In this document: positions 1-64,000 of the stretch, in pieces | Layout: every line of letters begins with the position of its first letter | How positions within the stretch are numbered: the first letter of the stretch is position 1 | Origin: Nemertoderma westbladi | Lineage: Eukaryota > Animalia > Xenacoelomorpha | Length of the DNA: 64,000 bases | Direction of reading: 5' to 3' | Assembly: GCA_032718475.1 (NCBI GenBank) | Contig: JAUCBJ010001802.1 | Coordinates: 67,433-131,432 of the forward strand | Translations under genes and position numbers: made by a program | Notes under the pieces: model-generated | What the model was told of the DNA's origin: nothing | What the model saw: only the letters and a program-made list of their open reading frames with translations | The model's database searches: none

Positions 1-1157
1 TATCTCCATAGCAACGTGGTTGCTAGGGAAGCGGACTTTTTGACTCAAATTGGCCCTAGCCGGAGAACCGTAGACTTTTTTAACACATTATGTATGGCGA
101 AAAGTCTTCTGGATAAATTTTGGGGGGGGGGGGGTCTAGGAACATCCTATTGTTCGTTTTCGCTTAGTTGCTGAGATCCTCTCGTCCCCCAAATCCCAGG
201 ATTCTATAAAGGCATTCTGCTGGACTAGTTCCGTGGCCGGAATAGTGTTCGGTGTTCTGCGAACAGAGAACCTAATCGGTTTAGGGCCCTGACCGTCCAG
301 ATTGTTTTCTAAAAAATGTCCTAGAACAAAAAACATTTGTTCTAGAACATAATTTTTTAAAAAAGAATAGCTAATATATTCTGGAACATTTTCTATACAA
401 ATAGTAACAAGAACTAGGTACTACAAAATATTAATAGAGGGAAGTAGGATGTCGGAACCAGTGTCGAAATTACTAGCTAAACCTACCTAAAACACTAGCT
501 AACATACAATTTTGTATCTTACCTAACGAGGATGCTTCAATTACGTCCATTGACCAAATTGCAGCAAACGAAAATTTATAGAACTCTCCCCGTTAGGGCA
601 TTCCGCAGGGGGGGGGGGGGGGGGGGGGGGGCGTAGCGACGGGGAGAGGGGGACGTTCCCCCGGTAGCACAACCCAGGGGCGCTGAAATGTCAGGGAAAA
701 TGTCAGGGAATTCTTGTATAAATAGGACAAATCCGTGAAAATTCAAGCATTGTGATACAGTATTTAGAGGACATGTGTCATAAGCGAAGTGCACTCTATC
801 AAACTTGTGTAAAATAGATTTTGATTTAGTTATACAGTATACTATTGGATATATACTATTTAAGAAAACACGTCATAAAATGATCAAAAATGATTAATTC
901 GATTATTAAAATCTATATATTTGATCTTTTTTTAAAACCATATCAGATAATTCATAAGTGTGAATTTACTAAAAATAATAAACTATTTTTAATAGATAAT
1001 TCGAAAATAAGAAATCATATATCTATCCAATAATTTCAGTTTTCTGCAAAAATTGAGGTAGTAGTCGGGGGGAGGGGTTATGCAAATAGGTGTAGTTGAA
1101 TTTTTGACCCTTTCATTTTTTATTTATGTTCACAGTAAAAAATTTATAAATTAATTC

Positions 1158-4100
1158 CCCCATATTCGCTAGTCCTTGCCATTGTCCTGGTACTCTCTGT
1201 TCGCCATATTCGCTCCTCCTTGCTGTTGTCCCGGTACTCTCCATTCGCTGTATTCGCTACTCCTTGCCGTTGTCCCGGTACTCTCCGTTCGTCATATTCA
1301 CTCCTCCTTGCCGTTGTCCCGGGTACTATCCATTTGCCGTATTCGCTCCTCCTTGCCATTATCCCGAGTACTCTCTGTTCGCCGTATTCGCTCCACCTTG
1401 CCATTGTCCCATGTACTTTCCGTTCATCATTTTCGCTACTCCTTGCCATTATCCCAGGTACTCTCCATTCGCTGTATTTGCTCCTCCTTGCCATTGTCCT
1501 GGTACTCATACTCTCCATTCGCCATATTCGCTCCTCCTTGCCATTGTCCCGGGTACTCTCCATTTACCGTATTCACTCCTCCTTGCCATTGTCCCGGGTA
1601 CTCTCCATTACTGTATTTGCTCCCCCTTGCCATTGTCCCGGTACTCTCAGTTCGCCATATTCGCACCTCCTTGCCGTTGTCCCGGTACTCTCCATTCGCC
1701 ATATTCGCCCTTCCTTGCCGTTGTCCCGGGTACTCTCCATTTGCCGTATTTGCTCCTCCTTGCCATTATCCCGAGTACTCTCTGTTCGCCATATTCGCTC
1801 CTCCTTGCCATTGTCCCAGGTACTCTCTGTTCATTGTTTTTGCTACTCCTTGCCATTATCCCGGGTACTCTCCATTCGCCGTATTTGCTCCTCCTTGCCA
1901 TTGTCCCGAGTATTCTCTAATTGCCGTATTCGCTCCTCCTTGCCGTTGTCCCGGTACTCTCAATTCGCCATATTCGCTCCTCCTTTCCGTTGTCCCGGGT
2001 ACTCTCCATTTGCCGTATTCGCTCCACCTTGCCATTATCCCGAGTACTCTCTGTTTGCCGTATTCGCTCCTCCTTGCCATTGTCCCAGGTACTTTCCGTT
2101 CATCGTTTTCGATACTCCTTGCCATTATCCCAGGTACTCTCCATTCGCTGTATTTGCTCCTCCTTGCCATTGTCCTGGTACTCATACTCTCCGTTCGCCA
2201 TATTTGCTCATCCTTGCAATTGTCCCGGGTACTCTCCATTTGCCGTATTCGCTCCTCCTTGCTGTTGTCCCAGTACTCTCCATTCACTGTATTCGCTCCT
2301 CCTTGCCATTGTCCCGGTACTCTCTATTCGCCATATTCGCTCCTCCTTGCCGTTGTCCCAGGTACTCTCCATTTGCTGTATTCGCTCATCCTGGCCATTA
2401 TCCTGAGTACTCTCTGATTGCCGTATTCGCTCCTCCTTGCCATTGTCTCAGGTACTCTTCGTTCATCGTTTTCGCTACTCCTTGCCATTATACCGGGTAC
2501 TCTCCATTCACTGTATTTGCTCCTCATTGCCGTTGTCCCGGTACTCTCAGTTTGCCATATTCGCTCCTCCTTGCCGTTGTCCCGGTACTCTCCATTCGCC
2601 GCATTTGCTCCTTCTTGCCATTAACCCGGGTACTCTCCATTTGCCGTATTCGCTCCTCTTTGCCATTATCCCGAGTACTCTCTGTTCGCCGTATTTGCTC
2701 CTCCTTGCCATTGTCCCAGGTACTCTCTGTACATCGTTTTCGCTACTCCTTGCCATTATCCCGGGTACTCTCCATTCACCGTATTTGCTCCTCCTTGCTG
2801 TTGTCCTGAGTATTCTCCATTCACCATATTCGCTCCTCCTTGCCATTGTCCCAGGTACTCTCCATTTGCCGTATTCACTCCTCCTTGCTGTTGTCCCGGT
2901 ACTCTCCATTCCCCATATTCGCTCCTCCTTGCCGTTGTCCCGGTACTCTCCGTTCGCCATATTTGCTCCTCCTTGCCATTGTCCTGGTTACTCTCCATTT
3001 GCCGTATTTGCTCTTCCTTGCCATTGTCCCGGGTACTCTCCATGCGCCGTATTTGCTCCTTCTTGCCATTAACTCGGGTACTCTCCATTCTCCATATTCG
3101 CTAGTCCTTGCTGTTGTCCCGGGTAATCTCCATTCGCTATATGAGCTCCTTCTTACCATTATCCCGGGTACTCTCTGTTTGCCGTATTCGCTCCTTCTTG
3201 CGATGGTCCCGTGCACTCTCCGCTCCATTCGCCGTATTCGCTAGTCCTTGCTTGCTGTTGTCCCGGGAACTCTCAATTTGCAGTATTCCATATTCGCTCC
3301 ACCTTGCCATTGCCCCAGGTACTTTCTGTTAGCCGTAATCACTCCACCTTGCCATTGTCCTGGGTACTCTCCATTCGCTGTATTCGCTCGTCCTTGCCGT
3401 TGTCCCGGGTACTCTCCTTACGCCGTATTCGTTCCTTCTTGCCATTGTCCCGGCTACTCTCCATTAGCCGTATTTGCTCCTCGTTGCCGTTGTCCCGGTA
3501 CTCTCCATTCGCCATATTCGCTCTTCCTTGCCGTTGTCACGGGTACTCTTCATTTGCCGCATTCACTCCTCCTTGCCATTATCCCAAGTACTCTCTGTTT
3601 GCCATATTCACTCCTCCTTGCCATTGTCCCAGGTACTCTCTGTTCATCGTTTTTGCTACTCCTTGCCATTATCCGGGTACTCTCCATTCCCCATATTTGC
3701 TCCTCCTTGCCATTGTCCCAGGTACTCTCCATTTGCCATATTCGCTCCTCCTTGCCATTGTCCCGGGTACTCTCCATTTGCCATATTCGCTCCTCCTTGC
3801 CATTGTCCCAGGTACTCTCCATTTGCCGTATTCACTCCTCCTTGCTGTTGTCCCGGTACTCTCCATTCGCCATATTCGCTCCTCCTTGCCGTTGTCCCGG
3901 TACTCTCCGTTCGCCATATTTGCTCCTCCTTGCCATTGTCCTGGTTACTCTCCATTTGCCGTATTTGCTCTTCCTTGCCATTGTCCCGGGTACTCTCCAT
4001 GCGCCGTATTTGCTCCTTCTTGCCATTAACTCGGGTACTCTCCATTCTCCATATTCGCTAGTCCTTGCTGTTGTCCCGGGTAATCTCCATTCGCTATATG

Positions 4101-5961
4101 AGCTCCTTCTTACCATTATCCCGGGTACTCTCTGTTTGCCGTATTCGCTCCTTCTTGCGATGGTCCCGTGCACTCTCCGCTCCATTCGCCGTATTCGCTA
4201 GTCCTTGCTTGCTGTTGTCCCGGGAACTCTCAATTTGCAGTATTCCATATTCGCTCCACCTTGCCATTGCCCCAGGTACTTTCTGTTAGCCGTAATCACT
4301 CCACCTTGCCATTGTCCTGGGTACTCTCCATTCGCTGTATTCGCTCGTCCTTGCCGTTGTCCCGGGTACTCTCCTTACGCCGTATTTGTTCCTTCTTGCC
4401 ATTGTCCCGGCTACTCTCCATTAGCCGTATTTGCTCCTCGTTGCCGTTGTCCCGGTACTCTCCATTCGCCATATTCGCTCTTCCTTGCCGTTGTCACGGG
4501 TACTCTTCATTTGCCGCATTCACTCCTCCTTGCCATTATCCCAAGTACTCTCTGTTTGCCATATTCACTCCTCCTTGCCATTGTCCCAGGTACTCTCTGT
4601 TCATCGTTTTTGCTACTCCTTGCCATTATCCGGGTACTCTCCATTCCCCATATTTGCTCCTCCTTGCCATTGTCCCAGGTACTCTCCATTTGCCATATTC
4701 GCTCCTCCTTGCCATTGTCCCGGGTACTCTCCATTTGCCATATTCGCTCCTCCTTGCCATTGTCCCGGTACTCTCCGTTCGCCATATTCGCTCCTCCTAG
4801 CCATTGTCTCGGGTACTCCCCATTTGCCGTATTCGCTCCTCCTTGCCGTTGTCCCGGGTACTCTCCATGCGCCGTATTTGCTCCTTCTTGCCATTAATCC
4901 AGGTACTCTCCATTTGCCGTATTCGCTCCTCCTTGCCATTATCCCAAGTACTCTCTGTTCGCCATATTCGCTCCTCCTTGCCATTGTCCCAGGTACTCTC
5001 TGTACATCGTTTTCGCTACTCCTTGCCATTATCCCGGGTACTCTCCATTCACCATATTTGCTCCTCCTTGCTGTTATCCTGAGTATTCTCCATTCGCCGT
5101 ATTCGCTCCTCCTTGCCATTGTCCCAGGTACTCTCCATTTGCCGTATTCACTCCTCCTTGCCATTGTCCTGATTCTCTCCATTCTCCATATTCGCTCCTC
5201 CTTGCCGTTGTCCCGGTACTCTCCGTTCGCCATATTCGCTCCTCCTTGCCATTGTCCTGGTTACTCTCTATTTGCCGTATTCGCTCCTCCTTGCCATTGT
5301 CCCGGGTACTCTCGATGCGCCGTATTTGCTCCTTCTTGCCATTAACTCGGGTACTCTCCATTCGCCGTATTCGCTAGTCCTTGCTGTTGTCCCGGGTAAT
5401 CTCCATTCGCTATATGAGCTCCTTCTTACCATTATCCCGGGTACTCTCCATTTGCCGTATTAACTCCTTCTTGCGATGGTCCCGTGCACTCTCCGCTCCA
5501 TTCGCCGTATTCGCTAGTCCTTGCTTGCTGTTGTCCCGGGAACTCTCAATTTGCAGTATTCCATATTCGCTCCTCCTTGCCATTGTCCTGGTACTCTCCA
5601 TTCGCTGTATTCGCTCCTCCTTGCCGTTGTCCCGGGTACTCTCCTTACGCCGTATTTGTTCCTTCTTGCCATTGTCCCGGGTACTCTCCATTCGCCATAT
5701 TTGCTCCTTCTTGCCGTTGTCCTGGGCACTCTCCATTCGCCGTATTCGCTACTTCTTGCCATTGTCCCAGGGACTCTCCATTCGCTGTATTCACTCCTCC
5801 TTGCCATTGTGCTGGGTACTCTCCTTGCGCCGTATTTGTTCCTTCTTGTCATTGTCTCGGGTACTCTCCATTCGCCGTATTTGCTCCTTATTTCCATTGT
5901 CCTGGGCACTCTCTGTTCGCCGTATTCGCTAGTTCTTGCAGTTGTCCCGAGTACTCTCCGT
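1158..5961. repeat. 45-bp (44-45) pyrimidine-rich minisatellite array, ~4.8 kb, with higher-order duplications
   Basis: Unit approx CTCCTCCTTGCCATTGTCCCGGGTACTCTCCATTCGCCGTATTCG; 15-aa periodicity in the ORF track; identical ORFs at 3108 and 4065 show a 957-bp block duplication. Confidence 0.97.
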
Positions 5962-6543
5962 TTTTGCTTTTGCTTTTTAGTATTAGATATCTGAATGTTT
6001 TGTTATCAGATTGTTTTCAAATTTTGAATAATTTTTAAACTAAAAACACCAATATCTCTGGCTATTTTAGTATCTTATTGAATTCTGTAAACGCCATTGT
6101 GTTTTTGTGAGATTATTGCATCTAATTAATCTGGTTTTGAATTTGAGTCGTGTACCCCATTCTTCTCATTCGGAGTCTAGAAACTTCGATTTTATATATT
6201 CCAAGTTGGTTCAATTTTGTTATAAGTCTACTCTAGGCCTACGTATCTATAAAGTCCCATTTCAACACTACATTGATATATATTTGGTACGGAAAGGAAT
6301 CTATTTACAAAAATAGAAATTCCCATGGAAAAAATTTCCCGGCATAAATGGAAATGCCTGAGGCATAGCTGTAAAAGAGCTGAAATAATTTCATTGCTGT
6401 ACATTGTAAGATTATTTTTTAAATCTGAAATATAATACTAAGTAGTTCTTTCAACATTGCGGGACTAATAATCGAAGGAAGGACTTTAGACACTCACACG
6501 GTATAAACGTGGGATAGGCCTATGCATGAATTTGAGAAATTAA

Positions 6544-7438
6544 GGGGGGGGGGGGGGGGGGGGGGTGGGGTATACCCTCCATCAGGTAAAATTTTCAAAT
6601 TATTGTTTCTTTATCTCACCTAGAGCAGAATTTAATGAGGATTACAAATCTGAAAACCGCTTAGTGAGACCTCTTTCAGTTCTCGAGTTATCACTGTTTT
6701 TCCGTATGACGGTCTGTCCGTCAAATTGTAAGAAAGACAGAAGACCGACAGACAGACAGATAGACTAGATTCCACTAAAAATTAAAACTGACATCGGAAA
6801 TGAAATCAGCGACCTCGAAAACCCCAGTAATGAACATTTTAGCTCGTTGGTGTGCATCATTCGTGCCAGAAATAATTAACCAACCAGAACACAGACAGCC
6901 AATTTTGGCGGGACGGTTTAAACTTTGAAGGGCATTTTCTCGGAATGACAATTTTCATTTTCAAATTACTACTCCTCCGTCATTTTTCAACCAATTTTCT
7001 TCGTTTATGGCTCATTCGAACGAGCTTTGGAAGCTCTTTAAAAGTTATCTTATGGAATTTTGATAAATATTACCATTTTTTCTAATTAGCCATTTTTAAT
7101 TAAAAATATGATAATTAATTAATTAAAATAAAATTGGCTAATTAAAAATTCTATAAGATAACTTTTGTAGAGTCGATCACGCTGAGTCCAAAAAAAATTG
7201 GTTTCAAGAAATTTGGACCAAAATTGAGGGACTAGTAGCAATTTTAGTGAAATCTTTAATTCCTCCGCCAGCCGCTAGGGGGAGGCTACAAATTTTCAAA
7301 TTTTACTATAAAGGCTATTTGGCCTTCCATACAGTGGTTGACCATGACAAAATAGCAATATTATCATTTAACACTAATTGACAGCCATTTTAAAAAAAGG
7401 TTCATGGGGGGGTATACCCCCCCCCCCCCGCCCCCCCC
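6544..7438. mobile_element. Non-autonomous Kolobok-like DNA transposon (MITE)
   Basis: TTAA on both flanks (6540-6543, 7439-7442); termini G-run..GGGTATACCC / GGGTATACCCC..C-run form a TIR; no ORF. Confidence 0.7.
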
Positions 7439-7671
7439 TTAATTGGGTCTGCATCATTTAATTTCAAATTGAAAACATAAAATATGTAATTTACGTTTGA
7501 TTGGTAAATATACTTACTATGAAATTAAAAATCACAAACATAATATCTTGTAACTTCGTTAGTAGAATTTCAAACGATTACATTTTTACAAATAGCCCCT
7601 ACAGTAAATCACACAGTAAGCCGCAGGTCATCGGATAGGCATCCAATAATGTTCAGCGTTAGATACAATTC

Positions 7672-7910
7672 TTAAATATCAAATGTTTCCTCCCTTCCAA
7701 CCCGAATCCTTTTGGCCCTATCATTACGTTTTTTATTTTTCTCATTTTTGTTTCTTTCCCAATTTGATAACATCCTCAGAGGTATATGCATCAACCCCGC
7801 CAATATTAATATCGCACCGGGAATGGCGAACGAGAGAACATAGTTTTTACATTGGTCCATATTGCATTCACCGTCTATCGTATTTTTGCTTGAGCTGTCC
7901 GCCAAATAAC
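7672..7910 (-). CDS. SLC16/MCT-like transporter, exon 7 (last coding exon)
   Basis: Acceptor TTCAG|GT; phase 1 gives GYLADSSS..YVLSFAIPGAILILAGLM (TM12); stop at 7672-7674. Confidence 0.88.
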
Positions 7911-8315
7911 CTGAATACAACAAAAATACAGCATAATGTATGTAGGCTTGGGCTTACTGTAGATTTGAGTTTTCAATTTCGCGTGAATACTGTTGGGGCC
8001 TATATATTTCACAAATCTTACTGCTGATCATGACCATTTACGAACATGAACTGAATACAGGGTCCGATCCATCGAAAAATCACCAACCATTTGTTACTAC
8101 AGTAGATGAACTGCAAATAAACACTTACCAGTTGTAGTAGAACCATATAAATTCGGTTGCCACACATTCCTAAAGCCTGTCTAACTGGAAGCGAATAGAG
8201 AGGGGCAGGATAACTTGAGGCAAATCCGAAAAGCGAATTAATATCTATGCTAATATCATTTGAGGGAAAGGAGCAGGTTAAATCTAAACAATAAACTAAA
8301 GTCAATAGAACCGGT

Positions 8316-8995
8316 TAGGCCTACCCCCTAGCTAAAAGTTTCAAAAACGTGTTTTTTATTGCATCTGGAGCAGAATTTATGTGGATTTCAAATCTGAAAA
8401 CCGCTTAGAGAGATCTATTTTAGTTCTCGAATAATCGTGGAATAACTGTCTGCCAATCTATCTGTCAAAAGGTAATCCAGTCAGACAGACAACGAACAGA
8501 TAGACACACGACATTCCACCAAATATTAAAACTGACATCGGGAATGAAATCAGCGACCCTGAAAACCACCATAAATATAATTTTAACTCGGCGATGTGCT
8601 TCTTTCATGTCAGACACCATTAACCAGCCAGACACCATACAGGTAGGTTTGCGCGGGATGTTTTGAAATTTGAAGGCGATTATCTCAGAATGAAAATTTT
8701 TTGCTCGAAAAATACTACTCATCCGCAATTTCTTAACAGTTTCTCGCAATTTATGCTTTATATGAAAGGTAATTTCATAAGCTTCAATAAATTTCACGCA
8801 CTTTTCTTAATTTAATAAATATTTCCCCATTTTTGAATGAAAAATTACAAAAAACATGGGGTTTTTCAGTTTTTTAAATTTTTTTTTGATGATTCTCTTT
8901 TCGATAGAATATCGTTTTCTATGCATTTCTTGGAGACATCTGCAAAATAAAAAAAACAACAGGGTGGCTACCCCCCCCCCCCCCCCCCCCCTCAC
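8316..8995. mobile_element. Left-truncated relative of the 6544-7438 Kolobok-like MITE
   Basis: Shares GAGCAGAATTTA..CAAATCTGAAAACCGCTTAG and AAAACTGACATCGG..TGAAATCAGCGACC blocks; ends GGCTAC(C)n..TTAA. Confidence 0.6.
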
Positions 8996-9612
8996 TTAAG
9001 TATATACTGTAGAATACTTATATTTCGGATACAAAAGTTTAGCCTAAACAAAGGCCATTATTTAGGCCTAGTTTCTCCCGATACCATCTATCAGTTTCAA
9101 ACACAGTACATTTAAGCCAAACTCCCGTCCTTGCAAGGTCACCCAGCCTGTGAATTAAGACTACCTAACTATAGGTCAACTTTACAGTAAGCAACGCAAT
9201 GCCAATTCTCCACACAACTTATCATTAATTTTGTATCGGTGAAAAATTTTGAGAATAAAAAAAATAGTTTTCTTAAATGAACCAGTATGCTGTGTACTAC
9301 TGTAAGCTTATACCTAAATTTATAATACTTATTAGAGTAAAATAATCACCGTATTAGTAAAATAAACTTTACAAACTTTAAACTTTATAAACATTACATT
9401 ACATTAGGGATTACATAACATTACATTACGTTACAGACTATGTACTGGTTCAAACTACGAAGTTAAGTTAAGTTTCGAATATAATATAATATTATGTCGT
9501 TGCAAAATTGAAATAAAGTAATAAAGTAAATAGTAATAAAGTACAGTAAATAATACAGTAGGCCTACTGTAACGCCAGTGTCTGTATGTACAGTAGAGTA
9601 ATTTAAACATAC

Positions 9613-9744
9613 CAGCGAAGGGTGTTCCCGCGAGTATAGGTGCTCCCATAAATAGCAATATCCATCCAAACATAGTACTCGTACTGATACTACTTGTTGA
9701 CATCAGCTCTTTGACCAATAACATTCTCGATGTAATGAAATAAG
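9613..9744 (-). CDS. SLC16/MCT-like transporter, exon 6
   Basis: TTTTAG|CT acceptor, G|GTATG donor, 132 bp, phase 1-1; AYFITSRMLLVKELM..MFGWILLFMGAPILAGTPFAG (TM10 end to TM11). Confidence 0.88.
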
Positions 9745-9851
9745 CTAAAATTTAGGAAAAATAATGTACAACAGGCGCCTGTATATTAAAACATTATTAT
9801 TATTGTTGTATACAAAATAAGTTAATTGCGACACAAAGTATGGTTTGGAAT

Positions 9852-11381
9852 GGTGTTCCCCCTGAGGTCTTTAAAATACCTGAGTGTTTAAAGCTCATCT
9901 ATCCCATCATAGTAGACATGTACCGAACAACAAGAGTCCCACAAGAAATGAAAACAAATAAGTTGGTGCCAGTTCCCAAGAAGGGCAACCTAACACTCTA
10001 TGGTTCTTTTCGGGGAATCTCATTGATCTCGATTGCTGCAAAGCTATACAATAGGATTCTATTAAATCGCATCAGGGATCCCATTGAGAGACTGCTCCGT
10101 GGAAATCAGAATGGGTTCCGTAAAGGTCGTGGTACCATGGAGCCCATTCTGGCACTTAGAAGGATAATTGAAGAATTATCAAAAAAGAAAGACAGGCATC
10201 TGGCTGTTATCTTTGTTGACTTCTTCAAGGCCTTTGATTCAGTCTCTCGCTCACGTATGTTCTGTTCAGCATACTTTCATTATATGGGATTCCTGATGAA
10301 ATTATTGCAGCAATAAGATCAGTATACGATGGTTCGACAACATTTGTGTCTACTGTTGACGGTGACACAGAACCATTTGAAGTGTTATGGGGCGTCCTCC
10401 AAGGAGACACACTTGCACCATTCTTGTTCATTATTGTGGTTGACTATGTTCTACGCATGTCCTTAGATCATCATAATGATGATGGGGTGATGATAACTCC
10501 ACCTACTGGCTCCAGAAGTCGAGGAAATCCTGCCAAGTACCTAACTGATCTAGACTTTGCTGATGACTTAGGAGTACTCTCAGAATCACTAGAGGGAGCC
10601 CAACGGCTCCTCAGCTCATTAGAACATGCTGCTTCTAGTGTTGGTCTTTTTATTAACTCCAGAAAGACCAAAATTTTGACAGTTAACTTTGAAAGTCCTC
10701 AGCAAGTCTCTGATCGGATGAGCATAAGCTCAAAGGATGGTATGCTTGAGCATGTGGACGACTTCTGTTACCTGGGATCATGGATCCGGAAGTCAGGTGA
10801 GGACCTTCGAATACGTAAGGGCAAGGCATGGGCAGCCTTGAATAGGCTTTCCAGGATTTGGAAGTCACCGAGAATTAATCGGAAACTTAAGGTCCGATTA
10901 TTTAGAGCAGCAGTAGTTCCAGTACTCCTCTACGGGAGTCCATGCTGGGCTCTAACTGCTGAGGACACCAAATCTCTGGATGGCACATTCACAAGAATGC
11001 TACGCCGGGTTCATTGTGTCAAGTACAATGCACACATCTCCAACCAGACACTATATAACATTGGAGGTGTCTCATTGGTTCCCCCAAGCTTGACACTAGA
11101 ACAAAATCGCCTCCGCTTTGCAGGACATTGCTTTCGCCGTGAGGACCAGCCAGTGCATAATCTTGTACTTTGGCAGCCTCATGGAGTGAATAAGCATGGT
11201 GGACAGCCCATGACTTTCTTGAGACGCATCTTAAAGGACACTGGCCTTGAAGATGCGGATGATCTAGCAAATGTCATGGGTGATAGGGAGTTGTGGCGGT
11301 GCAATTTTATTGACAAGCCGGCACAGCATTCTTAAAAATGCAGCTGCAATGCAGCATGCCGATCCTAGGTGTAGTAGTAGT
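9852..11381 (+). mobile_element. 5'-truncated RTE-clade non-LTR retrotransposon (RT domain, one frameshift)
   Basis: PVPKKGNL..FRGISL, NQNGFRKGR, FVDFFKAFDSV, GVLQGDTLAPFLF, LDFADD, YLGS motifs; (GTA)n tail; TSD AGTATGGTTTGGAAT at 9837-9851 and 11382-11396. Confidence 0.93.
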
Positions 11382-11555
11382 AGTATGGTTTGGAATAATG
11401 ACAAGAAAAAAATATTGTTATAGTACTGGTAATCATTTTTACCGGTACTTTAAGCACCATTTTCGTATACCATTGTCTGCCATTCATGTCATACCTAGTG
11501 ACGGTGTCCTAGAAGGCACGATACGGAACCGACCTTTTATTTCATAAAAGAACAG

Positions 11556-13942
11556 TGTAAAAGCTTTTGTGGGATATAACTGGCCCTTTTGCTTCGCAAT
11601 CCAGTTTCCCTCAATGCGCTCAAATACTCTAAAGAAAAACTCCCTAACTCAAATGATGCAAGCTACCGGCTGATTGGCTGATTTGCTGTACGTATGGCCT
11701 CTTTGTTCTGTTCGATCAACCAACCAGAGCAAGGTCAACCAAGCAGAGTGATTCATCCTGTGTGTTGGCTAAGGGCTGCAAAAATCCGAATAGTTCGGCA
11801 TTTAGACATTCGTGGAATCTGTGGAATATGGAACTCTGCCAATGAGAGCTTTTCCTCTTTGTGTTGAAAGCTTGCAACAGCTCACAGGGTTCAGTGTGTT
11901 GGTTTTCCTGATGCCATGAACATCAGCTATGGAATTATTCTGTTTTATTCCAACATTAGAACGGCTTTAATTATGAGAACACATAACTGTTACCGGTACG
12001 GTACGGTACGGTACGGTACGGTACGGTACGGTACGGTACGGTACGGTACGGTACGGTACGGTACGGTACGGTACGGTACGGTACGGTACGGTACGGTACG
12101 GTACGGTACGGTACGGTACGGTACGGTACGGTACGGTACGGTACGGTACGGTACGGTACGGTACGGTACGGTACGGTACGGTACGGTACGGTACGGTACG
12201 GTACGGTACGGTACGGTACGGTACGGTACGGTACGGTACGGTACGGTACGGTACGGTACGGTACGGTACGGTACGGTACGGTACGGTACGGTACGGTACG
12301 GTACGGTACGGTACGGTACGGTACGGTACGGTACGGTACGGTACGGTACGGTACGGTACGGTACGGTACGGTACGGTACGGTACGGTACGGTACGGTACG
12401 GTACGGTACGGTACGGTACGGTACGGTACGGTACGGTACGGTACGGTACGGTACGGTACGGTACGGTACGGTACGGTACGGTACGGTACGGTACGGTACG
12501 GTACGGTACGGTACGGTACGGTACGGTACGGTACGGTACGGTACGGTACGGTACGGTACGGTACGGTACGGTACGGTACGGTACGGTACGGTACGGTACG
12601 GTACGGTTCGGTACGGTACGGTACGGTACGGTACGGTACGGTACGGTACGGTACGGTACGGTACGGTACGGTACGGTACGGTACGGTACGGTACGGTACG
12701 GTACGGTACGGTACGGTACGGTACGGTAAGGTACGGTACGGTACGGTACGGTACGGTACGGTACGGTACGGTACGGTACGGTACGGTACGGTACGGTACG
12801 GTACGGTACGGTACGGTACGGTACGGTACGGTACGGTACGGTACGGTACGGTACGGTACGGTACGGTACGGTACGGTACGGTACGGTACGGTACGGTACG
12901 GTACGGTACGGTACGGTACGGTACGGTACGGTACGGTACGGTACGGTACGGTACGGTACGGTACGGTACGGTACGGTACGGTACGGTACGGTACGGTACG
13001 GTACGGTACGGTACGGTACGGTACGGTACGGTACGGTACGGTACGGTACGGTACGGTACGGTACGGTACGGTACGGTACGGTACGGTACGGTACGGTACG
13101 GTACGGTACGGTACGGTACGGTACGGTACGGTACGGTACGGTACGGTACGGTACGGTACGGTACGGTACGGTTCGGTACGGTACGGTACGGTACGGTACG
13201 GTACGGTTCGGTACGGTACGGTACGGTACGGTACGGTACGGTACCTACTGCTGTATTGCACATTATTTACTGCTATTTACTGTTTGTTATTAATTGTATC
13301 AGTTGTTTACATATTGTTATTTGGAGAATAACGATAAATGATCAGAAACCCTGATCTTCTTGATACACTAAGGTTAGAGAGACCGGTTACATATAGCAAT
13401 TGCGACTTATATTATCGTGGTTTGTAGTGAATTGAATGCTATTTTATAGGCCCTACAAATGTCGGTTGCTATTCTCTTTATATATGATTAAAATCAGTGA
13501 CTATCGGCAATTCAGTGTGCAGCGGTGTGCAATAGTCTGTATGTGCTTGTCCGCGTAACAAAGCATCTCCTAAAGAATGCGCCTTATGTGTAACTTATAA
13601 TCCATTCCGTTGTGTTTAGTGTAAGCCATAGCTCTGTTTATATAGATAGAGCGCCACGTCCTAAAGGAACTGCTAATATTTCCCGAAAGTGAATGATATT
13701 TGTCAGGAATTATATTAACGATCAATCGAATAGTACGGTAGGCCTGCACCGCAATCAAATTAAAGCATCCGAATCCAGTCTCCCGGGTATATCCAGCGGG
13801 TGAATGGTCGCGCATAGACTGGCTTCGGCTAATGTTGGATTTATTTGTGTCAAATACTTGTCATAGGCTAAAGTCGATTTATAACCTAGAAGACATATAG
13901 ATTTGGCGGGTTAAACTGCCAAAGGTCTTAAAAGCGCGAACA
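11556..13942 (+). repeat. 5' LTR of element A (2387 bp, enlarged by microsatellite)
   Basis: Matches 22929-24093 except for roughly ten small differences and the GTACG array. Confidence 0.95.
11994..13244. repeat. (GTACG)n pentanucleotide microsatellite, ~250 units
   Basis: Near-perfect array with four single-base interruptions. Confidence 0.99.
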
Positions 13943-13953
13943 GTAACAGTTAT
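13943..13953 (+). promoter_or_regulatory. Non-tRNA primer-binding site of element A, complementary to its own LTR
   Basis: GTAACAGTTAT is the exact reverse complement of ATAACTGTTAC at 11983-11993 (and 23359-23369). Confidence 0.75.
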
Positions 13954-14292
13954 TAATTCTGATTGCAGTGTAGGCAATAAATACAGTTTACTATTGTTCT
14001 GGTAAGAACAATAACAGTTATTGCTTCTTTATTGCCGTAAGCAATAAAGCTGAAGTACCGGTCGACCGGTAACCTGTAGGCCTAACTACCTAACCACCGG
14101 AACCGGTACTTACAGCAGTATACTGGTATAGGTACATCAGTATTATTTCGATTGTGATATATTGTATATTGTAGGCTGTTAGGGGATTAGGGATTGATCA
14201 CCCCTTATTCCTTTGCATGGTTTACTTATTTCTGTCAGTTTTATTTACTAGTAGGCTAATATTGAGCAGAAGACGTGTAAGCCTGCTCAGAT

Positions 14293-14866
14293 CGTACAGA
14301 TAATTTGTAGGCTGGGCTGTTGTCTGACTGTTGATAGGTCTGAACGGATTGCAGTGCATGTAGAGTGTATGTCCGATAAAGTGCCGGTTAGGAACGTAGG
14401 GGCAGCTAGAGCTGTAAGGTAACCCCCCCCCCCCCCCCCCCGAAAGAATAAGTCGTACTACTAGGTTAGAACGCATACTAACTAACCATTTCGGAGTCTG
14501 CATGTCCTGTAGTTTATTTAGGCTTGATAGTAGTCTGCCAGCGTTTGGTCTGTACTTTGTTTGTGTAGTCTGTACAGGTACCGTAATATTTCTTATTCAG
14601 ATAATTTATAGGCTAGATTGTTGTCTGGCTGTTGTTAGGTCTGAAGAGATTGTGGTGTGTGTAGAGTGTATGTCCGATAAAGTGCCGGTTAGGAAAGTAG
14701 GGGCATCTAGAGCTGTAAGGTAAATCCCCCCCCGAAAGAATAAGTCGTACTACTCGGTTAGAACGCATACTAACTAACCATTTCGGAGTCTGCACATACT
14801 GTAGTTTATTTAGGCTTGATAGTAGTCTGCCAGCGTTTGGTTTGTATTTTGTTTGAGTAGTTTGTA
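14293..14866 (+). ncRNA. Two tandem ~290-nt rod-like structured RNA domains in the leader of element A
   Basis: Arms pair over ~65 bp with many G-U pairs; compensatory changes versus the element B copies. Confidence 0.65.
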
Positions 14867-16223
14867 CGGGTAGCGTAATATTTATTATTCAGAGTTTATG
14901 CGATTATTCGCAACATTCATAACCCCAAGTTTATTCCCACAGTAATTGTGCTTGTTATACATACCGTTATAGTTAAATTAACCCCGGTACTACATAAGGG
15001 CTGCTTGGCGTAGGTAAAGACTGGTGATTTTGTGCCCCGGTCACTCCAGCAGATGCCGTGGTTCCTTTAGCTGTACAAGTATTTCTAACTGCTAGTTATT
15101 TGTTGTACAAGTACTTGTACCTAATTTAGGGTTTAGTGTACAGTGCTTTCCGAAGGTAATTAGTGTGTAGGCAGTATATTTGTGTTGTAAAGTGGTTAAT
15201 AGGCATGTTGGCTCTGGTAGGCCGCGGTAATTAACTTCCAGGTAGGGACACTCCGTGATACATAACGTAGTACTTATAGCGATACGGCTATAAGTCGTCA
15301 GACGGTGGTATTTTTCCTATCTGGACAACGCAATATATTTACTACTGGTTTATTATTTTCAAATACCGTAATATCCTGTCTGTTGTAATAACCAGATTTT
15401 CTAACCCTTTGTTAGGCTGTTTTGTAGATTCCCTGTAAAATTACCCTAAAAATTCATATTTGTAATTTTTGTGTTTATTTAGAGATGGTAATCTCACCCC
15501 GAATTGTACGTAATTTGTAGTATTAAGTAACTTAGGTAAATTAGAATTATTTGTTTTAGTGTCCAACAAGTAGCACTTCACTGAGAGCGCACAGCTTCTG
15601 TGTAGTGACTCCTCCCCAGAAATAATAACATTTATTTCAAATATTGACAAAACCCATTAAAACGGGTATATATATTATAAATCAACTCAAACGATTTATA
15701 AATAGTAGGCCTGCCATACAACAACTAGGTCTCAATATCAGTTGGACTACTGCTCAAATAACGGTAATAAAGTAAGTTAAAGTAACCAAGTAACCCCTAA
15801 AATTCAGAAATACAATTATTCTAAAATAATTGACATACCGGTATTTACAATAGGCTTATTATATTTATTTCTATAAATTTAGGCTGCAATTATACCGGTA
15901 TTCTGTAATTAATTCTAGTTCATAATTATACTTATATATACTATAAGTGTAAGCTGTATACCGGTATTCACGATAGGCCTATTATATATTTATATATATT
16001 TGTGCTAAAATTATATACCGGTATTCTGTGACAAACATAGTCTGTAATAATACTTATATATATATATACTATAAGTATACCGGTATTCTGATACATTGTA
16101 TATATATCACGTTACACTGAGTAACGGTATCGGTAATTAATTACTAGGCTAACAGTTGATACTGAATTACTAGACTTTCTTTAACTGTAATATAGCAGTA
16201 GGCATTCAACTGTACAATCAAAT

Positions 16224-18559
16224 ATGTCTGGCACAAAACGGGCACTGTCAGATAGTCTTTTGGAAGGTGTTAGAATGAGTCTTCGACTTGGACAGCGTCT
16301 TGAAAGGATGGAAGACAGAAAAGCAGCAGCAGTGGCAGCGGCAGAAGCGGAAAGAAAAGCGGCAGAGGCGGTGGCAGAAGCAGAACGGAAGGCGTCTGAA
16401 GCGACTGCCCAACTAGAGCTGGAGAGCCTTCGGGCGAGACAGGGATTTGCCTCCTCCGATGAAGGTGATATAAGAGATCCCGAAAGTAGAGGTAATAAAT
16501 CTCGTTCAAGCAGGCGTAGAAGAATGCCACACTGTCCGAAGTTACCTAATTTGCCTCCTGCGGTGAGACTAGCTAGCACAGACTTAGGTAGTACAGAACC
16601 CACAGACCAAATTATTACAGTAGAAAGACTCCCTACTATAGTAGATGAGCCTGAAATAATTAGGCCTGTTCTCGAAGCCACCCCTTCGGTGATAGAGACA
16701 CCTGTACTCCCAGGACCTACCTCTAAATTCCCTTTGCACAGCACAAAACTACCTGTGCCCAGTAGGACTGTTCCCGAGTCCGAACCCATCCTGGACGCCG
16801 AGCGAGATATCAAGAATTTATCGCCCGTCGTCTCTCGCTTGCCCGCTACTACGTTGGCGACTCCCGCTTCGGCGGTCGAGTGGGTAGCTGAGGGACGACG
16901 GGAGATGGGTCTCCTGCTCGGGCAGCTGAGGGAACATTGTAAATGTTCCTCCCAGCAGGTCCGGGAGTTGGAAGGGACTGTTCAGCAGTTAAAGGGAGCA
17001 GTAAGAGAGGGTAGGTTAGCATTGCAAGAAGTGCAGCAGAATATCGCGTCAGAATGCGATAAGTTAGTAAATTTACAAAAGGGTATACCACCACCCTCTG
17101 TAACAATGTGTCAACCTGTTAGGTCTGAAGTATTTCATGCGCAAGGTGTGGAGCCTACACGCATATATACTGCTAGTGAAGTAGAAACTCCTATAGTAAA
17201 CCCTATTAAGGGTAATTATAAACCTGTTGACAGTGATATTCCATATAGACTTGATAATAATCCGAGAAATTTATATACCGATAACTCGATATTAAATAAT
17301 ACGATGGCCCAAGAAAGTTTTACGCGTCAAATGGCTAGAACCGAAGCCCGTCAAGCGGTAAAGATGGGAGAGATCGTCAAGTTCAATGGAGATGAGATGA
17401 AATGGTTACCTTTTAATGAATATTACAAAGATAACATACAGAACTCTGTGTTATCTAACGGAGAAAAGCTTAGATTCCTCATCGAGTGCTTGGAAGGATC
17501 TCCCAAGTTAATGGCGTTAAAGTTTATTGGACATCCAGATGGATTAAGACAAGTTTGGGATACATTAAACATCAGGTATGGTAATAGGAATAACATAGCT
17601 AGGTATTTGTATGCAAAATTAATGGCGCCCCGAAAGTTTCTTAGCAGCGGGATAATAGAGTTTTCCGATGAGATTCAAGAGATCTGTAGACAATTAGATT
17701 GGTTAGGTAAGTCTCGTGAATACCAGAATTCTATGGTTGTAGGAGCCTTAGCATCAACTCTGCCAAAGGGTGGAGTAGGTACACGCTGGGACAAGAAAGT
17801 GTTATATATGATGGAACAACAACGACGAGACCCTACCATGGCTGATCTCATGTCATTCTTGGATGGAGAGGTAAAATTACAGCTCCTAAAGCAGTCCCGA
17901 GAGAAGACCCTGGAGAACAAGGTGAGTGAAAAACCCGTTTCTAGGAGAAAAATAATACCAGTGTGTTATACCGACGAGGGCGAAAGCCAGGCTTCTCAAG
18001 AAGAAGACAGCGGGAAAGACACTGAAAGATCTTACTATGACAATAAAACCCTAAAGGACGTAAGTAAATTCAAGTCTCGAACCAATGACAGGAGAGAACA
18101 GGTAAGAAAAACTCCTCCTACGTCTCCTAAGAGAATTAATGTAAGAAATCCCGAGGAAAGAACGAGCGTGCACCACACAGCACATGTTAAAGTAAGTAAC
18201 ATCAAGCCCAAATGTGTGTTGTGCGACGGGCCCACCGTTTAAATGTGTGTAATGAATTCCTAAAGAAATCATTAAAGGATAAACGTGAAGTCATGTGGGA
18301 TAAGCGGTTGTGTTATAATTGTCTCAGACGAGGACACCAACGGCGAACCTGTTACTCCGACGCAAGGTGTGCGAAGTGCGGCGCGAAACATCATATTTTG
18401 TTGCACACCGAATTCGAAAGAAACAGCCCGAGTCAGGTAAGTGAGTCCGAACTACATGTCCAATTCAGTGATGTGAACGACACTGACCAAAGTTCTGAGA
18501 TGGAAGGATTCTATACTATACGGACGAATTCTCAGACGAAAACGAATCCTGTTACTTAA
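16224..18559 (+). pseudogene. Bel/Pao gag of element A (frameshift near 18230)
   Basis: Coiled-coil N-terminus; KFNGDEMKWLPF..LSNGEKLRFLIECLEG (DUF1759-like); CVLCDG-AHRLNVC, CYNCLRRGHQRRTC, CAKCGAKHHILLH knuckles. Confidence 0.9.
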
Positions 18560-18570
18560 TAAATACCGCA

Positions 18571-19648
18571 GTGTATCGAGCACTTACGTATGAGAAGGAA
18601 ACCGACAGTGAGCTCCCCCTAACTACTTCTGATCGACAACCATCTTGGAAAGCGCCAACTTCCAATGTAGGAATCCGAGAATTTCCTGTAGTACAGTTAA
18701 GGGTCCACGGACCTAAAAGGAGTTATATAGTGAACGCCCTCCTTGACTCCGGTAGCACAGGAACATTCATCGACAAAGAACTAGCCGAAGACATCTTTGC
18801 TGGACAACCCAAGTTCCGAACTAAGCTAAACATGTCAGGAATTATGCAGGTTTGGAAATCTACCGTAATAGCGGATTATTATGTAGGCGCGTTGTCCACC
18901 CCCCAGGATGAACTAGGAGAACACAGCATAAGGTCAGTAAAAATGGTAAAAATGGTAGCACTTGGCTACCAGCCAAGTGGAACCTTATAACTGGGATGAG
19001 GACGATTTCACCCAGCAGCTTGAAATACCTAGATTCAACACCGATTACCCTGGAGTCCAAATACTAATCGGTCAAAATGCGCATGAAGCGCTCGAGACAT
19101 TGGAGAAACGGCCTGCTCAACCGCAACCACTACAAGCCTATGCGGGAAGAACTAGAGTGGGTTGGTACTTTACTGGCCCTTCCCGTAGAACTCTCATGGA
19201 AAGATTACCGAAAGATCAGGTATATCAAGTAAGAGAATGGGAAGATGAGAGCAGTGAGTTAGACGATCCAACTAAGGGAAGACCATACTCCTCAGATAAT
19301 GACGACATCAACTCCAATGTAGATCAATGGAGACATTGCCCCGAGACGATTAATCTAGCCGACATTGCCTCCAGTGGAGCAACTCCTCAAGAACTGACAG
19401 ATACTCCAGACTGGTTAGGTGAACCCGACTTCCTAAGTAAAGAAGATGAATGGCCTCCCCACCTTAACCCGGCTGAGATTAGACAGGCCAAGGGAGCAGA
19501 GAAAGTAACACAACCACTCAATCGCCCAGCTGGTCGTTTATGTTTACTGGAAAGAGACCGAAAACTGTCCGGAAACTATGGAAGGCAAGATACTCTTCCC
19601 ACGATCACCTCCCTAATCCAACAAATATCTAGGGACTCCATAACGTAA
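18571..19648 (+). pseudogene. Pao aspartic protease plus fused remnants of the pol C-terminus
   Basis: VNALLDSGSTGTFI; ILIGQN..RTRVGWYFTGP; QWRHCPETINLADIASSG..WLGEPDFL (end of RNase H region); RPAGRLCLLE (integrase tail); no RT or DDE core between them. Confidence 0.85.
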
Positions 19649-21305
19649 CAACATACGGAGTGGGTGTGTGACTATATTATTTTATATTTATTTTATTATT
19701 TTATATTATGTATGTATTATTATGTAATTTTATTATAATCGTTTTCTTTAATTTTATTTAGTCAAATGTTATTTAGCGATTATTTAGTAGATTAGTGCAA
19801 TATATTAGTGTTTATTACTTAATTACTTATATATTATATTTAGTGCGACGGCGAGAAATAATTCTTTTTCTCTTTCCTTACTGTCCGTATCATATTATAA
19901 ATACAATATTATTTTTTATTATTATATATACAATATAAATAAATATAAAATTATGTAAGATGAAATATCCGTACTTATTAAAGTACAATAAAGCTCCTAC
20001 TATATTCAAGTATTATTGGTAGGCAGAGTATTAGGAATGCAAAGTTCAGATCCTCGTGTCTCGGCTAAACCAAGCTCTGGGTAGACCTTGGAAACGACTT
20101 GCCTCTTCTCACTGACATTGCTTCGTGCGATATTGCTCTCATACCGTATATTGAATAATACATATAGTAGCGTGATGTCCCTTTAACAGTAGCGTAAAAC
20201 GCAAAATAAATCTGTTAAACCCTTTGACCATCTGCAATTCTAGTCGATTAAGATATCGCGGCACCCACCGATATACTTGAAAGACAAAATTCTAGAATCA
20301 GTGGTTAACGTCCCCAGACAAGTTCTGGAATAAACTGGTGCCCATCCTAAATATTAATTATTAATATTTACAAAATCTGTCAAATTTCAGATCCTTTAAA
20401 ATTCTAGTCGATTAAGATATCGTAGCACTTACCGATACTCTTAAAAGGACAAATCCCTAGAATCAAGGATCCCAGTCCCCAGACTTGTTCTGGAATAAAA
20501 TTGTGTCTATTTAATATTAAATAATAAAATTACGGGAATAAATTTAAATTCATCTTTTAATGAATTTGATAAATTGTTATTTTATACAATTTATAATATT
20601 CCCAAAATTCCATTAATTAATAGATCATGGGAGCGGAGATTCACCTATTAAGTGTATTAGTGTGCGAGAATCTCCAATATAGAGTCAATAGCCGATAAAA
20701 TTCATAAAATCATATATAAAGATGATATTGACCATTAAAGACTTACTATTAAATAGCATCCCAGATCTGTATGCATGGGAATTACCCTAATTCTACCGCT
20801 AGCTTTCCATAATGTCACCATAGCAACAACCACGCTAGAATTAGAAGCGAGTTAACAGAACAATAAAAAGCTTGCTCATTGAATAGCATACGGAATAAAT
20901 AACACACCGCTAGTATCCAAGGATACATAATAACAACGTGACATTCTGGAAGGCACTTGACTAACGGACAAATGACCCGAATGTGTGATAGAATGTGTAC
21001 CATTTGTGACAGTTACGTGGAATTTGTGCGTTTGTAGATGAATGTTACTACTAAGGTGTGTTTACAGTAGCGAGTCGCAATTGTGAAAGTAGCCCTAACT
21101 CTCCAGTAAGAACCTGAAGTATATCTAAGCCTTTGGGACGGACGGTGGAGTGACTCGTGCTGGTTGTTGTAGTCGTTGTGCAGCTACGACGTTGGCGATA
21201 GGCACATCGGCGAAAGTACACCAGCGCTGAGGATCTCGCACTGTCCGGGGGCAGAGAGGGGTAGGCAGCGACGCCCGCTCGCCTAAATATAAACTCATTA
21301 TAATA

Positions 21306-22850
21306 TGGATAAACTTATATAGCAGATATGATTGAGTTGATAGAAGATGATCTTGGTATCAGGGAGCGATATACTCTACCTTTACAAGCGTTTGTTGATA
21401 GCTTGATACGCGGCGACGCTGGTCCAACTACTACGGAGGACGATGGTCGTTATATCGAACCGCCAATGTCCCAGGAACAACTTACGCGTGAATTGGACTA
21501 TAGAAAATTCACCGCTCGCTATACGCATCGTAATGGTACGTATATGGACTTCTTAACTACTGGTCATCCTATCGACCTACACGATACGAACGATATAGAC
21601 ACCGAAAGGGAAATGGTTTTATTTAAATATCATACCCAGCGGAAGCGGAACGATAAACTGAGATTCGAACACGAAAATTCTATTCGAAACCGACTCGAAA
21701 GTGAAGATGTTGAAGAGCCGGATAAACGCAGCGACTTCAACAGAATATCTGGAATTCTTGAGAGAAACATATCTCAATATTACCAGTCAACAGAATCTAG
21801 AAACTCGATATCTTCAAGGTATACATCATGACCGCATGGTAGAACTCAAACGGCTCTATTCCACTATGATGTATCTTACCGCTGATCGACCGCTACCTGT
21901 TGCACCGGATAGCTTCGAACAGATGGAGGAATATTGTAAACTGGAGAAAGATCACTCGCGTTTCCCCTACAAGACGTGCGTCTTTGGTATTATTGCGATG
22001 AATGCCCTAGACCCAACCAACAAACGGAAAGACCTAAACATCCGCGGAGACGTTGCATTAAACACGGTTTTACTCGCTATATTTACGGGAGTTTCGAGCG
22101 AAACTTGTTCGATGTATCACCTACGCTCGCTCGATTCAAACGATCCTTAAATAAACCTATGATCCGAGTTCCGGAATACTCGATCAGACCTCCTCACTCC
22201 CTAGTGAGAACCCAGACTCTTGATCCTAATAGTATCATGGATCCTCCCGAGCTGTACTCACTGTTCAAAGATCTAGTGCTACCCGAACAGTTAGTCGGTG
22301 GCACTCTGATTGTGGGCTCCCTAAATATTCGCCCATCTTACCTAGTCGGATTGGGACGCGGACATCTAATATCGTCATTCAACCGTATCATCGTCCCTGT
22401 TTAACCCGATACAACCTGTCACTGAGGCGGAGGAGAGAGTTGTACGAGACGCGTTGGACACTATTCGTCAAAAGATCGGAAAATGAACCTACAATTGTTT
22501 AGAGAAACGTAAATTGCGGCAGCAAGTCCAAGCGGTAAACGAATTAACTTTATCTCAGTTCGATCAAGAAATCCAGAATCTCTAAGAAGATATCGAACTT
22601 GGACGACCCTATTCTCTGCGAGAGTTTTTGGATGAACGTATCCAGCTACGAGCGGAGGAAAATCAGCTCGAGGAGAACATATCGAAACGGCGGATACCCC
22701 GACCATAATCCTACACCTTCTGATGCAATCATATTGCACCCTTCACCCAGGAGTTATAGCCCTCCTAGTAAAGTGGCTCCCCCCAAAGAGAAAAGGACTC
22801 TTGCTAGCTTTAAAAAACTGCGTAAACGCCGTCCACGCAAGAAAGACTAA
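21306..22850 (+). pseudogene. Decayed ~500-aa accessory ORF of unknown function inside element A
   Basis: Overlapping + ORFs 21328-21831, 21701-22150, 21976-22404, then a coiled-coil-like frame with two stops and a basic C-terminus (KKLRKRRPRKKD). Confidence 0.55.
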
Positions 22851-22928
22851 CTGTTTAGAGTATTTTTATATTTTAGAAACTGTGATTTTTTATATTTTAT
22901 AGAATTAAATCCCATTTTCTGGGAGCGG

Positions 22929-24093
22929 TGTAAAAGCTTTTGTGGGATATAACTGGCCCTTTTGCTTCGCAATCCAGTTTCCCTCAATGCGCTCAAATAC
23001 TCTAAAGAAAAACTCCCTAACTCAAATGATGCAAGCTACCGGCTGATTGGCTGATTTGCTGTACGTATGGCCTCTTTGTTCTGTTCGATCAACCAACCAG
23101 AGCAAGGTCAACCAAGCAGAGTGATTCATCCTGTGTGTTGGCTAAGGGCTGCAAAAATCCGAATAGTTCGGCATTTAGACATTCGTGGAATCTGTGGAAT
23201 ATGGAACTCTGCCAATGAGAGCTTTTCCTCTTTGTGTTGAAAGCTACCTGCAACAGCTCACAGGGTTCAGTGTGTTGGTTTTCCTGATGCCATGAACATC
23301 GGCTATGGAATTATTCTGTTTTATTCCAACATTAGAACGGCTTTAATTATAAGAACACATAACTGTTACCGGCACGGTACGGTACGGTACGGTACCTACT
23401 GCTGTATGGCACATTATTTACTGCTATTTACTGTTTGTTATTAATTGTATCAGTTGTTTACATATTGTTATTTGGAGAATAACGATAAACGATCAGAAAC
23501 CCCGATCTTCTTGATACACTAAGGTTAGAGAGACCGGTTACATATAGCAATTGCGACTTATATTATCGTGGTTTGTAGTGAATTGAATGCTATTTTATAG
23601 GCCCTACAAATGTCGGTTGCTATTCTCTTTATATATGATTAAAATCAGTGACTATCGGCAATTCAGTGTGCAGCGGTGTGCAATAGTCTGTATGTGCTTG
23701 TCCGCGTAACAAAGCATCTCCTAAAGAATGCGCCTTATGTGTAACTTATAATCCATTCCGTTGTGTTTAGTGTAAGCCATAGCTCTGTTTATGTAGATAG
23801 AGCGCCACGTCCTAAAGGAACTGCTAATATTTCCCGAAAGTGAATGATATTTGTCAGGAATTATATTAACGATCAATCGAATAGTACGGTAGGCCTGCAC
23901 CGCAATCAAATTAAAGCATCCGAATCCAGTCTCCCGGGTATATCCAGCGGGTGAATGGTCGCGCATAGACTGGCTTCGGCTAATGTTGGATTTATTTGTG
24001 TCAAATACTTGTCATAGGCTAAAGTCGATTTATAACCTAGAAGACATATAGATTTGGCGGGTTAAACTGCCAAAGGTCTTAAAGGCGCGAACA
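22929..24093 (+). repeat. 3' LTR of element A (1165 bp)
   Basis: TGTAAAAGC..GCGCGAACA followed by TSD AACAG. Confidence 0.95.
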
Positions 24094-24166
24094 AACAGTA
24101 TCGCCACTGTATGGCCTTTCTCCATTATTGCCATCACAACTCTACCACGCGGCAATATTGCCAATC

Positions 24167-24997
24167 GGTGTTCGGACACTTCCCCCCCCGAACACTTCCC
24201 CCCCGGACACTTCCCCCGGACACTTCCCCCCCCAGACACTTCCCCCCCGGACACTTCCCCCCCGAGCGTCGACCTGTATTATGTGTTCAGCATTACATAT
24301 TGATATACATATTGCTATACATACTATAGAGATATTATACACACTACATATTAAATTTCCTGGTTACTTGCAATATTTTTAATAGGATTTTATTGAATTA
24401 TATAATATTAGTAATTTATATATTAATTTGGTTAACATTCAATACAGCTCCTACTTTAGGCTTAGTCAATTTATTATCTGATGATACAAACATAATTGAT
24501 TATTTCAAAACGGTCTCAAAGTCTTTCACCACGGGCACACAGGGAATGCCGGGGTTTGGGGGCGGTAGCCCCCAAGAAAAGAAGCGGGGGTTTGGAGGCG
24601 GCAGCCCCCATGAAAAGAAGCGGGGGTTTGGGGGCGGCAGCCCCCAAGAAAAGAACCAGGTGTTTGGGGGCGGCAGCCCCCAACAAAAGGAGCGGGGGTT
24701 TGGGGGCGGCAACCCCCAATTAAAAGAAAAACAAACAATATTTGACTATAAAAATGTTTCTTTTATAATTTTGAAAAAACTTGTCTAGGTGCAACTTGTC
24801 CTGTAACCATCTTTAACTTTTGTTTATTGCTTTGATGCACCCAGATTAATTTTAACACTTTAATTGGGGGGGAAGTGTCAGGGGGGCAAGTGTCCGGAGG
24901 GAAGTGTCCGGGGGGGAAGTGTTCTACTTGGGCGGGGGGGGGGGGGAGTGTCCGGGGGGGGAACTGTCCGGGGGGGGGGGGGGAGTGTTCTAGATCC
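24167..24997. mobile_element. Mutator-like MITE with subterminal GGACACTTCCCCCC repeats
   Basis: 9-bp TSD TTGCCAATC on both sides; inverted subterminal arrays; internal 36-bp GGGGTTTGGGGGCGGCAGCCCC repeat x5. Confidence 0.8.
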
Positions 24998-26345
24998 TTG
25001 CCAATCAACATTTTGACGTCACCCACCCCCCCCCCCCCCGGCCTTGGGATATCCCTGTGCGGCTGTAGCTGGGATAGCTTAATCGAACTGGACTGGCTTA
25101 CTATAAGGCCCTGTCTACTGTAGCCCTCGCCTTACATTTATTGGTCGTGTGATTAATTTGTTGATTGATTGTCAGATGCATACATAATTGCTTTGCTGTC
25201 ATTGGTTGTTCAACCTGTTGTTACCTGAATCTGTTTGATTGTAGCATATTAGGTATTCCGTATTGCCCTTACCACTTGAAGATGTGGATAATCTCGCGTC
25301 ATGGAAGATAGGGAGGTGTGGCGGTGCAACTTTGTTGTTTTTATATAAGCCGACATAGCATTTAATGCACGCTGCATTGGGCTTGCATTGTGGATTGCTT
25401 GCATTTTGGTGGCAAAATATTTTTGTTAAACCATCATATAATCTCAATGTGCAGTTTCAATGCAACAGGCCAATTATAGTACTTTGAATTCAGACACTTG
25501 GTGTCCCAGACACCAGGATTTCACTTTTCGGTCGACTTTTTATTGGAATTTTATAAATGAAGATTTTTTATTTTATTAAATTTATCTTTATTAAGTGTCT
25601 CATAGCGCGTATTTCTGTCTTATAACCTGTACATATACTAATTCGTACTAGATTCAGCCCTTCTGTAACCTGTGTTTTTGGTGAAAACCTGGTATTCTTC
25701 ACATGGGGGTAACTGCAAAGTGAAATATAACGGCCAAAAGTCTGGTATTCTTCACATGGGCCGTTTTTTTCTACCCCCAATGACTACATTAACTGACATG
25801 TCCTAAGTTGTATAAAATAACTGACTTTCACTTTAAGAGTTGAAAAGCTATTTCATTGTATTCCAATTTCAACTGCGGTATCACATTTCCTAATGTCTGC
25901 ACTGCAACCTATATATCCTATACTGTAAATCCTAAATCAGAGTCAGAAATCAAAGTGAATAACCTACTACTGGCCCATTAACAATATGCAGTATAAATGA
26001 AGAATGGAAATTAGTGGGTATGCTTAGATACAAGATAGATACCGTTTCGGTAAAATAAAACCACGTCTCAATGTTAAATTTGTAATTAACGGAATGGGGC
26101 AGGTTAGAGTGGTGCATTATTCTAACCAAAACAATAAACGAGAATAATCAGTAAAATAATCAGAAACGAGAATTTTGAGAATAATCAGCTGTCAGCTGTG
26201 GTGCTGGGTTATTATGGTCGATATGTTGCTGGGTCAACCGGTACTGAACCTTAGTTAAAGGACTGGTGCATGCCGATCACCATGGTCAATATTCAAGGAA
26301 GAAGTCCATGTCCTACTACTGTATAGGAAAACATTATTTACTTAC

Positions 26346-26552
26346 CTGTGGTTGAGCCATATAATACCGCGTACATGTGTAGCCAAATCAGATTATTATG
26401 AGCATTCAAACCCGAAGGGGCAAACGGGCAAGTGATTGTGACTATCCCGCTGATGACAAGTGTGCCAGCCGCTAGAAGAACACAGTCAAGCCCAGACTTT
26501 TCGGTAATGCAACCGCTCACAAATCGTCCAACGGTATTAGCACCACCCAAAG
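26346..26552 (-). CDS. SLC16/MCT-like transporter, exon 5
   Basis: TTTCAG|CT acceptor, G|GTAAG donor, 207 bp, phase 1-1; TLGGANTVGRFVSG (TM8) to YAVLYGSTT. Confidence 0.9.
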
Positions 26553-27185
26553 CTGAAACAATATAATAATTGCTGAATTATAGGCAATGTTGAAACCATA
26601 AATTAAAACCTGAAATAAATTATTTTCAAACCTAAATCGTGGTTACACAAGGAATAATAATATTAGTGCAAATTGGAAAAAAAGCCATTTATAATAATAT
26701 TCGAACGTTTCGATTTAATCAATAAATCATCTCCAGTGAAGTAGTATGGCAGTATATATAGAAATATTAATTATTAACACATTAATTATATATACAAGAC
26801 TGCAAACTAGAGAAGAAAATGCATGATGCAATGCGCTGGAGGGATGATAACAAATAAATAGAGTGGTAAGGAATATTCCTGGATATTTAGGGTGGGTTTT
26901 TCGTTGCCAACGTCCAAACTTTCTTTAATGAGTAAATCATAGTTATTTTGTGCCCTACCAATGTATGTGAAGTCATCATATGTGATATTGTGATCATATT
27001 CTACAGCATGATCACGTACAGCTGAATTACCAGGGGAGGATAAATGTGACTCCCGTACGAGGATATTTTCCCAAATGTTCAGATATTCTCACCTTGAAAT
27101 GGCGCTCGGATTTACCGATATGCTGTAGGTAGCGTTACAGCTTCTCACAGTTAAATTTATATAAGGTGAGAGCTCTGAGACTTAA

Positions 27186-29000
27186 CCCTATTTAACCCGG
27201 GGGGTGTCATTTGACCCACCCCCGAGGTTTGTTTGTCATAACTAACAATAACAAATGCAGTAGGGAATCTGAAATTATACGACTTTTCCTAAAAACCTAT
27301 TGTCTTCCTAATAGTGAAAACTGTTTTCAAAAATATTGGGAAGTTTTCGAGTTATAGCACAATTTTTTAACCCTACTTTTGGCACTTTTTTTGAGAAGTT
27401 TTTTGAAAATTTAATTTCATGAAATATGATACTAGATGGAATTCATATAAATTAATTTAGAAATTTCCAAACTGTTTTTCTCGGCGGGTGCCAAATTTTG
27501 GTGCTAGCACCAAATTTTGAAATATGGAATTTTGTAAATTGATTGTTTGAACCTGTTTTTAGCGCAATACTGTAGGGGTTTTTTGGGGTTCTGGTTTCGA
27601 TGGAATATATACGTGTTGCACCATGCATTTCAAACTTGTATTTTTCGGTGCTGTGTGCAAAATTTGGTGCCAGCACGAAATTTTGAAAAGCCATTCAATA
27701 GTTCAATTGCTTGTGACAACATATTTCACGCGTTTTAGAGGTTTATGGCGGTTCTGAATTCAATGGAATAAATAATTATCTACCTAGACATCTCAAACTC
27801 GTATTTTTCGGAAGTGGGTGCAAAACTTGGTATTAGCACCAAATTTTGAAAACTACAGTCAATTGATTGTGTCACCTTGTTTCTTGCGTTATACGGGTTT
27901 GTAAGAGTTCTGAATTCAATGGAATAAGTAAAAATTGCATAACAGTTTGCAAACTTGTAGTTTTCGCCGGTGGGTGAAAATTATTGTGCCAGCACTAAAT
28001 TTTTGAAAATAAGCAAATTGATCAATACATTGTACAGTATCATCTTGATTCTTGCGTTATACGGGTTTTTGAGGGTCCTGAATCCGATGGAATCAATAAA
28101 AACAGCACTGGACATCTCAAACCACTACTTTTTGGTGATGGCTACGAAATTTGGTGCTAGCACCAAAATTTGCCATATTACGCTAAAAAAATACGAGTAG
28201 CAATGACTTGACAAATTAGAAATGTATTCCATTAGAATAAGCGCCCGCTAAAACCTGAAAATCTGAATTTATAGCATCGTATAAGGGAATTCAAAAATTT
28301 GTGTTTAAACTGAAAGGTGCTGGTTACTTGTTTTTTTTTCATTTTTTGCCTAAGTAGAGGTCTAAATCAGCCAATAGTTTACTGTATGGTCTACCCGATG
28401 AATCTCTTAGCCGACTTCAAGTTGCCTTAAATTCATGCGCTAGAATTATTACCAACACTCCCAGACTATCCCGAATAACACCAATTCTGAAATCCTTACA
28501 CTGGCTGCCAATATCATCAAGAATTGGATACAAAAATTGAATGCAACTCTAACCTGGAAAACACTCAATAATAAAGCACCTGCCTATATTTGGAAACTAC
28601 TAACACCAAATTATTCTACTACAAGAACTGACTACCTCTGGACCCTTAAAGTTCCCCGTTGTAAACTTAAATATTATGGAGATCGCTGCTTTTCGATCGC
28701 CGCCCCAACAGAACTGCAACCCAAGGTTTTCTGTCGCGGATTAAAAACTCATTTATTTTCATGTGCATACCCTAAGTAAGATTTGTTTTAAAGCGCCCTT
28801 GAACTGACATTTAGGTAAGGCGCTATATAAGTTCATATTTATTATTATTATTTATAGTAATCAGACCATTTTTAAACATTTTCAAATGTATTTTGCGCCC
28901 CAGAAAACCTGTATTGAAAAACATTTAGCTGAAAATTGTTAGCTAAATATGACCAACCACCGGTATTTGTACAACATTTTATAGCCCGGTACTAAAAGGG
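27186..29000. mobile_element. Non-autonomous piggyBac-like element
   Basis: TTAA|CCCT...AGGG|TTAA termini; internal ~160-bp repeats with palindrome AATTTGGTGCTAGCACCAAATT. Confidence 0.8.
28372..28853 (+). mobile_element. L2/CR1-group LINE 3' fragment nested in the piggyBac-like element
   Basis: NSLLYGLP..SRLQVALNSCARII..ITPILKSLHWLPISSRIGYKI; YGDRCFSIAAP; (TAT)n tail. Confidence 0.85.
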
Positions 29001-29388
29001 TTAAGGCAAGTCTATCCTTTACGGGAGTAACTATTGAGTCTACAGTAGTGTAATTAATTTAAAATTTAATTTTTTAAATTTTTTAAATTAAATATAATTT
29101 TATAATAAATATAATAAAATTTTCAAATTTATTAATTTAAAATTGCACTGTGGGTATGCTTTGACAATGAGTCGTAAAAGTTTCTGTAGAAGAGTTGAAT
29201 AACTACCTACAGTAAGTATGGTAAAACAAAAAATATGGATAGTTTTAATAGTGTCTGACGTGGGGGTGAGGGGGCGGTGAATTTTAGTATCACTTTATTT
29301 GTCACCGGGCATTACAACAGGCTCATTGGATAACCATTTAGGCTGAGGTATTTATGTAGAATTGGAATCTCTAATTGAAACTGATGAT

Positions 29389-32300
29389 GGATATGGGAAG
29401 TGGTGTAAAACGCGGATTCAAGTTAATTATCAAGTTTTAATAGATCCGGGAATGTGTGTAAAACGCGGATTGAAATTAATTACAAAGTGTTACTGGATCC
29501 GGGAATGGGTGTAAAACGCGGATTCAATTTGATTACCAAGTTTTAATGGATCCGGGAAGGGGTGTAAAACGCGGATGCAAGTTAATTACCAAGTTTTATT
29601 GGATCCAGGGAGGGGTATAAACTGTGGATTGAAGTTAATTATCCAAGTTTTAATGGATCCGGGAATGTGTGTAAAACGCGGATTGAAATTAATTACAAAG
29701 TGTTGCTGGATCCGGGAAGGGGTGTAAAACGCGGTTTCAAGTTAATTACCAAGGTTTAATGGATCCGTGAAGGGGTATAAAACGCGGATTGAAGTTACAG
29801 TAATTACCAAGTTTTAATGGATCCGGGAAGGGGTGTAAAACGAGGATTCAATTTGATTACAAAGTGTTACTGGATCCGGGAAGGGGTGTAAAACGCGGTT
29901 TCAAGTTAATTACCAAGGTTTAATGGATCCGTGAAGGGGTGTAAAACGAGGATTCAATTTGATTACAAAGTGTTACTGGATCCGGGAAGGGGTGTAAAAC
30001 GCGGATTCAATTTGATTACCAAGTTTTAATGGACCCGGGAAGGGGTGTAAAACGCGGATGCAAGTTAATTACCAAGTTTTATTGGATCCAGGGAGGGGTA
30101 TAAACTGTGGATTGAAGTTAATTATCCAAGTTTTAATGGATCCGGGAATGTGTGTAAAACGCGGATTGAAATTAATTACAAAGTGTTGCTGGATCCGGGA
30201 AGGGGTGTAAAACGCGGATTCAATTTGATTACCAAGTTTTATTGGATCCGTGAAGGGGTATAAAACGCGGATTGAAGTTACAGTAATTACCAAGTTTTAA
30301 TTGATCCGGGAAGGGGTGTAAAACGAGGATTCAATTTGATTATCAAGTGTTACTGGATCTGGGAAGTGGTGTAAAACGCGAATTCAGGTTAATTACAAAG
30401 TGTTACTGGGTTCAGGAAGGGGTGTAAAACGCGGATTCATTTTATTTACAAAGTGTTACTGGATCCTGGAAGGGGTGTAATACGCGGATTCAATTTGATT
30501 ACCAAGGTTTAATGGATCCGAGAAAGGGTGTAAAACGCGGATTCAATTTGATTACCAAGTTTTAATGGACCCGGGAAGGGGTGTAAAACGCGGATTCAAT
30601 TTGATAATGCAGAAACACTTTGAAATTAACTTGAATCCACGTTTTACACCCCTTCCCGGATCCAATAAAACTTGGTAATTAAATTGAATCCGCGTATTAC
30701 ACCCCTTCCAGGATCCAGTAACACTTTGTAAATAAAATGAATCCGCGTTTTACACCCCTTCCTGAACCCAGTAACACTTTGTAATTAACCTGAATTCGCG
30801 TTTTACACCACTTCCCAGATCCAGTAACACTTGGTAATTAACTTGAATCCATTTTTTACACCCCTTCCCGGATCCAGTAATACTTTGTAATTAACATGAA
30901 TCCGCGTATTACAACCCTTCCCGGATCCAGTAACACTTTGAAATTAACTTGAATCCACGTTTTACACCCCTTCCCGGATCCAATAAAACTTGGTAATACA
31001 TTGAATCCGCGTATTACACCCCTTCCAGGATCCAGTAACACTTTGTAAATAAAATGAATCCGCGTTTTACACCCCTTCCTGAACCCAGTAACACTTTGTA
31101 ATTAACCTGAATTCGCGTTTTACACCACTTCCCAGATCCAGTAACACTTGGTAATTAACTTGAATCCATTTTTTACACCCCTTCCCGGATCCAGTAACAC
31201 TTTGTAAATAAATTGAATCCACGTTTTACACCCCTTCCAGGATCCAATAAAACTTGGTAATTAACTTGAATCCGCGTTTTACACCCCTTCCCGGACCCAG
31301 TAACACTTGGTAATTAAATTGAATATGCGTTTCACATACTTCCCGGATCCATTAAAACTTGGTAATTAACTTGAATCCGTGTTTTACACCCTTCCCGGAT
31401 CCAGTAACACTTTGTAAATAAATTGAATCCGTGTTTTACACCCCTTCCCGGATCCAGTAACACTTTGTAAATAAATTGAATCCACGTTTTACACCCCTTC
31501 CCAGATCCAATAATACTTGGTAATTAACTTGAATCCGTGTTTTACACCCATTCCTGGATCCAGTAACACTTGGTAATTAACTTGAATATGCGTTTCACAC
31601 TTCCCAGATCCATTAAAACTTGGTAATTAATTTGAATCCGTGTTTTACACCCCTTCCCGGATCCAGTAACACTTTGTAAATAAATTGAATCCGCGTTTTA
31701 CACCCCTTCCTGGATCCAATAAAACTTGGTAATTAACTTGAACCCGCATTTTACACCCCTTCCCGGATCCAGTAACACTTGGTAATTAACTTGAAAACGC
31801 GTTTCACACTTCCCGGATCCATTAAAACTTGCTAATTAACTTGAATCCGTGTTTTACACCCCTTCCCGCATCAAGTACAGTAACACTTTGTAAATAAATT
31901 GAATCCGTGTTTTATACACCCTTTCCCGGATCCAGTAACACTTTGTAAATAAATTGAATCCGCGTTTTACACCCCGTCCCGGATCCAGTAACACTTTGTA
32001 AATAAATTGAATCCGTGTTTTACACCCTTTCCCGGATCCAGTAACACTTTGTAAATAAATTGAATCCGCGTTTTACACCCCGTCCCGGATCCAGTAACAC
32101 TTTGTAAATAAATTGAATCCACGTTTTACACCCCTTCCAGGATCCAATAAAACTTGGTAATTAACTTGAATCCGCGTTTTACACCCCTTCCCGGATCCAG
32201 TAACACTTGGTAATTAAATTGAATATGCGTTTCACATACTTCCCGGATCCATTAAAACTTGGTAATTAACTTGAATCCGTGTTTTACACCCTTCCCGGAT

Positions 32301-32488
32301 CCAGTAACACTTTGTAAATAAATTGAATCCGCGTTTTACACCCCTTCCCGGATCCAGTAACACTTTGTAAATAAATTGAATCCGTGTTTCACACCCGGTC
32401 CCGGATCCAGTAACACTTTGTAAATAAATTGAATCCACGTTTTACACCCCTTCCCGGATCCAGTAACACTTTGTAAATAAATTGAATC
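29389..32488. repeat. 53-bp minisatellite in two oppositely oriented blocks
   Basis: Unit GGATCCGGGAAGGGGTGTAAAACGCGGATTCAATTTGATTACCAAGTTTTAAT forward to ~30605, reverse complement from ~30614. Confidence 0.96.
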
Positions 32489-32719
32489 ATAAAATTAAAT
32501 AAATAAAAATAAAATAAATTGAATTACTTTGCAGAGTCACCCTATAGCCCGCAACGCTGCGAAGTGGTACTGTACCTTGCAGCGTTACGTGTAATTCATC
32601 AGAACGCTGATAAGTTGACATAATGTAACAAAAACAATTAACTTCTTGAAGTTACTTTTTGTCTTGTACTAAATACTTGTACAGTGCTTTATAATGAAAC
32701 TTTAACACAGGATACTAAC

Positions 32720-33575
32720 TTAGAATTATAAATTTTGCTTCATCATATGGTATTCCTTTGACTTTAGCGTGCTCCAGTAGAAACACGTTTGGGACAAGTA
32801 ATCCCAACATTGCAACCGCAGAACTAAACGCAATAAGAACAAAAGTCTGACTGTGCATGACTTTGGTGGCGTTCTGGAATGCTTTGTAAAAATGGCCCAG
32901 TGCATCCCCAGTGCACGAGCACGTAAAAAGTGTTTCGGATTTTCTATTTCCATCGTTCGTAAATCGAACCGGTATTTCAAAGTCATATTCATCTTGTTTT
33001 TGGCTGTCACAATCATAGCGAATGGCATTGCAGATGTCTCTGTAGTCTCCACCTGATATATAATACTCAATTTCGGAAGTTGCGCTCTCTTCATCATTAT
33101 CTGCTTTTGGTAGTTTGGAATACTCTTCTTTTGGCAACTCTAACGCAACTCCCCCCTCATCAGTGTGTACTACATATCCCACACTCTTCCGCCTGATTTT
33201 TGATTTATTTGGAAGGGAGCTTCCAATATTTGGATCTGGAAGTCTTTTGTAGGGTTTAGAGCCCCTTACAGCTCTATGCGAAGCGGGTGGATTATTTGGG
33301 AAGGCTTTGGAAGAGTCTGTTGCTGCTTTATTGGTCTTAGGTAGTATGTCTCTCTCTGCATATCTAAGGGGTACATCCTTGCCGTTGTCCGTGTGAGCAT
33401 GCTTTTTATCCTCATTAGGTTCGTCTGTTTTGTTTTTTGGAAAAGATTTCTTAGACTGCCGCTTTTTACCAAATTCATTATCTTCCCCTTGCTTCAATTT
33501 GGCATTAAATGTATTGAACCACAAACCACAAATCGAACAATTTAGAATCATAGCGGAACAAATTAAAAATGTGCC
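32720..33575 (-). CDS. SLC16/MCT-like transporter, exon 4 (TM6, large central loop, TM7)
   Basis: TTTTACAG|GGC acceptor, A|GTTAGT donor, 856 bp, phase 0-1; GTFLICSAMILNCSICG..FVLIAFSSAVAMLGLLVPNVFL. Confidence 0.9.
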
Positions 33576-34235
33576 CTGTAAAATATTAAAAGTTAGTTTA
33601 GTTTTAGTATTTATTCCGTTTATTTTTAGCTTTAAAATTTGTAAACTTAAATAATATATATTGGCATACTGTACATGCTGTAAATCTACAATTAGGCCTG
33701 AAATATAAATAGTTCCTTTAAAATATTAACAGTGCCGGAGCAAGGTGTTTGCTTGCCCGTAATGATTCAGTCATTATTAAAGTATTTATTCGATACGGGG
33801 GTAAAAGCCACGCCTACACCTGCGCCAACCCCAACGCCTACACTGTAATAAACAATGAAATTTTTGCTTCATTTTTATTATGGTAAAAGAATAAAAGCAT
33901 CAATACACCATGTTAAGGGCGTTTTTCCTGTAAATGGTTTGTGGAGAAATTGATCTACTCTATTCTATGTGAAATTCCTAGAATAATTTCTTTAAAATGC
34001 ATTGTCTTACCCCAAAATATTTGAGAAATAAAATAAATATATCTATACATTAATTTGCCTTTAAACAATTGTGTAAATATTAAACTGAAATCACCATTAT
34101 ACCACTGGCGGTATTTATTTTCACATGTTATACATAATTATGGTGTAACACATTTTATTAAAAATGCAAATAGTAGTGTACTTTTATACATTTAAGAGTC
34201 TGTCGATTTCACCATGAAAAATTCATGGTAATAAT

Positions 34236-34510
34236 TATTTACATACTTGTGTGTAATGTAGCAGCACTTTACAGAGTGATGATCCGAGTGGTTTTGTTAC
34301 ACGAACGAACGTTAGTGAGTGAGTGAAAATAAAGCCACGAGGATCAGAACACTGTAAAGTACTTTGCAACAAGCATGTATGTAGTTTTATTCCAAAATTT
34401 TAACATTACGAAGTGATTGTACATATATTATAAGTGATAGGAACTGCAGAAATTAAATTAGTTGCTGTAGAAATAAATGTAAAAAATGACATAAATAATA
34501 AGTTATAAGG
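34236..34510. repeat. Hairpin-headed dispersed repeat, copy 1 (truncated; Crypton-like non-autonomous)
   Basis: Nearly identical to 34923-35199 and similar to 40568-41135. Confidence 0.6.
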
Positions 34511-35199
34511 AGTTATAAGGTTTTACCCGGCCGTTTAACTTTGTCCGATATGATCAATGTGGACTTTGTTCAAAATTGCTTGCGCTGTAATATTCCTTTT
34601 CCCAGCAAAGTCAAACGCATCCAGGAATTCCTCTATCAATCACGCATGGTGTAATCTGCATCATCATTTTTATGTCTCTGATTTTTAACTTACTCCCCAA
34701 TGGTGATCCCACCCCTCACATCATATTTTATGGTGGTGCACTTTGTTTACAGTTGCACTTAATGACCAACCCTTAGACAATGTTTTATATGTGTTGTGAA
34801 TTTTACTACCATATGCCATATGTATGTCCAGAAGTAAGCCTTCTATTCCATTGGTGCCATTGGATTTTATCTCTGTAATTTTAATTTGCCGGCGATGACC
34901 GGATTATTAATAATAATAATAATATTTACATACTTGTGTGTAAAGTAGCACTTTACAGTGTGATGATCCGAGTGGCTTTGTTACACGAACGAACGTTAGT
35001 GAGTGAGTGAAAATAAAGCCACGAGGATCAGAACACTTTAAAGTACTTTGCAACAAGTATGTATGTAGTTTTATTCCAAAATTTTAACATTACGAAGTGA
35101 TTGTACATATATTATAAGTGATAGGAACTGCACAAATTAAATTAGTTGCTGTAGAAATAAATGTAAAAAATGACATAAATAATAAGTTATAAATAAGTT

Positions 35200-38100
35200 T
35201 GTTAGCGTATTCAATTCCGCTAACCAGGCCCACACAAAGTTGGTATTAGGCAATATTGGGAGTACAAGGTTGATTACCAATCAACCTTGTATCACCCCAA
35301 TAAGCGGGGCGACAAACCCCAAAGGGCCTCAGACAATAGAGGTTAGAGGTCAAGGAGAGAGAGTAACAGCAGCGGGGGGGGGGGAAACACTCCCACAAAG
35401 TTCAGGGCGAGAATTAGGTTACTAGCCAATGGGGGGACAGCAGGGCATCAGCTGAGTAACACGGCCAACCTAGAGTATATTACCGGTTGATGTTTAGTTT
35501 AGTTAGTCAGTTATCTCAGTACAGTCACGGCAGTACGGTGACAGTTTAAGACCGTCACCGCCGTCAGCAATACATATTATTCCTGTATTACCGGTCAATC
35601 GTGCTATCTGCTATCATCCAGTCACCTATATTATATATCTCAGTACAAGATTCAGGAACACAAACTATTACATTTTCCATCACACAGTGCGGCTGACGCG
35701 TACATAAACAACACCGGATAAACCGGGATCCTCGGATCCCGTCACAGTCTTAAACTATAGGAACTGCCTGACAGACTGTGGCTGCCAGCCACCAGAGACA
35801 AAGATGAGCCAAGAGAGAGAGACGACACCGCCGCGGACCCTGGACGACAACCTAACGATCCGCGAGGCCACGGCGAGACAGTATCGACCCACGAGGCCGG
35901 ATTCGTCGACGACGAACGATCCGGCAATCCAAACGGAAGGGGGCCGTCTACAACGAGGAGGGAGAGACGAGTCGAGAGAAGGGAGAGACGAGTCGACGCA
36001 CGACGGCGGTCGACATGCCAATGTCGCCGGCCAGCCACAGGCCGAGGGTGACGGATGGCCCACCGGAACGGCGACGGTGGGGCCGCCGGTACGACGCCGG
36101 ACCCGGAGAGAGAGAGGAGATGTCGGCGACGAGGACGTCGGGGTCAGAGACCGGCTCCGACGAGCCTACGCCGCGACCCGGGAGCAACTGAGAGAAGCTA
36201 GAGGAGGGGCCAAGATAGACCAGGTGAAGTTAGGAAAGCGGCTAGGTGAGTCGAATAAACATTTTGATTGCTCTGGTGCGCTTTGGGCAGGGAGAACTAG
36301 CCGATGAGAGAGCGAGTGGGGTTGCCACCGAACTGTTTGAACTGTGGGAACCTAGGGGTATGGGGCCTGGTGTAGTGTACATAGGGCCATACTTAGTTGA
36401 TGCCAGGGGAGTTAAGTTAGTGGGTTGGGCGGGACCGCACGAGGGCGAATCCGAGGTTAACTCCGAGGATTCGGTCCCGTCGGTCAGCGAGAACCCCGGA
36501 AAGCGGGGGAAAGTTAGTAGGACGGAGGGGCGACGGGAGTCCGTCGCAACCGATAAGTCTGCTACATCCTCCGCAAAAGAAAGAAGGGTGTTAGAAAATA
36601 AATCTGGCGTGTCAGCGTAAAGAGCGTGAGGCGAGAAGGGCGAGCGAGTGTAAAGAGCGCGAGGCGAGGTGGCTTGAGAGGGTTGCGAGAGAGACAGAGT
36701 TGGCCGAGCAAAGTCTGCGAGGAGGATGGAGAGAGAGAAACGTTTGCTAATACCCCACTTACAGGGACCGGACGACAGACCCAAGACTGGTGTAACCGTA
36801 CGGGCGGGGGGGGGGGGGGGGGGGGGTAATAACAATAGATTAGAGAACGTTAATATTAATAGTACCGTAGTAAATAACCCTAATACCTTTATTACAGGAA
36901 ATATATTTTACCCGGTGATTTAAATACAAATAATCTCAAATAATAATTTAAATCCAAATAATTCGAATAATAATTTAAATTTAGAAAATAATAATAATTC
37001 TAATTTAAATAATTTAAATAATAATATTGATAACGGGGCTATTAATACTAATGTAGACACAGATGGTCCGCCAACGGTAGCCTGCAAGGCAACGTAGTTA
37101 GTAGGCAGGGAGTGGCGGGGTTGAGTCAACCCGAGGTGGGCCTGGTAGGCCACGCAGTAGTAGAGAGAGAGGCGGGGGTGAATAGACCCAGCCGCAGTAG
37201 AGACAGTGCGTCGACTAGAGAGGGGTGTAGAAGTGAAGTAAGAGATAGTGAAGTAAGATGTGGCGAGTGGGGGGGGGGGGGGGGGGCTACGGGCGCCCCA
37301 CCACGAGAGATTAGTAGCGAGTGGGGTCGAACTTCGGGGGATTGCCGTCGCCCCGGAGAAACGCACTGCACGCCAGGAGAGCGGTACAGGATGTACCAAT
37401 ACGAAGACGAGAGCAGGATAGGGGATCGAAGAGAAACTTCCCGACGGGATGTAGCTGCCGATCGAGAGTACGGTAGTCGCGGGGAGATTCGAGATTCGAG
37501 AGAATTAAACTTCGGTTCGGAAGGGCACATGCAGACTGCAGGACATACTGTAGGCCTTACTGCACATACTATTATAGGCCATGCTGGGAGAGATAGAATA
37601 GGCGATAGGGTAGCGCCGACGACGGGATTAAACCCGGAAGTCGCGGAGTACATACCGGTAGGTAGGCAAGAAGTGGGTAGGCCTATATCGGTACGGCAGC
37701 ATGACTATAATACACAGGGACATAACATAGACCCGGTTGAGGGGGATATTGCAGATAGATGGATGGGCCCCAATATATTAACATCAGCCCCAGTGCCGAA
37801 CATAACACCGGTGGGGGGGGGGGGGTGACAGGGTGACATTCCCCCATCTACAAAATATCCGCAGTATAAACAACCAAGAACAAACAAGTAGGGTGAGAAC
37901 GTAGGGAGAACAAGTAGGGTGAGCTAGAAGGGAGAAAGATGGGAGAGATGAGAAGGGTACAGGGGGTGCGTTAGAATAAGTAGGGCACGGGCGTGATGAC
38001 GTGTTTGATGTAAGAGCAGGGTATGTTAATTAGAGTTAGTGGGAGTTAGAGGTTAGTAAGAGGGAACGTAGTACCGGTTGTGGTTGTGGGCACCGCAAGC

Positions 38101-39855
38101 GCCACGTAGATGGAGGTAGTTGAGTTAGTAAGAGGGTACGTAGTACCGGTTGTGGTTGTGGGCACCGCAAGCGCCACGTAGATGGAGGTAGTTGAGTTAG
38201 TAAGAGGGTACGTAGTACCGGTTGTGGTTGTGGGCACCGCAAGCGCCACGTAGATGGAGGTAGTCGAGTTAGTAAGAGGGTATGTAGTACCGGTTAGTAA
38301 GAGTTAGTGGAGTTAGAGGTTAGTAAGAGGGTACGTAGTACCGGTTAGTAAGAGTTAGTGGGGTTAGAGGTTAGTAAGAGGGTACGTAGTACCAGTTAGT
38401 AAGAGTTAGTAGTAGTTCACATAATTAACATACCCATTTTGCCGGCACTCAGAGCGTCACGTGCAGGCAAGGAAACGTAAGGGGATAAGATTCAAAGGTA
38501 GGTGTAGAGGAGACAGGATGTAGATAGAGTAGAGGGAGTAGATGTAGAGAGTTGGCAGAGTAGAAGTAGTAGTAGAGTGGTTGTGGGCACCGTAAGCGTC
38601 ACGTAGATGGAGGTAGTAGGTAGTAGCAGAGAGTGGTTGTGGGCACCGCAAGCGCCACGTAGATAGAGGTGGTAGCAGAGTTAGAGGTAGTAGTAGAGTT
38701 AGAGAGTTAGAGGAGTTAGTAGGGGTAGTAAGAGGGTACGTAGTACCGATAGTTAGATGAGTTAGTAAGAGTAGTAAGAGGGTACGTAGTACCGTTAGTT
38801 AGAAAGTTAGTAGAGTTAGCAGAGGTAGAGAGTCAGTAGAGTTGGCAGAAGTAGAAAGTTAGATAGTTGGAGAGTTAGTAGAGGTAGAGAGTTAGTAGAA
38901 GTTAGAGAGTCAGTAGAGAGCTAGGGAGTTAGTAGAGCTACACCTCCAAACTACAGAAGGGCCTTCGGAGGTCTGGTAGACCACCCGGGGCTGGAGGGCG
39001 AGTCGGTGTAATACAACAGCCGGCATCTAGTAGACAGGGAGGTGGATACACATATCAGAGGTGGGAGAAGTCGGAAGCGAATAGACTTGGGTGTTGGGGA
39101 AACAAAAGTCGTGTGAGAGGAAGTCACGATCGGCCCGACACGGGACGCCAGAAAAACGGGGTAGCGATATCATACCCATAGGGAGCGGCCTGGAAAGCCG
39201 GCTCCGAAGAAAATAGTTCCACCCCACACCCGATAGTAGATCGGGATCCAGCGGAATTGTAGCGCACTAGAGGTGGATGCTATCTTCTCACCGGGAAGAT
39301 AGCATGGGGGGAGTGTTAGCATATTCAATTCCGCTAACCAGGCCCACACAAAGTTGGTATTAGGCAATATTGGGAGTACAAGGTTGATTACCAATCAACC
39401 TTGTATCACCCCAATAAGCGGGGCGACAAACCCCAAAGGGCCTCAGACAATAGAGGTTAGAGGTCAAGGAGAGAGAGTAACAGCAGCGGGGGGGAAACAC
39501 TCACACAAAGTTCAGGGCGAGAATTAGGTTACTAGCCAATGGGGGGACAGCAGGGCATCAGCTGAGTAACACGGCCAACCTAGAGTATATTACCGGTTGA
39601 TGTTTAGTTTAGTTAGTCAGTTATCTCAGTACAGTCACGGCAGTACGGTGACAGTTTAAGACCGTCACCGCCGTCACGAATACATATTATTACTGTATTA
39701 CCGGTCAATCGTGCTATCTGCTATCATCTGTCACCTATATTATATATCTCAGTACAAGATTCAGGAACACAAACTATTACATTTTCCATCACACGGTGCG
39801 GCTGATGCGTACATAAACAACACCGGATAAACCGGGATCCTCGGATCCCGTCACA
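35200..39855 (+). mobile_element. Non-autonomous LTR retroelement C (probably Bel/Pao-derived, no pol)
   Basis: TG..CA LTRs 35200-35746 and 39314-39855; TSD AAGTT; PPT GGGGGGAG; broken gag-like ORFs 35804-37828; purine-rich 72-bp repeats from 38052. Confidence 0.9.
35747..35756 (+). promoter_or_regulatory. Non-tRNA primer-binding site of element C, complementary to its own LTR
   Basis: GTCTTAAACT is the exact reverse complement of AGTTTAAGAC at 35543-35552. Confidence 0.7.
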
Positions 39856-40567
39856 AAGTTAACTTATATTTATGGTGGCGTTTGGAGCCATGTTAATAAT
39901 ATAGCTACATGTTACATGTTAATAATATAGCTACTGGTTATTAATAGCTATACCCCTCTTACCGGGAGGTAATACAGTAGGCCGATCTAGCTGTCAGGCA
40001 AATCTCCACCTATTGTTTACGTGGAAACCAATGACGGCGTTAAGTAATGTCCACTAAGGGGATATTACTTAACGGATACCGCCAAATACTACAGTAAATG
40101 TACAGGCCAATAAAATGCTGTAATGTCCTCTAAATTGTAAAGTGCTAAATAACAACTCGCTGTTACTGTAATACTAACGGCGTTGAGTAAAGTTACAATT
40201 TTGGAATAAAATGTTGTTACTCTTAACCAAACCATTTTTAAGAAAATTCGTTTCCCTGGTTACTTGCATGATAACTGGATTGTGATAGGCTCACTGCATC
40301 AGAACTGTTGTTTAAGAGTAGAAAACTGTTTGCCCTATACACAGTGCACACTTTCCTTTTTTCCGTAAAGGTGCGATTCACCATACAACAAACTGTATGT
40401 AGGCGTATTAATTGTTATTGTACTATAGGCCTACTGCCTTCACTGCCACAGCTTGTAGTATCGATTCATACTTTAAAAGTCACAGAGATGTAAACCAATG
40501 GTATTTGGAAGATATTCTAAATAATTAGTGGCCCTGCTTTCGTGAAAAAATGAGATTTGTAATAACT

Positions 40568-41135
40568 ATTTACATACTTGTGTGTAAAGTAGCACTTTAC
40601 AGTGTGATGATCCGAGTGGCTTTGTTACACTAACGAACGTTAGTGAGTGAGTGGAAATATGTACTGTGTATAGTTTTATTCCAAACTTGTAACATTTCGA
40701 AATGATTGTATATATATTATAAGTGATAGAAACTGCACAAATTAAATTAGTTGCTGTATAAATAAATGTAAAAATGACATAAATTATGTTATAAATAGAG
40801 TAAGATAGCTTATATTTATGGTGGCGTTTGGAGCTACAGTATGTTAATTGTTTATAGCTTTTGGTTTCTTAATAGCTATACCACGCCTACCGGTATGTAA
40901 TGCAGTAGGCCTATTTGGCTGTCAGACAAATACCACATATTGTTTACGTGGTAACCAATGACGCCGTTAAGTACTGTCTCCACTAACGGGACATTACTTA
41001 ACTACTAACACCAAAAACAATACTAAATGTACAGGCCAATACAATGCTGTAATGTCCTCAAAAGTTGTAAAGTGCTAAATAACAACTCGCTGTTAATACT
41101 AACGGCGTTGAGTAATGATACAATTTTGGAATAAA
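40568..41135. repeat. Hairpin-headed dispersed repeat, copy 3
   Basis: Colinear with the rejoined copy 2, with a deletion in the hairpin 3' arm. Confidence 0.6.
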
Positions 41136-42106
41136 AATAAATATATTACTATTGTCATTAACGTGATCTAATCATTATAATTTAATATTTATATTTCAGC
41201 TAGATTGAATGGTATTATTTATGTAGGCCTACTGTATTAGTTGCACATTATTTAATTAAGTTTTATGTCATTGTATGTTGGGAATGTTTGATATCCTATT
41301 TATCTTGCAGATTTCTCACGAATTCTCCTTGCTAACTAAAGGGGAAACAAGAATGGTCTAATTTAACCACCCACCTCTCAAACCTGTTAAAGATCTTCAA
41401 GGTATCTACCCTGAAATCGAGAAGAAGTAATGAGGAGGCTTTATTGATGTGGAGTGAATAGTTGAATACCCTCAACAGTCAACTTACTCAAGTCTTGGTT
41501 GGGTGTCGGAGTTTTTCGATTCGACAGTTATGTCTTACTGTCCGGTAAGTTCAGTTGGTTTAACCCTGAAAAATTAGCTTAACCCTAAATTTTGACATCC
41601 GCCGAAATTTCACCTAATTTGAAAACTCCAAAAAATCCCTTGCAACTCAGAAATATAGAGATGATACAATAGGCCTACATATTTTATGCTATGGAATTTT
41701 CAAACAACGTCTTATAAATAGTGACAAAAGTAGAGTTCAAAAGTTGTGCTGTAATATCGAAATATGCACCATATTCTACACCTAGATCTCAACATTTACT
41801 TTCTAATGAGAATGAGACTACTGTACTAGGCCAACACCATGTGGCATAGATTTGGAGGTATGATTTACATCTACTGTAGGCCTATCCTGTTTTAAATTTT
41901 ATTTAAATTTTTGTATTTATTATCATACAGTATTACACATTATTTACTACAGTATTTACACTTATATATATTTTTGAGCACTATTTCACAAAATCACAAA
42001 AATAGTTAAGTAGCTATAGAGATAGATCCTGTGATAATAGTAGGCCTACACAATAATAATAAACAGTAGGCCCTACAATATAAGCATTTTTTATGGCAAT
42101 AAATTC

Positions 42107-42746
42107 GGTACGTACTAAAAGGTAGAACGATCTATAACGAGCTAAAACGATCTATAACGATCTATAACGGGCTATAACTTTCTATAAGCAAGCTATACCC
42201 ACCTATAACGAGCTATAATATGAAACTTTACATTAAAAAAAACGCCCCTTGGGTGTGTTTAAGTTTTGGATTAACACTGTGGTCTGAAAAATACCGCAGG
42301 TTAAAAATTAGGGTAGGCCTATCTGCCTATGCCTAATTGATACTGGTAAGTTTTTTTTATTGGCCTATATTGCTCACTATTTTCCTGTATTCTATATGGA
42401 CCAGAAGCTAACAGCTGATAGCAGGATGGAGGATAGACAGAGATATGGGAAACCTCTCCACTGCTGCACTGTCTGATAGTCAGATAATGCAGTAGTGGCA
42501 TGCTGACTAATGCAGTAATGACTGATTTCGTGATACCACAAAGATGAAAAGCATTATGGACTAAAAAACCAAATTGCGTAATTAAATTACTCACTATGAA
42601 AATAATTCCATTCTAAAATATGTTTTTTTAATGTAAATTTTCAGATTATAGCTCGTTATAGGTGGTTATAGCCTGTTACAGGAAGTTATAGCCCGTTATA
42701 GATCGTTATAGCCCGTTATAGATCGTTCTACCTTTTAGTACGTACC
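42107..42746. mobile_element. Mutator-like MITE
   Basis: TIR GGTACGTACTAAAAGGTAGAACGATCTATAACG; 9-bp TSD AATAAATTC. Confidence 0.88.
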
Positions 42747-43572
42747 AATAAATTCATAAATATATGTAGGCCGCGCACTTGCATCGGTACCATTATTTGA
42801 TATCCGGACGGATTGGATAATTTTCCGTAATATTATATGCTTACATTTGTTTTATTAATAGGCGTAGGTCAGTGGTACACAAGAGGGCCAGGACGTATGT
42901 ATCCGAACTTGACACAATCGGATTCAATGTTATCCATCAACAACAAATTACAGATATGGAGGAAGTTGTCGTTATTGTTGAAGGAAAACAAATCTGTGCC
43001 TAATGTACACGGATGTAGCTGACGTCCTTCTATTTACGATTGGTTTCATCAATATATTGAATGTCGCCTCTTTCGTAGTTAGTGTCCGATACAGACATGC
43101 GAAAGCAAGACGTTTGCCGAGCAAACTGTAGGCCTACACAGTGCATTCAGACTTACTGGATTTAGGAGTATGTCTACATTATTGTTATTACTGTACATTA
43201 TTAAAGTTGTATCAATTAGTTAGTTTGTTTAATTGAATAGTGTTAGTGATAAAATATGTATATGCAGTGATAGTGTTTGTTTAGTATAGTTAGTTTAATT
43301 GAATAGTGTTAGTGATAGTAGATAATAGATGTACAGTATATGCAGTGATAGTGTTTGTTTAGTGTTTGTTTACTTGGAATATGATTTTTTAACCAATGTT
43401 CTTGTTTTAATCTTATATTCTAATTTAAATAAAATAATTTTAAAGAATTCAGTTAAACTTGTATAATTATTGTGCATTCTTTATGTTATAATCTGCAATA
43501 AATCTTGAAATTGAATACAGTTTTTTATGTGATTAAAGTCAGAAATAAAAATATAGTAATAATAGAAAGTTA

Positions 43573-45422
43573 GGGCGTGTGAATAACACAAGAAATGGGC
43601 GACGATTCCCCGTACTTAGTTCCAAAGCCTCATGCGAATTTAGTTCCAATGGAAACGAATTTAGTTCCAATTTTTAGCGAATTTAGTTGGTTCCAATTTA
43701 GGCGAACTTATTTCCAATAACTAGAGAAAAACGAAAACGAATTTAGTTCCAATGGAAGCGAATTTAGTTCCAATGGATGCGAACTTAGTTCCAATGGATG
43801 CGAATTTAGTTCCAATGGAAGCGAATTTAGTTCCAATGGAGGCGAACTTAGTTCCAATGCAAGCGGATTTAGTTCCAATGGAGGCGAACTTAGTTCCAAT
43901 GCAAGCGAATTTAGTTCCAATGGAAGCGAACTTAGTTCCAATGCAAGCGAATTTAGTTCCAATGGAACCGAATTTAATTCCAATGTTTCAGTTGCGGGAC
44001 GAGCGACGTAGTTGGCGAATAATCTGTTTAATGACACTATTAGGTGGATGGATAAATAATAATTGTAAATAACTAACCCAAAACGCCTAACCTCCTAACC
44101 AAAACAATCTTATCCCAAACAACGCCCAACCTCTTAACCCAAACAATTCAATTAAATTCAATTATATTTAATCATCTAAAATGATATTCATAATAAAAAA
44201 AACAACGCCCAAGCTCTTAACCCAAACTACGCCCAACCTCCTACTGTAACCCAAACAATATATTTCAAAATGTGTAATTATAATTTTAATTCATTAATAA
44301 TAATTAGTTTTTAAAAAATTACAGTAGGATTTTACAATTATTGTTGACCCTGACCCTCCCCAAATAGTGGCAATACGCAAAGGATTCACCTACTACGTGG
44401 TTAGCCCCACGATTGAAACACTGGAACTAAATTCGCTTGCATTGGAACTAAGTTCGTATCCATTGGAACTAAATTCGCTTCCATTGGAACTAAATTCGCT
44501 TGCATTGGAACTAAGTTCGCATCCATTGGAACTAAATTCGCACCCATTGGAACTAAATTCGCTTCCATTGGAACTAAATTCGCTTCCGTTGGAACTAAAT
44601 TCGCTTGAATTGGAACTAAGTTCGCACCCATTGGAACTAAGTTCGCATCCATTGGAACTAAATTCGCATCCATTGGAACTAAGTTCGTATTCATTGGAAC
44701 TAAATTCGCTTTCATTGGAACTAAATTCGCTTCCATTGGAACTAAATTCGCATCCATTTGAACTTAATTCGCTTCCATTGGAACTAAATTCGCTTGAATT
44801 GGAACTAAGTTCGCATCCATTGGAACTAAATTCGCATCCATTGGAACTAAATTCGCTTCCATTGGAACTAAATTCGCTTGAATTGGAACTAAGTTCGCAT
44901 CCATTGGAACTAAATTCGCATCCATTTGAACTTAATTCGCATCCATTGGAACTAAGTTCGCATCCATTGGAACTAAATTCGCTTCCATTGGAACTAACTA
45001 AATTCGCTTGAATTGGAACAAAATTCGCATCCATTGGAACTAAATTAGCTTGCATTGGAACTAAGTTCGTATCCATTGGAACTAAATTCGCATCCATTGG
45101 AACTAAATTCGTTTTCGTTTTTCTTTAGTTATTGGAACTAAGTTCGCCTAAATTGGAACTAAATTCGCTAAAATTGGAACTAAATTCGTTTCCATTGGAA
45201 CTAAATTCGCATCCATTGGAACTAAATTCGCATGCATTGGAACTAAATTCGTTTTCGTTTTTCTCTAGTTATTGGAACTAAATTCGCCAAATTGGAACTA
45301 AATTCGCCAAATTTGGAACTAAATTCGTTTCCATTGGAACTAAATTCGCATGAGGCTTAAATTGGAACTAATTACGGGGAATCGTACGGGGAATCGTCGC
45401 CGATCTATTGTGCCACACGCCC
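43573..45422. mobile_element. Foldback-type element with long TIRs built from a 21-bp tandem repeat
   Basis: GGCGACGATTCCCCGTA.. / ..TACGGGGAATCGTCGCC termini; arrays of GCGAATTTAGTTCCAATGGAA inverted between arms; no TSD found. Confidence 0.8.
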
Positions 45423-45528
45423 GCACAAAATAATTCAGGTGTAAACTCGTTTAATATAATGTGAAACGAACCTTTATATCAGGTTATTTGGTTTCACCAC
45501 GAAATATTTATGGCGAAACATTCGTTTC

Positions 45529-48000
45529 TACGGAGCCCCTAAAGGGACATGAGAAAAAAAAATTTTTCGCTAACTCGTGCGAACGACTTAGTATGTCGTG
45601 CGCACGACTTAGTATGTCGTTCGCACGACGTTAGTAAGTCGTTCGCACGACTTAGTATGTCGTTCGCACGACTTACGTAAGTCGTTCGCACGACTTAGTA
45701 TGTCGTTCGCACGACTTAGTAAGTCGTTCGCACGACTTAGTTTGTCGTTCGCACGACTTAGTATGTCGTTCGCACGAGTTAGTTAAGTCGTTCGCACGAC
45801 TTATTATGTCGTTCGCACGACTTAGTAAGTCGTTCGCACGACTTAGTTTGTCGTTCGCACGACTTAGTATCGTCGTTCGCACGAGTTAGTTAAGTCGTTC
45901 GCACGACTTATTATGTCGTTCGCACGACTTAGTAAGTCGTTCGCACGACTTAGTTTGTCGTTCGCACGACTTAGTATGTCGTTCGCACGAGTTAGTTAAG
46001 TCGTTCGCACGACTTATTATGTCGTTCGCACGACTTAGTTTGTCGTTCGCACAACTTAGTATGTCGTTCGCACGAGTTAGTTAAGTCGTTCGCACGACTT
46101 ATTATGTCGTTCGCACGACTTAGTAAGTCGTTCGCACGACTTAGTTTGTCGTTCGCACGACTTAGTATGTCGTTCGCACGAGTTAGTTAAGTCGTTCGCA
46201 CGACTTATTATGTCGTTCGCACGACTTAGTAAGTCGTTCGCACGACTTAGTAAGTCGTTCGCACGAGTTAGTTAAGTCGTTCGCACGACTTATTATGTCG
46301 TTCGCACGACTTAGTAAGTCGTTCGCACGACTTAGTGTGTCGTTCGCACGACTTAGTAAGTCGTTCGCACGACTTATTATGTCGTTCGCAGGAGTTAGTT
46401 AAGTCGTTCGCACGACTTAGTATGTCGCTCGCACGAGTTAGTTAAGTCGTTCGCACGACTTAGTATGTCGTTCGCACGAGTTAGTTAAGTCGTTCGCACG
46501 ACTTAGTATGTCGTTCGCACGAGGTAGTTAAGTCGTTCGCACGACGAGTTAGTACAGTAGTACAGTATGTCGTTTGCACGACTTAGTATGTCGTTCGCAC
46601 GAGGTAGTTAAGTCGTTCGCACGACGAGTTAGTACAGTAGTATGTCGTTCGCACGACTTAGTTAAGTCGTTCGCACGACTTAGTATGTCGTTGGCACGAG
46701 GTAGTTAAGTCGTTCGCACGACTTATTATGTCGTTCGCACGACTTAGTAAGTCGTTCGCACGACTTAGTAAGTCGTTCGCACGAGTTAGTTAAGTCGTTC
46801 GCACGACTTATTATGTCGTTCGCACGACTTAGTAAGTCGTTCGCACGACTTAGTGTGTCGTTCGCACGACTTAGTTAAGTCGTTCGCACGACTTATTATG
46901 TCGTTCGCACGACTTAGTAAGTCGTTCGCACGAGTTAGTTAAGTCGTTCTCACGACTTATTATGTCGTTCGCACGACTTAGTAAGTCGTTCGCACGACTT
47001 AGTGTGTCGTTCGCACGACTTAGTAAGTCGTTCGCACGACTTAGTATGTCGTTCGCAAGAGTTAGTTAAGTCGTTCGCACGACTTAGTATGTCGTTCGCA
47101 CGAGTTAGTTAAGTCGTTCGCACGACTTAGTATGTCGTTCGCACTAGTTAGTTAAGTCGTTCGCACGACTTATTATGTCGTTCGCACGACTTAGTAAGTC
47201 GTTCGCACGACTTAGTGTGTCGTTCGCACGACTTAGTAAGTCGTTCGCACGACTTAGTATGTCGTTCGCAGGAGTTAGTTAAGTCGTTCGCACGACTTAG
47301 TATGTCGTTCGCACGAGTTAGTTAAGTCGTTCGCACGACTTAGTATGTCGTTCGCACGAGTTAGTTAAGTCGTTCGCACGACTTAGTATGTCGTTCGCAC
47401 GAGGTAGTTAAGTCGTTCGCACGACGAGTTAGTACAGTAGTATGTCGTTTGCACGACTTAGTAAGTCGTTCGCACGACTTAGTGTGTCGTTCGCACGACT
47501 TAGTAAGTCGTTCGCACGACTTAGTATGTCGTTCGCAGGAGTTAGTTAAGTCGTTCGCACGACTTAGTATGTCGTTCGCACGAGTTAGTTAAGTCGTTCG
47601 CACGACTTAGTATGTCGTTCGCACGAGTTAGTTAAGTCGTTCGCACGACTTAGTATGTCGTTCGCACGAGGTAGTTAAGTCGTTCGCACGACGAGTTAGT
47701 ACAGTAGTATGTCGTTCGCACGACTTAGTTAAGTCGTTCGCACGACTTAGTATGTCGTTCGCACGAGGTAGTTAAGTCGTTCGCACGACGAGTTAGTACA
47801 GTAGTATGTCGTTCGCACGACTTAGTATGTCGTTCGCACGAGTTAGTTAAGTCGTTCGCACACTTAGTATGTCGTTCGCACGAGTTAGTTAAGTCGTTTG
47901 CACGACTTAGTATGTCGTTCGCACGAGTTAGTTAAGTCGTTTGCACGACTTAGCATGTCGTTCGCACGAGTTAGTTAAGTCGTTCGCACGAGTTAGTTAC
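45529..48000. repeat. 21-22-bp minisatellite (GTCGTTCGCACGACTTAGTAT), probably the interior of a non-autonomous DNA transposon
   Basis: ~2.4-kb array preceded by the terminus-like CTACGGAGCCCCTAAAGGGACATG; opposite terminus not found. Confidence 0.9.
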
Positions 48001-48481
48001 GTCGTTATTATCGCCGTTACGTTTGATTACGTCGTTATATATATACATTTTAATTTATATAATTGAAAACGGCTGAAACAAAACTGGAAATTAATATATG
48101 GCAGGATAGTGCAATAATTAAGTCAAAACATGTGGGTAATTAAAATGAACCAGACATAAAATAAGGGTGCGAATTTTCATTCGTTGTAATTGTAAAGAGT
48201 AAAAATTGCCTTTTGATCCCAGAACACGTTTATTGGCAATAAAACAAAAAATAACCAAAAGATAACAAAACATTGTTTCGCGGGTGTGTGTAGTGTAGCG
48301 TAGCCTACATGTATTTTGAACATTGTTGTGTGTATTGTCAAATAATTTACAATAGTTTTTGAGTTATTCAAAAAATCAAGTCTCCCCTAAAGTAAAGTCT
48401 CCCTCACTCACTCTACGATCTACAGGTACCTAATTCCTAGGTTTTATTACAATTTATTGCTTCGAATTTAAATTCACTAAC

Positions 48482-48645
48482 ATCCCAATCAAATGTGTCT
48501 AGCAGGAACAAAAATAAAGCTGGCAACACAATACTGCCCAATCCCGAACCGGCCGTCACAATTCCATTAGCAGTAGCCATTTTTCTCTTGAACCAAGTTG
48601 TAAAGACAACAGTAGATGGTAGAAAGATCATTCCAAAACCGATAC
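48482..48645 (-). CDS. SLC16/MCT-like transporter, exon 3
   Basis: AATAG|GT acceptor, GAT|GTTAGT donor, 164 bp, phase 1-0; GIGFGMIFLPS..WFKRKMATANGIVTAGSGLG is the MCT signature. Confidence 0.93.
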
Positions 48646-48755
48646 CTATTAATACATAAACAATATAAACCTTCTGTAAGCCTGTTTTATATAAGTTGAA
48701 AAGTTGATTATTATCTGTAATTCTACTGACTGATTTCTGATTGCTCTGCCGACAA

Positions 48756-48935
48756 GGCGGGGTAGCTCAGTTGGTTGAGCGCCGGGCCCGCAATCTAATG
48801 GTTGTACTGTAGGTTCGAACCCCGTCAGGGTCCACTCAGCCGTTCATACATACCATGGGGTCCATAAAATGAGTACCAGTGGAATTACTGGGAGCAAAAC
48901 TTTGTATAGGAGTAGCCCCCCCCCCCCACCCCTGC
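48756..48935 (+). mobile_element. tRNA-derived SINE with a Nin/Deu-type core
   Basis: A box GTAGCTCAGTTGG, B box GGTTCGAACCC, then GGTCCACTCAGCC..TCAT..GGGGTCCATAAAATGAGTACCAG. Confidence 0.8.
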
Positions 48936-48989
48936 CTCCGGGTAAAATCCATCGAAAGGAAAGAGGAGCCTCCGGGTCGCCTCCTGCTT

Positions 48990-49225
48990 CGGCCGACGTG
49001 ACGGTCCGAAGGGATTCAGCTACGATTCCGGATGCACTCTTTCCATATTTCAGATTTTGGAATGCTTCGACCACTTCATTTGGATTTATTGGCTCGTCCA
49101 TTACAGGGATATACGGTACATTTCAAGTGAAGATATCACTCACACGTTGAGTTTCGCGAGTGTTTAATAACTCTTTAAAGTGCTTTTTTCGACTGTCTGT
49201 GGTTTCAGGTTGATCCATTCCAGTT
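48990..49225 (-). mobile_element. Short LINE ORF2 fragment (region just N-terminal of RT)
   Basis: HFKELLN..DEPINPNEVVEAFQNLKYGKSASGIVAE. Confidence 0.6.
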
Positions 49226-49329
49226 AATTATTACTCTCCATACATATATATTTTCGGATCGTCGATTAGCTGACAATGTTGTATATAGTTTCAATCTATT
49301 TATTCATTTTAACAACACTCCCTGATGAT

Positions 49330-49880
49330 TACAGTATAATAATTATAGGTCGATTTAAATGTGATCAGCTGACAGTGAATTATTTCGACGTATAATAATT
49401 ATTTGTCGTATTAAATGTGATCGATCAGCTGACAGTGAATTATTTCGACGTATAATTTATTATTGGTCTTATTAAATGTGATCAGCTGACAGTGAATTAT
49501 TTCGACGTATAATTTATTATTGGTCTTATTAAATGTGATCAGCTGACAGTGAATTATTTCGACGTATAATTTATTATTGGTCTTATTAAATGTGATCAGC
49601 TGACAGTGAATTATTTCGACGTATAATTTATTATTGGTCTTATTAAATGTGATCAGCTGACAGTGAATTATTTCGACGTATAATAATTATAGGTCGATTT
49701 AAATGTGATCAGCTGACAGTGAATTATTTCGACGTATAATAATTATAGGTCGATTTAAATGTGATCAGCTGACAGCGAATTATTTCGACGATAATAAATT
49801 ATACGTCGAAATAATTCACTGTCAGCTGATCACATTTAATACCAAATATATTTATAGGTCGAAATAATTCACTGTCTCAT
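49330..49880. repeat. 57-bp tandem repeat with terminal inverted copies
   Basis: AAATGTGATCAGCTGACAGTGAATTATTTCGACGTATAAT.. ~8 copies, reverse complement from ~49797. Confidence 0.9.
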
Positions 49881-50645
49881 TTAAAACTACCTAATTATCG
49901 GTTGAAATAATTAAATCAAGCAAAATAATTCAACAGACATGTTTTAAATCAACCTATAATATTAAGCAAAATAATGCAGTTTTGAAACATTATTTAAATC
50001 GATCAATAATATCAATCGAAATAATTAAGTTGAAAAACATTATTTAAAACGACCAATAATATCAATCGTATTAAATTATTGAATATTGATACGAAATGTA
50101 TGCCATGAGTGAGTGGGTGAGTGCCCAGGTCGCTAATACAGTACATTGAATATTATAATTGTCATTACTTTCATCGAAGAGGTTTCTAAAGTTCCTGAAA
50201 TTTTTCATATTCTTCTGTTTGGTAACACGAGTAGGACTATTCTGCCCCTTCCATAAATTCTATAGTTTTTCAAGGATCGTAATTATCTGGGTAGGAATAG
50301 TCGTAGTCGGAATATTACCAGTTGAATTCTGCAGCAGCGATGAACCTGTTCAAATTCAGAATTTTTCTAACCAAAACAATAAACGAGGGTACTACTTCGC
50401 CATGTCGACACCCCCTGCCATTTTATATACCTTTCACTATTTGTGTTTTTTAATGATTTTTTGATCTTGGTGAATGTTCTAGAACATTACTAGATATATT
50501 TTTTATGGTAGCTAGTGTTTTTTTACTAGCTAGTATTTTTTTGAAATTATAAAAAAAAATGTGAAAACATTGATATTTCAGAATTGTGGCTAAACTATTG
50601 CAGATATTAATGATCAAATATATTGATGATATTATAACAGTTTAA

Positions 50646-53418
50646 GGGGGGGGTATAATAATAGACCATAAATTTTGGACGCTCTATAGATGCATCTAAA
50701 ATTATTTTTTTGCTAGGAGTCATATTTTGAGTTTTGTGACTAAGGAATTAAAATTTTGGAAAAATTCAAAATTTTTCAAAAATTTTATTTTTTCGCCAAA
50801 ATTTTGCCAAAAAGGCAAAAAATGAAAAAAATGCTAAGGCTTCTAGCCAAATTATCCAAATACTTCAAAACTCATGTGAGAAAGTCAGTAGGACGTCCCA
50901 AACGATTTGCATTGACAAAATTTTGATATCTTGTCGAGAAGAGCAAAAAGCACCAAAAGGGACATTTTTGGTCCAAAAAATGACCAAAATTTCAAAAATT
51001 TGGCCCAATTTTTCGAAAAAATTGAGTTTTTAAAAAAATATCAAAATTTTGTCAATGCATTTTGTAAAGGACCCCACAATCATCGATCATGCAAAAAATC
51101 AGCACATTTGGGCCATTTTTGACAGAGCCTTAGCATTTTTCGTTTGAAAAATGCTAATTGGAGAAAAACAGGTCTAAAGTTAAAGTTTGTTTATTTTATT
51201 ATGAAGTTAAATTTTTGAAATTTCAATTAAATGAGATAAACTCAGAGAATTCTAATAAAATTTTTTTCATCTAGTTCCAAATTTTATGTAGATTCCAAAA
51301 ATTGTATTATTATCGCATGTTAATCTTAAGGTCATATTATTTCATATAAAAGACATGTTAAAGGGTGTGAATTTTTTGACAAAATTTGAACAAAAAACTG
51401 AAATCAATAAAAAATAATAATTCAAATTAGGCACTATATTAATATTCATTAATTAAAATTAAATTTAAAAATTTAAAATGAAATTTAAAAAGTTAATTAA
51501 AAGGCCCCAGATTTATATGACTTATGATCGGGTGCTTGCCATTTCTTTGATGGTTTGTGTTCAGTACTTTTCTGTTTACGTTTTAGGTTGACCTTCTTTG
51601 CTCGTTCTGCAAGGTCACCATCATCTTCCTCAAGGCCAAGCTTCTTCAAAATTATCTGTTCTGCTGAACACCCCCGATTGTGAACTAAAACAGTATACGA
51701 AACATGAAACATGAGTGTACTTAGACCCACAAACGTTTCTTTAGATAGACGAGTCCATAGCCGTGAATGCAGAGATTCGTTCGGATTTTGTGTGAGGCCA
51801 GGGATACAGCGTTCCAGAATTTCGCTCGTTGTTAGGCGTTCATAAACAGGTAAAATAAACTTCATGTTTGCCTCTTTTATAAATGTTACATTTTTGTAAC
51901 TTATAGCATTGTTTTTGAATTTACACCACTTATTTTCAGGGCATAACTCATGTTGTTTCTCAACATTATCTCCATAATCACAATAGTGATGTGTTGCAGC
52001 CACGATTTCACTTCGAATCGTGCTTATGAGCACTGATTTTTCAGTCTCTTAGAGTTTATCTATATCAACATCTCCTATATTCTTCACGATCGTATTTCGG
52101 TAATATGACTGCAATTGGTGACATCGACTATCAGTCAACCCTCCCTTGCCTCCAAGTTTATGAGTTTTGCGAGCATTGGAAAGACCTGTATATAGACGCT
52201 TCTAATAATTTATATTACACTCATGATCAGCATTGCCATCTTCTTCTTTGTTGCGGCTACAAATATTACAGTATTTTGAACAAACATCGAAATCAATGAC
52301 ATGTCCTGTATTTTCGGATATGATAAACGCGGCACCATAAAGTGATTGATGGCCTCTTTTCATCCATGTACCGTCAAAAGATATACATATTTCCCTGTCA
52401 ATCTCTTTCATTGCACAATTTTTTGCATTTCCTCGTGCAAGTGATTCCGTGACCTTCGAGATTTCGTTGACATGAAATTGCCAGGCCTCTCTTCGCAACA
52501 GGAGATGGTAGTGACATTATTCTAGAAAACGTCTCTGCATCACCATGGGTCCCACCAACACAAAGCCAAGCCAGTACTGCACGAAGATTCACATCCGCTG
52601 TTTTTCTTCCAGGACGAGGTTCAGTTCGAGAGCTCGTGAAAGTAGAATATTGCCAATCACAACGTGAACATTTCCCCTCAAAATTGGTACTATAACCACG
52701 ATGTGACTCATTTATCACTACTGTACCGTCACATTGCTTATCATCATGTTTCTCCATTATCAGTTTCTTTATTATTTGCGTTGCTACAACGTTATATCCC
52801 TCCAACTTTCCATCTGAGGGTAGGACATTCAGATTCGATGCTATTAGCGACGGTTCTCGATCTTTTGGCACTACCGGTACCGGTACTGAAATCGATTTCA
52901 TATGCGCGAGGTTCAATGTACCGGTATCTTGTTTCTTGGTTCCTCGAAATCCTGCTTTCCGTTGTTGAGTTATTCGTGGCATACTGTATTATAAAAATTA
53001 TATCGTCAACGATGTATGTACAATTTTCGATTCGAAGATGGAGGACGCTCTATAGTCTGTGTCCGTCAAAACTGCTGATTGCATTGATTGAAACACCAAT
53101 ACAGCATACAGTTAGTAACTAAAACATAACAATGTGCGAATTCTCGTTTTAAACTTCCCGCTAAAATACATTCCAACCTGTAATAACTTATTAGCCAATA
53201 CAATGATTTCAGTGCAACAAGCCGGAAATTTTGTTAATTTTTGTCATTTTTTTCAAATAATTTTCAGGATGCGTGTCTATATAATGAGCCATAACTCGAA
53301 AACTAGACAAGCTAGAAATAAACTGTTTACAGATTTGAAATCTCCATAAAATTTGCTACAAGAAACGGGTATAAAATTTTTTTTATATTTTTTGACCCCA
53401 ATTATTATACCCCCCCCC
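50646..53418 (-). mobile_element. Kolobok-type DNA transposon with defective transposase
   Basis: TTAA TSD; TIR (G)nTATAATAAT; transposase 52982-51497. Confidence 0.88.
51497..52982 (-). pseudogene. Kolobok (Mutator-like family) transposase, frameshifted and internally deleted
   Basis: ISFDGTWMKRGHQSLYG, SKYCNIC..HECNINY, HELCP..WC, TQNPNESLHS motifs in three frames. Confidence 0.85.
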
Positions 53419-54767
53419 TTAAGCTTCTATTAAAAATAGTTGGGTATTTTTTAAACATCGTGACAGTTTTCTGAATCAAAGTGTCCCTGAATGCGATCCA
53501 GCTACAGTAACATCCTACGATAATAATTAGGCCCACTAATACATAGGCAACATATTTAAAAAAATCTGTTTTAAACATTTTTAATACGTCATACTATTAC
53601 TGTACTACTGTAGCTAGTAAATAATTGGCTCTCTTACAGTTTGCCATGCCACCTACTGCTATAATGGCACGGTAAAGTGTAATAGGACTGAGGAGCTCTC
53701 TTACAGTTTGCCGAGCCACCTATATATTCAATATAATTAAAAAATATAATTGTTATAATTATATAATATATATTTACGCAAGTGATACCGTAATTTACTC
53801 TAGGTACAATTACATTTTGTTACGTCTTGTGTAGCTAATGTTTTTATTGTTTGTTACTAAACCGGGTTCCTTTACTTCCTTCTAGTTTCCCTAATTATGA
53901 TATGATAGATTAAAAACTATCATTTTATTATATCACAAAATTGCAAAATGGCAAGCTAGCTAGTTTTGGTTTCTTGTTTTCTAAATGTTCTAGAACATTA
54001 TCAATCCATTTCATATAAAAATGTTGTTCTAGAACAAATATTTTTTGTTCTAGAACAAAAAATACAAAGCACTAGCTAATTTGTTAATTTTTTATTGTAT
54101 GTTATCTATGTACAGTATAAATTTTTTATACTAGCTAGTTTTTGTTTCTTTTTTTAATGTTCTAGAACATATTATCTATACATTTAATATAACAATTTTG
54201 TTCTAGAACAAATATTTTAAGATCATTTTAATATATCAAAATATGGCTATATGGCACGGTAAAGTGTAAGAGTCCCAAATAATTCACTAGCTCCATAAAA
54301 ACACTAGCTACCATAACTAATAATGTTAACAAAAAAAGTAAAATTTTTTATTTTCAAAAAATATTAGCAAGTAAAAAAAACATTAGCTGCCATTAAAAAA
54401 TACCTACTGGGTCCTAGAACATTCACCATTATCAAAGGAACACTCAAAAGTCAAAACCACAAAAAATTAATGGTTAAAAAATGACAGGGGGGGGGGGGGG
54501 GGTGTCGACATGACGAAGTACTGTAGTACCTAAACGAGGTTGTTAACACTCTTTTTGAGCGCGAAGATTGCTCCGGGCGAAGCTTTCTAGCGGGCAAAGT
54601 TTGCTGCGTCCCAAACTACCCGAAGTTGCCGAGTTGGAAATGTTATCAGAAATTAATGACAGGGGGTGGTTTGGGGGGGGGGGGGGGGGGTGGGGCTTCG
54701 CAGAGTGCGTTTAATCATTATAGTACTGTATAGGCCTACTGTATAGTAAGATAGTAAATTCACTTAC

Positions 54768-54947
54768 CAACCACAACGCCAATGTACACAATTAAACCAT
54801 CAACTGATTTAGCGTTACTAGCAAAAATCATCCCAAGCATTGCGATTATAGATCCAAATATGGTTGTCAATTTATATCCAATCCGAAACTTTAGGCCTAC
54901 ACAACTACAATGCCATTTATAGTTCTCAAACCAAGCGACCACCGGGC
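54768..54947 (-). CDS. SLC16/MCT-like transporter, exon 2
   Basis: CATTTTAG|GC acceptor, G|GTAAGT donor, 180 bp, phase 1-1; GPVVAWF..IGYKLTTIFGSIIAMLG..YIGVVVG. Confidence 0.9.
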
Positions 54948-55012
54948 CTAAAATGAGAAAATAATACAGTTATTCCTTCCATACATTATTGTTGTACTGT
55001 ATGTAGGCCAGT

Positions 55013-55380
55013 AGGCCTACAACAACTTCACATATGGTCTATTAACCAACCTAAAGTCAAATAGACGGCCATCACTACTGATCTCCAGGCCTACAACAAC
55101 TTCACATATGGTCTATTAACCAACCTAAAGTCAAATAGACGGCCATCACTACTGATCTCCAGGCCTACAACAACTTCACATATGGTCTATTAACCAACCT
55201 AAAGTCAAATAGACGGCCATCACTACTGATCTCCAGGCCTACAACAACTTCACATATGGTCTATTAACCAACCTAAAGTCAAATAGACGGCCATCACTAC
55301 TGATCTCCAGGCCTACAACAACTTCACATATGGTCTATTAACCAACCTAAAGTCAAATAGACGGCCATCACTAGTGATCC
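55013..55380. repeat. 74-bp tandem repeat x5 spanning the exon 1/intron 1 junction
   Basis: Units start at 55013, 55087, 55161, 55235, 55309. Confidence 0.97.
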
Positions 55381-55545
55381 CACGAGAGATGTCTTCATTC
55401 TACTCTCACCGAATTCGTCGAGTAAAATGGAGAGGAAGAGACCAAAGGAATAGCAGAAACCGTCTACCAATATACATGAAAAAAACGATGCGATCACTGA
55501 CCCCCACGCTTGGCATCCTCTGTCGGGGGGTTTTTGAATCTTCAT
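55347..55545 (-). CDS. SLC16/MCT-like transporter, first coding exon
   Basis: MKIQKPPDRGCQAW..ASFFSCILVDGFCYSFG resembles the PPDGGWGW motif; TTAG|GTTGGT donor; the 7 exons sum to 1977 bp in frame. An upstream exon cannot be excluded. Confidence 0.88.
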
Positions 55546-58500
55546 TTTGCTATTCTCATAAATTAGAAAACAGGAATATAATGTAGATTAATTTATTGTA
55601 TTTCTTATTAAAGTTTAATTGTGGTATTGCATTGTCCATTTATTCGTAACACATACAATAAGTATTAATCAACAAAGGCTTGGCTACACATTGTATATGT
55701 ATGGCACAACCGCCGTATCTACAGTATGATTTTCTTTTAGATTATATAACTAAATAAAATAAAATTATAAAATAAGTTTCGACAAAACAAATATGTTTCG
55801 CTATGGTTTATTTATCATGAGCTCTTTTTCTTAATTTCAAAATCAATAATTTATTTATTAAAGTAACAATTTACGTTCTGGAACAAATATAGATCTGAGT
55901 TCCCCAGATAAAGGACGAAATATTTGAAAAAGAAATCTTCCTCCGTTTCCTTGATTTTAATCCGATTAAGCTGAAATTTGGCATATAATCTATGTAGGCC
56001 TTACTAGAACTACTGTAGCTACTGTAGTGTTTTTTAACAAGCTAGTATTTTTGGCATTTAGTGTGGCTTGGGGCCCCATTTTTGGAAAATTTATGGCATC
56101 ATATTTTGTTGTTAATTTGAATGTACAGGTATAATATCAAGAAGACTTATTCTAGACCATTGTAAATACAAAAAAATACAAAAACATATATGTATATATA
56201 TGTTAAATATGTATGAAATAAATAAATATATAATGTATATACAATAATATATATATTAATATTTAATTATTATTATTATTATTTTTCATTATTTATATTT
56301 TTTCATTATTTATATTTTTTTATTATTTCTATGATATAATACTAAAAAACATATATGTAAATATATGTTAAATATGTATGAAATAAATAAATATATATTG
56401 TATATACAATAATATATATATTTATATTTAATTATTATTATTATTTTTATTTATTATTTATATTTTTTTATTATTTATATAATACAGTATAATACAAAAA
56501 CATATATCTATACACCATGTCCCGTAATATATTGTCATTTTCTGATGAAACGGACCCCCCCTAAGATTTTTCTACAAATCTTTATCATATTGCTTGAAAT
56601 TTGAAATACAACTAGTTCGACTCACCGTCGATGACCCCATGAAGCCGGAATGAATTTTCGATTTTGAAATTTCGTTTTAAAAAAGTGTCTTTTGCGAAAT
56701 CGCACCCTCTGTATCGTAACCATTCTCCACATTAGTCGTATTTTTGTCATATCATTAGAAAGCTTGCGTTGCAAGGATTCCAAATATGTAACAATATCTG
56801 AATTTCGTTGAGAAACAGCTGAGATATAAGCGTTCAAAGATCGCAAGAATTATTGTTCGCTGAAGGTCATTTATTCTATTAAATAAATACACGATGTTCT
56901 GGAACATTTTGTTTAAGTATGAATAGCTACGCAATAGAGATATTGGATAGAAATACCGCTGTTGCCAACCATCTTATAAAATAAACAACACATTCTAGAA
57001 TTTTGTGTATTTATTTAATATAATAATGGGGTAGACGACTCGGAAAATTTTTTTCGAGTTTTCGTTGGTTTCATGTGAAAGAGCATGTGAAAAAACCCCA
57101 GAGAGCAATTTTACTTCAAAAGAATTAATATTGGCTGAGTTATAGTGATTTTAAAACGCAAAATTAGCAACATCGAAAAATCAGGCCGTTTCAGAAAACT
57201 GCACTAGTGACGTCACTAGTGCAGCAGTAAATGTTCATTGGTTACTATACAATATAAATCTCTTAGTAACTAAAATAAATTGTGTAGCTAATATTTATTT
57301 AGTGTGTTTTTGTGTTGTGTTAAGAATACATTATTTGATATCTTAATGTGGAAATTGATTCATGACAAGTTAATTATTCCAGAATAATAATTATTTTTCC
57401 CAAACTATACAGTTGTTAGCTATAAAAATAAAACATATTTTGTAGCTAAAACTGCCAGGTGGTAGGAACCCAGTAGCTTATTGATGTTTTATTCAGCTTC
57501 AAAGCTTAGATTATGTAAAAGCTTTTGCGTAATTAGCCGGTTATTTTCCCTTAAAGTACTCTGTAGTTGGTTTGCCAGGCATAAAAAGGCCGTGTCCTTG
57601 CTGTACTGGTGTTTTAGAGGACATAAAAGTCATTTCTTATGTATTTGTACTGTATTTGTACTTTAGAGGACATAATCCACAATCTCGTGACGCAATAGCT
57701 GGATACTTTGAAACAGTGTCGCTACCATGACGACGGCTAGCAGCTGATATTGCCACGTCGACGTTTCTTTGTTTCTTTGTTCTCTCGTTGTTCAGGTTGA
57801 CCAATCAGAGCGTTTGTTGTCTCTGTGTTGGAGGTATATACAGAAACTCAGTAGTTCAGTGTTATGTTTTTGCCCAGAGCCTAAGAACCGGCTTTTGGCA
57901 CCTCCGTGTTTTCAGTTTTTAGTTTTACACTAGTAGGTTTAATTATAAGGACATATATCCTTTAACGCACCTGACTTTTAATCGCTGCTAACTGATCATA
58001 CATCCTGACTGCTGAAACATTGCAAACTCATAACAATCAGTGTTCAGTTGTTGTTTTATACTGCTATTTACTGTCAGTTCTTCATAATATGGTTGATGAA
58101 TTATTATATTGGAATAACGAGAAATAACCCCGAAAACCCAATATTCTTGATATACCGAAGGTAAGAGAGAAAGGTTACCAATAACGATTGTGACTTATGT
58201 TAAAGTGGTTTGAAGTGAATCTAATGTTATTTGATAGACCCTACATGAGTCAGTCTGTGTTCCTTTTATATGTGACTAAAATCAGTGAAGATTGGCAGAT
58301 TAGTGTGCAGTATTGTGCAGCATTGTGTATGAGTGAGTCTGTTAAAGAAGCAATTCCTAAAGAATGCGCCATATATGTGAATTATAATTAAGCCATATCG
58401 TTGTGAGTAGTTTAAGTCATAACTCTGTTTATATAGATAAAGCGCCACGTCCTAAAGGAACTGTTAATATTCCCCGAAGGTGAATAATATTGTCAGAGAT

Positions 58501-58724
58501 TATATAATACTGTCAGTCGAATAATACATTAGGCTTACATAGCAATAAAATTAAACCGTCGAACCCAATCTCCCGGGAATATCCAGCGGGTGAATGATCG
58601 CGCACAGATTGGTTTCGACTAGTGTAGTGAATCAAATATTTGTCATAGGCTAAAAAGCGATTTAATATCTAGAAGACATCCTAATTTGGCGGGTTAAACT
58701 GCCAAAGGTCTGAAAGCGCGAACA

Positions 58725-58736
58725 TTAAAGGATATA
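58725..58736 (+). promoter_or_regulatory. Non-tRNA primer-binding site of element B, complementary to its own LTR
   Basis: TTAAAGGATATA is the exact reverse complement of TATATCCTTTAA at 57954-57965. Confidence 0.75.
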
Positions 58737-59009
58737 GCTTCTTTATTGCGGTAAGCAATAAAGTTGAAAGTACCGGTCAACCGGTAAACCTGAACGGTCC
58801 ATCTGTAGGTCCGTAGGCCTAACTGTCCTAACCGGTACTTCCGTATAAGTACAGCAGTATTATTCGATTTGATTATATATGCCGGTAGGTCTTAATAATT
58901 AATCGGGGACGCCTGGTTTTTATTGGGATTTTTACTTAGGCCTATTTCTGTCAGTTTTATTTGTTTGTAGGCCAGTATTGAACAGAAGGCGTGTAAACCT
59001 GATCAGATT

Positions 59010-59568
59010 GTACAGACGATTTGTAGGCTGAGCTGTTGTCTGATTGCTGTTAAGTCCGAACGAATTGCAGTGTGTGTAGATCACCTGTCCGATTAAGTAC
59101 GGTTAGGAAGTAGGGGCAGCGAACGCTGTAAGGTAAACCCCCAACTAAAGAATAAGTCGCACTACTGGGTTAGAGCGCATACTCCCTAATCATTTCGGAG
59201 TCTGCATGTCCTGTAGTTTATTTAGGCTTGAGAGTAGTCTGCCATCGTTTAGTCTGTACTTTGTTTGTGTAAGTCTGTACGGGTAGCGTATAATATTTAT
59301 TTAGATAATTTTGAGGCTGGATAGTTGTCTGGCTGTTATTAGGTCTGAACGGATTGCAGCGTGTGTAGATCACTTGTCTGATTAAGTACGGTTAGGAAGT
59401 AGGGGCAGCGAACGCTGTAAGGTAAACCCCCAACAAAAGAATAAGTCGCACTACTGGGTTAGAGCGCATACTCCCTAATCATTTCGGAGTCTGCATATAC
59501 CGTAGTTTGTTTAGGCTTGATAGTAGTCTGTCAGTGTTCGGTCTGTATTTTGTTTGAGTAGTTTGTAC
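59010..59568 (+). ncRNA. Two tandem rod-like structured RNA domains in the leader of element B
   Basis: Same fold as 14293-14866 with compensatory substitutions. Confidence 0.65.
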
Positions 59569-60900
59569 GCGTAGCGTAATATTTATTATTCAGAGTTTAT
59601 GCGATTATCCGCAACATTCATTCCCCAAGTTTGTTCCTACAGTAATTGTGTTTGTTATACATACCGCTATAGTTAAATTAACCCCGGTACTACACGGGCT
59701 GCTCGGCGTAGGTAAAGACTGGTGATTTTGTGCATCGGTCACTCCAGCAGATGCCGTGGTTCTTTTAGCTGTTCAAGTATATTTAACTACTGATTATCTG
59801 TTGTACAAGTACTCGTACCTAATTTAGGGTTTAGTGTACAGTACTTTCCGAAGTAATTAGTGTAGGCATTATATTGGTGTTGTAAAGTGGTTGATAGGCA
59901 CATTCGATTAGCTCTATTAACTTCTAGGTAGGAACACTCCGTGATACATAACGTAGAACCTATAGCGATACGGCTATAGGTCGTCAGGCGGTGGTATTTT
60001 CCTATCTGGACAACGCAGTGTATTTACTACTACTTATTATTTCAAATACCGTAGTACCCTGTCCGTTGTAATAACCAGAATTCTAACCCTTTGTTAGGCT
60101 GGTTTGTAGACTTCTTGTAAAAATACCCTAAAAATTTCGTATTTTGTGTTTTTGTAAATTTTTGTGTTTATTTAGAGATTGTAATCTCACCCGAATTGTA
60201 CGTAATTTGTAGTATTAAGTAACTTAGGTAAATTAGAATCATTTGTTTTAGTGTCCTGTACGTAACACTTCACTGAAAGCGTACCGCTTTGTGTAGTGAT
60301 TACCCCAGAAATAATAACATTTATTTCAAAAATTGACTAAACCCATTAAAACGGGTATATATATATTATAAATCAAATCTAACGATTTATAAATAGTAAG
60401 CCTACCATATAACAATTAGGTCTCAATATCAGTTGGACTACTGCTTAAATAACGGTAATAAAGTAAGTTAAAGTAACCAAGTAACCCTAAAGTTCAGAAA
60501 TTCAATTATTCTAAAATAATTGATATACCGGTATTTACGATAGGCCTATTATCTTTATTTCTGTAAATTTTAGGCTTCCATTATACCGGTACTTGTAATT
60601 AATTCTAGTTCAGAATTATATATCCTACAAACTGTAAGCTGTATACCGGTATTCCAGATAGGCCTATTATATATTTATATATATTTGTGCTAAAATTATA
60701 CCGGTATTCGGTGATAAAACTAGTCTGTAATAATAGTTATCTATACTATAAGTATACCGGTATTCTAATATATTATATATATATCACGCTACACTGAGTA
60801 GCAGTACCGGTAATTAATTACTAGGCTAGCAGTTAATACTGAGTTACTAGACTTACTCAGACTGTAATACAGCAGTAGACATTCAACGGTATACATAGTC

Positions 60901-63900
60901 ATGTCTGATACTAAGCAGAACCTGTCAGACAGTATATTAGATGTAACTATCTGCGACTCAGATAGAGACGTACAACCGTCTGGTCGTAAATCCAGTTCAC
61001 CTCCCACTGTGAGGAAGGTCATCCCTCCAGTAGTAATAACAGAACCTAGGCTAGTCCAACATCGTAGGTCTATCATAGGCACCCGAGCTCAAGTCAAGCG
61101 GGACCAACAAGCAGCGGAACAGCAACAACCCGCTAGTCAAGAATTTATTCCTCAGCGGCCCAGCAGCTCCAGTAGTGAGGATACTGTAGAGCTGACACCC
61201 GAGCGCGGAACAGAGATGACGGATGCGGTTTATACGGATCCCCTTCTCATCCTTCCTGCAGTCATGCTCGCTGGGTTATTGATCGCGGTGGAAGAACACC
61301 AGATCGATTGGGCGAGAAGTCAACGGTCAACTAGAGATAGTTACGCGGGATACACGAGTGAAGAACTGAAGTCTATTGTCGAGTCGCAATGGAACTTCCC
61401 CGGACCCGGACTCCCGTTTGATTTATCAGAAGCTGCCTGGGAAGACATACACCGGATGGGAGTAGCCAAGGAGACCATCGATCCAGCTGTATGGAAGAGG
61501 TCCGCAGCCGGATACGCCCAGGGATTCTTCAGCTCTATGGAGCGAGTAGAGAGACAACTGTTTCAACAACCTCAAGGACCTCAAGAGCAGGGATCGCTGC
61601 TTTATCAAGTTAGAGAAAGAGTTCTGCGAATTAGGCTAATCTTATCCGCCTTTGAAGAGGCTTCTAAAAGAAGACAAGACACATCGTTGCAAGTTGCCGT
61701 AAAAACTTGGTTTCAACGGGTGAGTCGCCAGGTTCAAGGAGCAGCTCGGTGGAAAGCTCAGTTGGAGGAGCGCTCAACCCATGGAGAATCGACGGACGCT
61801 ACTTTTTCCCAAGTGGAAAGTGAAGCGACGGCAGAGAAACCGCATAAGAAGGATGCCATTGATATCTATCTGTCAGACTATCAGCGTTTTTTGGGAGATG
61901 AAGAGTTGAGAAGAAGGCTAGAGGGACTTAGCCCTAATAGCGAAGGAGCCAAACTCGAGTTAGATGCGATTGATGTGGATAGGTTAGCGGCGAACCAAGC
62001 TAAATTCGATGAACAACTCCGCATCGCTAGAGAACAAGAAGAACAAGTAAAGAAAAAACGTATAGAAGATAGAAAGACAACGGCAGTGGCAGCAGCAGTG
62101 GCAGCGGCAGAAGCCGAAAGAAAAGCGGCACTGGCAATAGCAGAGGCAGCGGCAGAAACCGAAAGAAAAGCGGCACTGGCAATAGCAGAGGCAGTGGTAG
62201 AAGCAGAACGGAGGGCATCTGAAGAGACAACCCAACTAGAGCTGGAAAATCTTCAAGAGAGGCAAGACAACTTCAATAAACAGTTAACAGCGAGCAATAT
62301 GCAGATGATGAGTCGATCTACTCCCAAGAGACAGGGGTATACATCATCTGAGGAAGGCGATACCACCGTCGCTGAAGGCGGAGGAAATCGATCCCGCCTA
62401 AGCAGACGTAAAAGAACATTCCACCGTCAGAAATTGCCTGATTTGCCTCCAGCTGTTAGAAGGCAACTAAATAACACCAACTTAGAGAGTACAGAACCCA
62501 CAGACCAAATAATTACAATAGAAAGACTCCCTACTATAGTAGATGAGCCTGAAATAAGTAGGCCTGTTCTTGAAATCACCCCTTCGGTAATAGACACACC
62601 TGGGCTCCCTGAAACTACCTATAAATTCCCTCTGCATAGCACTAAGCTACCTGTGCCCCGTAAAACTGCCCAGGAGACAGTTCAGGTCCTGGACCCCGAG
62701 CGAAATATTCCAAATTTGTCGCCCGTTGTCCCTCGTCTGCCCGCTACGACGTTGGCGGATCCCGTTTTGGCGGTTGATTGGGTAGACGAGAGACGGCGGG
62801 GGATGGATATTCTCCTAGGAGAGATGAGGGAGAATCGGAAACGCTCTTCCCAACAGGTCCGAGAGTTGGAAGGGACTGTCCAACATTTAAAAGGAACGGT
62901 GAGCGAAAGTAGGTTAGAGTTGCAAGAAGTGCAGCAATGTATCGCGTTAGAACGCGATAGATTAGTAAATTTACAAAAGGGTATACCACCACCCCCTGTA
63001 ACAATGTGTCAACCCGTTAGGTCTGAAGTATCTCATGCGCAAGGTGTGGAGCCTACACGCATTTATACTGCTAGCGAAGTAGAAACTCCTATAGTGAACC
63101 CTATTAAGGGTAATCATAGACCTGTTGATAATGATATTCCCTATAGAACTGATCATAATCCGAGAAATTTATATACCGATAACTCGATATTAAATAGCAC
63201 GATGGCCCAAGAAAGTTTTACGCGTCAAATGGCTAGAACCGAAGCCCGGCAAGCGGTAAAGGTTGGAGAGATCGTCAAGTTCAATGGAGATGAGATGAAA
63301 TGGTTACCTTTTAATGAATATTACAAAGATAACATACAGAACTCTGTATGGGGCCGTCCAAGTATGACGTCAGCACTTTAGGGGGGGGAGGGGGGTTGGG
63401 AAAATCTGATGACGTGCTGATGAGGGGAGGGGAGGGGGTCAGCCAAAATCTGACGTCAGCATGGTAATTTATAGGTGCTAGAAGAGATATAGCAGAACAG
63501 TAAATAACTTGCCTATTTTAATTGTTCGAAGCCCCCGAAGACCCGAGGCACGACCTTCTGTTTCAGTTACCAGTCACCATCTTTCAGTGATTAGGACGAA
63601 AATTTTTTTTTAATCTGATTTAGGGGAGGGGGGTGGGTCAACGCCTATCTGATGACATCTGATTTAGGGGAGGGAGGGGGTCAACATTTTGGGGAAAAGT
63701 GCAGACGTCATACTTGGACGGCCCCTATTATCTAATGGAGAAAAACTTAGATACCTCATCGAGTGCTTGGAAGGATCTCCCAAGTTAATGGCGTTAAAGT
63801 TTAATGGACATCCAGACGGATTAAGACAAGTTTGGGATACACTAAACATCAGGTATGGTAATAGGAATAATATCGCTGGGTACTTGTATGCAAAGTTAGT

Positions 63901-64000
63901 AGCGCCCCGAAAGTTTATTAGTAGCGGAATTATTGAGTTTTCCGATGAGATCCAGGAGATCTGCAGACAATTAGACTGGCTAGGTAAGTCTCATGAGTAT
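60901..64000 (+). pseudogene. Bel/Pao gag of element B, interrupted by a MITE
   Basis: Open for ~816 codons up to the MITE; resumes LSNGEKLRYLIECLEG after 63728; near-identical to the A gag core. Confidence 0.9.
63350..63725. mobile_element. PIF/Harbinger-like MITE inserted in gag B
   Basis: TIR GGGGCCGTCCAAGTATGACGTC(A/T)GCACTTT; 3-bp TSD TAT; empty site visible in element A at ~17450. Confidence 0.88.

Follow-up and report, generated by a model that had tools for sequence, protein, structure and literature searches.

Self-priming has been demonstrated for Tf1 and proposed for Tf1/sushi, Tcn1 and TAR/Houba, as described in the available portions of the sources (PMC6317226, PMC7175516, PMC4600332, bioRxiv 2022.12.06.519325, PMC3601003). 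In Tf1, RNase H cuts between bases 11 and 12 of the RNA, according to the available part of PMC7175516. The accessible text on Tf1, Tf2 and Tj1 and on the Tf1/sushi group describes about 11 nt after the 5' LTR that pair with the element's own LTR, and no tRNA site (PMC7175516, PMC4600332, bioRxiv 2022.12.06.519325), similar to the arrangement studied here. Tf1/sushi elements are Ty3/gypsy chromoviruses, whereas the proteins of the elements designated A and C below are of Bel/Pao type. The plant elements Tcn1 (gypsy) and TAR/Houba/Osr-1 (copia) are also alike in having a complement of at least 10 nt located 0-5 nt after the LTR, but they belong to other superfamilies and hosts, and no splice-built primer is described for them in the part of PMC6317226 available. 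These predicted plant lineages indicate that self-priming arose more than once.

Members of the Belpaoviridae, in contrast, are known to carry a PBS for host tRNA. The ICTV description gives an 18-nt PBS for tRNA-Arg or tRNA-Gly (PMC8742986), and the available parts of two further reports give a tRNA-Tyr site for Achilles (PMC4580426) and tRNA sites (PMC13524379). Five Bel/Pao surveys (PMC3118150, PMC554778, PMC6238403, PMC8556966, PMC8220671) hold no statement on self-priming in the portions available, supplements aside. A literature check for self-priming BEL elements, which the preliminary description of this DNA had proposed, found no published report in the texts accessible, Repbase, GyDB and subscription journals apart.

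The window, that is the whole 64-kb stretch of DNA analysed, contains three LTR elements designated A, B and C. Element A spans 11556-24093 and is organised as follows.

11551-11555, repeated at 24094-24098, + strand: left target-site duplication of A, 5 bp (AACAG)
11556-13942, + strand: 5' LTR of A, TGT...ACA
11891-11895, + strand: TCAGT initiator-like motif, candidate start, 92 nt upstream of the anti-PBS of A; kept in C (57856)
11983-11993, copy at 23359-23369, + strand: anti-PBS of A, ATAACTGTTAC, predicted 3' end of the self-primer, with the predicted cut after 11993
11994-13244, + strand: (CGGTA)x250 array in the 5' LTR, beginning exactly at the predicted cut
13759-13764 (23910 in the 3' LTR), + strand: ATTAAA, a candidate poly(A) signal located 184 nt ahead of the end of the LTR
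13902-13923, + strand: 8-bp U5 hairpin near the LTR end, conserved in C; the hairpin at this place in B is another one, of 7 bp
13943-13953, + strand: PBS of A, directly following the terminal CA at 13942; no TGG; exact complement of 11983-11993
14006-14073, + strand: PBS-plus-leader unit repeated in tandem in diverged form; the PBS of this second copy (14011-14021) has a different letter at position 1
16191-18242, + strand: Gag ORF with DUF1759 (E 1.4e-12)
18200-18987, + strand: frameshifted pieces of a zinc-knuckle array and of a DSG aspartyl protease
18959-19648, + strand: post-protease region fused directly to the C-terminal end of RNase H
21313-22850, + strand: broken extra ORF region ahead of the 3' LTR, with a Cys/His-rich stretch
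22921-22928, + strand: purine-rich tract ahead of the 3' LTR
22929-24093, + strand: 3' LTR; CGGCAC follows its copy of the anti-PBS (23359-23369)

Elements C and B show the corresponding features.

57514-58724, + strand: 5' LTR of C, about 77% identical to that of A downstream of the anti-PBS
57954-57965, + strand: anti-PBS of C, 12 nt, at a position homologous to that of A
58725-58736, + strand: PBS of C, a 12-nt match to 57954-57965
60868-64000, + strand: Gag of C, split by a small inverted-repeat insertion, with DUF1759 (E 2.8e-6) in the downstream piece
35200-35746, + strand: 5' LTR of B; 3' LTR at 39314-39855, 534/542 identical
35543-35552, + strand: anti-PBS of B, 10 nt, within a 6-7 bp hairpin stem (local fold z -3.5)
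35747-35756, + strand: PBS of B, no TGG, a 10-nt match to 35543-35552

The preliminary description had noted that no TGG-starting PBS follows the LTR of A, that the 11 nt after it are an exact complement of a segment inside the LTR, and that B and C repeat the arrangement with different sequences. All of this holds at exactly the coordinates given above: none of the three elements has TGG in the 8 nt that follow its 5' LTR, and the pairing starts at offset 0 from the LTR end in each. The match was contained in only 10/20000 Markov-shuffled LTRs for A, 3/20000 for C and 14/20000 for B. Internal positions equalling the own-LTR match length amounted to 8/8940 in A, 0/5205 in C and 3/3520 in B, and the PBS of A, B or C compared with the LTRs of the other elements yielded matches of only 5-6 nt. 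The motif CG(G/-/T)CAC, also pointed out previously, directly follows the anti-PBS in the 3' LTR of A, in C and in B; in the 5' LTR of A it reads CGGTAC, which is the start of the (CGGTA)x250 array. No tRNA gene or Rfam match was found within the window.

The assignment of A to Bel/Pao rests on its proteins and termini. A Bel/Pao Gag with DUF1759 and a zinc-knuckle array, then an aspartyl protease, are present together with an RNase H remnant, TG..CA LTRs, a purine tract and the 5-bp target duplication, as in Belpaoviridae. At E 0.001 or better, the Gag has 216 relatives, and the 150 listed among them are 20-36% identical; DUF1759 was found in 21/21 Gag homologues scanned from these 150, and the Pao peptidase domain in 14/21. 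Against the Bel/Pao relative loci described below, the Gag is 20-29% identical. The knuckle and protease pieces are alignable with Bel/Pao homologues, and the RNase H C-terminal end is 41-47% identical over about 50 aa; word-indexed protein searches gave no match. The RT, most of the RNase H and the integrase are absent. Judged by its domains, A is therefore a non-autonomous derivative of Bel/Pao from which RT and integrase have been lost. Unlike known Belpaoviridae, which the ICTV describes with a host-tRNA PBS, A, B and C carry no tRNA site. The missing site sets them apart from the members known so far, and for A the protein evidence carries at least as much weight. Lacking an RT, A is absent from the RT tree described below, so that the clade seen there covers the relatives alone.

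The purine-rich tract fixes the orientation of A. Excluding the microsatellite, its two LTRs share 436/438 and 693/698 aligned letters, and this near-identity indicates a young insertion. The LTRs, otherwise 99% identical, contain 250 CGGTA units on the 5' side and about 4 on the 3' side; the array is either a post-insertion expansion or an assembly artefact. The duplicated PBS-plus-leader unit is a 68-nt tandem repeat (13938-14073), and in contigs its second PBS type directly abuts the LTR end in other copies. Neither a Pfam match nor a homologue was found for the extra ORF region (21313-22850), which could be an accessory or envelope-like gene. Upstream of A lies a LINE-like RT fragment with DUF6451 (10238-11335), and just after A an element with C-rich/G-rich inverted ends and a 9-bp duplication (24167-24997), which we take to be Mutator-like. 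Elsewhere, the window contains an open frame of 336 codons with no Pfam match (32715-33725, - strand) and tandem arrays at 1163-5959 (45 bp), 29395-32488 (53 bp) and 43738-48006 (21/43 bp), of which the 53-bp and 21-bp arrays each flip orientation.

By its similarity to A, including the same Gag, C is a sister subfamily of A; it is cut off by the window end. The insertion in its gag (63349-63724) has 22-bp terminal inverted repeats and an apparent 3-bp duplication, and is presumably a Harbinger-like MITE. The LTR ends of B are set by a 5-bp target duplication (AAGTT). B showed no Pfam domain and no similarity to A, C, the fetched proteins or the fetched loci, and is thus left without a superfamily. 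Of the three elements, only A and C are thus demonstrated to be Bel/Pao.

Comparison of A and C provides a direct view of the pairing. Global alignment places both anti-PBS at the same position, each preceded by the conserved TTTAATTATAAG. The PBS of C differs from that of A at positions 1, 5, 6 and 8 (4/11), and the anti-PBS is changed at the same four positions, so that the pairs are restored. Under independent drift at 20-40% divergence, such matched changes have a probability of 4-9e-6. Variation within the family of C points the same way. Of seven sequencing runs, none recorded as RNA and all either contigs or uninformative, four were compared on C, two of them from one sample. After 57964, the contigs of 3/4 runs diverge from the C reference and carry T instead of A at 57965. 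The PBS variant predicted from this change, A at 58725, was found, unphased, in 3/4 runs, where it accounts for 27-43% of the summed depth (43, 42 and 21 contigs), coverage of the site being minimal in the fourth. The contigs contain a further PBS variant at 58729, also unphased.

Relatives were collected using an alignment of five Bel/Pao polyproteins, which yielded 78 metagenome loci from the best 80 of 408 confirmed stretches. A further 22 Bel/Pao loci (L079-L100) came from GTDB prokaryote assemblies and are most likely host DNA binned with microbes, including the one in a Wolbachia chromosome record (L096). An LTR pair was found in 45 of the 100 loci and a defined LTR end in 18, the other 27 being dropped for a contig that broke off within the 3' LTR or for ends not closing on CA. 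The 18 were chosen by likeness to the five polyproteins, which biases the sample to one clade, and several may share a host. Searching for self-complements of 10-15 nt at offsets 0-5 identified one in 15/18 Bel/Pao loci, compared with 8/416 mismatched pairs; collapsing two near-duplicate pairs gives 13/16. The three remaining loci have self-complements of only 8 nt (L042, L085) or 4 nt (L096), and L096, with no self-complement in the searched range, is the sole TGG locus among the 18. For 59 more loci without defined LTR ends, many matches of the same layout were seen and discounted, as the null itself reached 11-13 nt. Metagenome and viral contigs yielded no match to the LTR-end pattern of the family, and a search of the viral contigs confirmed no Bel/Pao relative.

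In the 15 positive loci, the match is contiguous in 3 and runs across a GT..AG LTR intron in 12. Although the intron search demanded only GT[AG], GTCAG or GCAAG at the donor, the 12 donors are GTRAGT in 11 cases and GTAAGG in one. The sisters L081 and L082 have the exon end and the PBS altered together. L061 (split) and L080 (contiguous) have both flanks in common, as precise intron loss would give. A FastTree tree of the RT-RNase H region (L090 left out) united all included self-complementary loci in one large clade with L096 outside, and the split and contiguous forms were not grouped on it. The idea of self-priming in Bel/Pao is thus well supported at the sequence level by the four matched changes between A and C, by 15/18 independent Bel/Pao loci and by the predicted variant.

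An alternative is that the PBS binds a host tRNA fragment or another small RNA and that the LTR match is incidental. Several relatives have a PBS start GTT(C/T)(G/A)A (L010, L025, L045, L052, L061, L080, L081; not A, B or C), which we take to resemble, in sense orientation, the T-loop of a tRNA or a Pol III B box. Priming by a half-tRNA is known in Ty1/copia, according to the available part of PMC6317226. The PBS, however, vary by element and each fits its own LTR only. Element-specific PBS together with the matched changes between A and C cannot be explained by a single host RNA, making a host-RNA primer very improbable.

The anatomy of the site was compared in 16 elements (13 loci and A, B and C). 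The anti-PBS ends in AC in 13/16, followed by C in 11/16 and by CG in 8/16. An AC end followed by CG is found in A and B, and this boundary links them to the distant relatives; the anti-PBS of C ends in AA. A CG near the LTR end had been thought to pair with the CG following the anti-PBS, a proposal abandoned here as a general feature because such pairing has a mean rank of 0.49 against mismatched pairs in the 16 elements. The paired segment itself begins 0-4 nt from the LTR end in 18/18 positive elements, A, B and C included.

The TCAGT motif, previously placed about 90 nt ahead of the anti-PBS, was located at 11891. In both A and C, CCAAT lies upstream of it, the two motifs being 90-100 nt ahead of the anti-PBS, and C also has TATATA. 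The candidate poly(A) signal of A is downstream of the anti-PBS, AATAAA/ATTAAA is found at the matching place in C, and the canonical hexamers of the two elements lie 280-600 nt downstream of the anti-PBS. A hexamer downstream of the anti-PBS was present in 16/19 LTRs listed. R would therefore extend beyond the predicted cut, as strand transfer needs. An anti-PBS at the poly(A) site was set aside for these loci, as the hexamers are downstream.

Other signals were noted around these sites. C has acceptor-like TTTTCAG and TTTTTAG at 57900-57923, 31-38 nt ahead of the anti-PBS, which are missing in A; there is no GTRAG donor upstream of them, and an RNA starting there folds the duplex; trans-splicing is conceivable. 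A donor-like AAG|GT(A/T)AGA is kept in A (23521-23529) and C (58158-58166), about 160-200 nt past the anti-PBS, and may belong to an intron in R or to a subgenomic RNA. An intron splitting the anti-PBS of A or C was rejected, as the match is contiguous and neither LTR has an upstream GTRAG donor. For B, an 11-nt match obtained by splicing depended on a weak GC donor and was lost under a stricter rule.

Folding was evaluated at several levels, the 900-nt folds being computed without Gag and thus weak evidence in either direction. The core PBS/anti-PBS duplexes have only -10 to -12 kcal/mol. The duplex of C forms with a probability of 0.93-0.98 from starts within 35 nt of the anti-PBS and of 0-0.03 from farther up, including about 0 from the TCAGT start; that of B forms in cis in the whole-leader fold with 0.05-0.14. 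Pairing between the leader and the stretch ahead of the anti-PBS ranks 0.1 or better in 7/16 elements, B included (binomial p 5e-4), as expected if both are in the same RNA; in A (rank 0.82) and C (0.39) it is not better than in mismatched pairs. In Tf1 three duplexes form a 'pretzel', but its leader-U5 duplex was not found here: pairing of the leader with the last 45 nt of U5 reached rank 0.1 or better in 0/16 elements, with a mean of 0.62. A U5-end stem was seen in 4/16, and the U5 hairpins have weak z-scores (-1.8, -1.3 and -2.3).

The pairing might instead serve as a structural leader switch for packaging, dimerisation or poly(A) suppression, with another primer being used. In B the anti-PBS is in a hairpin loop, and stable hairpins flank the PBS as in regulatory leaders. 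The region 35505-35790 looks like a two-state switch, the anti-PBS lying in the hairpin while 35 nt upstream pair with the leader at -21 kcal/mol. Covariation, moreover, demonstrates pairing and not priming. Against a purely structural role stand the start of the segment next to the LTR end in all 18 positives, where a primer must sit, the lack of a TGG site in every one of them, and the conserved 3' end of the partner (AC|C), as a processing site would have. We consider the structural explanation improbable.

A further question is where the primer comes from, as the anti-PBS is present in both LTRs and could be supplied by the 3' LTR copy or by another transcript. The weak cis folding of B, and of C from the upstream start, is in line with such a source, as are the approximately 1950 nt between the pairing partners in the 5' LTR of A. 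The family of C is very abundant in sequencing-run contigs, so LTR transcripts could be plentiful, and since the intron of the relatives lies shortly before the poly(A) hexamer, terminal-intron splicing could act. However, a cut in the 3' copy would remove the downstream R overlap, the anti-PBS of A and C is away from the poly(A) site, and C folds readily in cis from nearby starts. The Tf1 precedent is also in cis, from the 5' end, in the available part of PMC7175516. A primer from the 3' copy or another transcript is thus unlikely, although less so than the structural switch.

The favoured reading is priming in cis from the 5' LTR. For A and C, minus-strand DNA probably starts from the element's own LTR RNA segment of 11-12 nt instead of a host tRNA. 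The transcript would start ahead of the anti-PBS, with the 5' part of R folding onto the PBS. Cleavage would then occur immediately 3' of the anti-PBS, the RNase H of the RT being the probable enzyme by analogy with Tf1, and the freed 5' fragment would be extended through U5. The overlap needed for the first strand transfer would come from R downstream of the cut, and all sequence ahead of the cut would have the 3' LTR as its template; an intron could accordingly survive in this upstream part and be lost once a spliced copy is used. In relatives with an LTR intron through the anti-PBS, splicing would build the primer end, and in A, C and B the anti-PBS would be ready-made, most simply as intron-less forms. 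A would need RT and integrase from an autonomous partner outside the window. The pairing and its conservation are observed, and start, cut, splicing and priming are what we infer from them.

The partner in A and C is apparently inside R, in contrast to the first 11 nt used by Tf1, and in the 12 split Bel/Pao relatives it exists only once the intron is removed, again unlike Tf1. A primer end inside R, mostly at AC|C, is the best reading. In the split relatives, 3-8 nt of the anti-PBS precede the intron, and as a first exon of this size seems unlikely, the primer would be longer than that of Tf1. The same suggestion in the preliminary description is thus plausible from the intron-bearing relatives, but its TCAGT start is only a candidate, from which the folding of C gives the duplex a probability of about 0. 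The promoter-like motifs and the intron-split primers speak for a start farther up, the folding of C for one nearby. Whether a large Bel/Pao lineage has replaced tRNA priming by a self-primer ending inside R and cut at AC|C, built by splicing in many members, with the intron-less A and C derived from a copied spliced form, is evenly balanced in our view; its origin would be independent, with an architecture unlike Tf1. The pairing is real and far above chance, and most likely reflects self-priming in Bel/Pao with an internal primer, intron-split in relatives; in the texts accessible, self-priming is described only in other retrotransposon families.

If the mechanism is true for a large part of Bel/Pao, self-priming would have evolved in each of the three superfamilies of LTR retrotransposons. 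Programs that require a tRNA PBS would miss such elements or place their ends wrongly. Retrotransposons are controlled by tRNA fragments that block the PBS, and self-priming elements would escape this control. In addition, the intron-split primers of the relatives would couple the onset of reverse transcription to splicing by the host.

What the first reader, a model, noticed from the sequence alone, without database searches (positions are those of the whole stretch)
14293..14866. Tandem ~290-nt G-U-rich rod RNA domains with covariation in the Bel/Pao leader
Seen: four copies (two here, two at 59010-59568). Each pairs as GTAGGCTG(A/G)GC/GTTT(A/G)GTCTGT, GA(C/T)TG(C/T)T/AGTAGTC, TAGGTCTGAA/TTTAGGCTTG, (G/A)ATTGCAG/CTGTAGTT, TGTAGA/TCTGCA, TCCGA/TCGGA and GGTTAG/CTAA(C/T)C, topped by a junction with two hairpins. 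Compensatory changes: CGT..ACG (A) versus CGC..GCG (B); GCATGTAGA/TCTGCATGT versus GTGTGTAGA/TCTGCACAT; CAGC-GCTG stem kept while the loop changes. The pairing relies on G-U, so it works as plus-strand RNA and not as a DNA palindrome. Inference: an undescribed cis-acting RNA (packaging, export, IRES, small-RNA precursor or catalytic). I see no known ribozyme core in it.
Basis: partly seen in the sequence, partly recalled or inferred. Interest (0 to 1): 0.75.

Follow-up and report, generated by a model that had tools for sequence, protein, structure and literature searches.

The report
Wobble-paired RNA rods in retrotransposon leader
Two copies of a Bel/Pao jumping gene each carry, near the front of their RNA, a pair of 270-letter repeats predicted to fold into long rods held by G-U wobble pairs that the DNA cannot form, and these likely serve as the handle by which the element's coat protein picks its own RNA for packaging.

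Summary
Four ~290-nt units (two per element) lie between the 5' LTR and gag of two Bel/Pao-type elements. Each is predicted to fold into a 65-pair rod on the plus RNA only: 97 G-U against 2 A-C in 260 cells, and 27 of 29 transitions keep the pair (69% expected). Divergent copies in public contigs also keep it. Strict two-sided covariation is thin (3 of 102 pairs, not above shuffles), and the apical junction is well supported only in the B copies. No Rfam family or ribozyme matches.

New context: (1) the 2.2-kb leader is strongly AUG-depleted on the plus strand only, so it is likely a scanned 5' UTR rather than an intron; (2) the apex is homogenised within each element (96-98%) but differs between elements (82-84%); (3) both elements lack a tRNA primer site and show an 11-12-nt Tf1-like self-priming match with unrelated letters.

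Best reading: a packaging/dimer scaffold for Gag (0.4). Rivals: export or localisation, translation control, small-RNA precursor, neutral decay. No RNA data were available, so the function is untested.

The parts
11556..13942 (+). 5' LTR of element A (TG...CA), with a (CGGTA)n expansion at 11994-13244
   Evidence: 1129 of 1136 aligned bases identical to the 3' LTR outside the array; TSD AACAG on both sides
11983..11993 (+). Putative self-primer of A (predicted RNA 5' end), 5 nt behind a TTTAATTATRAG box shared with B
   Evidence: exact 11-nt complement of 13943-13953
13943..13953 (+). Primer-binding position of A; no tRNA-type TGG start, pairs with the element's own LTR
13943..16223 (+). AUG-depleted, structured leader of A
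   Evidence: 9 ATG against 39.4 +/- 4.7 in 300 shuffles; CAT 25 against 31.4; folds
14294..14566 (+). Rod unit A1 (arms about 14294-14366 and 14496-14566; apex 14367-14495)
14595..14858 (+). Rod unit A2 (apex 14668-14787)
16224..19648 (+). gag (DUF1759, three CCHC knuckles) and protease region of A, broken near 18240, 18520 and 18960; no RT or integrase seen
   Evidence: Pfam PF03564 E 1.4e-12; Asp_protease_2 E 0.003, below its cut-off; knuckles and DSG read by eye
21313..22850 (+). Extra 3' ORF of A, in several pieces, with a basic C-terminus; family unknown
22929..24093 (+). 3' LTR of element A
57514..58724 (+). 5' LTR of element B (5' part did not align with A's; 3' about 670 nt 77% alike)
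57954..57965 (+). Putative self-primer of B
   Evidence: exact 12-nt complement of 58725-58736; letters unrelated to A's (cross test 5-6 nt)
58725..60900 (+). AUG-depleted leader of B, beginning with the primer-binding position
   Evidence: 4 ATG against 32.2 +/- 4.3
59010..59270 (+). Rod unit B1 (apex 59083-59199)
59299..59559 (+). Rod unit B2 (apex 59372-59488)
60901..64000 (+). gag of B, interrupted near 63350-63727 by a MITE-like insert; runs off the window

Best explanation
Each of two Bel/Pao-type elements carries two tandem ~290-nt units 290-350 nt behind the primer site, each predicted to fold into a 65-pair G-U-rich rod with a branched cap, and these likely act as the packaging and dimerisation scaffold that the element's Gag recognises. 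Shown: the sequence, its position, the plus-strand-only complementarity, the pair-keeping substitutions, and the within-element homogenisation of the cap. Inferred: (1) selection acts on the RNA shape, not the letters; (2) wobble pairs keep the rod out of both DNA strands, so no inverted repeat exists to be deleted or silenced, and keep it weak enough for scanning ribosomes and RT to pass, which fits the AUG depletion across the leader; (3) the cap, with its single-stranded GGUAA, is the protein-binding module for Gag's zinc knuckles; (4) because any left arm can pair with any right arm, two genomes could swap arms and dimerise.
For: Rod census 97 G-U, 96 A-U, 60 G-C, 7 other (2 A-C) of 260 cells. 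27 of 29 transitions keep the pair against 69% expected, P 0.002, or 0.004-0.006 with CpG weighting. In public contigs, 19 of 22 listed variants at paired sites are compatible with a partner letter seen, 14 with B1's own partner. From 3 divergent loose ends, 14 of 15 paired changes pair with B1 and 15 of 15 with a seen partner; 7 are new. RNA+ -86/-87, RNA- -41/-40, DNA -14 to -19 kcal/mol. The rods fill 5 of the 7 most strand-asymmetric of 425 windows. The position between primer site and gag AUG is where retroviral packaging signals lie (recalled). The rods are kept in element A, which has 99.4% identical LTRs but no RT or integrase, so cis signals are what it must keep. Apex 96-98% alike within elements and 82-84% between, while arms follow unit position. 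Cross-register arm duplexes -50 to -73 against -62 to -68 kcal/mol in register. GGTAA 10 against 3.6 (0 of 300 shuffles) in A and 7 against 3.4 (6%) in B, one in each apex.
Against: Nothing here tests binding, packaging or dimerisation. Two-sided covariation is not above shuffles (3 of 102 pairs; 235 of 500). The structure was derived from the same four related sequences, so the transition test is partly circular and its events are not independent; 5 of 7 transversions break pairs. The cap fold differs in A1 and A2. No self-complementary loop is shared by the four copies. Apex homogenisation may be mechanical template switching that is tolerated because the cap is a closed module. GGUAA is also a splice-donor-like word, and its GG is only partly exposed (mean unpaired 0.34-0.42 against 0.20 for all GG). 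The rods are no more conserved in sequence than the rest of the leader (83-92% against 89-94%). The loss of RT and integrase in A may postdate its insertion.
Confidence: 0.4

Rival explanations
1. Nuclear export or subcellular localisation element (RRE/CTE/MTE-like, or a dsRNA-binding transport signal): the rod is a scaffold for an export or transport factor, possibly the product of the element's extra 3' ORF.
For: A long stem with a branched head resembles the RRE, a branched ~350-nt scaffold for Rev (PMC3342944, passages and section 4). The LTR retrotransposon musD has a transport element (PMC5767303, passages). Element A has an extra ORF ending in a basic tract. Tandem copies would raise the signal.
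Against: The RRE lies in env (abstract in the listing), not in the 5' leader. AUG depletion argues that this region is in a scanned UTR, not a retained intron. The extra ORF has no Rev-like match; its only lead is weak and points to tyrosine-recombinase-like domains (score 0.94, 122 of 256 features; fold pLDDT 47).
Confidence: 0.24
2. Translation element: the rods are an internal entry site or a shunt that lets ribosomes bypass the AUG-containing R-U5 and reach gag 1.35 kb downstream.
For: If the RNA starts at the self-primer, 10 ATGs lie in the LTR part ahead of the leader in each element. Depletion is strongest behind the rods (4 against 22.7; 2 against 18.5).
Against: ATG is also low before and inside the rods (A 1 against 5.7 and 4 against 8.8; B 1 against 3.8 and 1 against 8.0), which fits scanning through them. 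No short uORF is conserved just ahead of the rod. A second, downstream start site, as in Tf2 (PMC5341516, passages), would remove the need for internal entry.
Confidence: 0.14
3. Hairpin-RNA or pri-miRNA-like precursor: the rod is diced into small RNAs.
For: G:U hairpins can still drive RNAi while avoiding inverted-repeat DNA silencing (PMC9263138, abstract). Drosophila hpRNAs give 21-nt siRNAs (PMC12224907, passages). Uninterrupted paired runs reach 12-19.
Against: Cleavage would cut the element's own genome and gag mRNA. The longest Watson-Crick run is 3-4 pairs. The arms match nothing else in the window. A cap that evolves as a unit is not needed for dicing.
Confidence: 0.07
4. Neutral relic: an old inverted repeat decayed by ADAR editing or compositional bias, then duplicated.
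For: The leader is G+T rich on the plus strand. The rods are not more conserved in sequence than their flanks. Two-sided covariation is weak.
Against: Neutral decay gives G-U and A-C about equally, but 97 against 2 are seen. G-C/G-U flips are about as common as A-U/G-U flips. A followed by G, ADAR's preferred context (recalled), stays unedited in 46 of 96 A-U cells, while only 12 of 97 wobble Gs are followed by G. Contig variants show no A>G excess (X1: A>G 28, G>A 36, C>T 35, T>C 31).
Confidence: 0.07

Closest known systems
Retroviral packaging and dimer-linkage region (psi/DLS; recalled, no call)
   Same: Structured RNA between the primer site and the gag AUG, in an element whose Gag has CCHC knuckles; G-containing single-stranded words.
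   Different: Known signals are clusters of short hairpins, often with a palindromic kissing loop. Here each unit is a 65-pair wobble rod with a branched cap, in tandem, with no shared palindromic loop.
HIV-1 Rev response element (PMC3342944, passages and section 4)
   Same: About 300-350 nt, long stem with a branched head; could act as a scaffold.
   Different: The RRE lies in env, is single and has a known viral partner. These units lie in an AUG-depleted 5' leader, in tandem; no Rev-like protein was identified; no Rfam match.
musD transport element MTE (PMC5767303, passages)
   Same: Structured cis-acting RNA of an LTR retrotransposon.
   Different: [quoted passage not shown] Neither was shown here, and there is no sequence or Rfam likeness.
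G:U hairpin RNA design (PMC9263138, abstract) and Drosophila hpRNAs (PMC12224907, passages)
   Same: A hairpin that exists in RNA through wobble pairs while the DNA is not a perfect inverted repeat.
   Different: Those are siRNA sources with trans targets. Here the hairpin is inside a retrotransposon's own genome and carries a structured cap.
Tf1/sushi self-priming (PMC7175516, PMC4600332, PMC6317226, passages)
   Same: 11-12 nt right after the 5' LTR are exactly complementary to a segment of the element's own LTR; no tRNA site.
   Different: Described for Ty3/gypsy chromoviruses and proposed for some plant copia lineages. The ICTV profile gives tRNA-Arg or tRNA-Gly priming for Belpaoviridae (PMC8742986, whole text). 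Here primer and site are 735-771 nt apart.

Membership tests
Bel/Pao (Belpaoviridae) | LTRs with TG...CA ends and a target-site duplication | tested here: met
   11556-13942 and 22929-24093, TSD AACAG
Bel/Pao (Belpaoviridae) | Bel/Pao-type Gag (DUF1759, three CCHC knuckles; their use as a marker is recalled) | tested here: met
   PF03564 E 1.4e-12; knuckles read by eye; 176 distant relatives at about 21-37% identity; 6 of the 10 looked up carry names, all from animals where an organism is given
Bel/Pao (Belpaoviridae) | Pol with PR-RT-RH-INT order | tested here: not met
   Element A has a protease motif but no RT or integrase hit; B runs off the window. Filed as a Bel/Pao-derived defective or non-autonomous element, not as a full member.
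Bel/Pao (Belpaoviridae) | 18-nt PBS for tRNA-Arg or tRNA-Gly (PMC8742986) | tested here: not met
   Neither post-LTR sequence starts with TGG; both pair with their own LTR. Not compared with the host's tRNA set, which is not held.
Tf1-type self-priming | About 11-nt complement between the PBS and the element's own LTR | tested here: met
   11 nt in A, 12 in B, unrelated letters, same upstream box; 1 of 4396 other leader 11-mers has such a match
Tf1-type self-priming | RNA 5' end at the primer, and RNase H cleavage after base 11 | not testable with these tools
   no RNA reads
Known Rfam RNA families, including hammerhead, HDV, twister and SRP | Covariance-model match at the gathering score | tested here: not met
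   0 matches in the window; at E up to 10, none on the rods' plus strand; a CUGANGA word in only 1 of 4 copies, inside the stem
Retroviral psi/DLS | Position between PBS and gag AUG | tested here: met
   350 nt (A) and 285 nt (B) behind the LTR, about 1.35 kb before the AUG
Retroviral psi/DLS | Self-complementary kissing loop | tested here: not met
   no palindrome of 6 nt or more is shared in the apex loops; arm swapping is possible instead. Works like, not a member.
Retroviral psi/DLS | Specific Gag/NC binding and packaging | not testable with these tools
   needs bench work
RRE-like export elements | Long stem with a branched head | tested here: met
   prediction only; head uncertain in the A copies
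RRE-like export elements | Element-encoded arginine-rich partner | tested here: inconclusive
   the extra ORF has a basic tail but no family match
hpRNA/siRNA precursors | Phased small RNAs from the arms | not testable with these tools
   no RNA holder listed

The most novel reading that the evidence does not exclude
A self-priming Bel/Pao lineage has evolved a dedicated, wobble-coded tandem RNA rod that is invisible in DNA. Its cap co-evolves within each subfamily with an element-encoded protein (Gag or the extra 3' ORF product), giving subfamily-specific genome selection or Rev/RRE-like control, and arm swapping between genomes gives a dimerisation mode with no kissing loop.
Probability: 0.2. 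Interest if true: 0.78.

Novelty: new variant of a known kind. Interest (0 to 1): 0.55.

Why it matters
The ICTV profile calls Belpaoviridae replication poorly understood (PMC8742986, whole text), and my ten literature searches listed no cis-acting RNA structure for the family. A compact 270-nt module with natural variants makes Bel/Pao RNA selection directly testable in vitro. It would also be a natural case of a long hairpin written so that it exists only in the plus RNA, a design so far seen here only as an engineered plant RNAi tool (PMC9263138, abstract). The self-priming signature adds another genome to a pattern this scan has already noted elsewhere.

Tried and rejected
No genome is held for this window, so only four copies could be aligned; R-scape-level covariation and a useful covariance model were out of reach, and none was built. 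Rfam: nothing. ARAGORN: 0 genes. A 25-nt arm pattern in metagenome contigs: 0. Gag against metagenome contigs: 144 pattern hits, 0 confirmed. A 17-nt apex pattern in viral contigs: 6 loci, each matching only 19 nt, taken as chance. Word-index protein searches for Gag and the extra ORF: none at E up to 0.001; PDB sequences: 0. SRA: no RNA holder listed; X4 is only guessed to be RNA and all four runs are contigs, so they say nothing on expression, splicing or editing. Contig depth is no copy number; the 24576 contigs laid from X1 show only that many variants exist. Hammerhead core: rejected. ADAR origin: rejected. Leader as an intron: first considered because of GTAAG words in loops behind the LTR and a YAG before the gag AUG, then lowered by the AUG depletion, but not excluded. 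Even spacing of G-U pairs: significant in B1 and B2 (P 0.002, 0.016), not in A1 and A2 (0.20, 0.15), so only suggestive. Single-sequence fold of an extra-ORF piece: pLDDT 46.6, too low for a fold search. The first piece of the extra ORF got no Atlas answer. No supplements were read.

Full report
Setting. The window is repeat-rich eukaryotic DNA; no genome is held. Element A runs from 11556 to 24093, with LTRs at 11556-13942 and 22929-24093 and the 5-bp duplication AACAG on both sides. Outside a (CGGTA)n array the LTRs agree at 1129 of 1136 bases, so the insertion is likely young. Gag starts at 16224 and carries DUF1759 (E 1.4e-12). Three CCHC knuckles and a DSG protease motif are visible in the translation, which is broken near 18240, 18520 and 18960. 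No RT or integrase was found. An extra ORF in pieces lies at 21313-22850. Element B starts at 57514; its leader is about 81% like A's, and its gag runs off the window. The closest Gag relatives among 1.84 billion representatives are only about 21-37% identical, so this is a distinct Bel/Pao-type lineage.

The observation. Two tandem units of period 289-292 lie in each leader. RNAalifold gives a 65-pair rod closed by a branched cap. Plus-strand z-scores are -2.3 to -5.1 and minus-strand -0.4 to +1.8; rods of 59-63 pairs exceed all 60 shuffles in each case. With wider ends A1 drops to z -1.1, and the others stay at -3.3 to -4.2. In a wobble-aware scan of 425 windows the rods take 5 of the 7 largest strand asymmetries; the other two are tandem arrays. 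Of 260 rod cells, 97 are G-U, 96 A-U, 60 G-C and 7 other, only 2 of them A-C. The longest Watson-Crick run is 3-4 pairs. As RNA the plus strand folds at about -87 kcal/mol and the minus strand at about -40; either DNA strand folds at -14 to -19.

Is the shape under selection? Among the four copies, 27 of 29 transitions in the rod keep the pair against 69% expected (P 0.002; up to 0.006 with CpG weighting), while 2 of 7 transversions do. This test is partly circular and its events are not independent. Strict covariation is weak: 3 of 102 pairs change on both sides (235 of 500 shuffles reach that), and the covariation score is reached by 8 of 500, which the tool warns can happen without structure. 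Five pairs show two different Watson-Crick types, two of them with the G-U intermediate present in another copy. Further variants come from public contigs laid on B1 (40 of 44 rows shown). Of 22 at paired sites, 14 pair with B1's partner and 19 with a partner letter seen elsewhere; 3 do not. Many of these are the same alleles as in the four copies, and none is phased. Three divergent loose ends, chosen from 24 rows shown because they cover the arms and aligned by eye, give 15 paired changes: 14 pair with B1, all 15 with a seen partner, and 7 are new. I put the chance that the rod is a selected plus-strand RNA structure at about 0.9. The cap is less sure: the two-hairpin junction is the predicted fold in B1 and B2 only, and the CAGC/GCTG stem is broken in A2.

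Not an editing scar. G-C/G-U flips are about as common as A-U/G-U flips. A followed by G remains in 46 of 96 A-U cells, while 12 of 97 wobble Gs are followed by G (ADAR's context preference is recalled). Contig variants show no A>G excess.

What the surroundings add. First, ATG is the most depleted triplet in both leaders (9 against 39.4; 4 against 32.2; 0 of 300 shuffles as low) while CAT is not. The depletion is strongest behind the rods but present before and within them. The simplest reading is a scanned 5' UTR that contains the rods. Second, the apex is 96.1% and 97.6% alike within elements but 82-84% between them, whereas the arms group by unit position. The duplication therefore predates the A/B split, and the cap has since been homogenised in both lineages as a block. 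Third, neither element has a tRNA-type primer site. The first 11 (A) or 12 (B) bases after the LTR are exactly complementary to an LTR segment just behind a shared TTTAATTATRAG box; the two sequences are unrelated, and only 1 of 4396 other leader 11-mers has such a match. [quoted passage not shown] I found this before looking it up. The scan's notes report the same signature in Bel/Pao elements of other genomes, which agrees but is not independent support. If the RNA starts there, 10 ATGs precede the leader. A second start site, as in Tf2 (PMC5341516, passages), a shunt or internal entry would then be needed for Gag; this is unresolved.

Mechanism. The best reading (0.4) is a packaging and dimer scaffold. 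The rods sit where retroviral packaging signals sit (recalled). They are kept in a young element that lacks RT and integrase. Their cap behaves as a subfamily-specific module and presents a single-stranded GGUAA, a word enriched in leader A (10 against 3.6) and weakly in B (7 against 3.4, 6% of shuffles). Any left arm can pair with any right arm (-50 to -73 kcal/mol), which would allow genome dimers without a kissing loop; no shared palindromic loop exists. Wobble coding would keep the hairpin out of DNA and let ribosomes and RT pass; the DNA-side benefit is shown for engineered plant hairpins (PMC9263138, abstract). All functional steps are inferred. Rivals are export or localisation (0.24), translation entry or shunt (0.14), small-RNA precursor (0.07) and neutral relic (0.07). 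The rods are not more conserved in sequence than the downstream leader (83-92% against 89-94%), which fits selection on shape but gives no sequence-specific signal.

Comparison and novelty. No Rfam family matches. It is placed like psi/DLS and looks like an RRE-type scaffold (PMC3342944, passages and section 4; musD MTE in PMC5767303, passages), but it is a member of neither. Ten searches (listings, plus passages of PMC3118150, PMC6317226, PMC5443660, PMC3601003, PMC4600332 and PMC12224907) showed no Bel/Pao cis-acting RNA and no Bel/Pao self-priming. The library lacks most subscription papers, and no supplements were read. Structured leaders are a known kind in LTR elements; a tandem wobble rod with a homogenised cap is a new variant. 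Homologues outside the coded organisms A and B were not found, and no RNA data exist here. Interest 0.55.

Noticed in passing
window 11983-11993 / 13943-13953 and 57954-57965 / 58725-58736: Tf1-like self-priming signature in both elements, with unrelated letters and a shared TTTAATTATRAG box upstream.
   Followed up: yes
window 13943-16223 and 58725-60900: ATG is the most depleted and CTG the most enriched triplet on the plus strand of both leaders (z about -6 and +7); the CTG excess is unexplained.
   Followed up: partly
window 21313-22850: Extra 3' ORF in pieces with a Lys/Arg-rich end; one piece gives a weak Atlas lead to tyrosine-recombinase or telomere-resolvase-like domains (0.94, 122 of 256 features); fold not confident. 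The AT-rich stretch before it is also ATG-poor (19 against 32.4).
   Followed up: partly
window 11994-13244: (CGGTA)n array of about 250 copies in the 5' LTR against a few in the 3' LTR, starting right behind the putative self-primer.
   Followed up: no
window 14939-15345 and 59639-60043: Further branched plus-strand folds shared by both leaders behind the rods, one with an unpaired UAGGUAAAG.
   Followed up: partly
window 13992-14048 and 58738-58766; 16190-16197: Hairpins with GUAAG in the loop right after the primer site, and a pyrimidine tract with YAG about 30 nt before the gag AUG: possible splice donor and acceptor.
   Followed up: partly
window 13636-13700 and 58427-58490: A conserved LTR block (TATA-like word followed by GCGCCACGTCC) that may mark a second promoter.
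   Followed up: no
window 63350-63727: MITE-like insert with about 22-nt terminal inverted repeats interrupting gag of element B.
   Followed up: no
window 9765-11335: Non-LTR retrotransposon RT fragment (RVT_1, DUF6451) just ahead of element A.
   Followed up: no
window 15835-16088 and 20236-20531: Two further short tandem duplications (about 135 nt, 78% alike) inside element A.
   Followed up: no

Follow-up and report, generated by a model that had tools for sequence, protein, structure and literature searches.

The self-priming of reverse transcription was first demonstrated for Tf1 in S. pombe and has since been implicated in elements from fungi to vertebrates, as the accessible text of PMC4600332 relates. 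In Tf1 the primer is the 5' terminus of the RNA and lies in a pretzel of three duplexes, whose side duplexes are built from LTR sequence downstream of the primer (accessible parts of PMC10085805 and PMC5341516), and self-priming has also been predicted for plant Tcn1 and for the TAR lineage of Ty1/copia (Houba, Osr-1), according to the available portion of PMC6317226. BEL/Pao elements are described as animal-only (PMC3601003, available portion). Our literature search retrieved no account of self-priming in BEL/Pao or of a hairpin-gated internal primer, with subscription papers, Repbase reports and supplements, which may hold BEL/Pao PBS annotations, lying mostly outside that search; a term search found neither PBS nor tRNA in the main text of two BEL/Pao papers (PMC554778, PMC3118150), and the accessible parts of PMC8220671, PMC10680173 and PMC5443660 held nothing further for comparison.

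The element that we compare with these systems, element C, lies in a 64-kb stretch of DNA from Nemertoderma westbladi, the whole of which is called the window below. Its anatomy is the following.

35195..35199, + strand, 5' target-site duplication AAGTT, a single copy in a paralogous empty site near 40802
35200..35746, + strand, 5' LTR of C (TGTTAG...CGTCACA, 547 nt), aligned with the 3' LTR
35804..37828, + strand, low-complexity reading frames, broken, with no recognised domain and no pol
39306..39313, + strand, polypurine tract GGGGGGAG of C
39314..39855, + strand, 3' LTR of C, with the hairpin intact at 39646-39670 and the anti-PBS copy at 39653-39662
39856..39860, + strand, 3' target-site duplication AAGTT

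C is thus a 4.66-kb LTR element with a 5-bp target-site duplication and without pol; two direct LTRs, TG..CA termini, the duplication and a polypurine tract mark it as an LTR retrotransposon. The empty site near 40802, with its single AAGTT, confirms the ends of the element, and the eight substitutions that separate the two LTRs over 542 aligned positions indicate a young insertion. The absence of pol, which the earlier note had already proposed, was borne out: no family reached the Pfam cut-off in the frames of C (the search covered 23 frames plus five frames of C, one of them overlapping, out of 40 listed frames of at least 45 aa), none of 150 BEL-type proteins matched C, and by these two comparisons RT, RNase H and integrase are absent, as are a DUF1759 Gag and a Pao-type pol. 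A word-based protein search with one frame of C gave no match, and a protein atlas returned for the first frame a single weak lead (0.75, hypothetical). One frame contains LNPEVAEYIP (within 37630-37665), which has no Pfam match and which we take to resemble the PAM2 poly(A)-binding-protein motif. At the nucleotide level, the LTR of C matched neither of the LTRs of the neighbouring elements A and B (blastn, word 7, E<=10), as the same note had claimed, and against 80 BEL/Pao loci it gave only one weak match of 40 nt (E 0.005). Exact patterns of the U5 end and of the hairpin retrieved no stretch from metagenomes and from viral contigs, respectively. ARAGORN found no tRNA gene in the 64-kb window, and Rfam gave no match over 35100-40000.

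The features on which the question of priming turns are situated at the two sides of the LTR end.

35536..35542, + strand, hairpin 5' arm CGGTGAC, free of substitutions that reach 4% among other copies
35543..35552, + strand, anti-PBS in the hairpin loop, predicted 3' tip of a self-primer
35554..35560, + strand, hairpin 3' arm GTCACCG
35724..35741, + strand, U5 hairpin of 7 bp with a 4-nt loop (folding), putative analogue of the U5-IR stem
35747..35756, + strand, PBS GTCTTAAACT, 10 nt, non-TGG, abutting the LTR end

The PBS GTCTTAAACT begins right after the last letter of the 5' LTR (..CGTCACA, 35746), lacks the TGG start that would complement the CCA end of a tRNA, and is over its whole length the exact reverse complement of 35543-35552; no extension of this match into the LTR is possible. 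Among 20,000 dinucleotide-shuffled LTRs of C, the match arose in 14 at offset 0 and in 97 at any offset from 0 to 4. The anti-PBS sits in the 11-nt loop of a 7-bp hairpin that is present in both LTRs, and perfect 7-bp hairpins with a loop of 10-14 nt occur at 0.1 per shuffled LTR (400 shuffles). Both the 10/10 match and its location in the loop of CGGTGAC/GTCACCG had been read from the sequence beforehand, and both stand. The claim that the LTR ends in a perfect hairpin with a TC loop holds for the palindrome (35725-35740) and fails for the loop, since a 2-nt loop cannot close; the sequence folds instead into a 7-bp stem closed by a 4-nt loop, with 5 nt of the LTR remaining 3' of it. The stem-loop that encloses the anti-PBS is peculiar to C, A and B having no equivalent 7-bp stem at that place.

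A second helix joins the leader to the LTR just upstream of this hairpin.

35426 (CCAAT), 35476 (TATATT, TATA-like) and 35494-35521 (initiator-like YAGT cluster), + strand, promoter-like motifs from a motif scan
35524..35534, + strand, upstream strand GTCA-C-GGCAGT of the second helix, predicted 5' part of the primer, best leader duplex site in the whole LTR
35763..35772, + strand, leader strand ACTGCC-TGAC of the second helix

The leader 3' of the PBS pairs best with 35512-35535, at -21.2 kcal/mol against -16.7 for the next peak in the LTR, and the core of this duplex is a 10-bp helix between 35524-35534 and 35763-35772. Chance produced such a helix in 107 of 5,000 shuffles, and in 5 of 1,000 when a 22-nt window was used. 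Because the helix is positioned upstream of the hairpin, the primer probably reaches upstream of the hairpin as well, unlike the 5'-terminal primer of Tf1, and the arrangement fits a primer in which 30 nt or more precede the 3' end. The CCAAT, TATA-like and initiator-like motifs, which we take as such by general consensus, predict a transcription start that probably falls at about 35500-35510, near 35505.

Folding models add a structural side to this picture. With a modelled start at 35505, the closed hairpin is preferred, at -71.3 kcal/mol for the free fold versus -69.5 with the fold-back forced, a difference of 1.8. The probability that anti-PBS and PBS pair stays at or below 0.13 for starts from 35340 to 35538 and is 0.07 even after a modelled cut, so that the fold-back state is never preferred while upstream sequence is present. 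When the 5' arm is absent (start 35543), the probability rises to 0.59 with a 3' end at 35810 and is 0.11 and 0.00 with the other two 3' ends. The models thus show a hairpin that masks the primer rather than presenting it, but they cannot fix the start: folding leans toward 35543, though not robustly, and the promoter-like motifs and the second helix speak for a start farther upstream. In element B the fold-back forms at 0.93-0.99 from starts at 57930-57955 and at 0 from 57858 and 57900.

The window holds two further elements whose comparison with C is informative.

11556..24093, + strand, element A, BEL/Pao gag and protease without RT; its PBS at 13943-13953 complements 11983-11993
57514..64000, + strand, element B, a relative of A cut by the window end; its PBS at 58725-58736 complements 57954-57965

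The Gag of A carries DUF1759 and so, by similarity to A, does that of B. Word-based protein searches with A's Gag gave no match; 214 representatives match it at E<=0.001, and among the 17 that were checked DUF1759 was found in all and a Pao peptidase domain in nine. BEL proteins align to A only over about 16900-19700, i.e., Gag, zinc knuckles and protease, from which it follows that A is non-autonomous too; the earlier note was therefore mistaken in contrasting a pol-less C with A, which likewise lacks RT, RNase H and integrase. In their place, A has at 21300-22850 an additional disrupted reading frame that could be assigned to no kind. Over 683 nt, the LTRs of A and B show 77% likeness. The two PBSs differ in letters, and either one is complementary to the homologous place within the LTR of the same element, over 11/11 nt in A (4 of 20,000 shuffles) and 12/12 nt in B (6 of 20,000). 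Perfect matches at a homologous position with different letters constitute, in our opinion, the strongest evidence for self-priming. The proposal that A, B and C have an alike fold-back PBS was upheld in the sense that, for each of three different PBSs, the LTR of the same element holds a match at offset 0. The second helices of A and B are weak (173, 583 and 37 of 1,000 shuffles). A splice model was also considered for these two elements and rejected, the split matches (10 and 8 nt) being shorter than the contiguous ones.

Several peculiarities of this neighbourhood may be recorded here. The leader of A (13938-14050) contains a diverged tandem copy of the unit formed by LTR end, PBS and hairpin, with the same 11 PBS letters in both copies (13944 and 14012), and of the two it is the second that has the stronger pairing with the sequence 5' of the anti-PBS (37 of 1,000). 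Directly 3' of the anti-PBS of A, a (GGTAC)n satellite of about 1.25 kb (11995-13245) is expanded in the 5' LTR only, the 3' LTR having about five units. The anti-PBS of B (57955-57963) reads as what we take for a minor-spliceosome 5' splice site, that of A does not, and the likeness is presumably due to chance. An insertion of about 380 bp (63348-63727) interrupts gag in B, RT fragments of probably non-LTR origin occupy 9765-11335, and a piece of a Mutator-like transposase is located at 52401-52988 on the minus strand.

Autonomous BEL/Pao elements of other hosts were then compared: 80 loci (L001-L080) were fetched with an alignment of three full-length sequences that are 26-29% identical to A's Gag, and viral contigs yielded no BEL relative.

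L001, L009, L012, L014, L015, L016, L024, L035, L041, L043, L046, L048 and L058, autonomous BEL/Pao loci in which the PBS pairs only with the spliced junction of the element's own LTR intron

Seven loci have an LTR end that could be defined; in none of them does the PBS start with TGG, and in six the junction of the canonical LTR intron matches the PBS over 10-15 nt (0-5 of 200 shuffles); the seventh, L046, gave 0 in this junction test and 10 nt in an unbiased scan. That scan, from which 33 loci with less than 800 nt upstream of the match were excluded, found junction matches of at least 10 nt in 12 of 47 loci versus 0 of 47 reverse-strand controls, the 12 representing about eight distinct junctions and many of the misses being truncated contigs. 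A corresponding unbiased scan for contiguous matches in the BEL/Pao relatives did not rise above its control. The PBS pairs with the splice junction 4-7 nt into exon 2, which means that the primer ends internally. After removal of three near-duplicates, the leader paired more strongly with the upstream exon than with the intron end in nine of nine loci, reaching p<=0.05 in four of nine as opposed to none of nine, in a comparison whose control is made lenient by T-rich introns. The intron-bearing BEL/Pao elements thus have a spliced primer and keep the intron in both LTRs, and their primers, like that of C, end within the RNA, often with a second upstream helix. The comparison of sequences linked none of these loci to C.

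Other copies of C were sought in DNA contigs of four runs (three samples at most), whose summed depth is not equivalent to copy number and whose depth profile, excluding contigs less than 80% alike, is biased toward conservation. The depth over 35535-35564 amounts to 8,100-9,100 (X1) as against 55-250 over the neighbouring R sequence (35585-35654), which indicates that the hairpin module is common to far more LTR variants than the adjacent sequence. Among the variants listed, no substitution at 4% or more falls in 35515-35566 or in the U5 stem, and in two independent DNA runs the hairpin module has indels in its loop only, where 21% (X1) and 32% (X3) of the depth lack 1 nt of the T run of the anti-PBS. 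A 2-nt insertion at the edge of the U5 stem-loop accounts for about 28%. Just 3' of the PBS the depth falls to 360 (35757, X1), about 4% of the hairpin depth, and no PBS variant matching the 1-nt-shorter anti-PBS was discerned against the large depth of the LTR end. At the U5 end (35712-35745) the depth exceeds that of the anti-PBS hairpin about fivefold, hence many LTRs carry the end of C without its hairpin, and such LTRs may include the helper family. In the U3 of C, a perfect inverted repeat of about 12 bp over a CCAAT box is found at 35264-35290; it lies in a stretch of very high depth (36,000-64,000 in X1), common to a wider LTR family than the priming hairpin.

That three elements have three different PBSs, each matching its own LTR, and that BEL/Pao PBSs pair with RNA derived from their LTRs, together give good support to self-priming, and we consider it very probable, judging from the sequences, that C primes its own reverse transcription in some form. 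To the narrower proposition, that C is primed by a two-part fragment from within the 5' region of its RNA in the present layout, we give about even chances. In its favour are the match at the LTR edge, the rank of the second helix among the LTR sites, the small cost of the fold-back, the constancy of the hairpin module in the depth data and the internal primer ends of the autonomous BEL/Pao loci. Against it count the folding preference for the closed hairpin, a start predicted from consensus motifs, the shorter anti-PBS for which no matching PBS was discerned, the low depth just 3' of the PBS, the missing hairpin and weak second helices of A and B, and comparison loci that sequence does not tie to C. 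The start of transcription would precede 35524 and probably fall near 35505. Until a switch takes place, the hairpin would hide the tip of the primer while the second helix keeps the 5' end beside the PBS; the Gag/NC of a helper would then flip the RNA of C to the fold-back form, whose stability in the model is lower by only 1.8 kcal/mol. A helper RNase H or a host nuclease might then cut after C35552, leaving a primer of 30-50 nt with its 3' end facing the LTR edge. If so, the RNA of C should include a fragment with its 5' end upstream of 35524 and its 3' end at 35552. A poly(A) site was tried as the source of that end and rejected, there being no signal 10-30 nt upstream (the candidates stand at 35569, 35703 and 35717). 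Strong-stop DNA would be extended as far as 35553 before its transfer to the 3' LTR, the source of everything upstream, and copying of the primer tip during plus-strand synthesis would, by analogy with retroviruses, rewrite the PBS in every cycle. Such rewriting from the primer would explain how A and B have perfect matches with different letters; primer copying has been described in retroviruses, whereas Ty1 and Ty3 inherit their PBS (PMC7472051, available text).

The rival that survives best is a plain Tf1-type arrangement, in which transcription starts at A35543, the first 10 nt of the RNA are the primer and the hairpin, confined to the RNA's 3' LTR copy, would mask the second anti-PBS there while the second helix joins the RNA 3' end to the leader and aids strand transfer. 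Position 35543 is indeed the A of an initiator-like CAGTT, and the matches of A and B, at 11-12 nt, come close to the short primer of Tf1. The modelled pairing peaks without the 5' arm, at 0.59 with the 3' end at 35810, but this value is fragile, as the 0.11 and 0.00 from the other two 3' ends attest; the CCAAT and TATA-like motifs would sit at -117 and -67, the fold-back of B forms (0.93-0.99) with the start as much as 25 nt farther upstream, and BEL/Pao primers reach upstream of the core match. On balance we regard this arrangement as unlikely.

A primer made by splicing is less probable again. It would use 35543-35544 as an AG acceptor with a donor at 35342 or 35349, so that the 5' arm is removed and a 13-14-nt junction primer results, the very design of autonomous BEL/Pao elements. 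The contiguous match of C ends exactly at this AG, a donor context occurs in 342 of 20,000 shuffles, and the leader departs from the complement of the junction only at 35757 and 35760, where other copies carry the junction-matching letters in 71-100% of the depth in three runs. Nevertheless, the LTR of C has no GT(A/G)AG donor, its acceptor has 7 of 18 pyrimidines and five nearer AGs as compared with 11-15 and 0-3 in the relatives (with the L009 row read 2 nt off), and it is with the end of the supposed intron that the leader pairs (5 of 1,000), not with the supposed exon 1 (916 and 571 of 1,000).

Slightly behind this comes a primer that would be cut at 39662 out of the 3' LTR (39653-39662), either of the RNA being copied or of another RNA packaged with it. 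Hairpin, anti-PBS and upstream strand are identical in that copy, which makes the two copies indistinguishable by sequence, but the spliced primer of BEL/Pao elements with introns in both LTRs is more simply accounted for by priming from the 5' side and a 3' template left unspliced, and we hold this source to be improbable. Least probable of all is priming by a host RNA (a half-tRNA or another small RNA) with the LTR match as chance or relic: half-tRNA PBSs without TGG do exist (PMC6317226, PMC5445492, accessible text), but three different PBSs match their own LTRs at offset 0, in 14, 4 and 6 of 20,000 shuffles.

Returning to the internal, two-part primer, it is tempting to generalise, and we do so tentatively, leaning somewhat against rather than for the idea, that unrelated animal LTR elements share a non-Tf1 form of self-priming, with an internal two-part primer from the 5' RNA that a helper or host nuclease has to cut out. 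Access to the primer tip would be controlled in C by a hairpin able to switch and in autonomous BEL/Pao elements by splicing, and pol-less elements would exploit the design at high copy number. The loop of C may even mimic an anticodon arm, which in half-tRNA primers has a 7-nt loop and is cut at the first 3' base of the stem. The earlier note had gone further, in taking the mechanism to be common to distant families; self-priming is well supported, and the sharing across distant families is not shown for C, since none of its proteins could be assigned and the searches brought up no helper. If the proposal is true, tRNA-free priming in animals would not be bound to the Tf1 layout, and an internal primer would imply an unknown cutting step together with a structural gate on reverse transcription. 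C might moreover escape tRNA-fragment silencing at the PBS, and the many invertebrate LTR elements that are annotated without a PBS would find an explanation along with a rule for finding them. C itself is well suited to testing, being small and of high copy number and having only one 3' end predicted for its primer RNA (35552).

As regards known systems, Tf1, Tf2, Tj1, Tosmo and Tf1/sushi elements (Ty3/gypsy chromoviruses) are like C in having an LTR-adjacent PBS that complements their own LTR RNA and no tRNA site, and the Tf1/sushi group shares a U5 stem-loop beside the PBS and the cut required to free the primer (accessible parts of PMC4600332, PMC10085805 and PMC5341516). They differ in that the flanking duplexes of Tf1, in those same parts, lie downstream of the primer, whereas the strongest extra helix of C lies upstream of the tip; set against the pretzel, C has a duplex of only 2+2 bp before the PBS, and its best leader partner is upstream of the primer. 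The primer tip of C is, furthermore, in a hairpin loop, and C has neither pol nor chromodomain. The TAR copia elements Houba and Osr-1, and Tcn1, are comparable in that self-priming was predicted from PBS-LTR complementarity outside the yeast elements, but they are autonomous plant elements for which the available text describes no masking hairpin (PMC6317226). The fungal GalEa elements, with their Conserved Hairpin Site, and bivalve TRIMs resemble C in the lack of a tRNA PBS and in conserved hairpins near the LTR end (PMC5445492, PMC6934838, available text); unlike that of C, the GalEa/TRIM hairpin lies 3' of the LTR, and for GalEa the authors, in that text, found no LTR complement. With BEL/Pao elements (A, B and L001-L080), C has in common the 5-bp target-site duplication, TG..ACA ends, a G-rich polypurine tract, a non-TGG PBS pairing with LTR-derived RNA and, often, a second upstream helix, but no detectable sequence is shared, and the autonomous loci use a spliced junction where A, B and C have a contiguous match. 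C probably works like a Tf1-type self-primer but can be placed in neither Tf1/sushi nor BEL/Pao; self-priming itself has already been published for Tf1/sushi, and what is new here is the second helix and a primer that probably reaches upstream of the hairpin.
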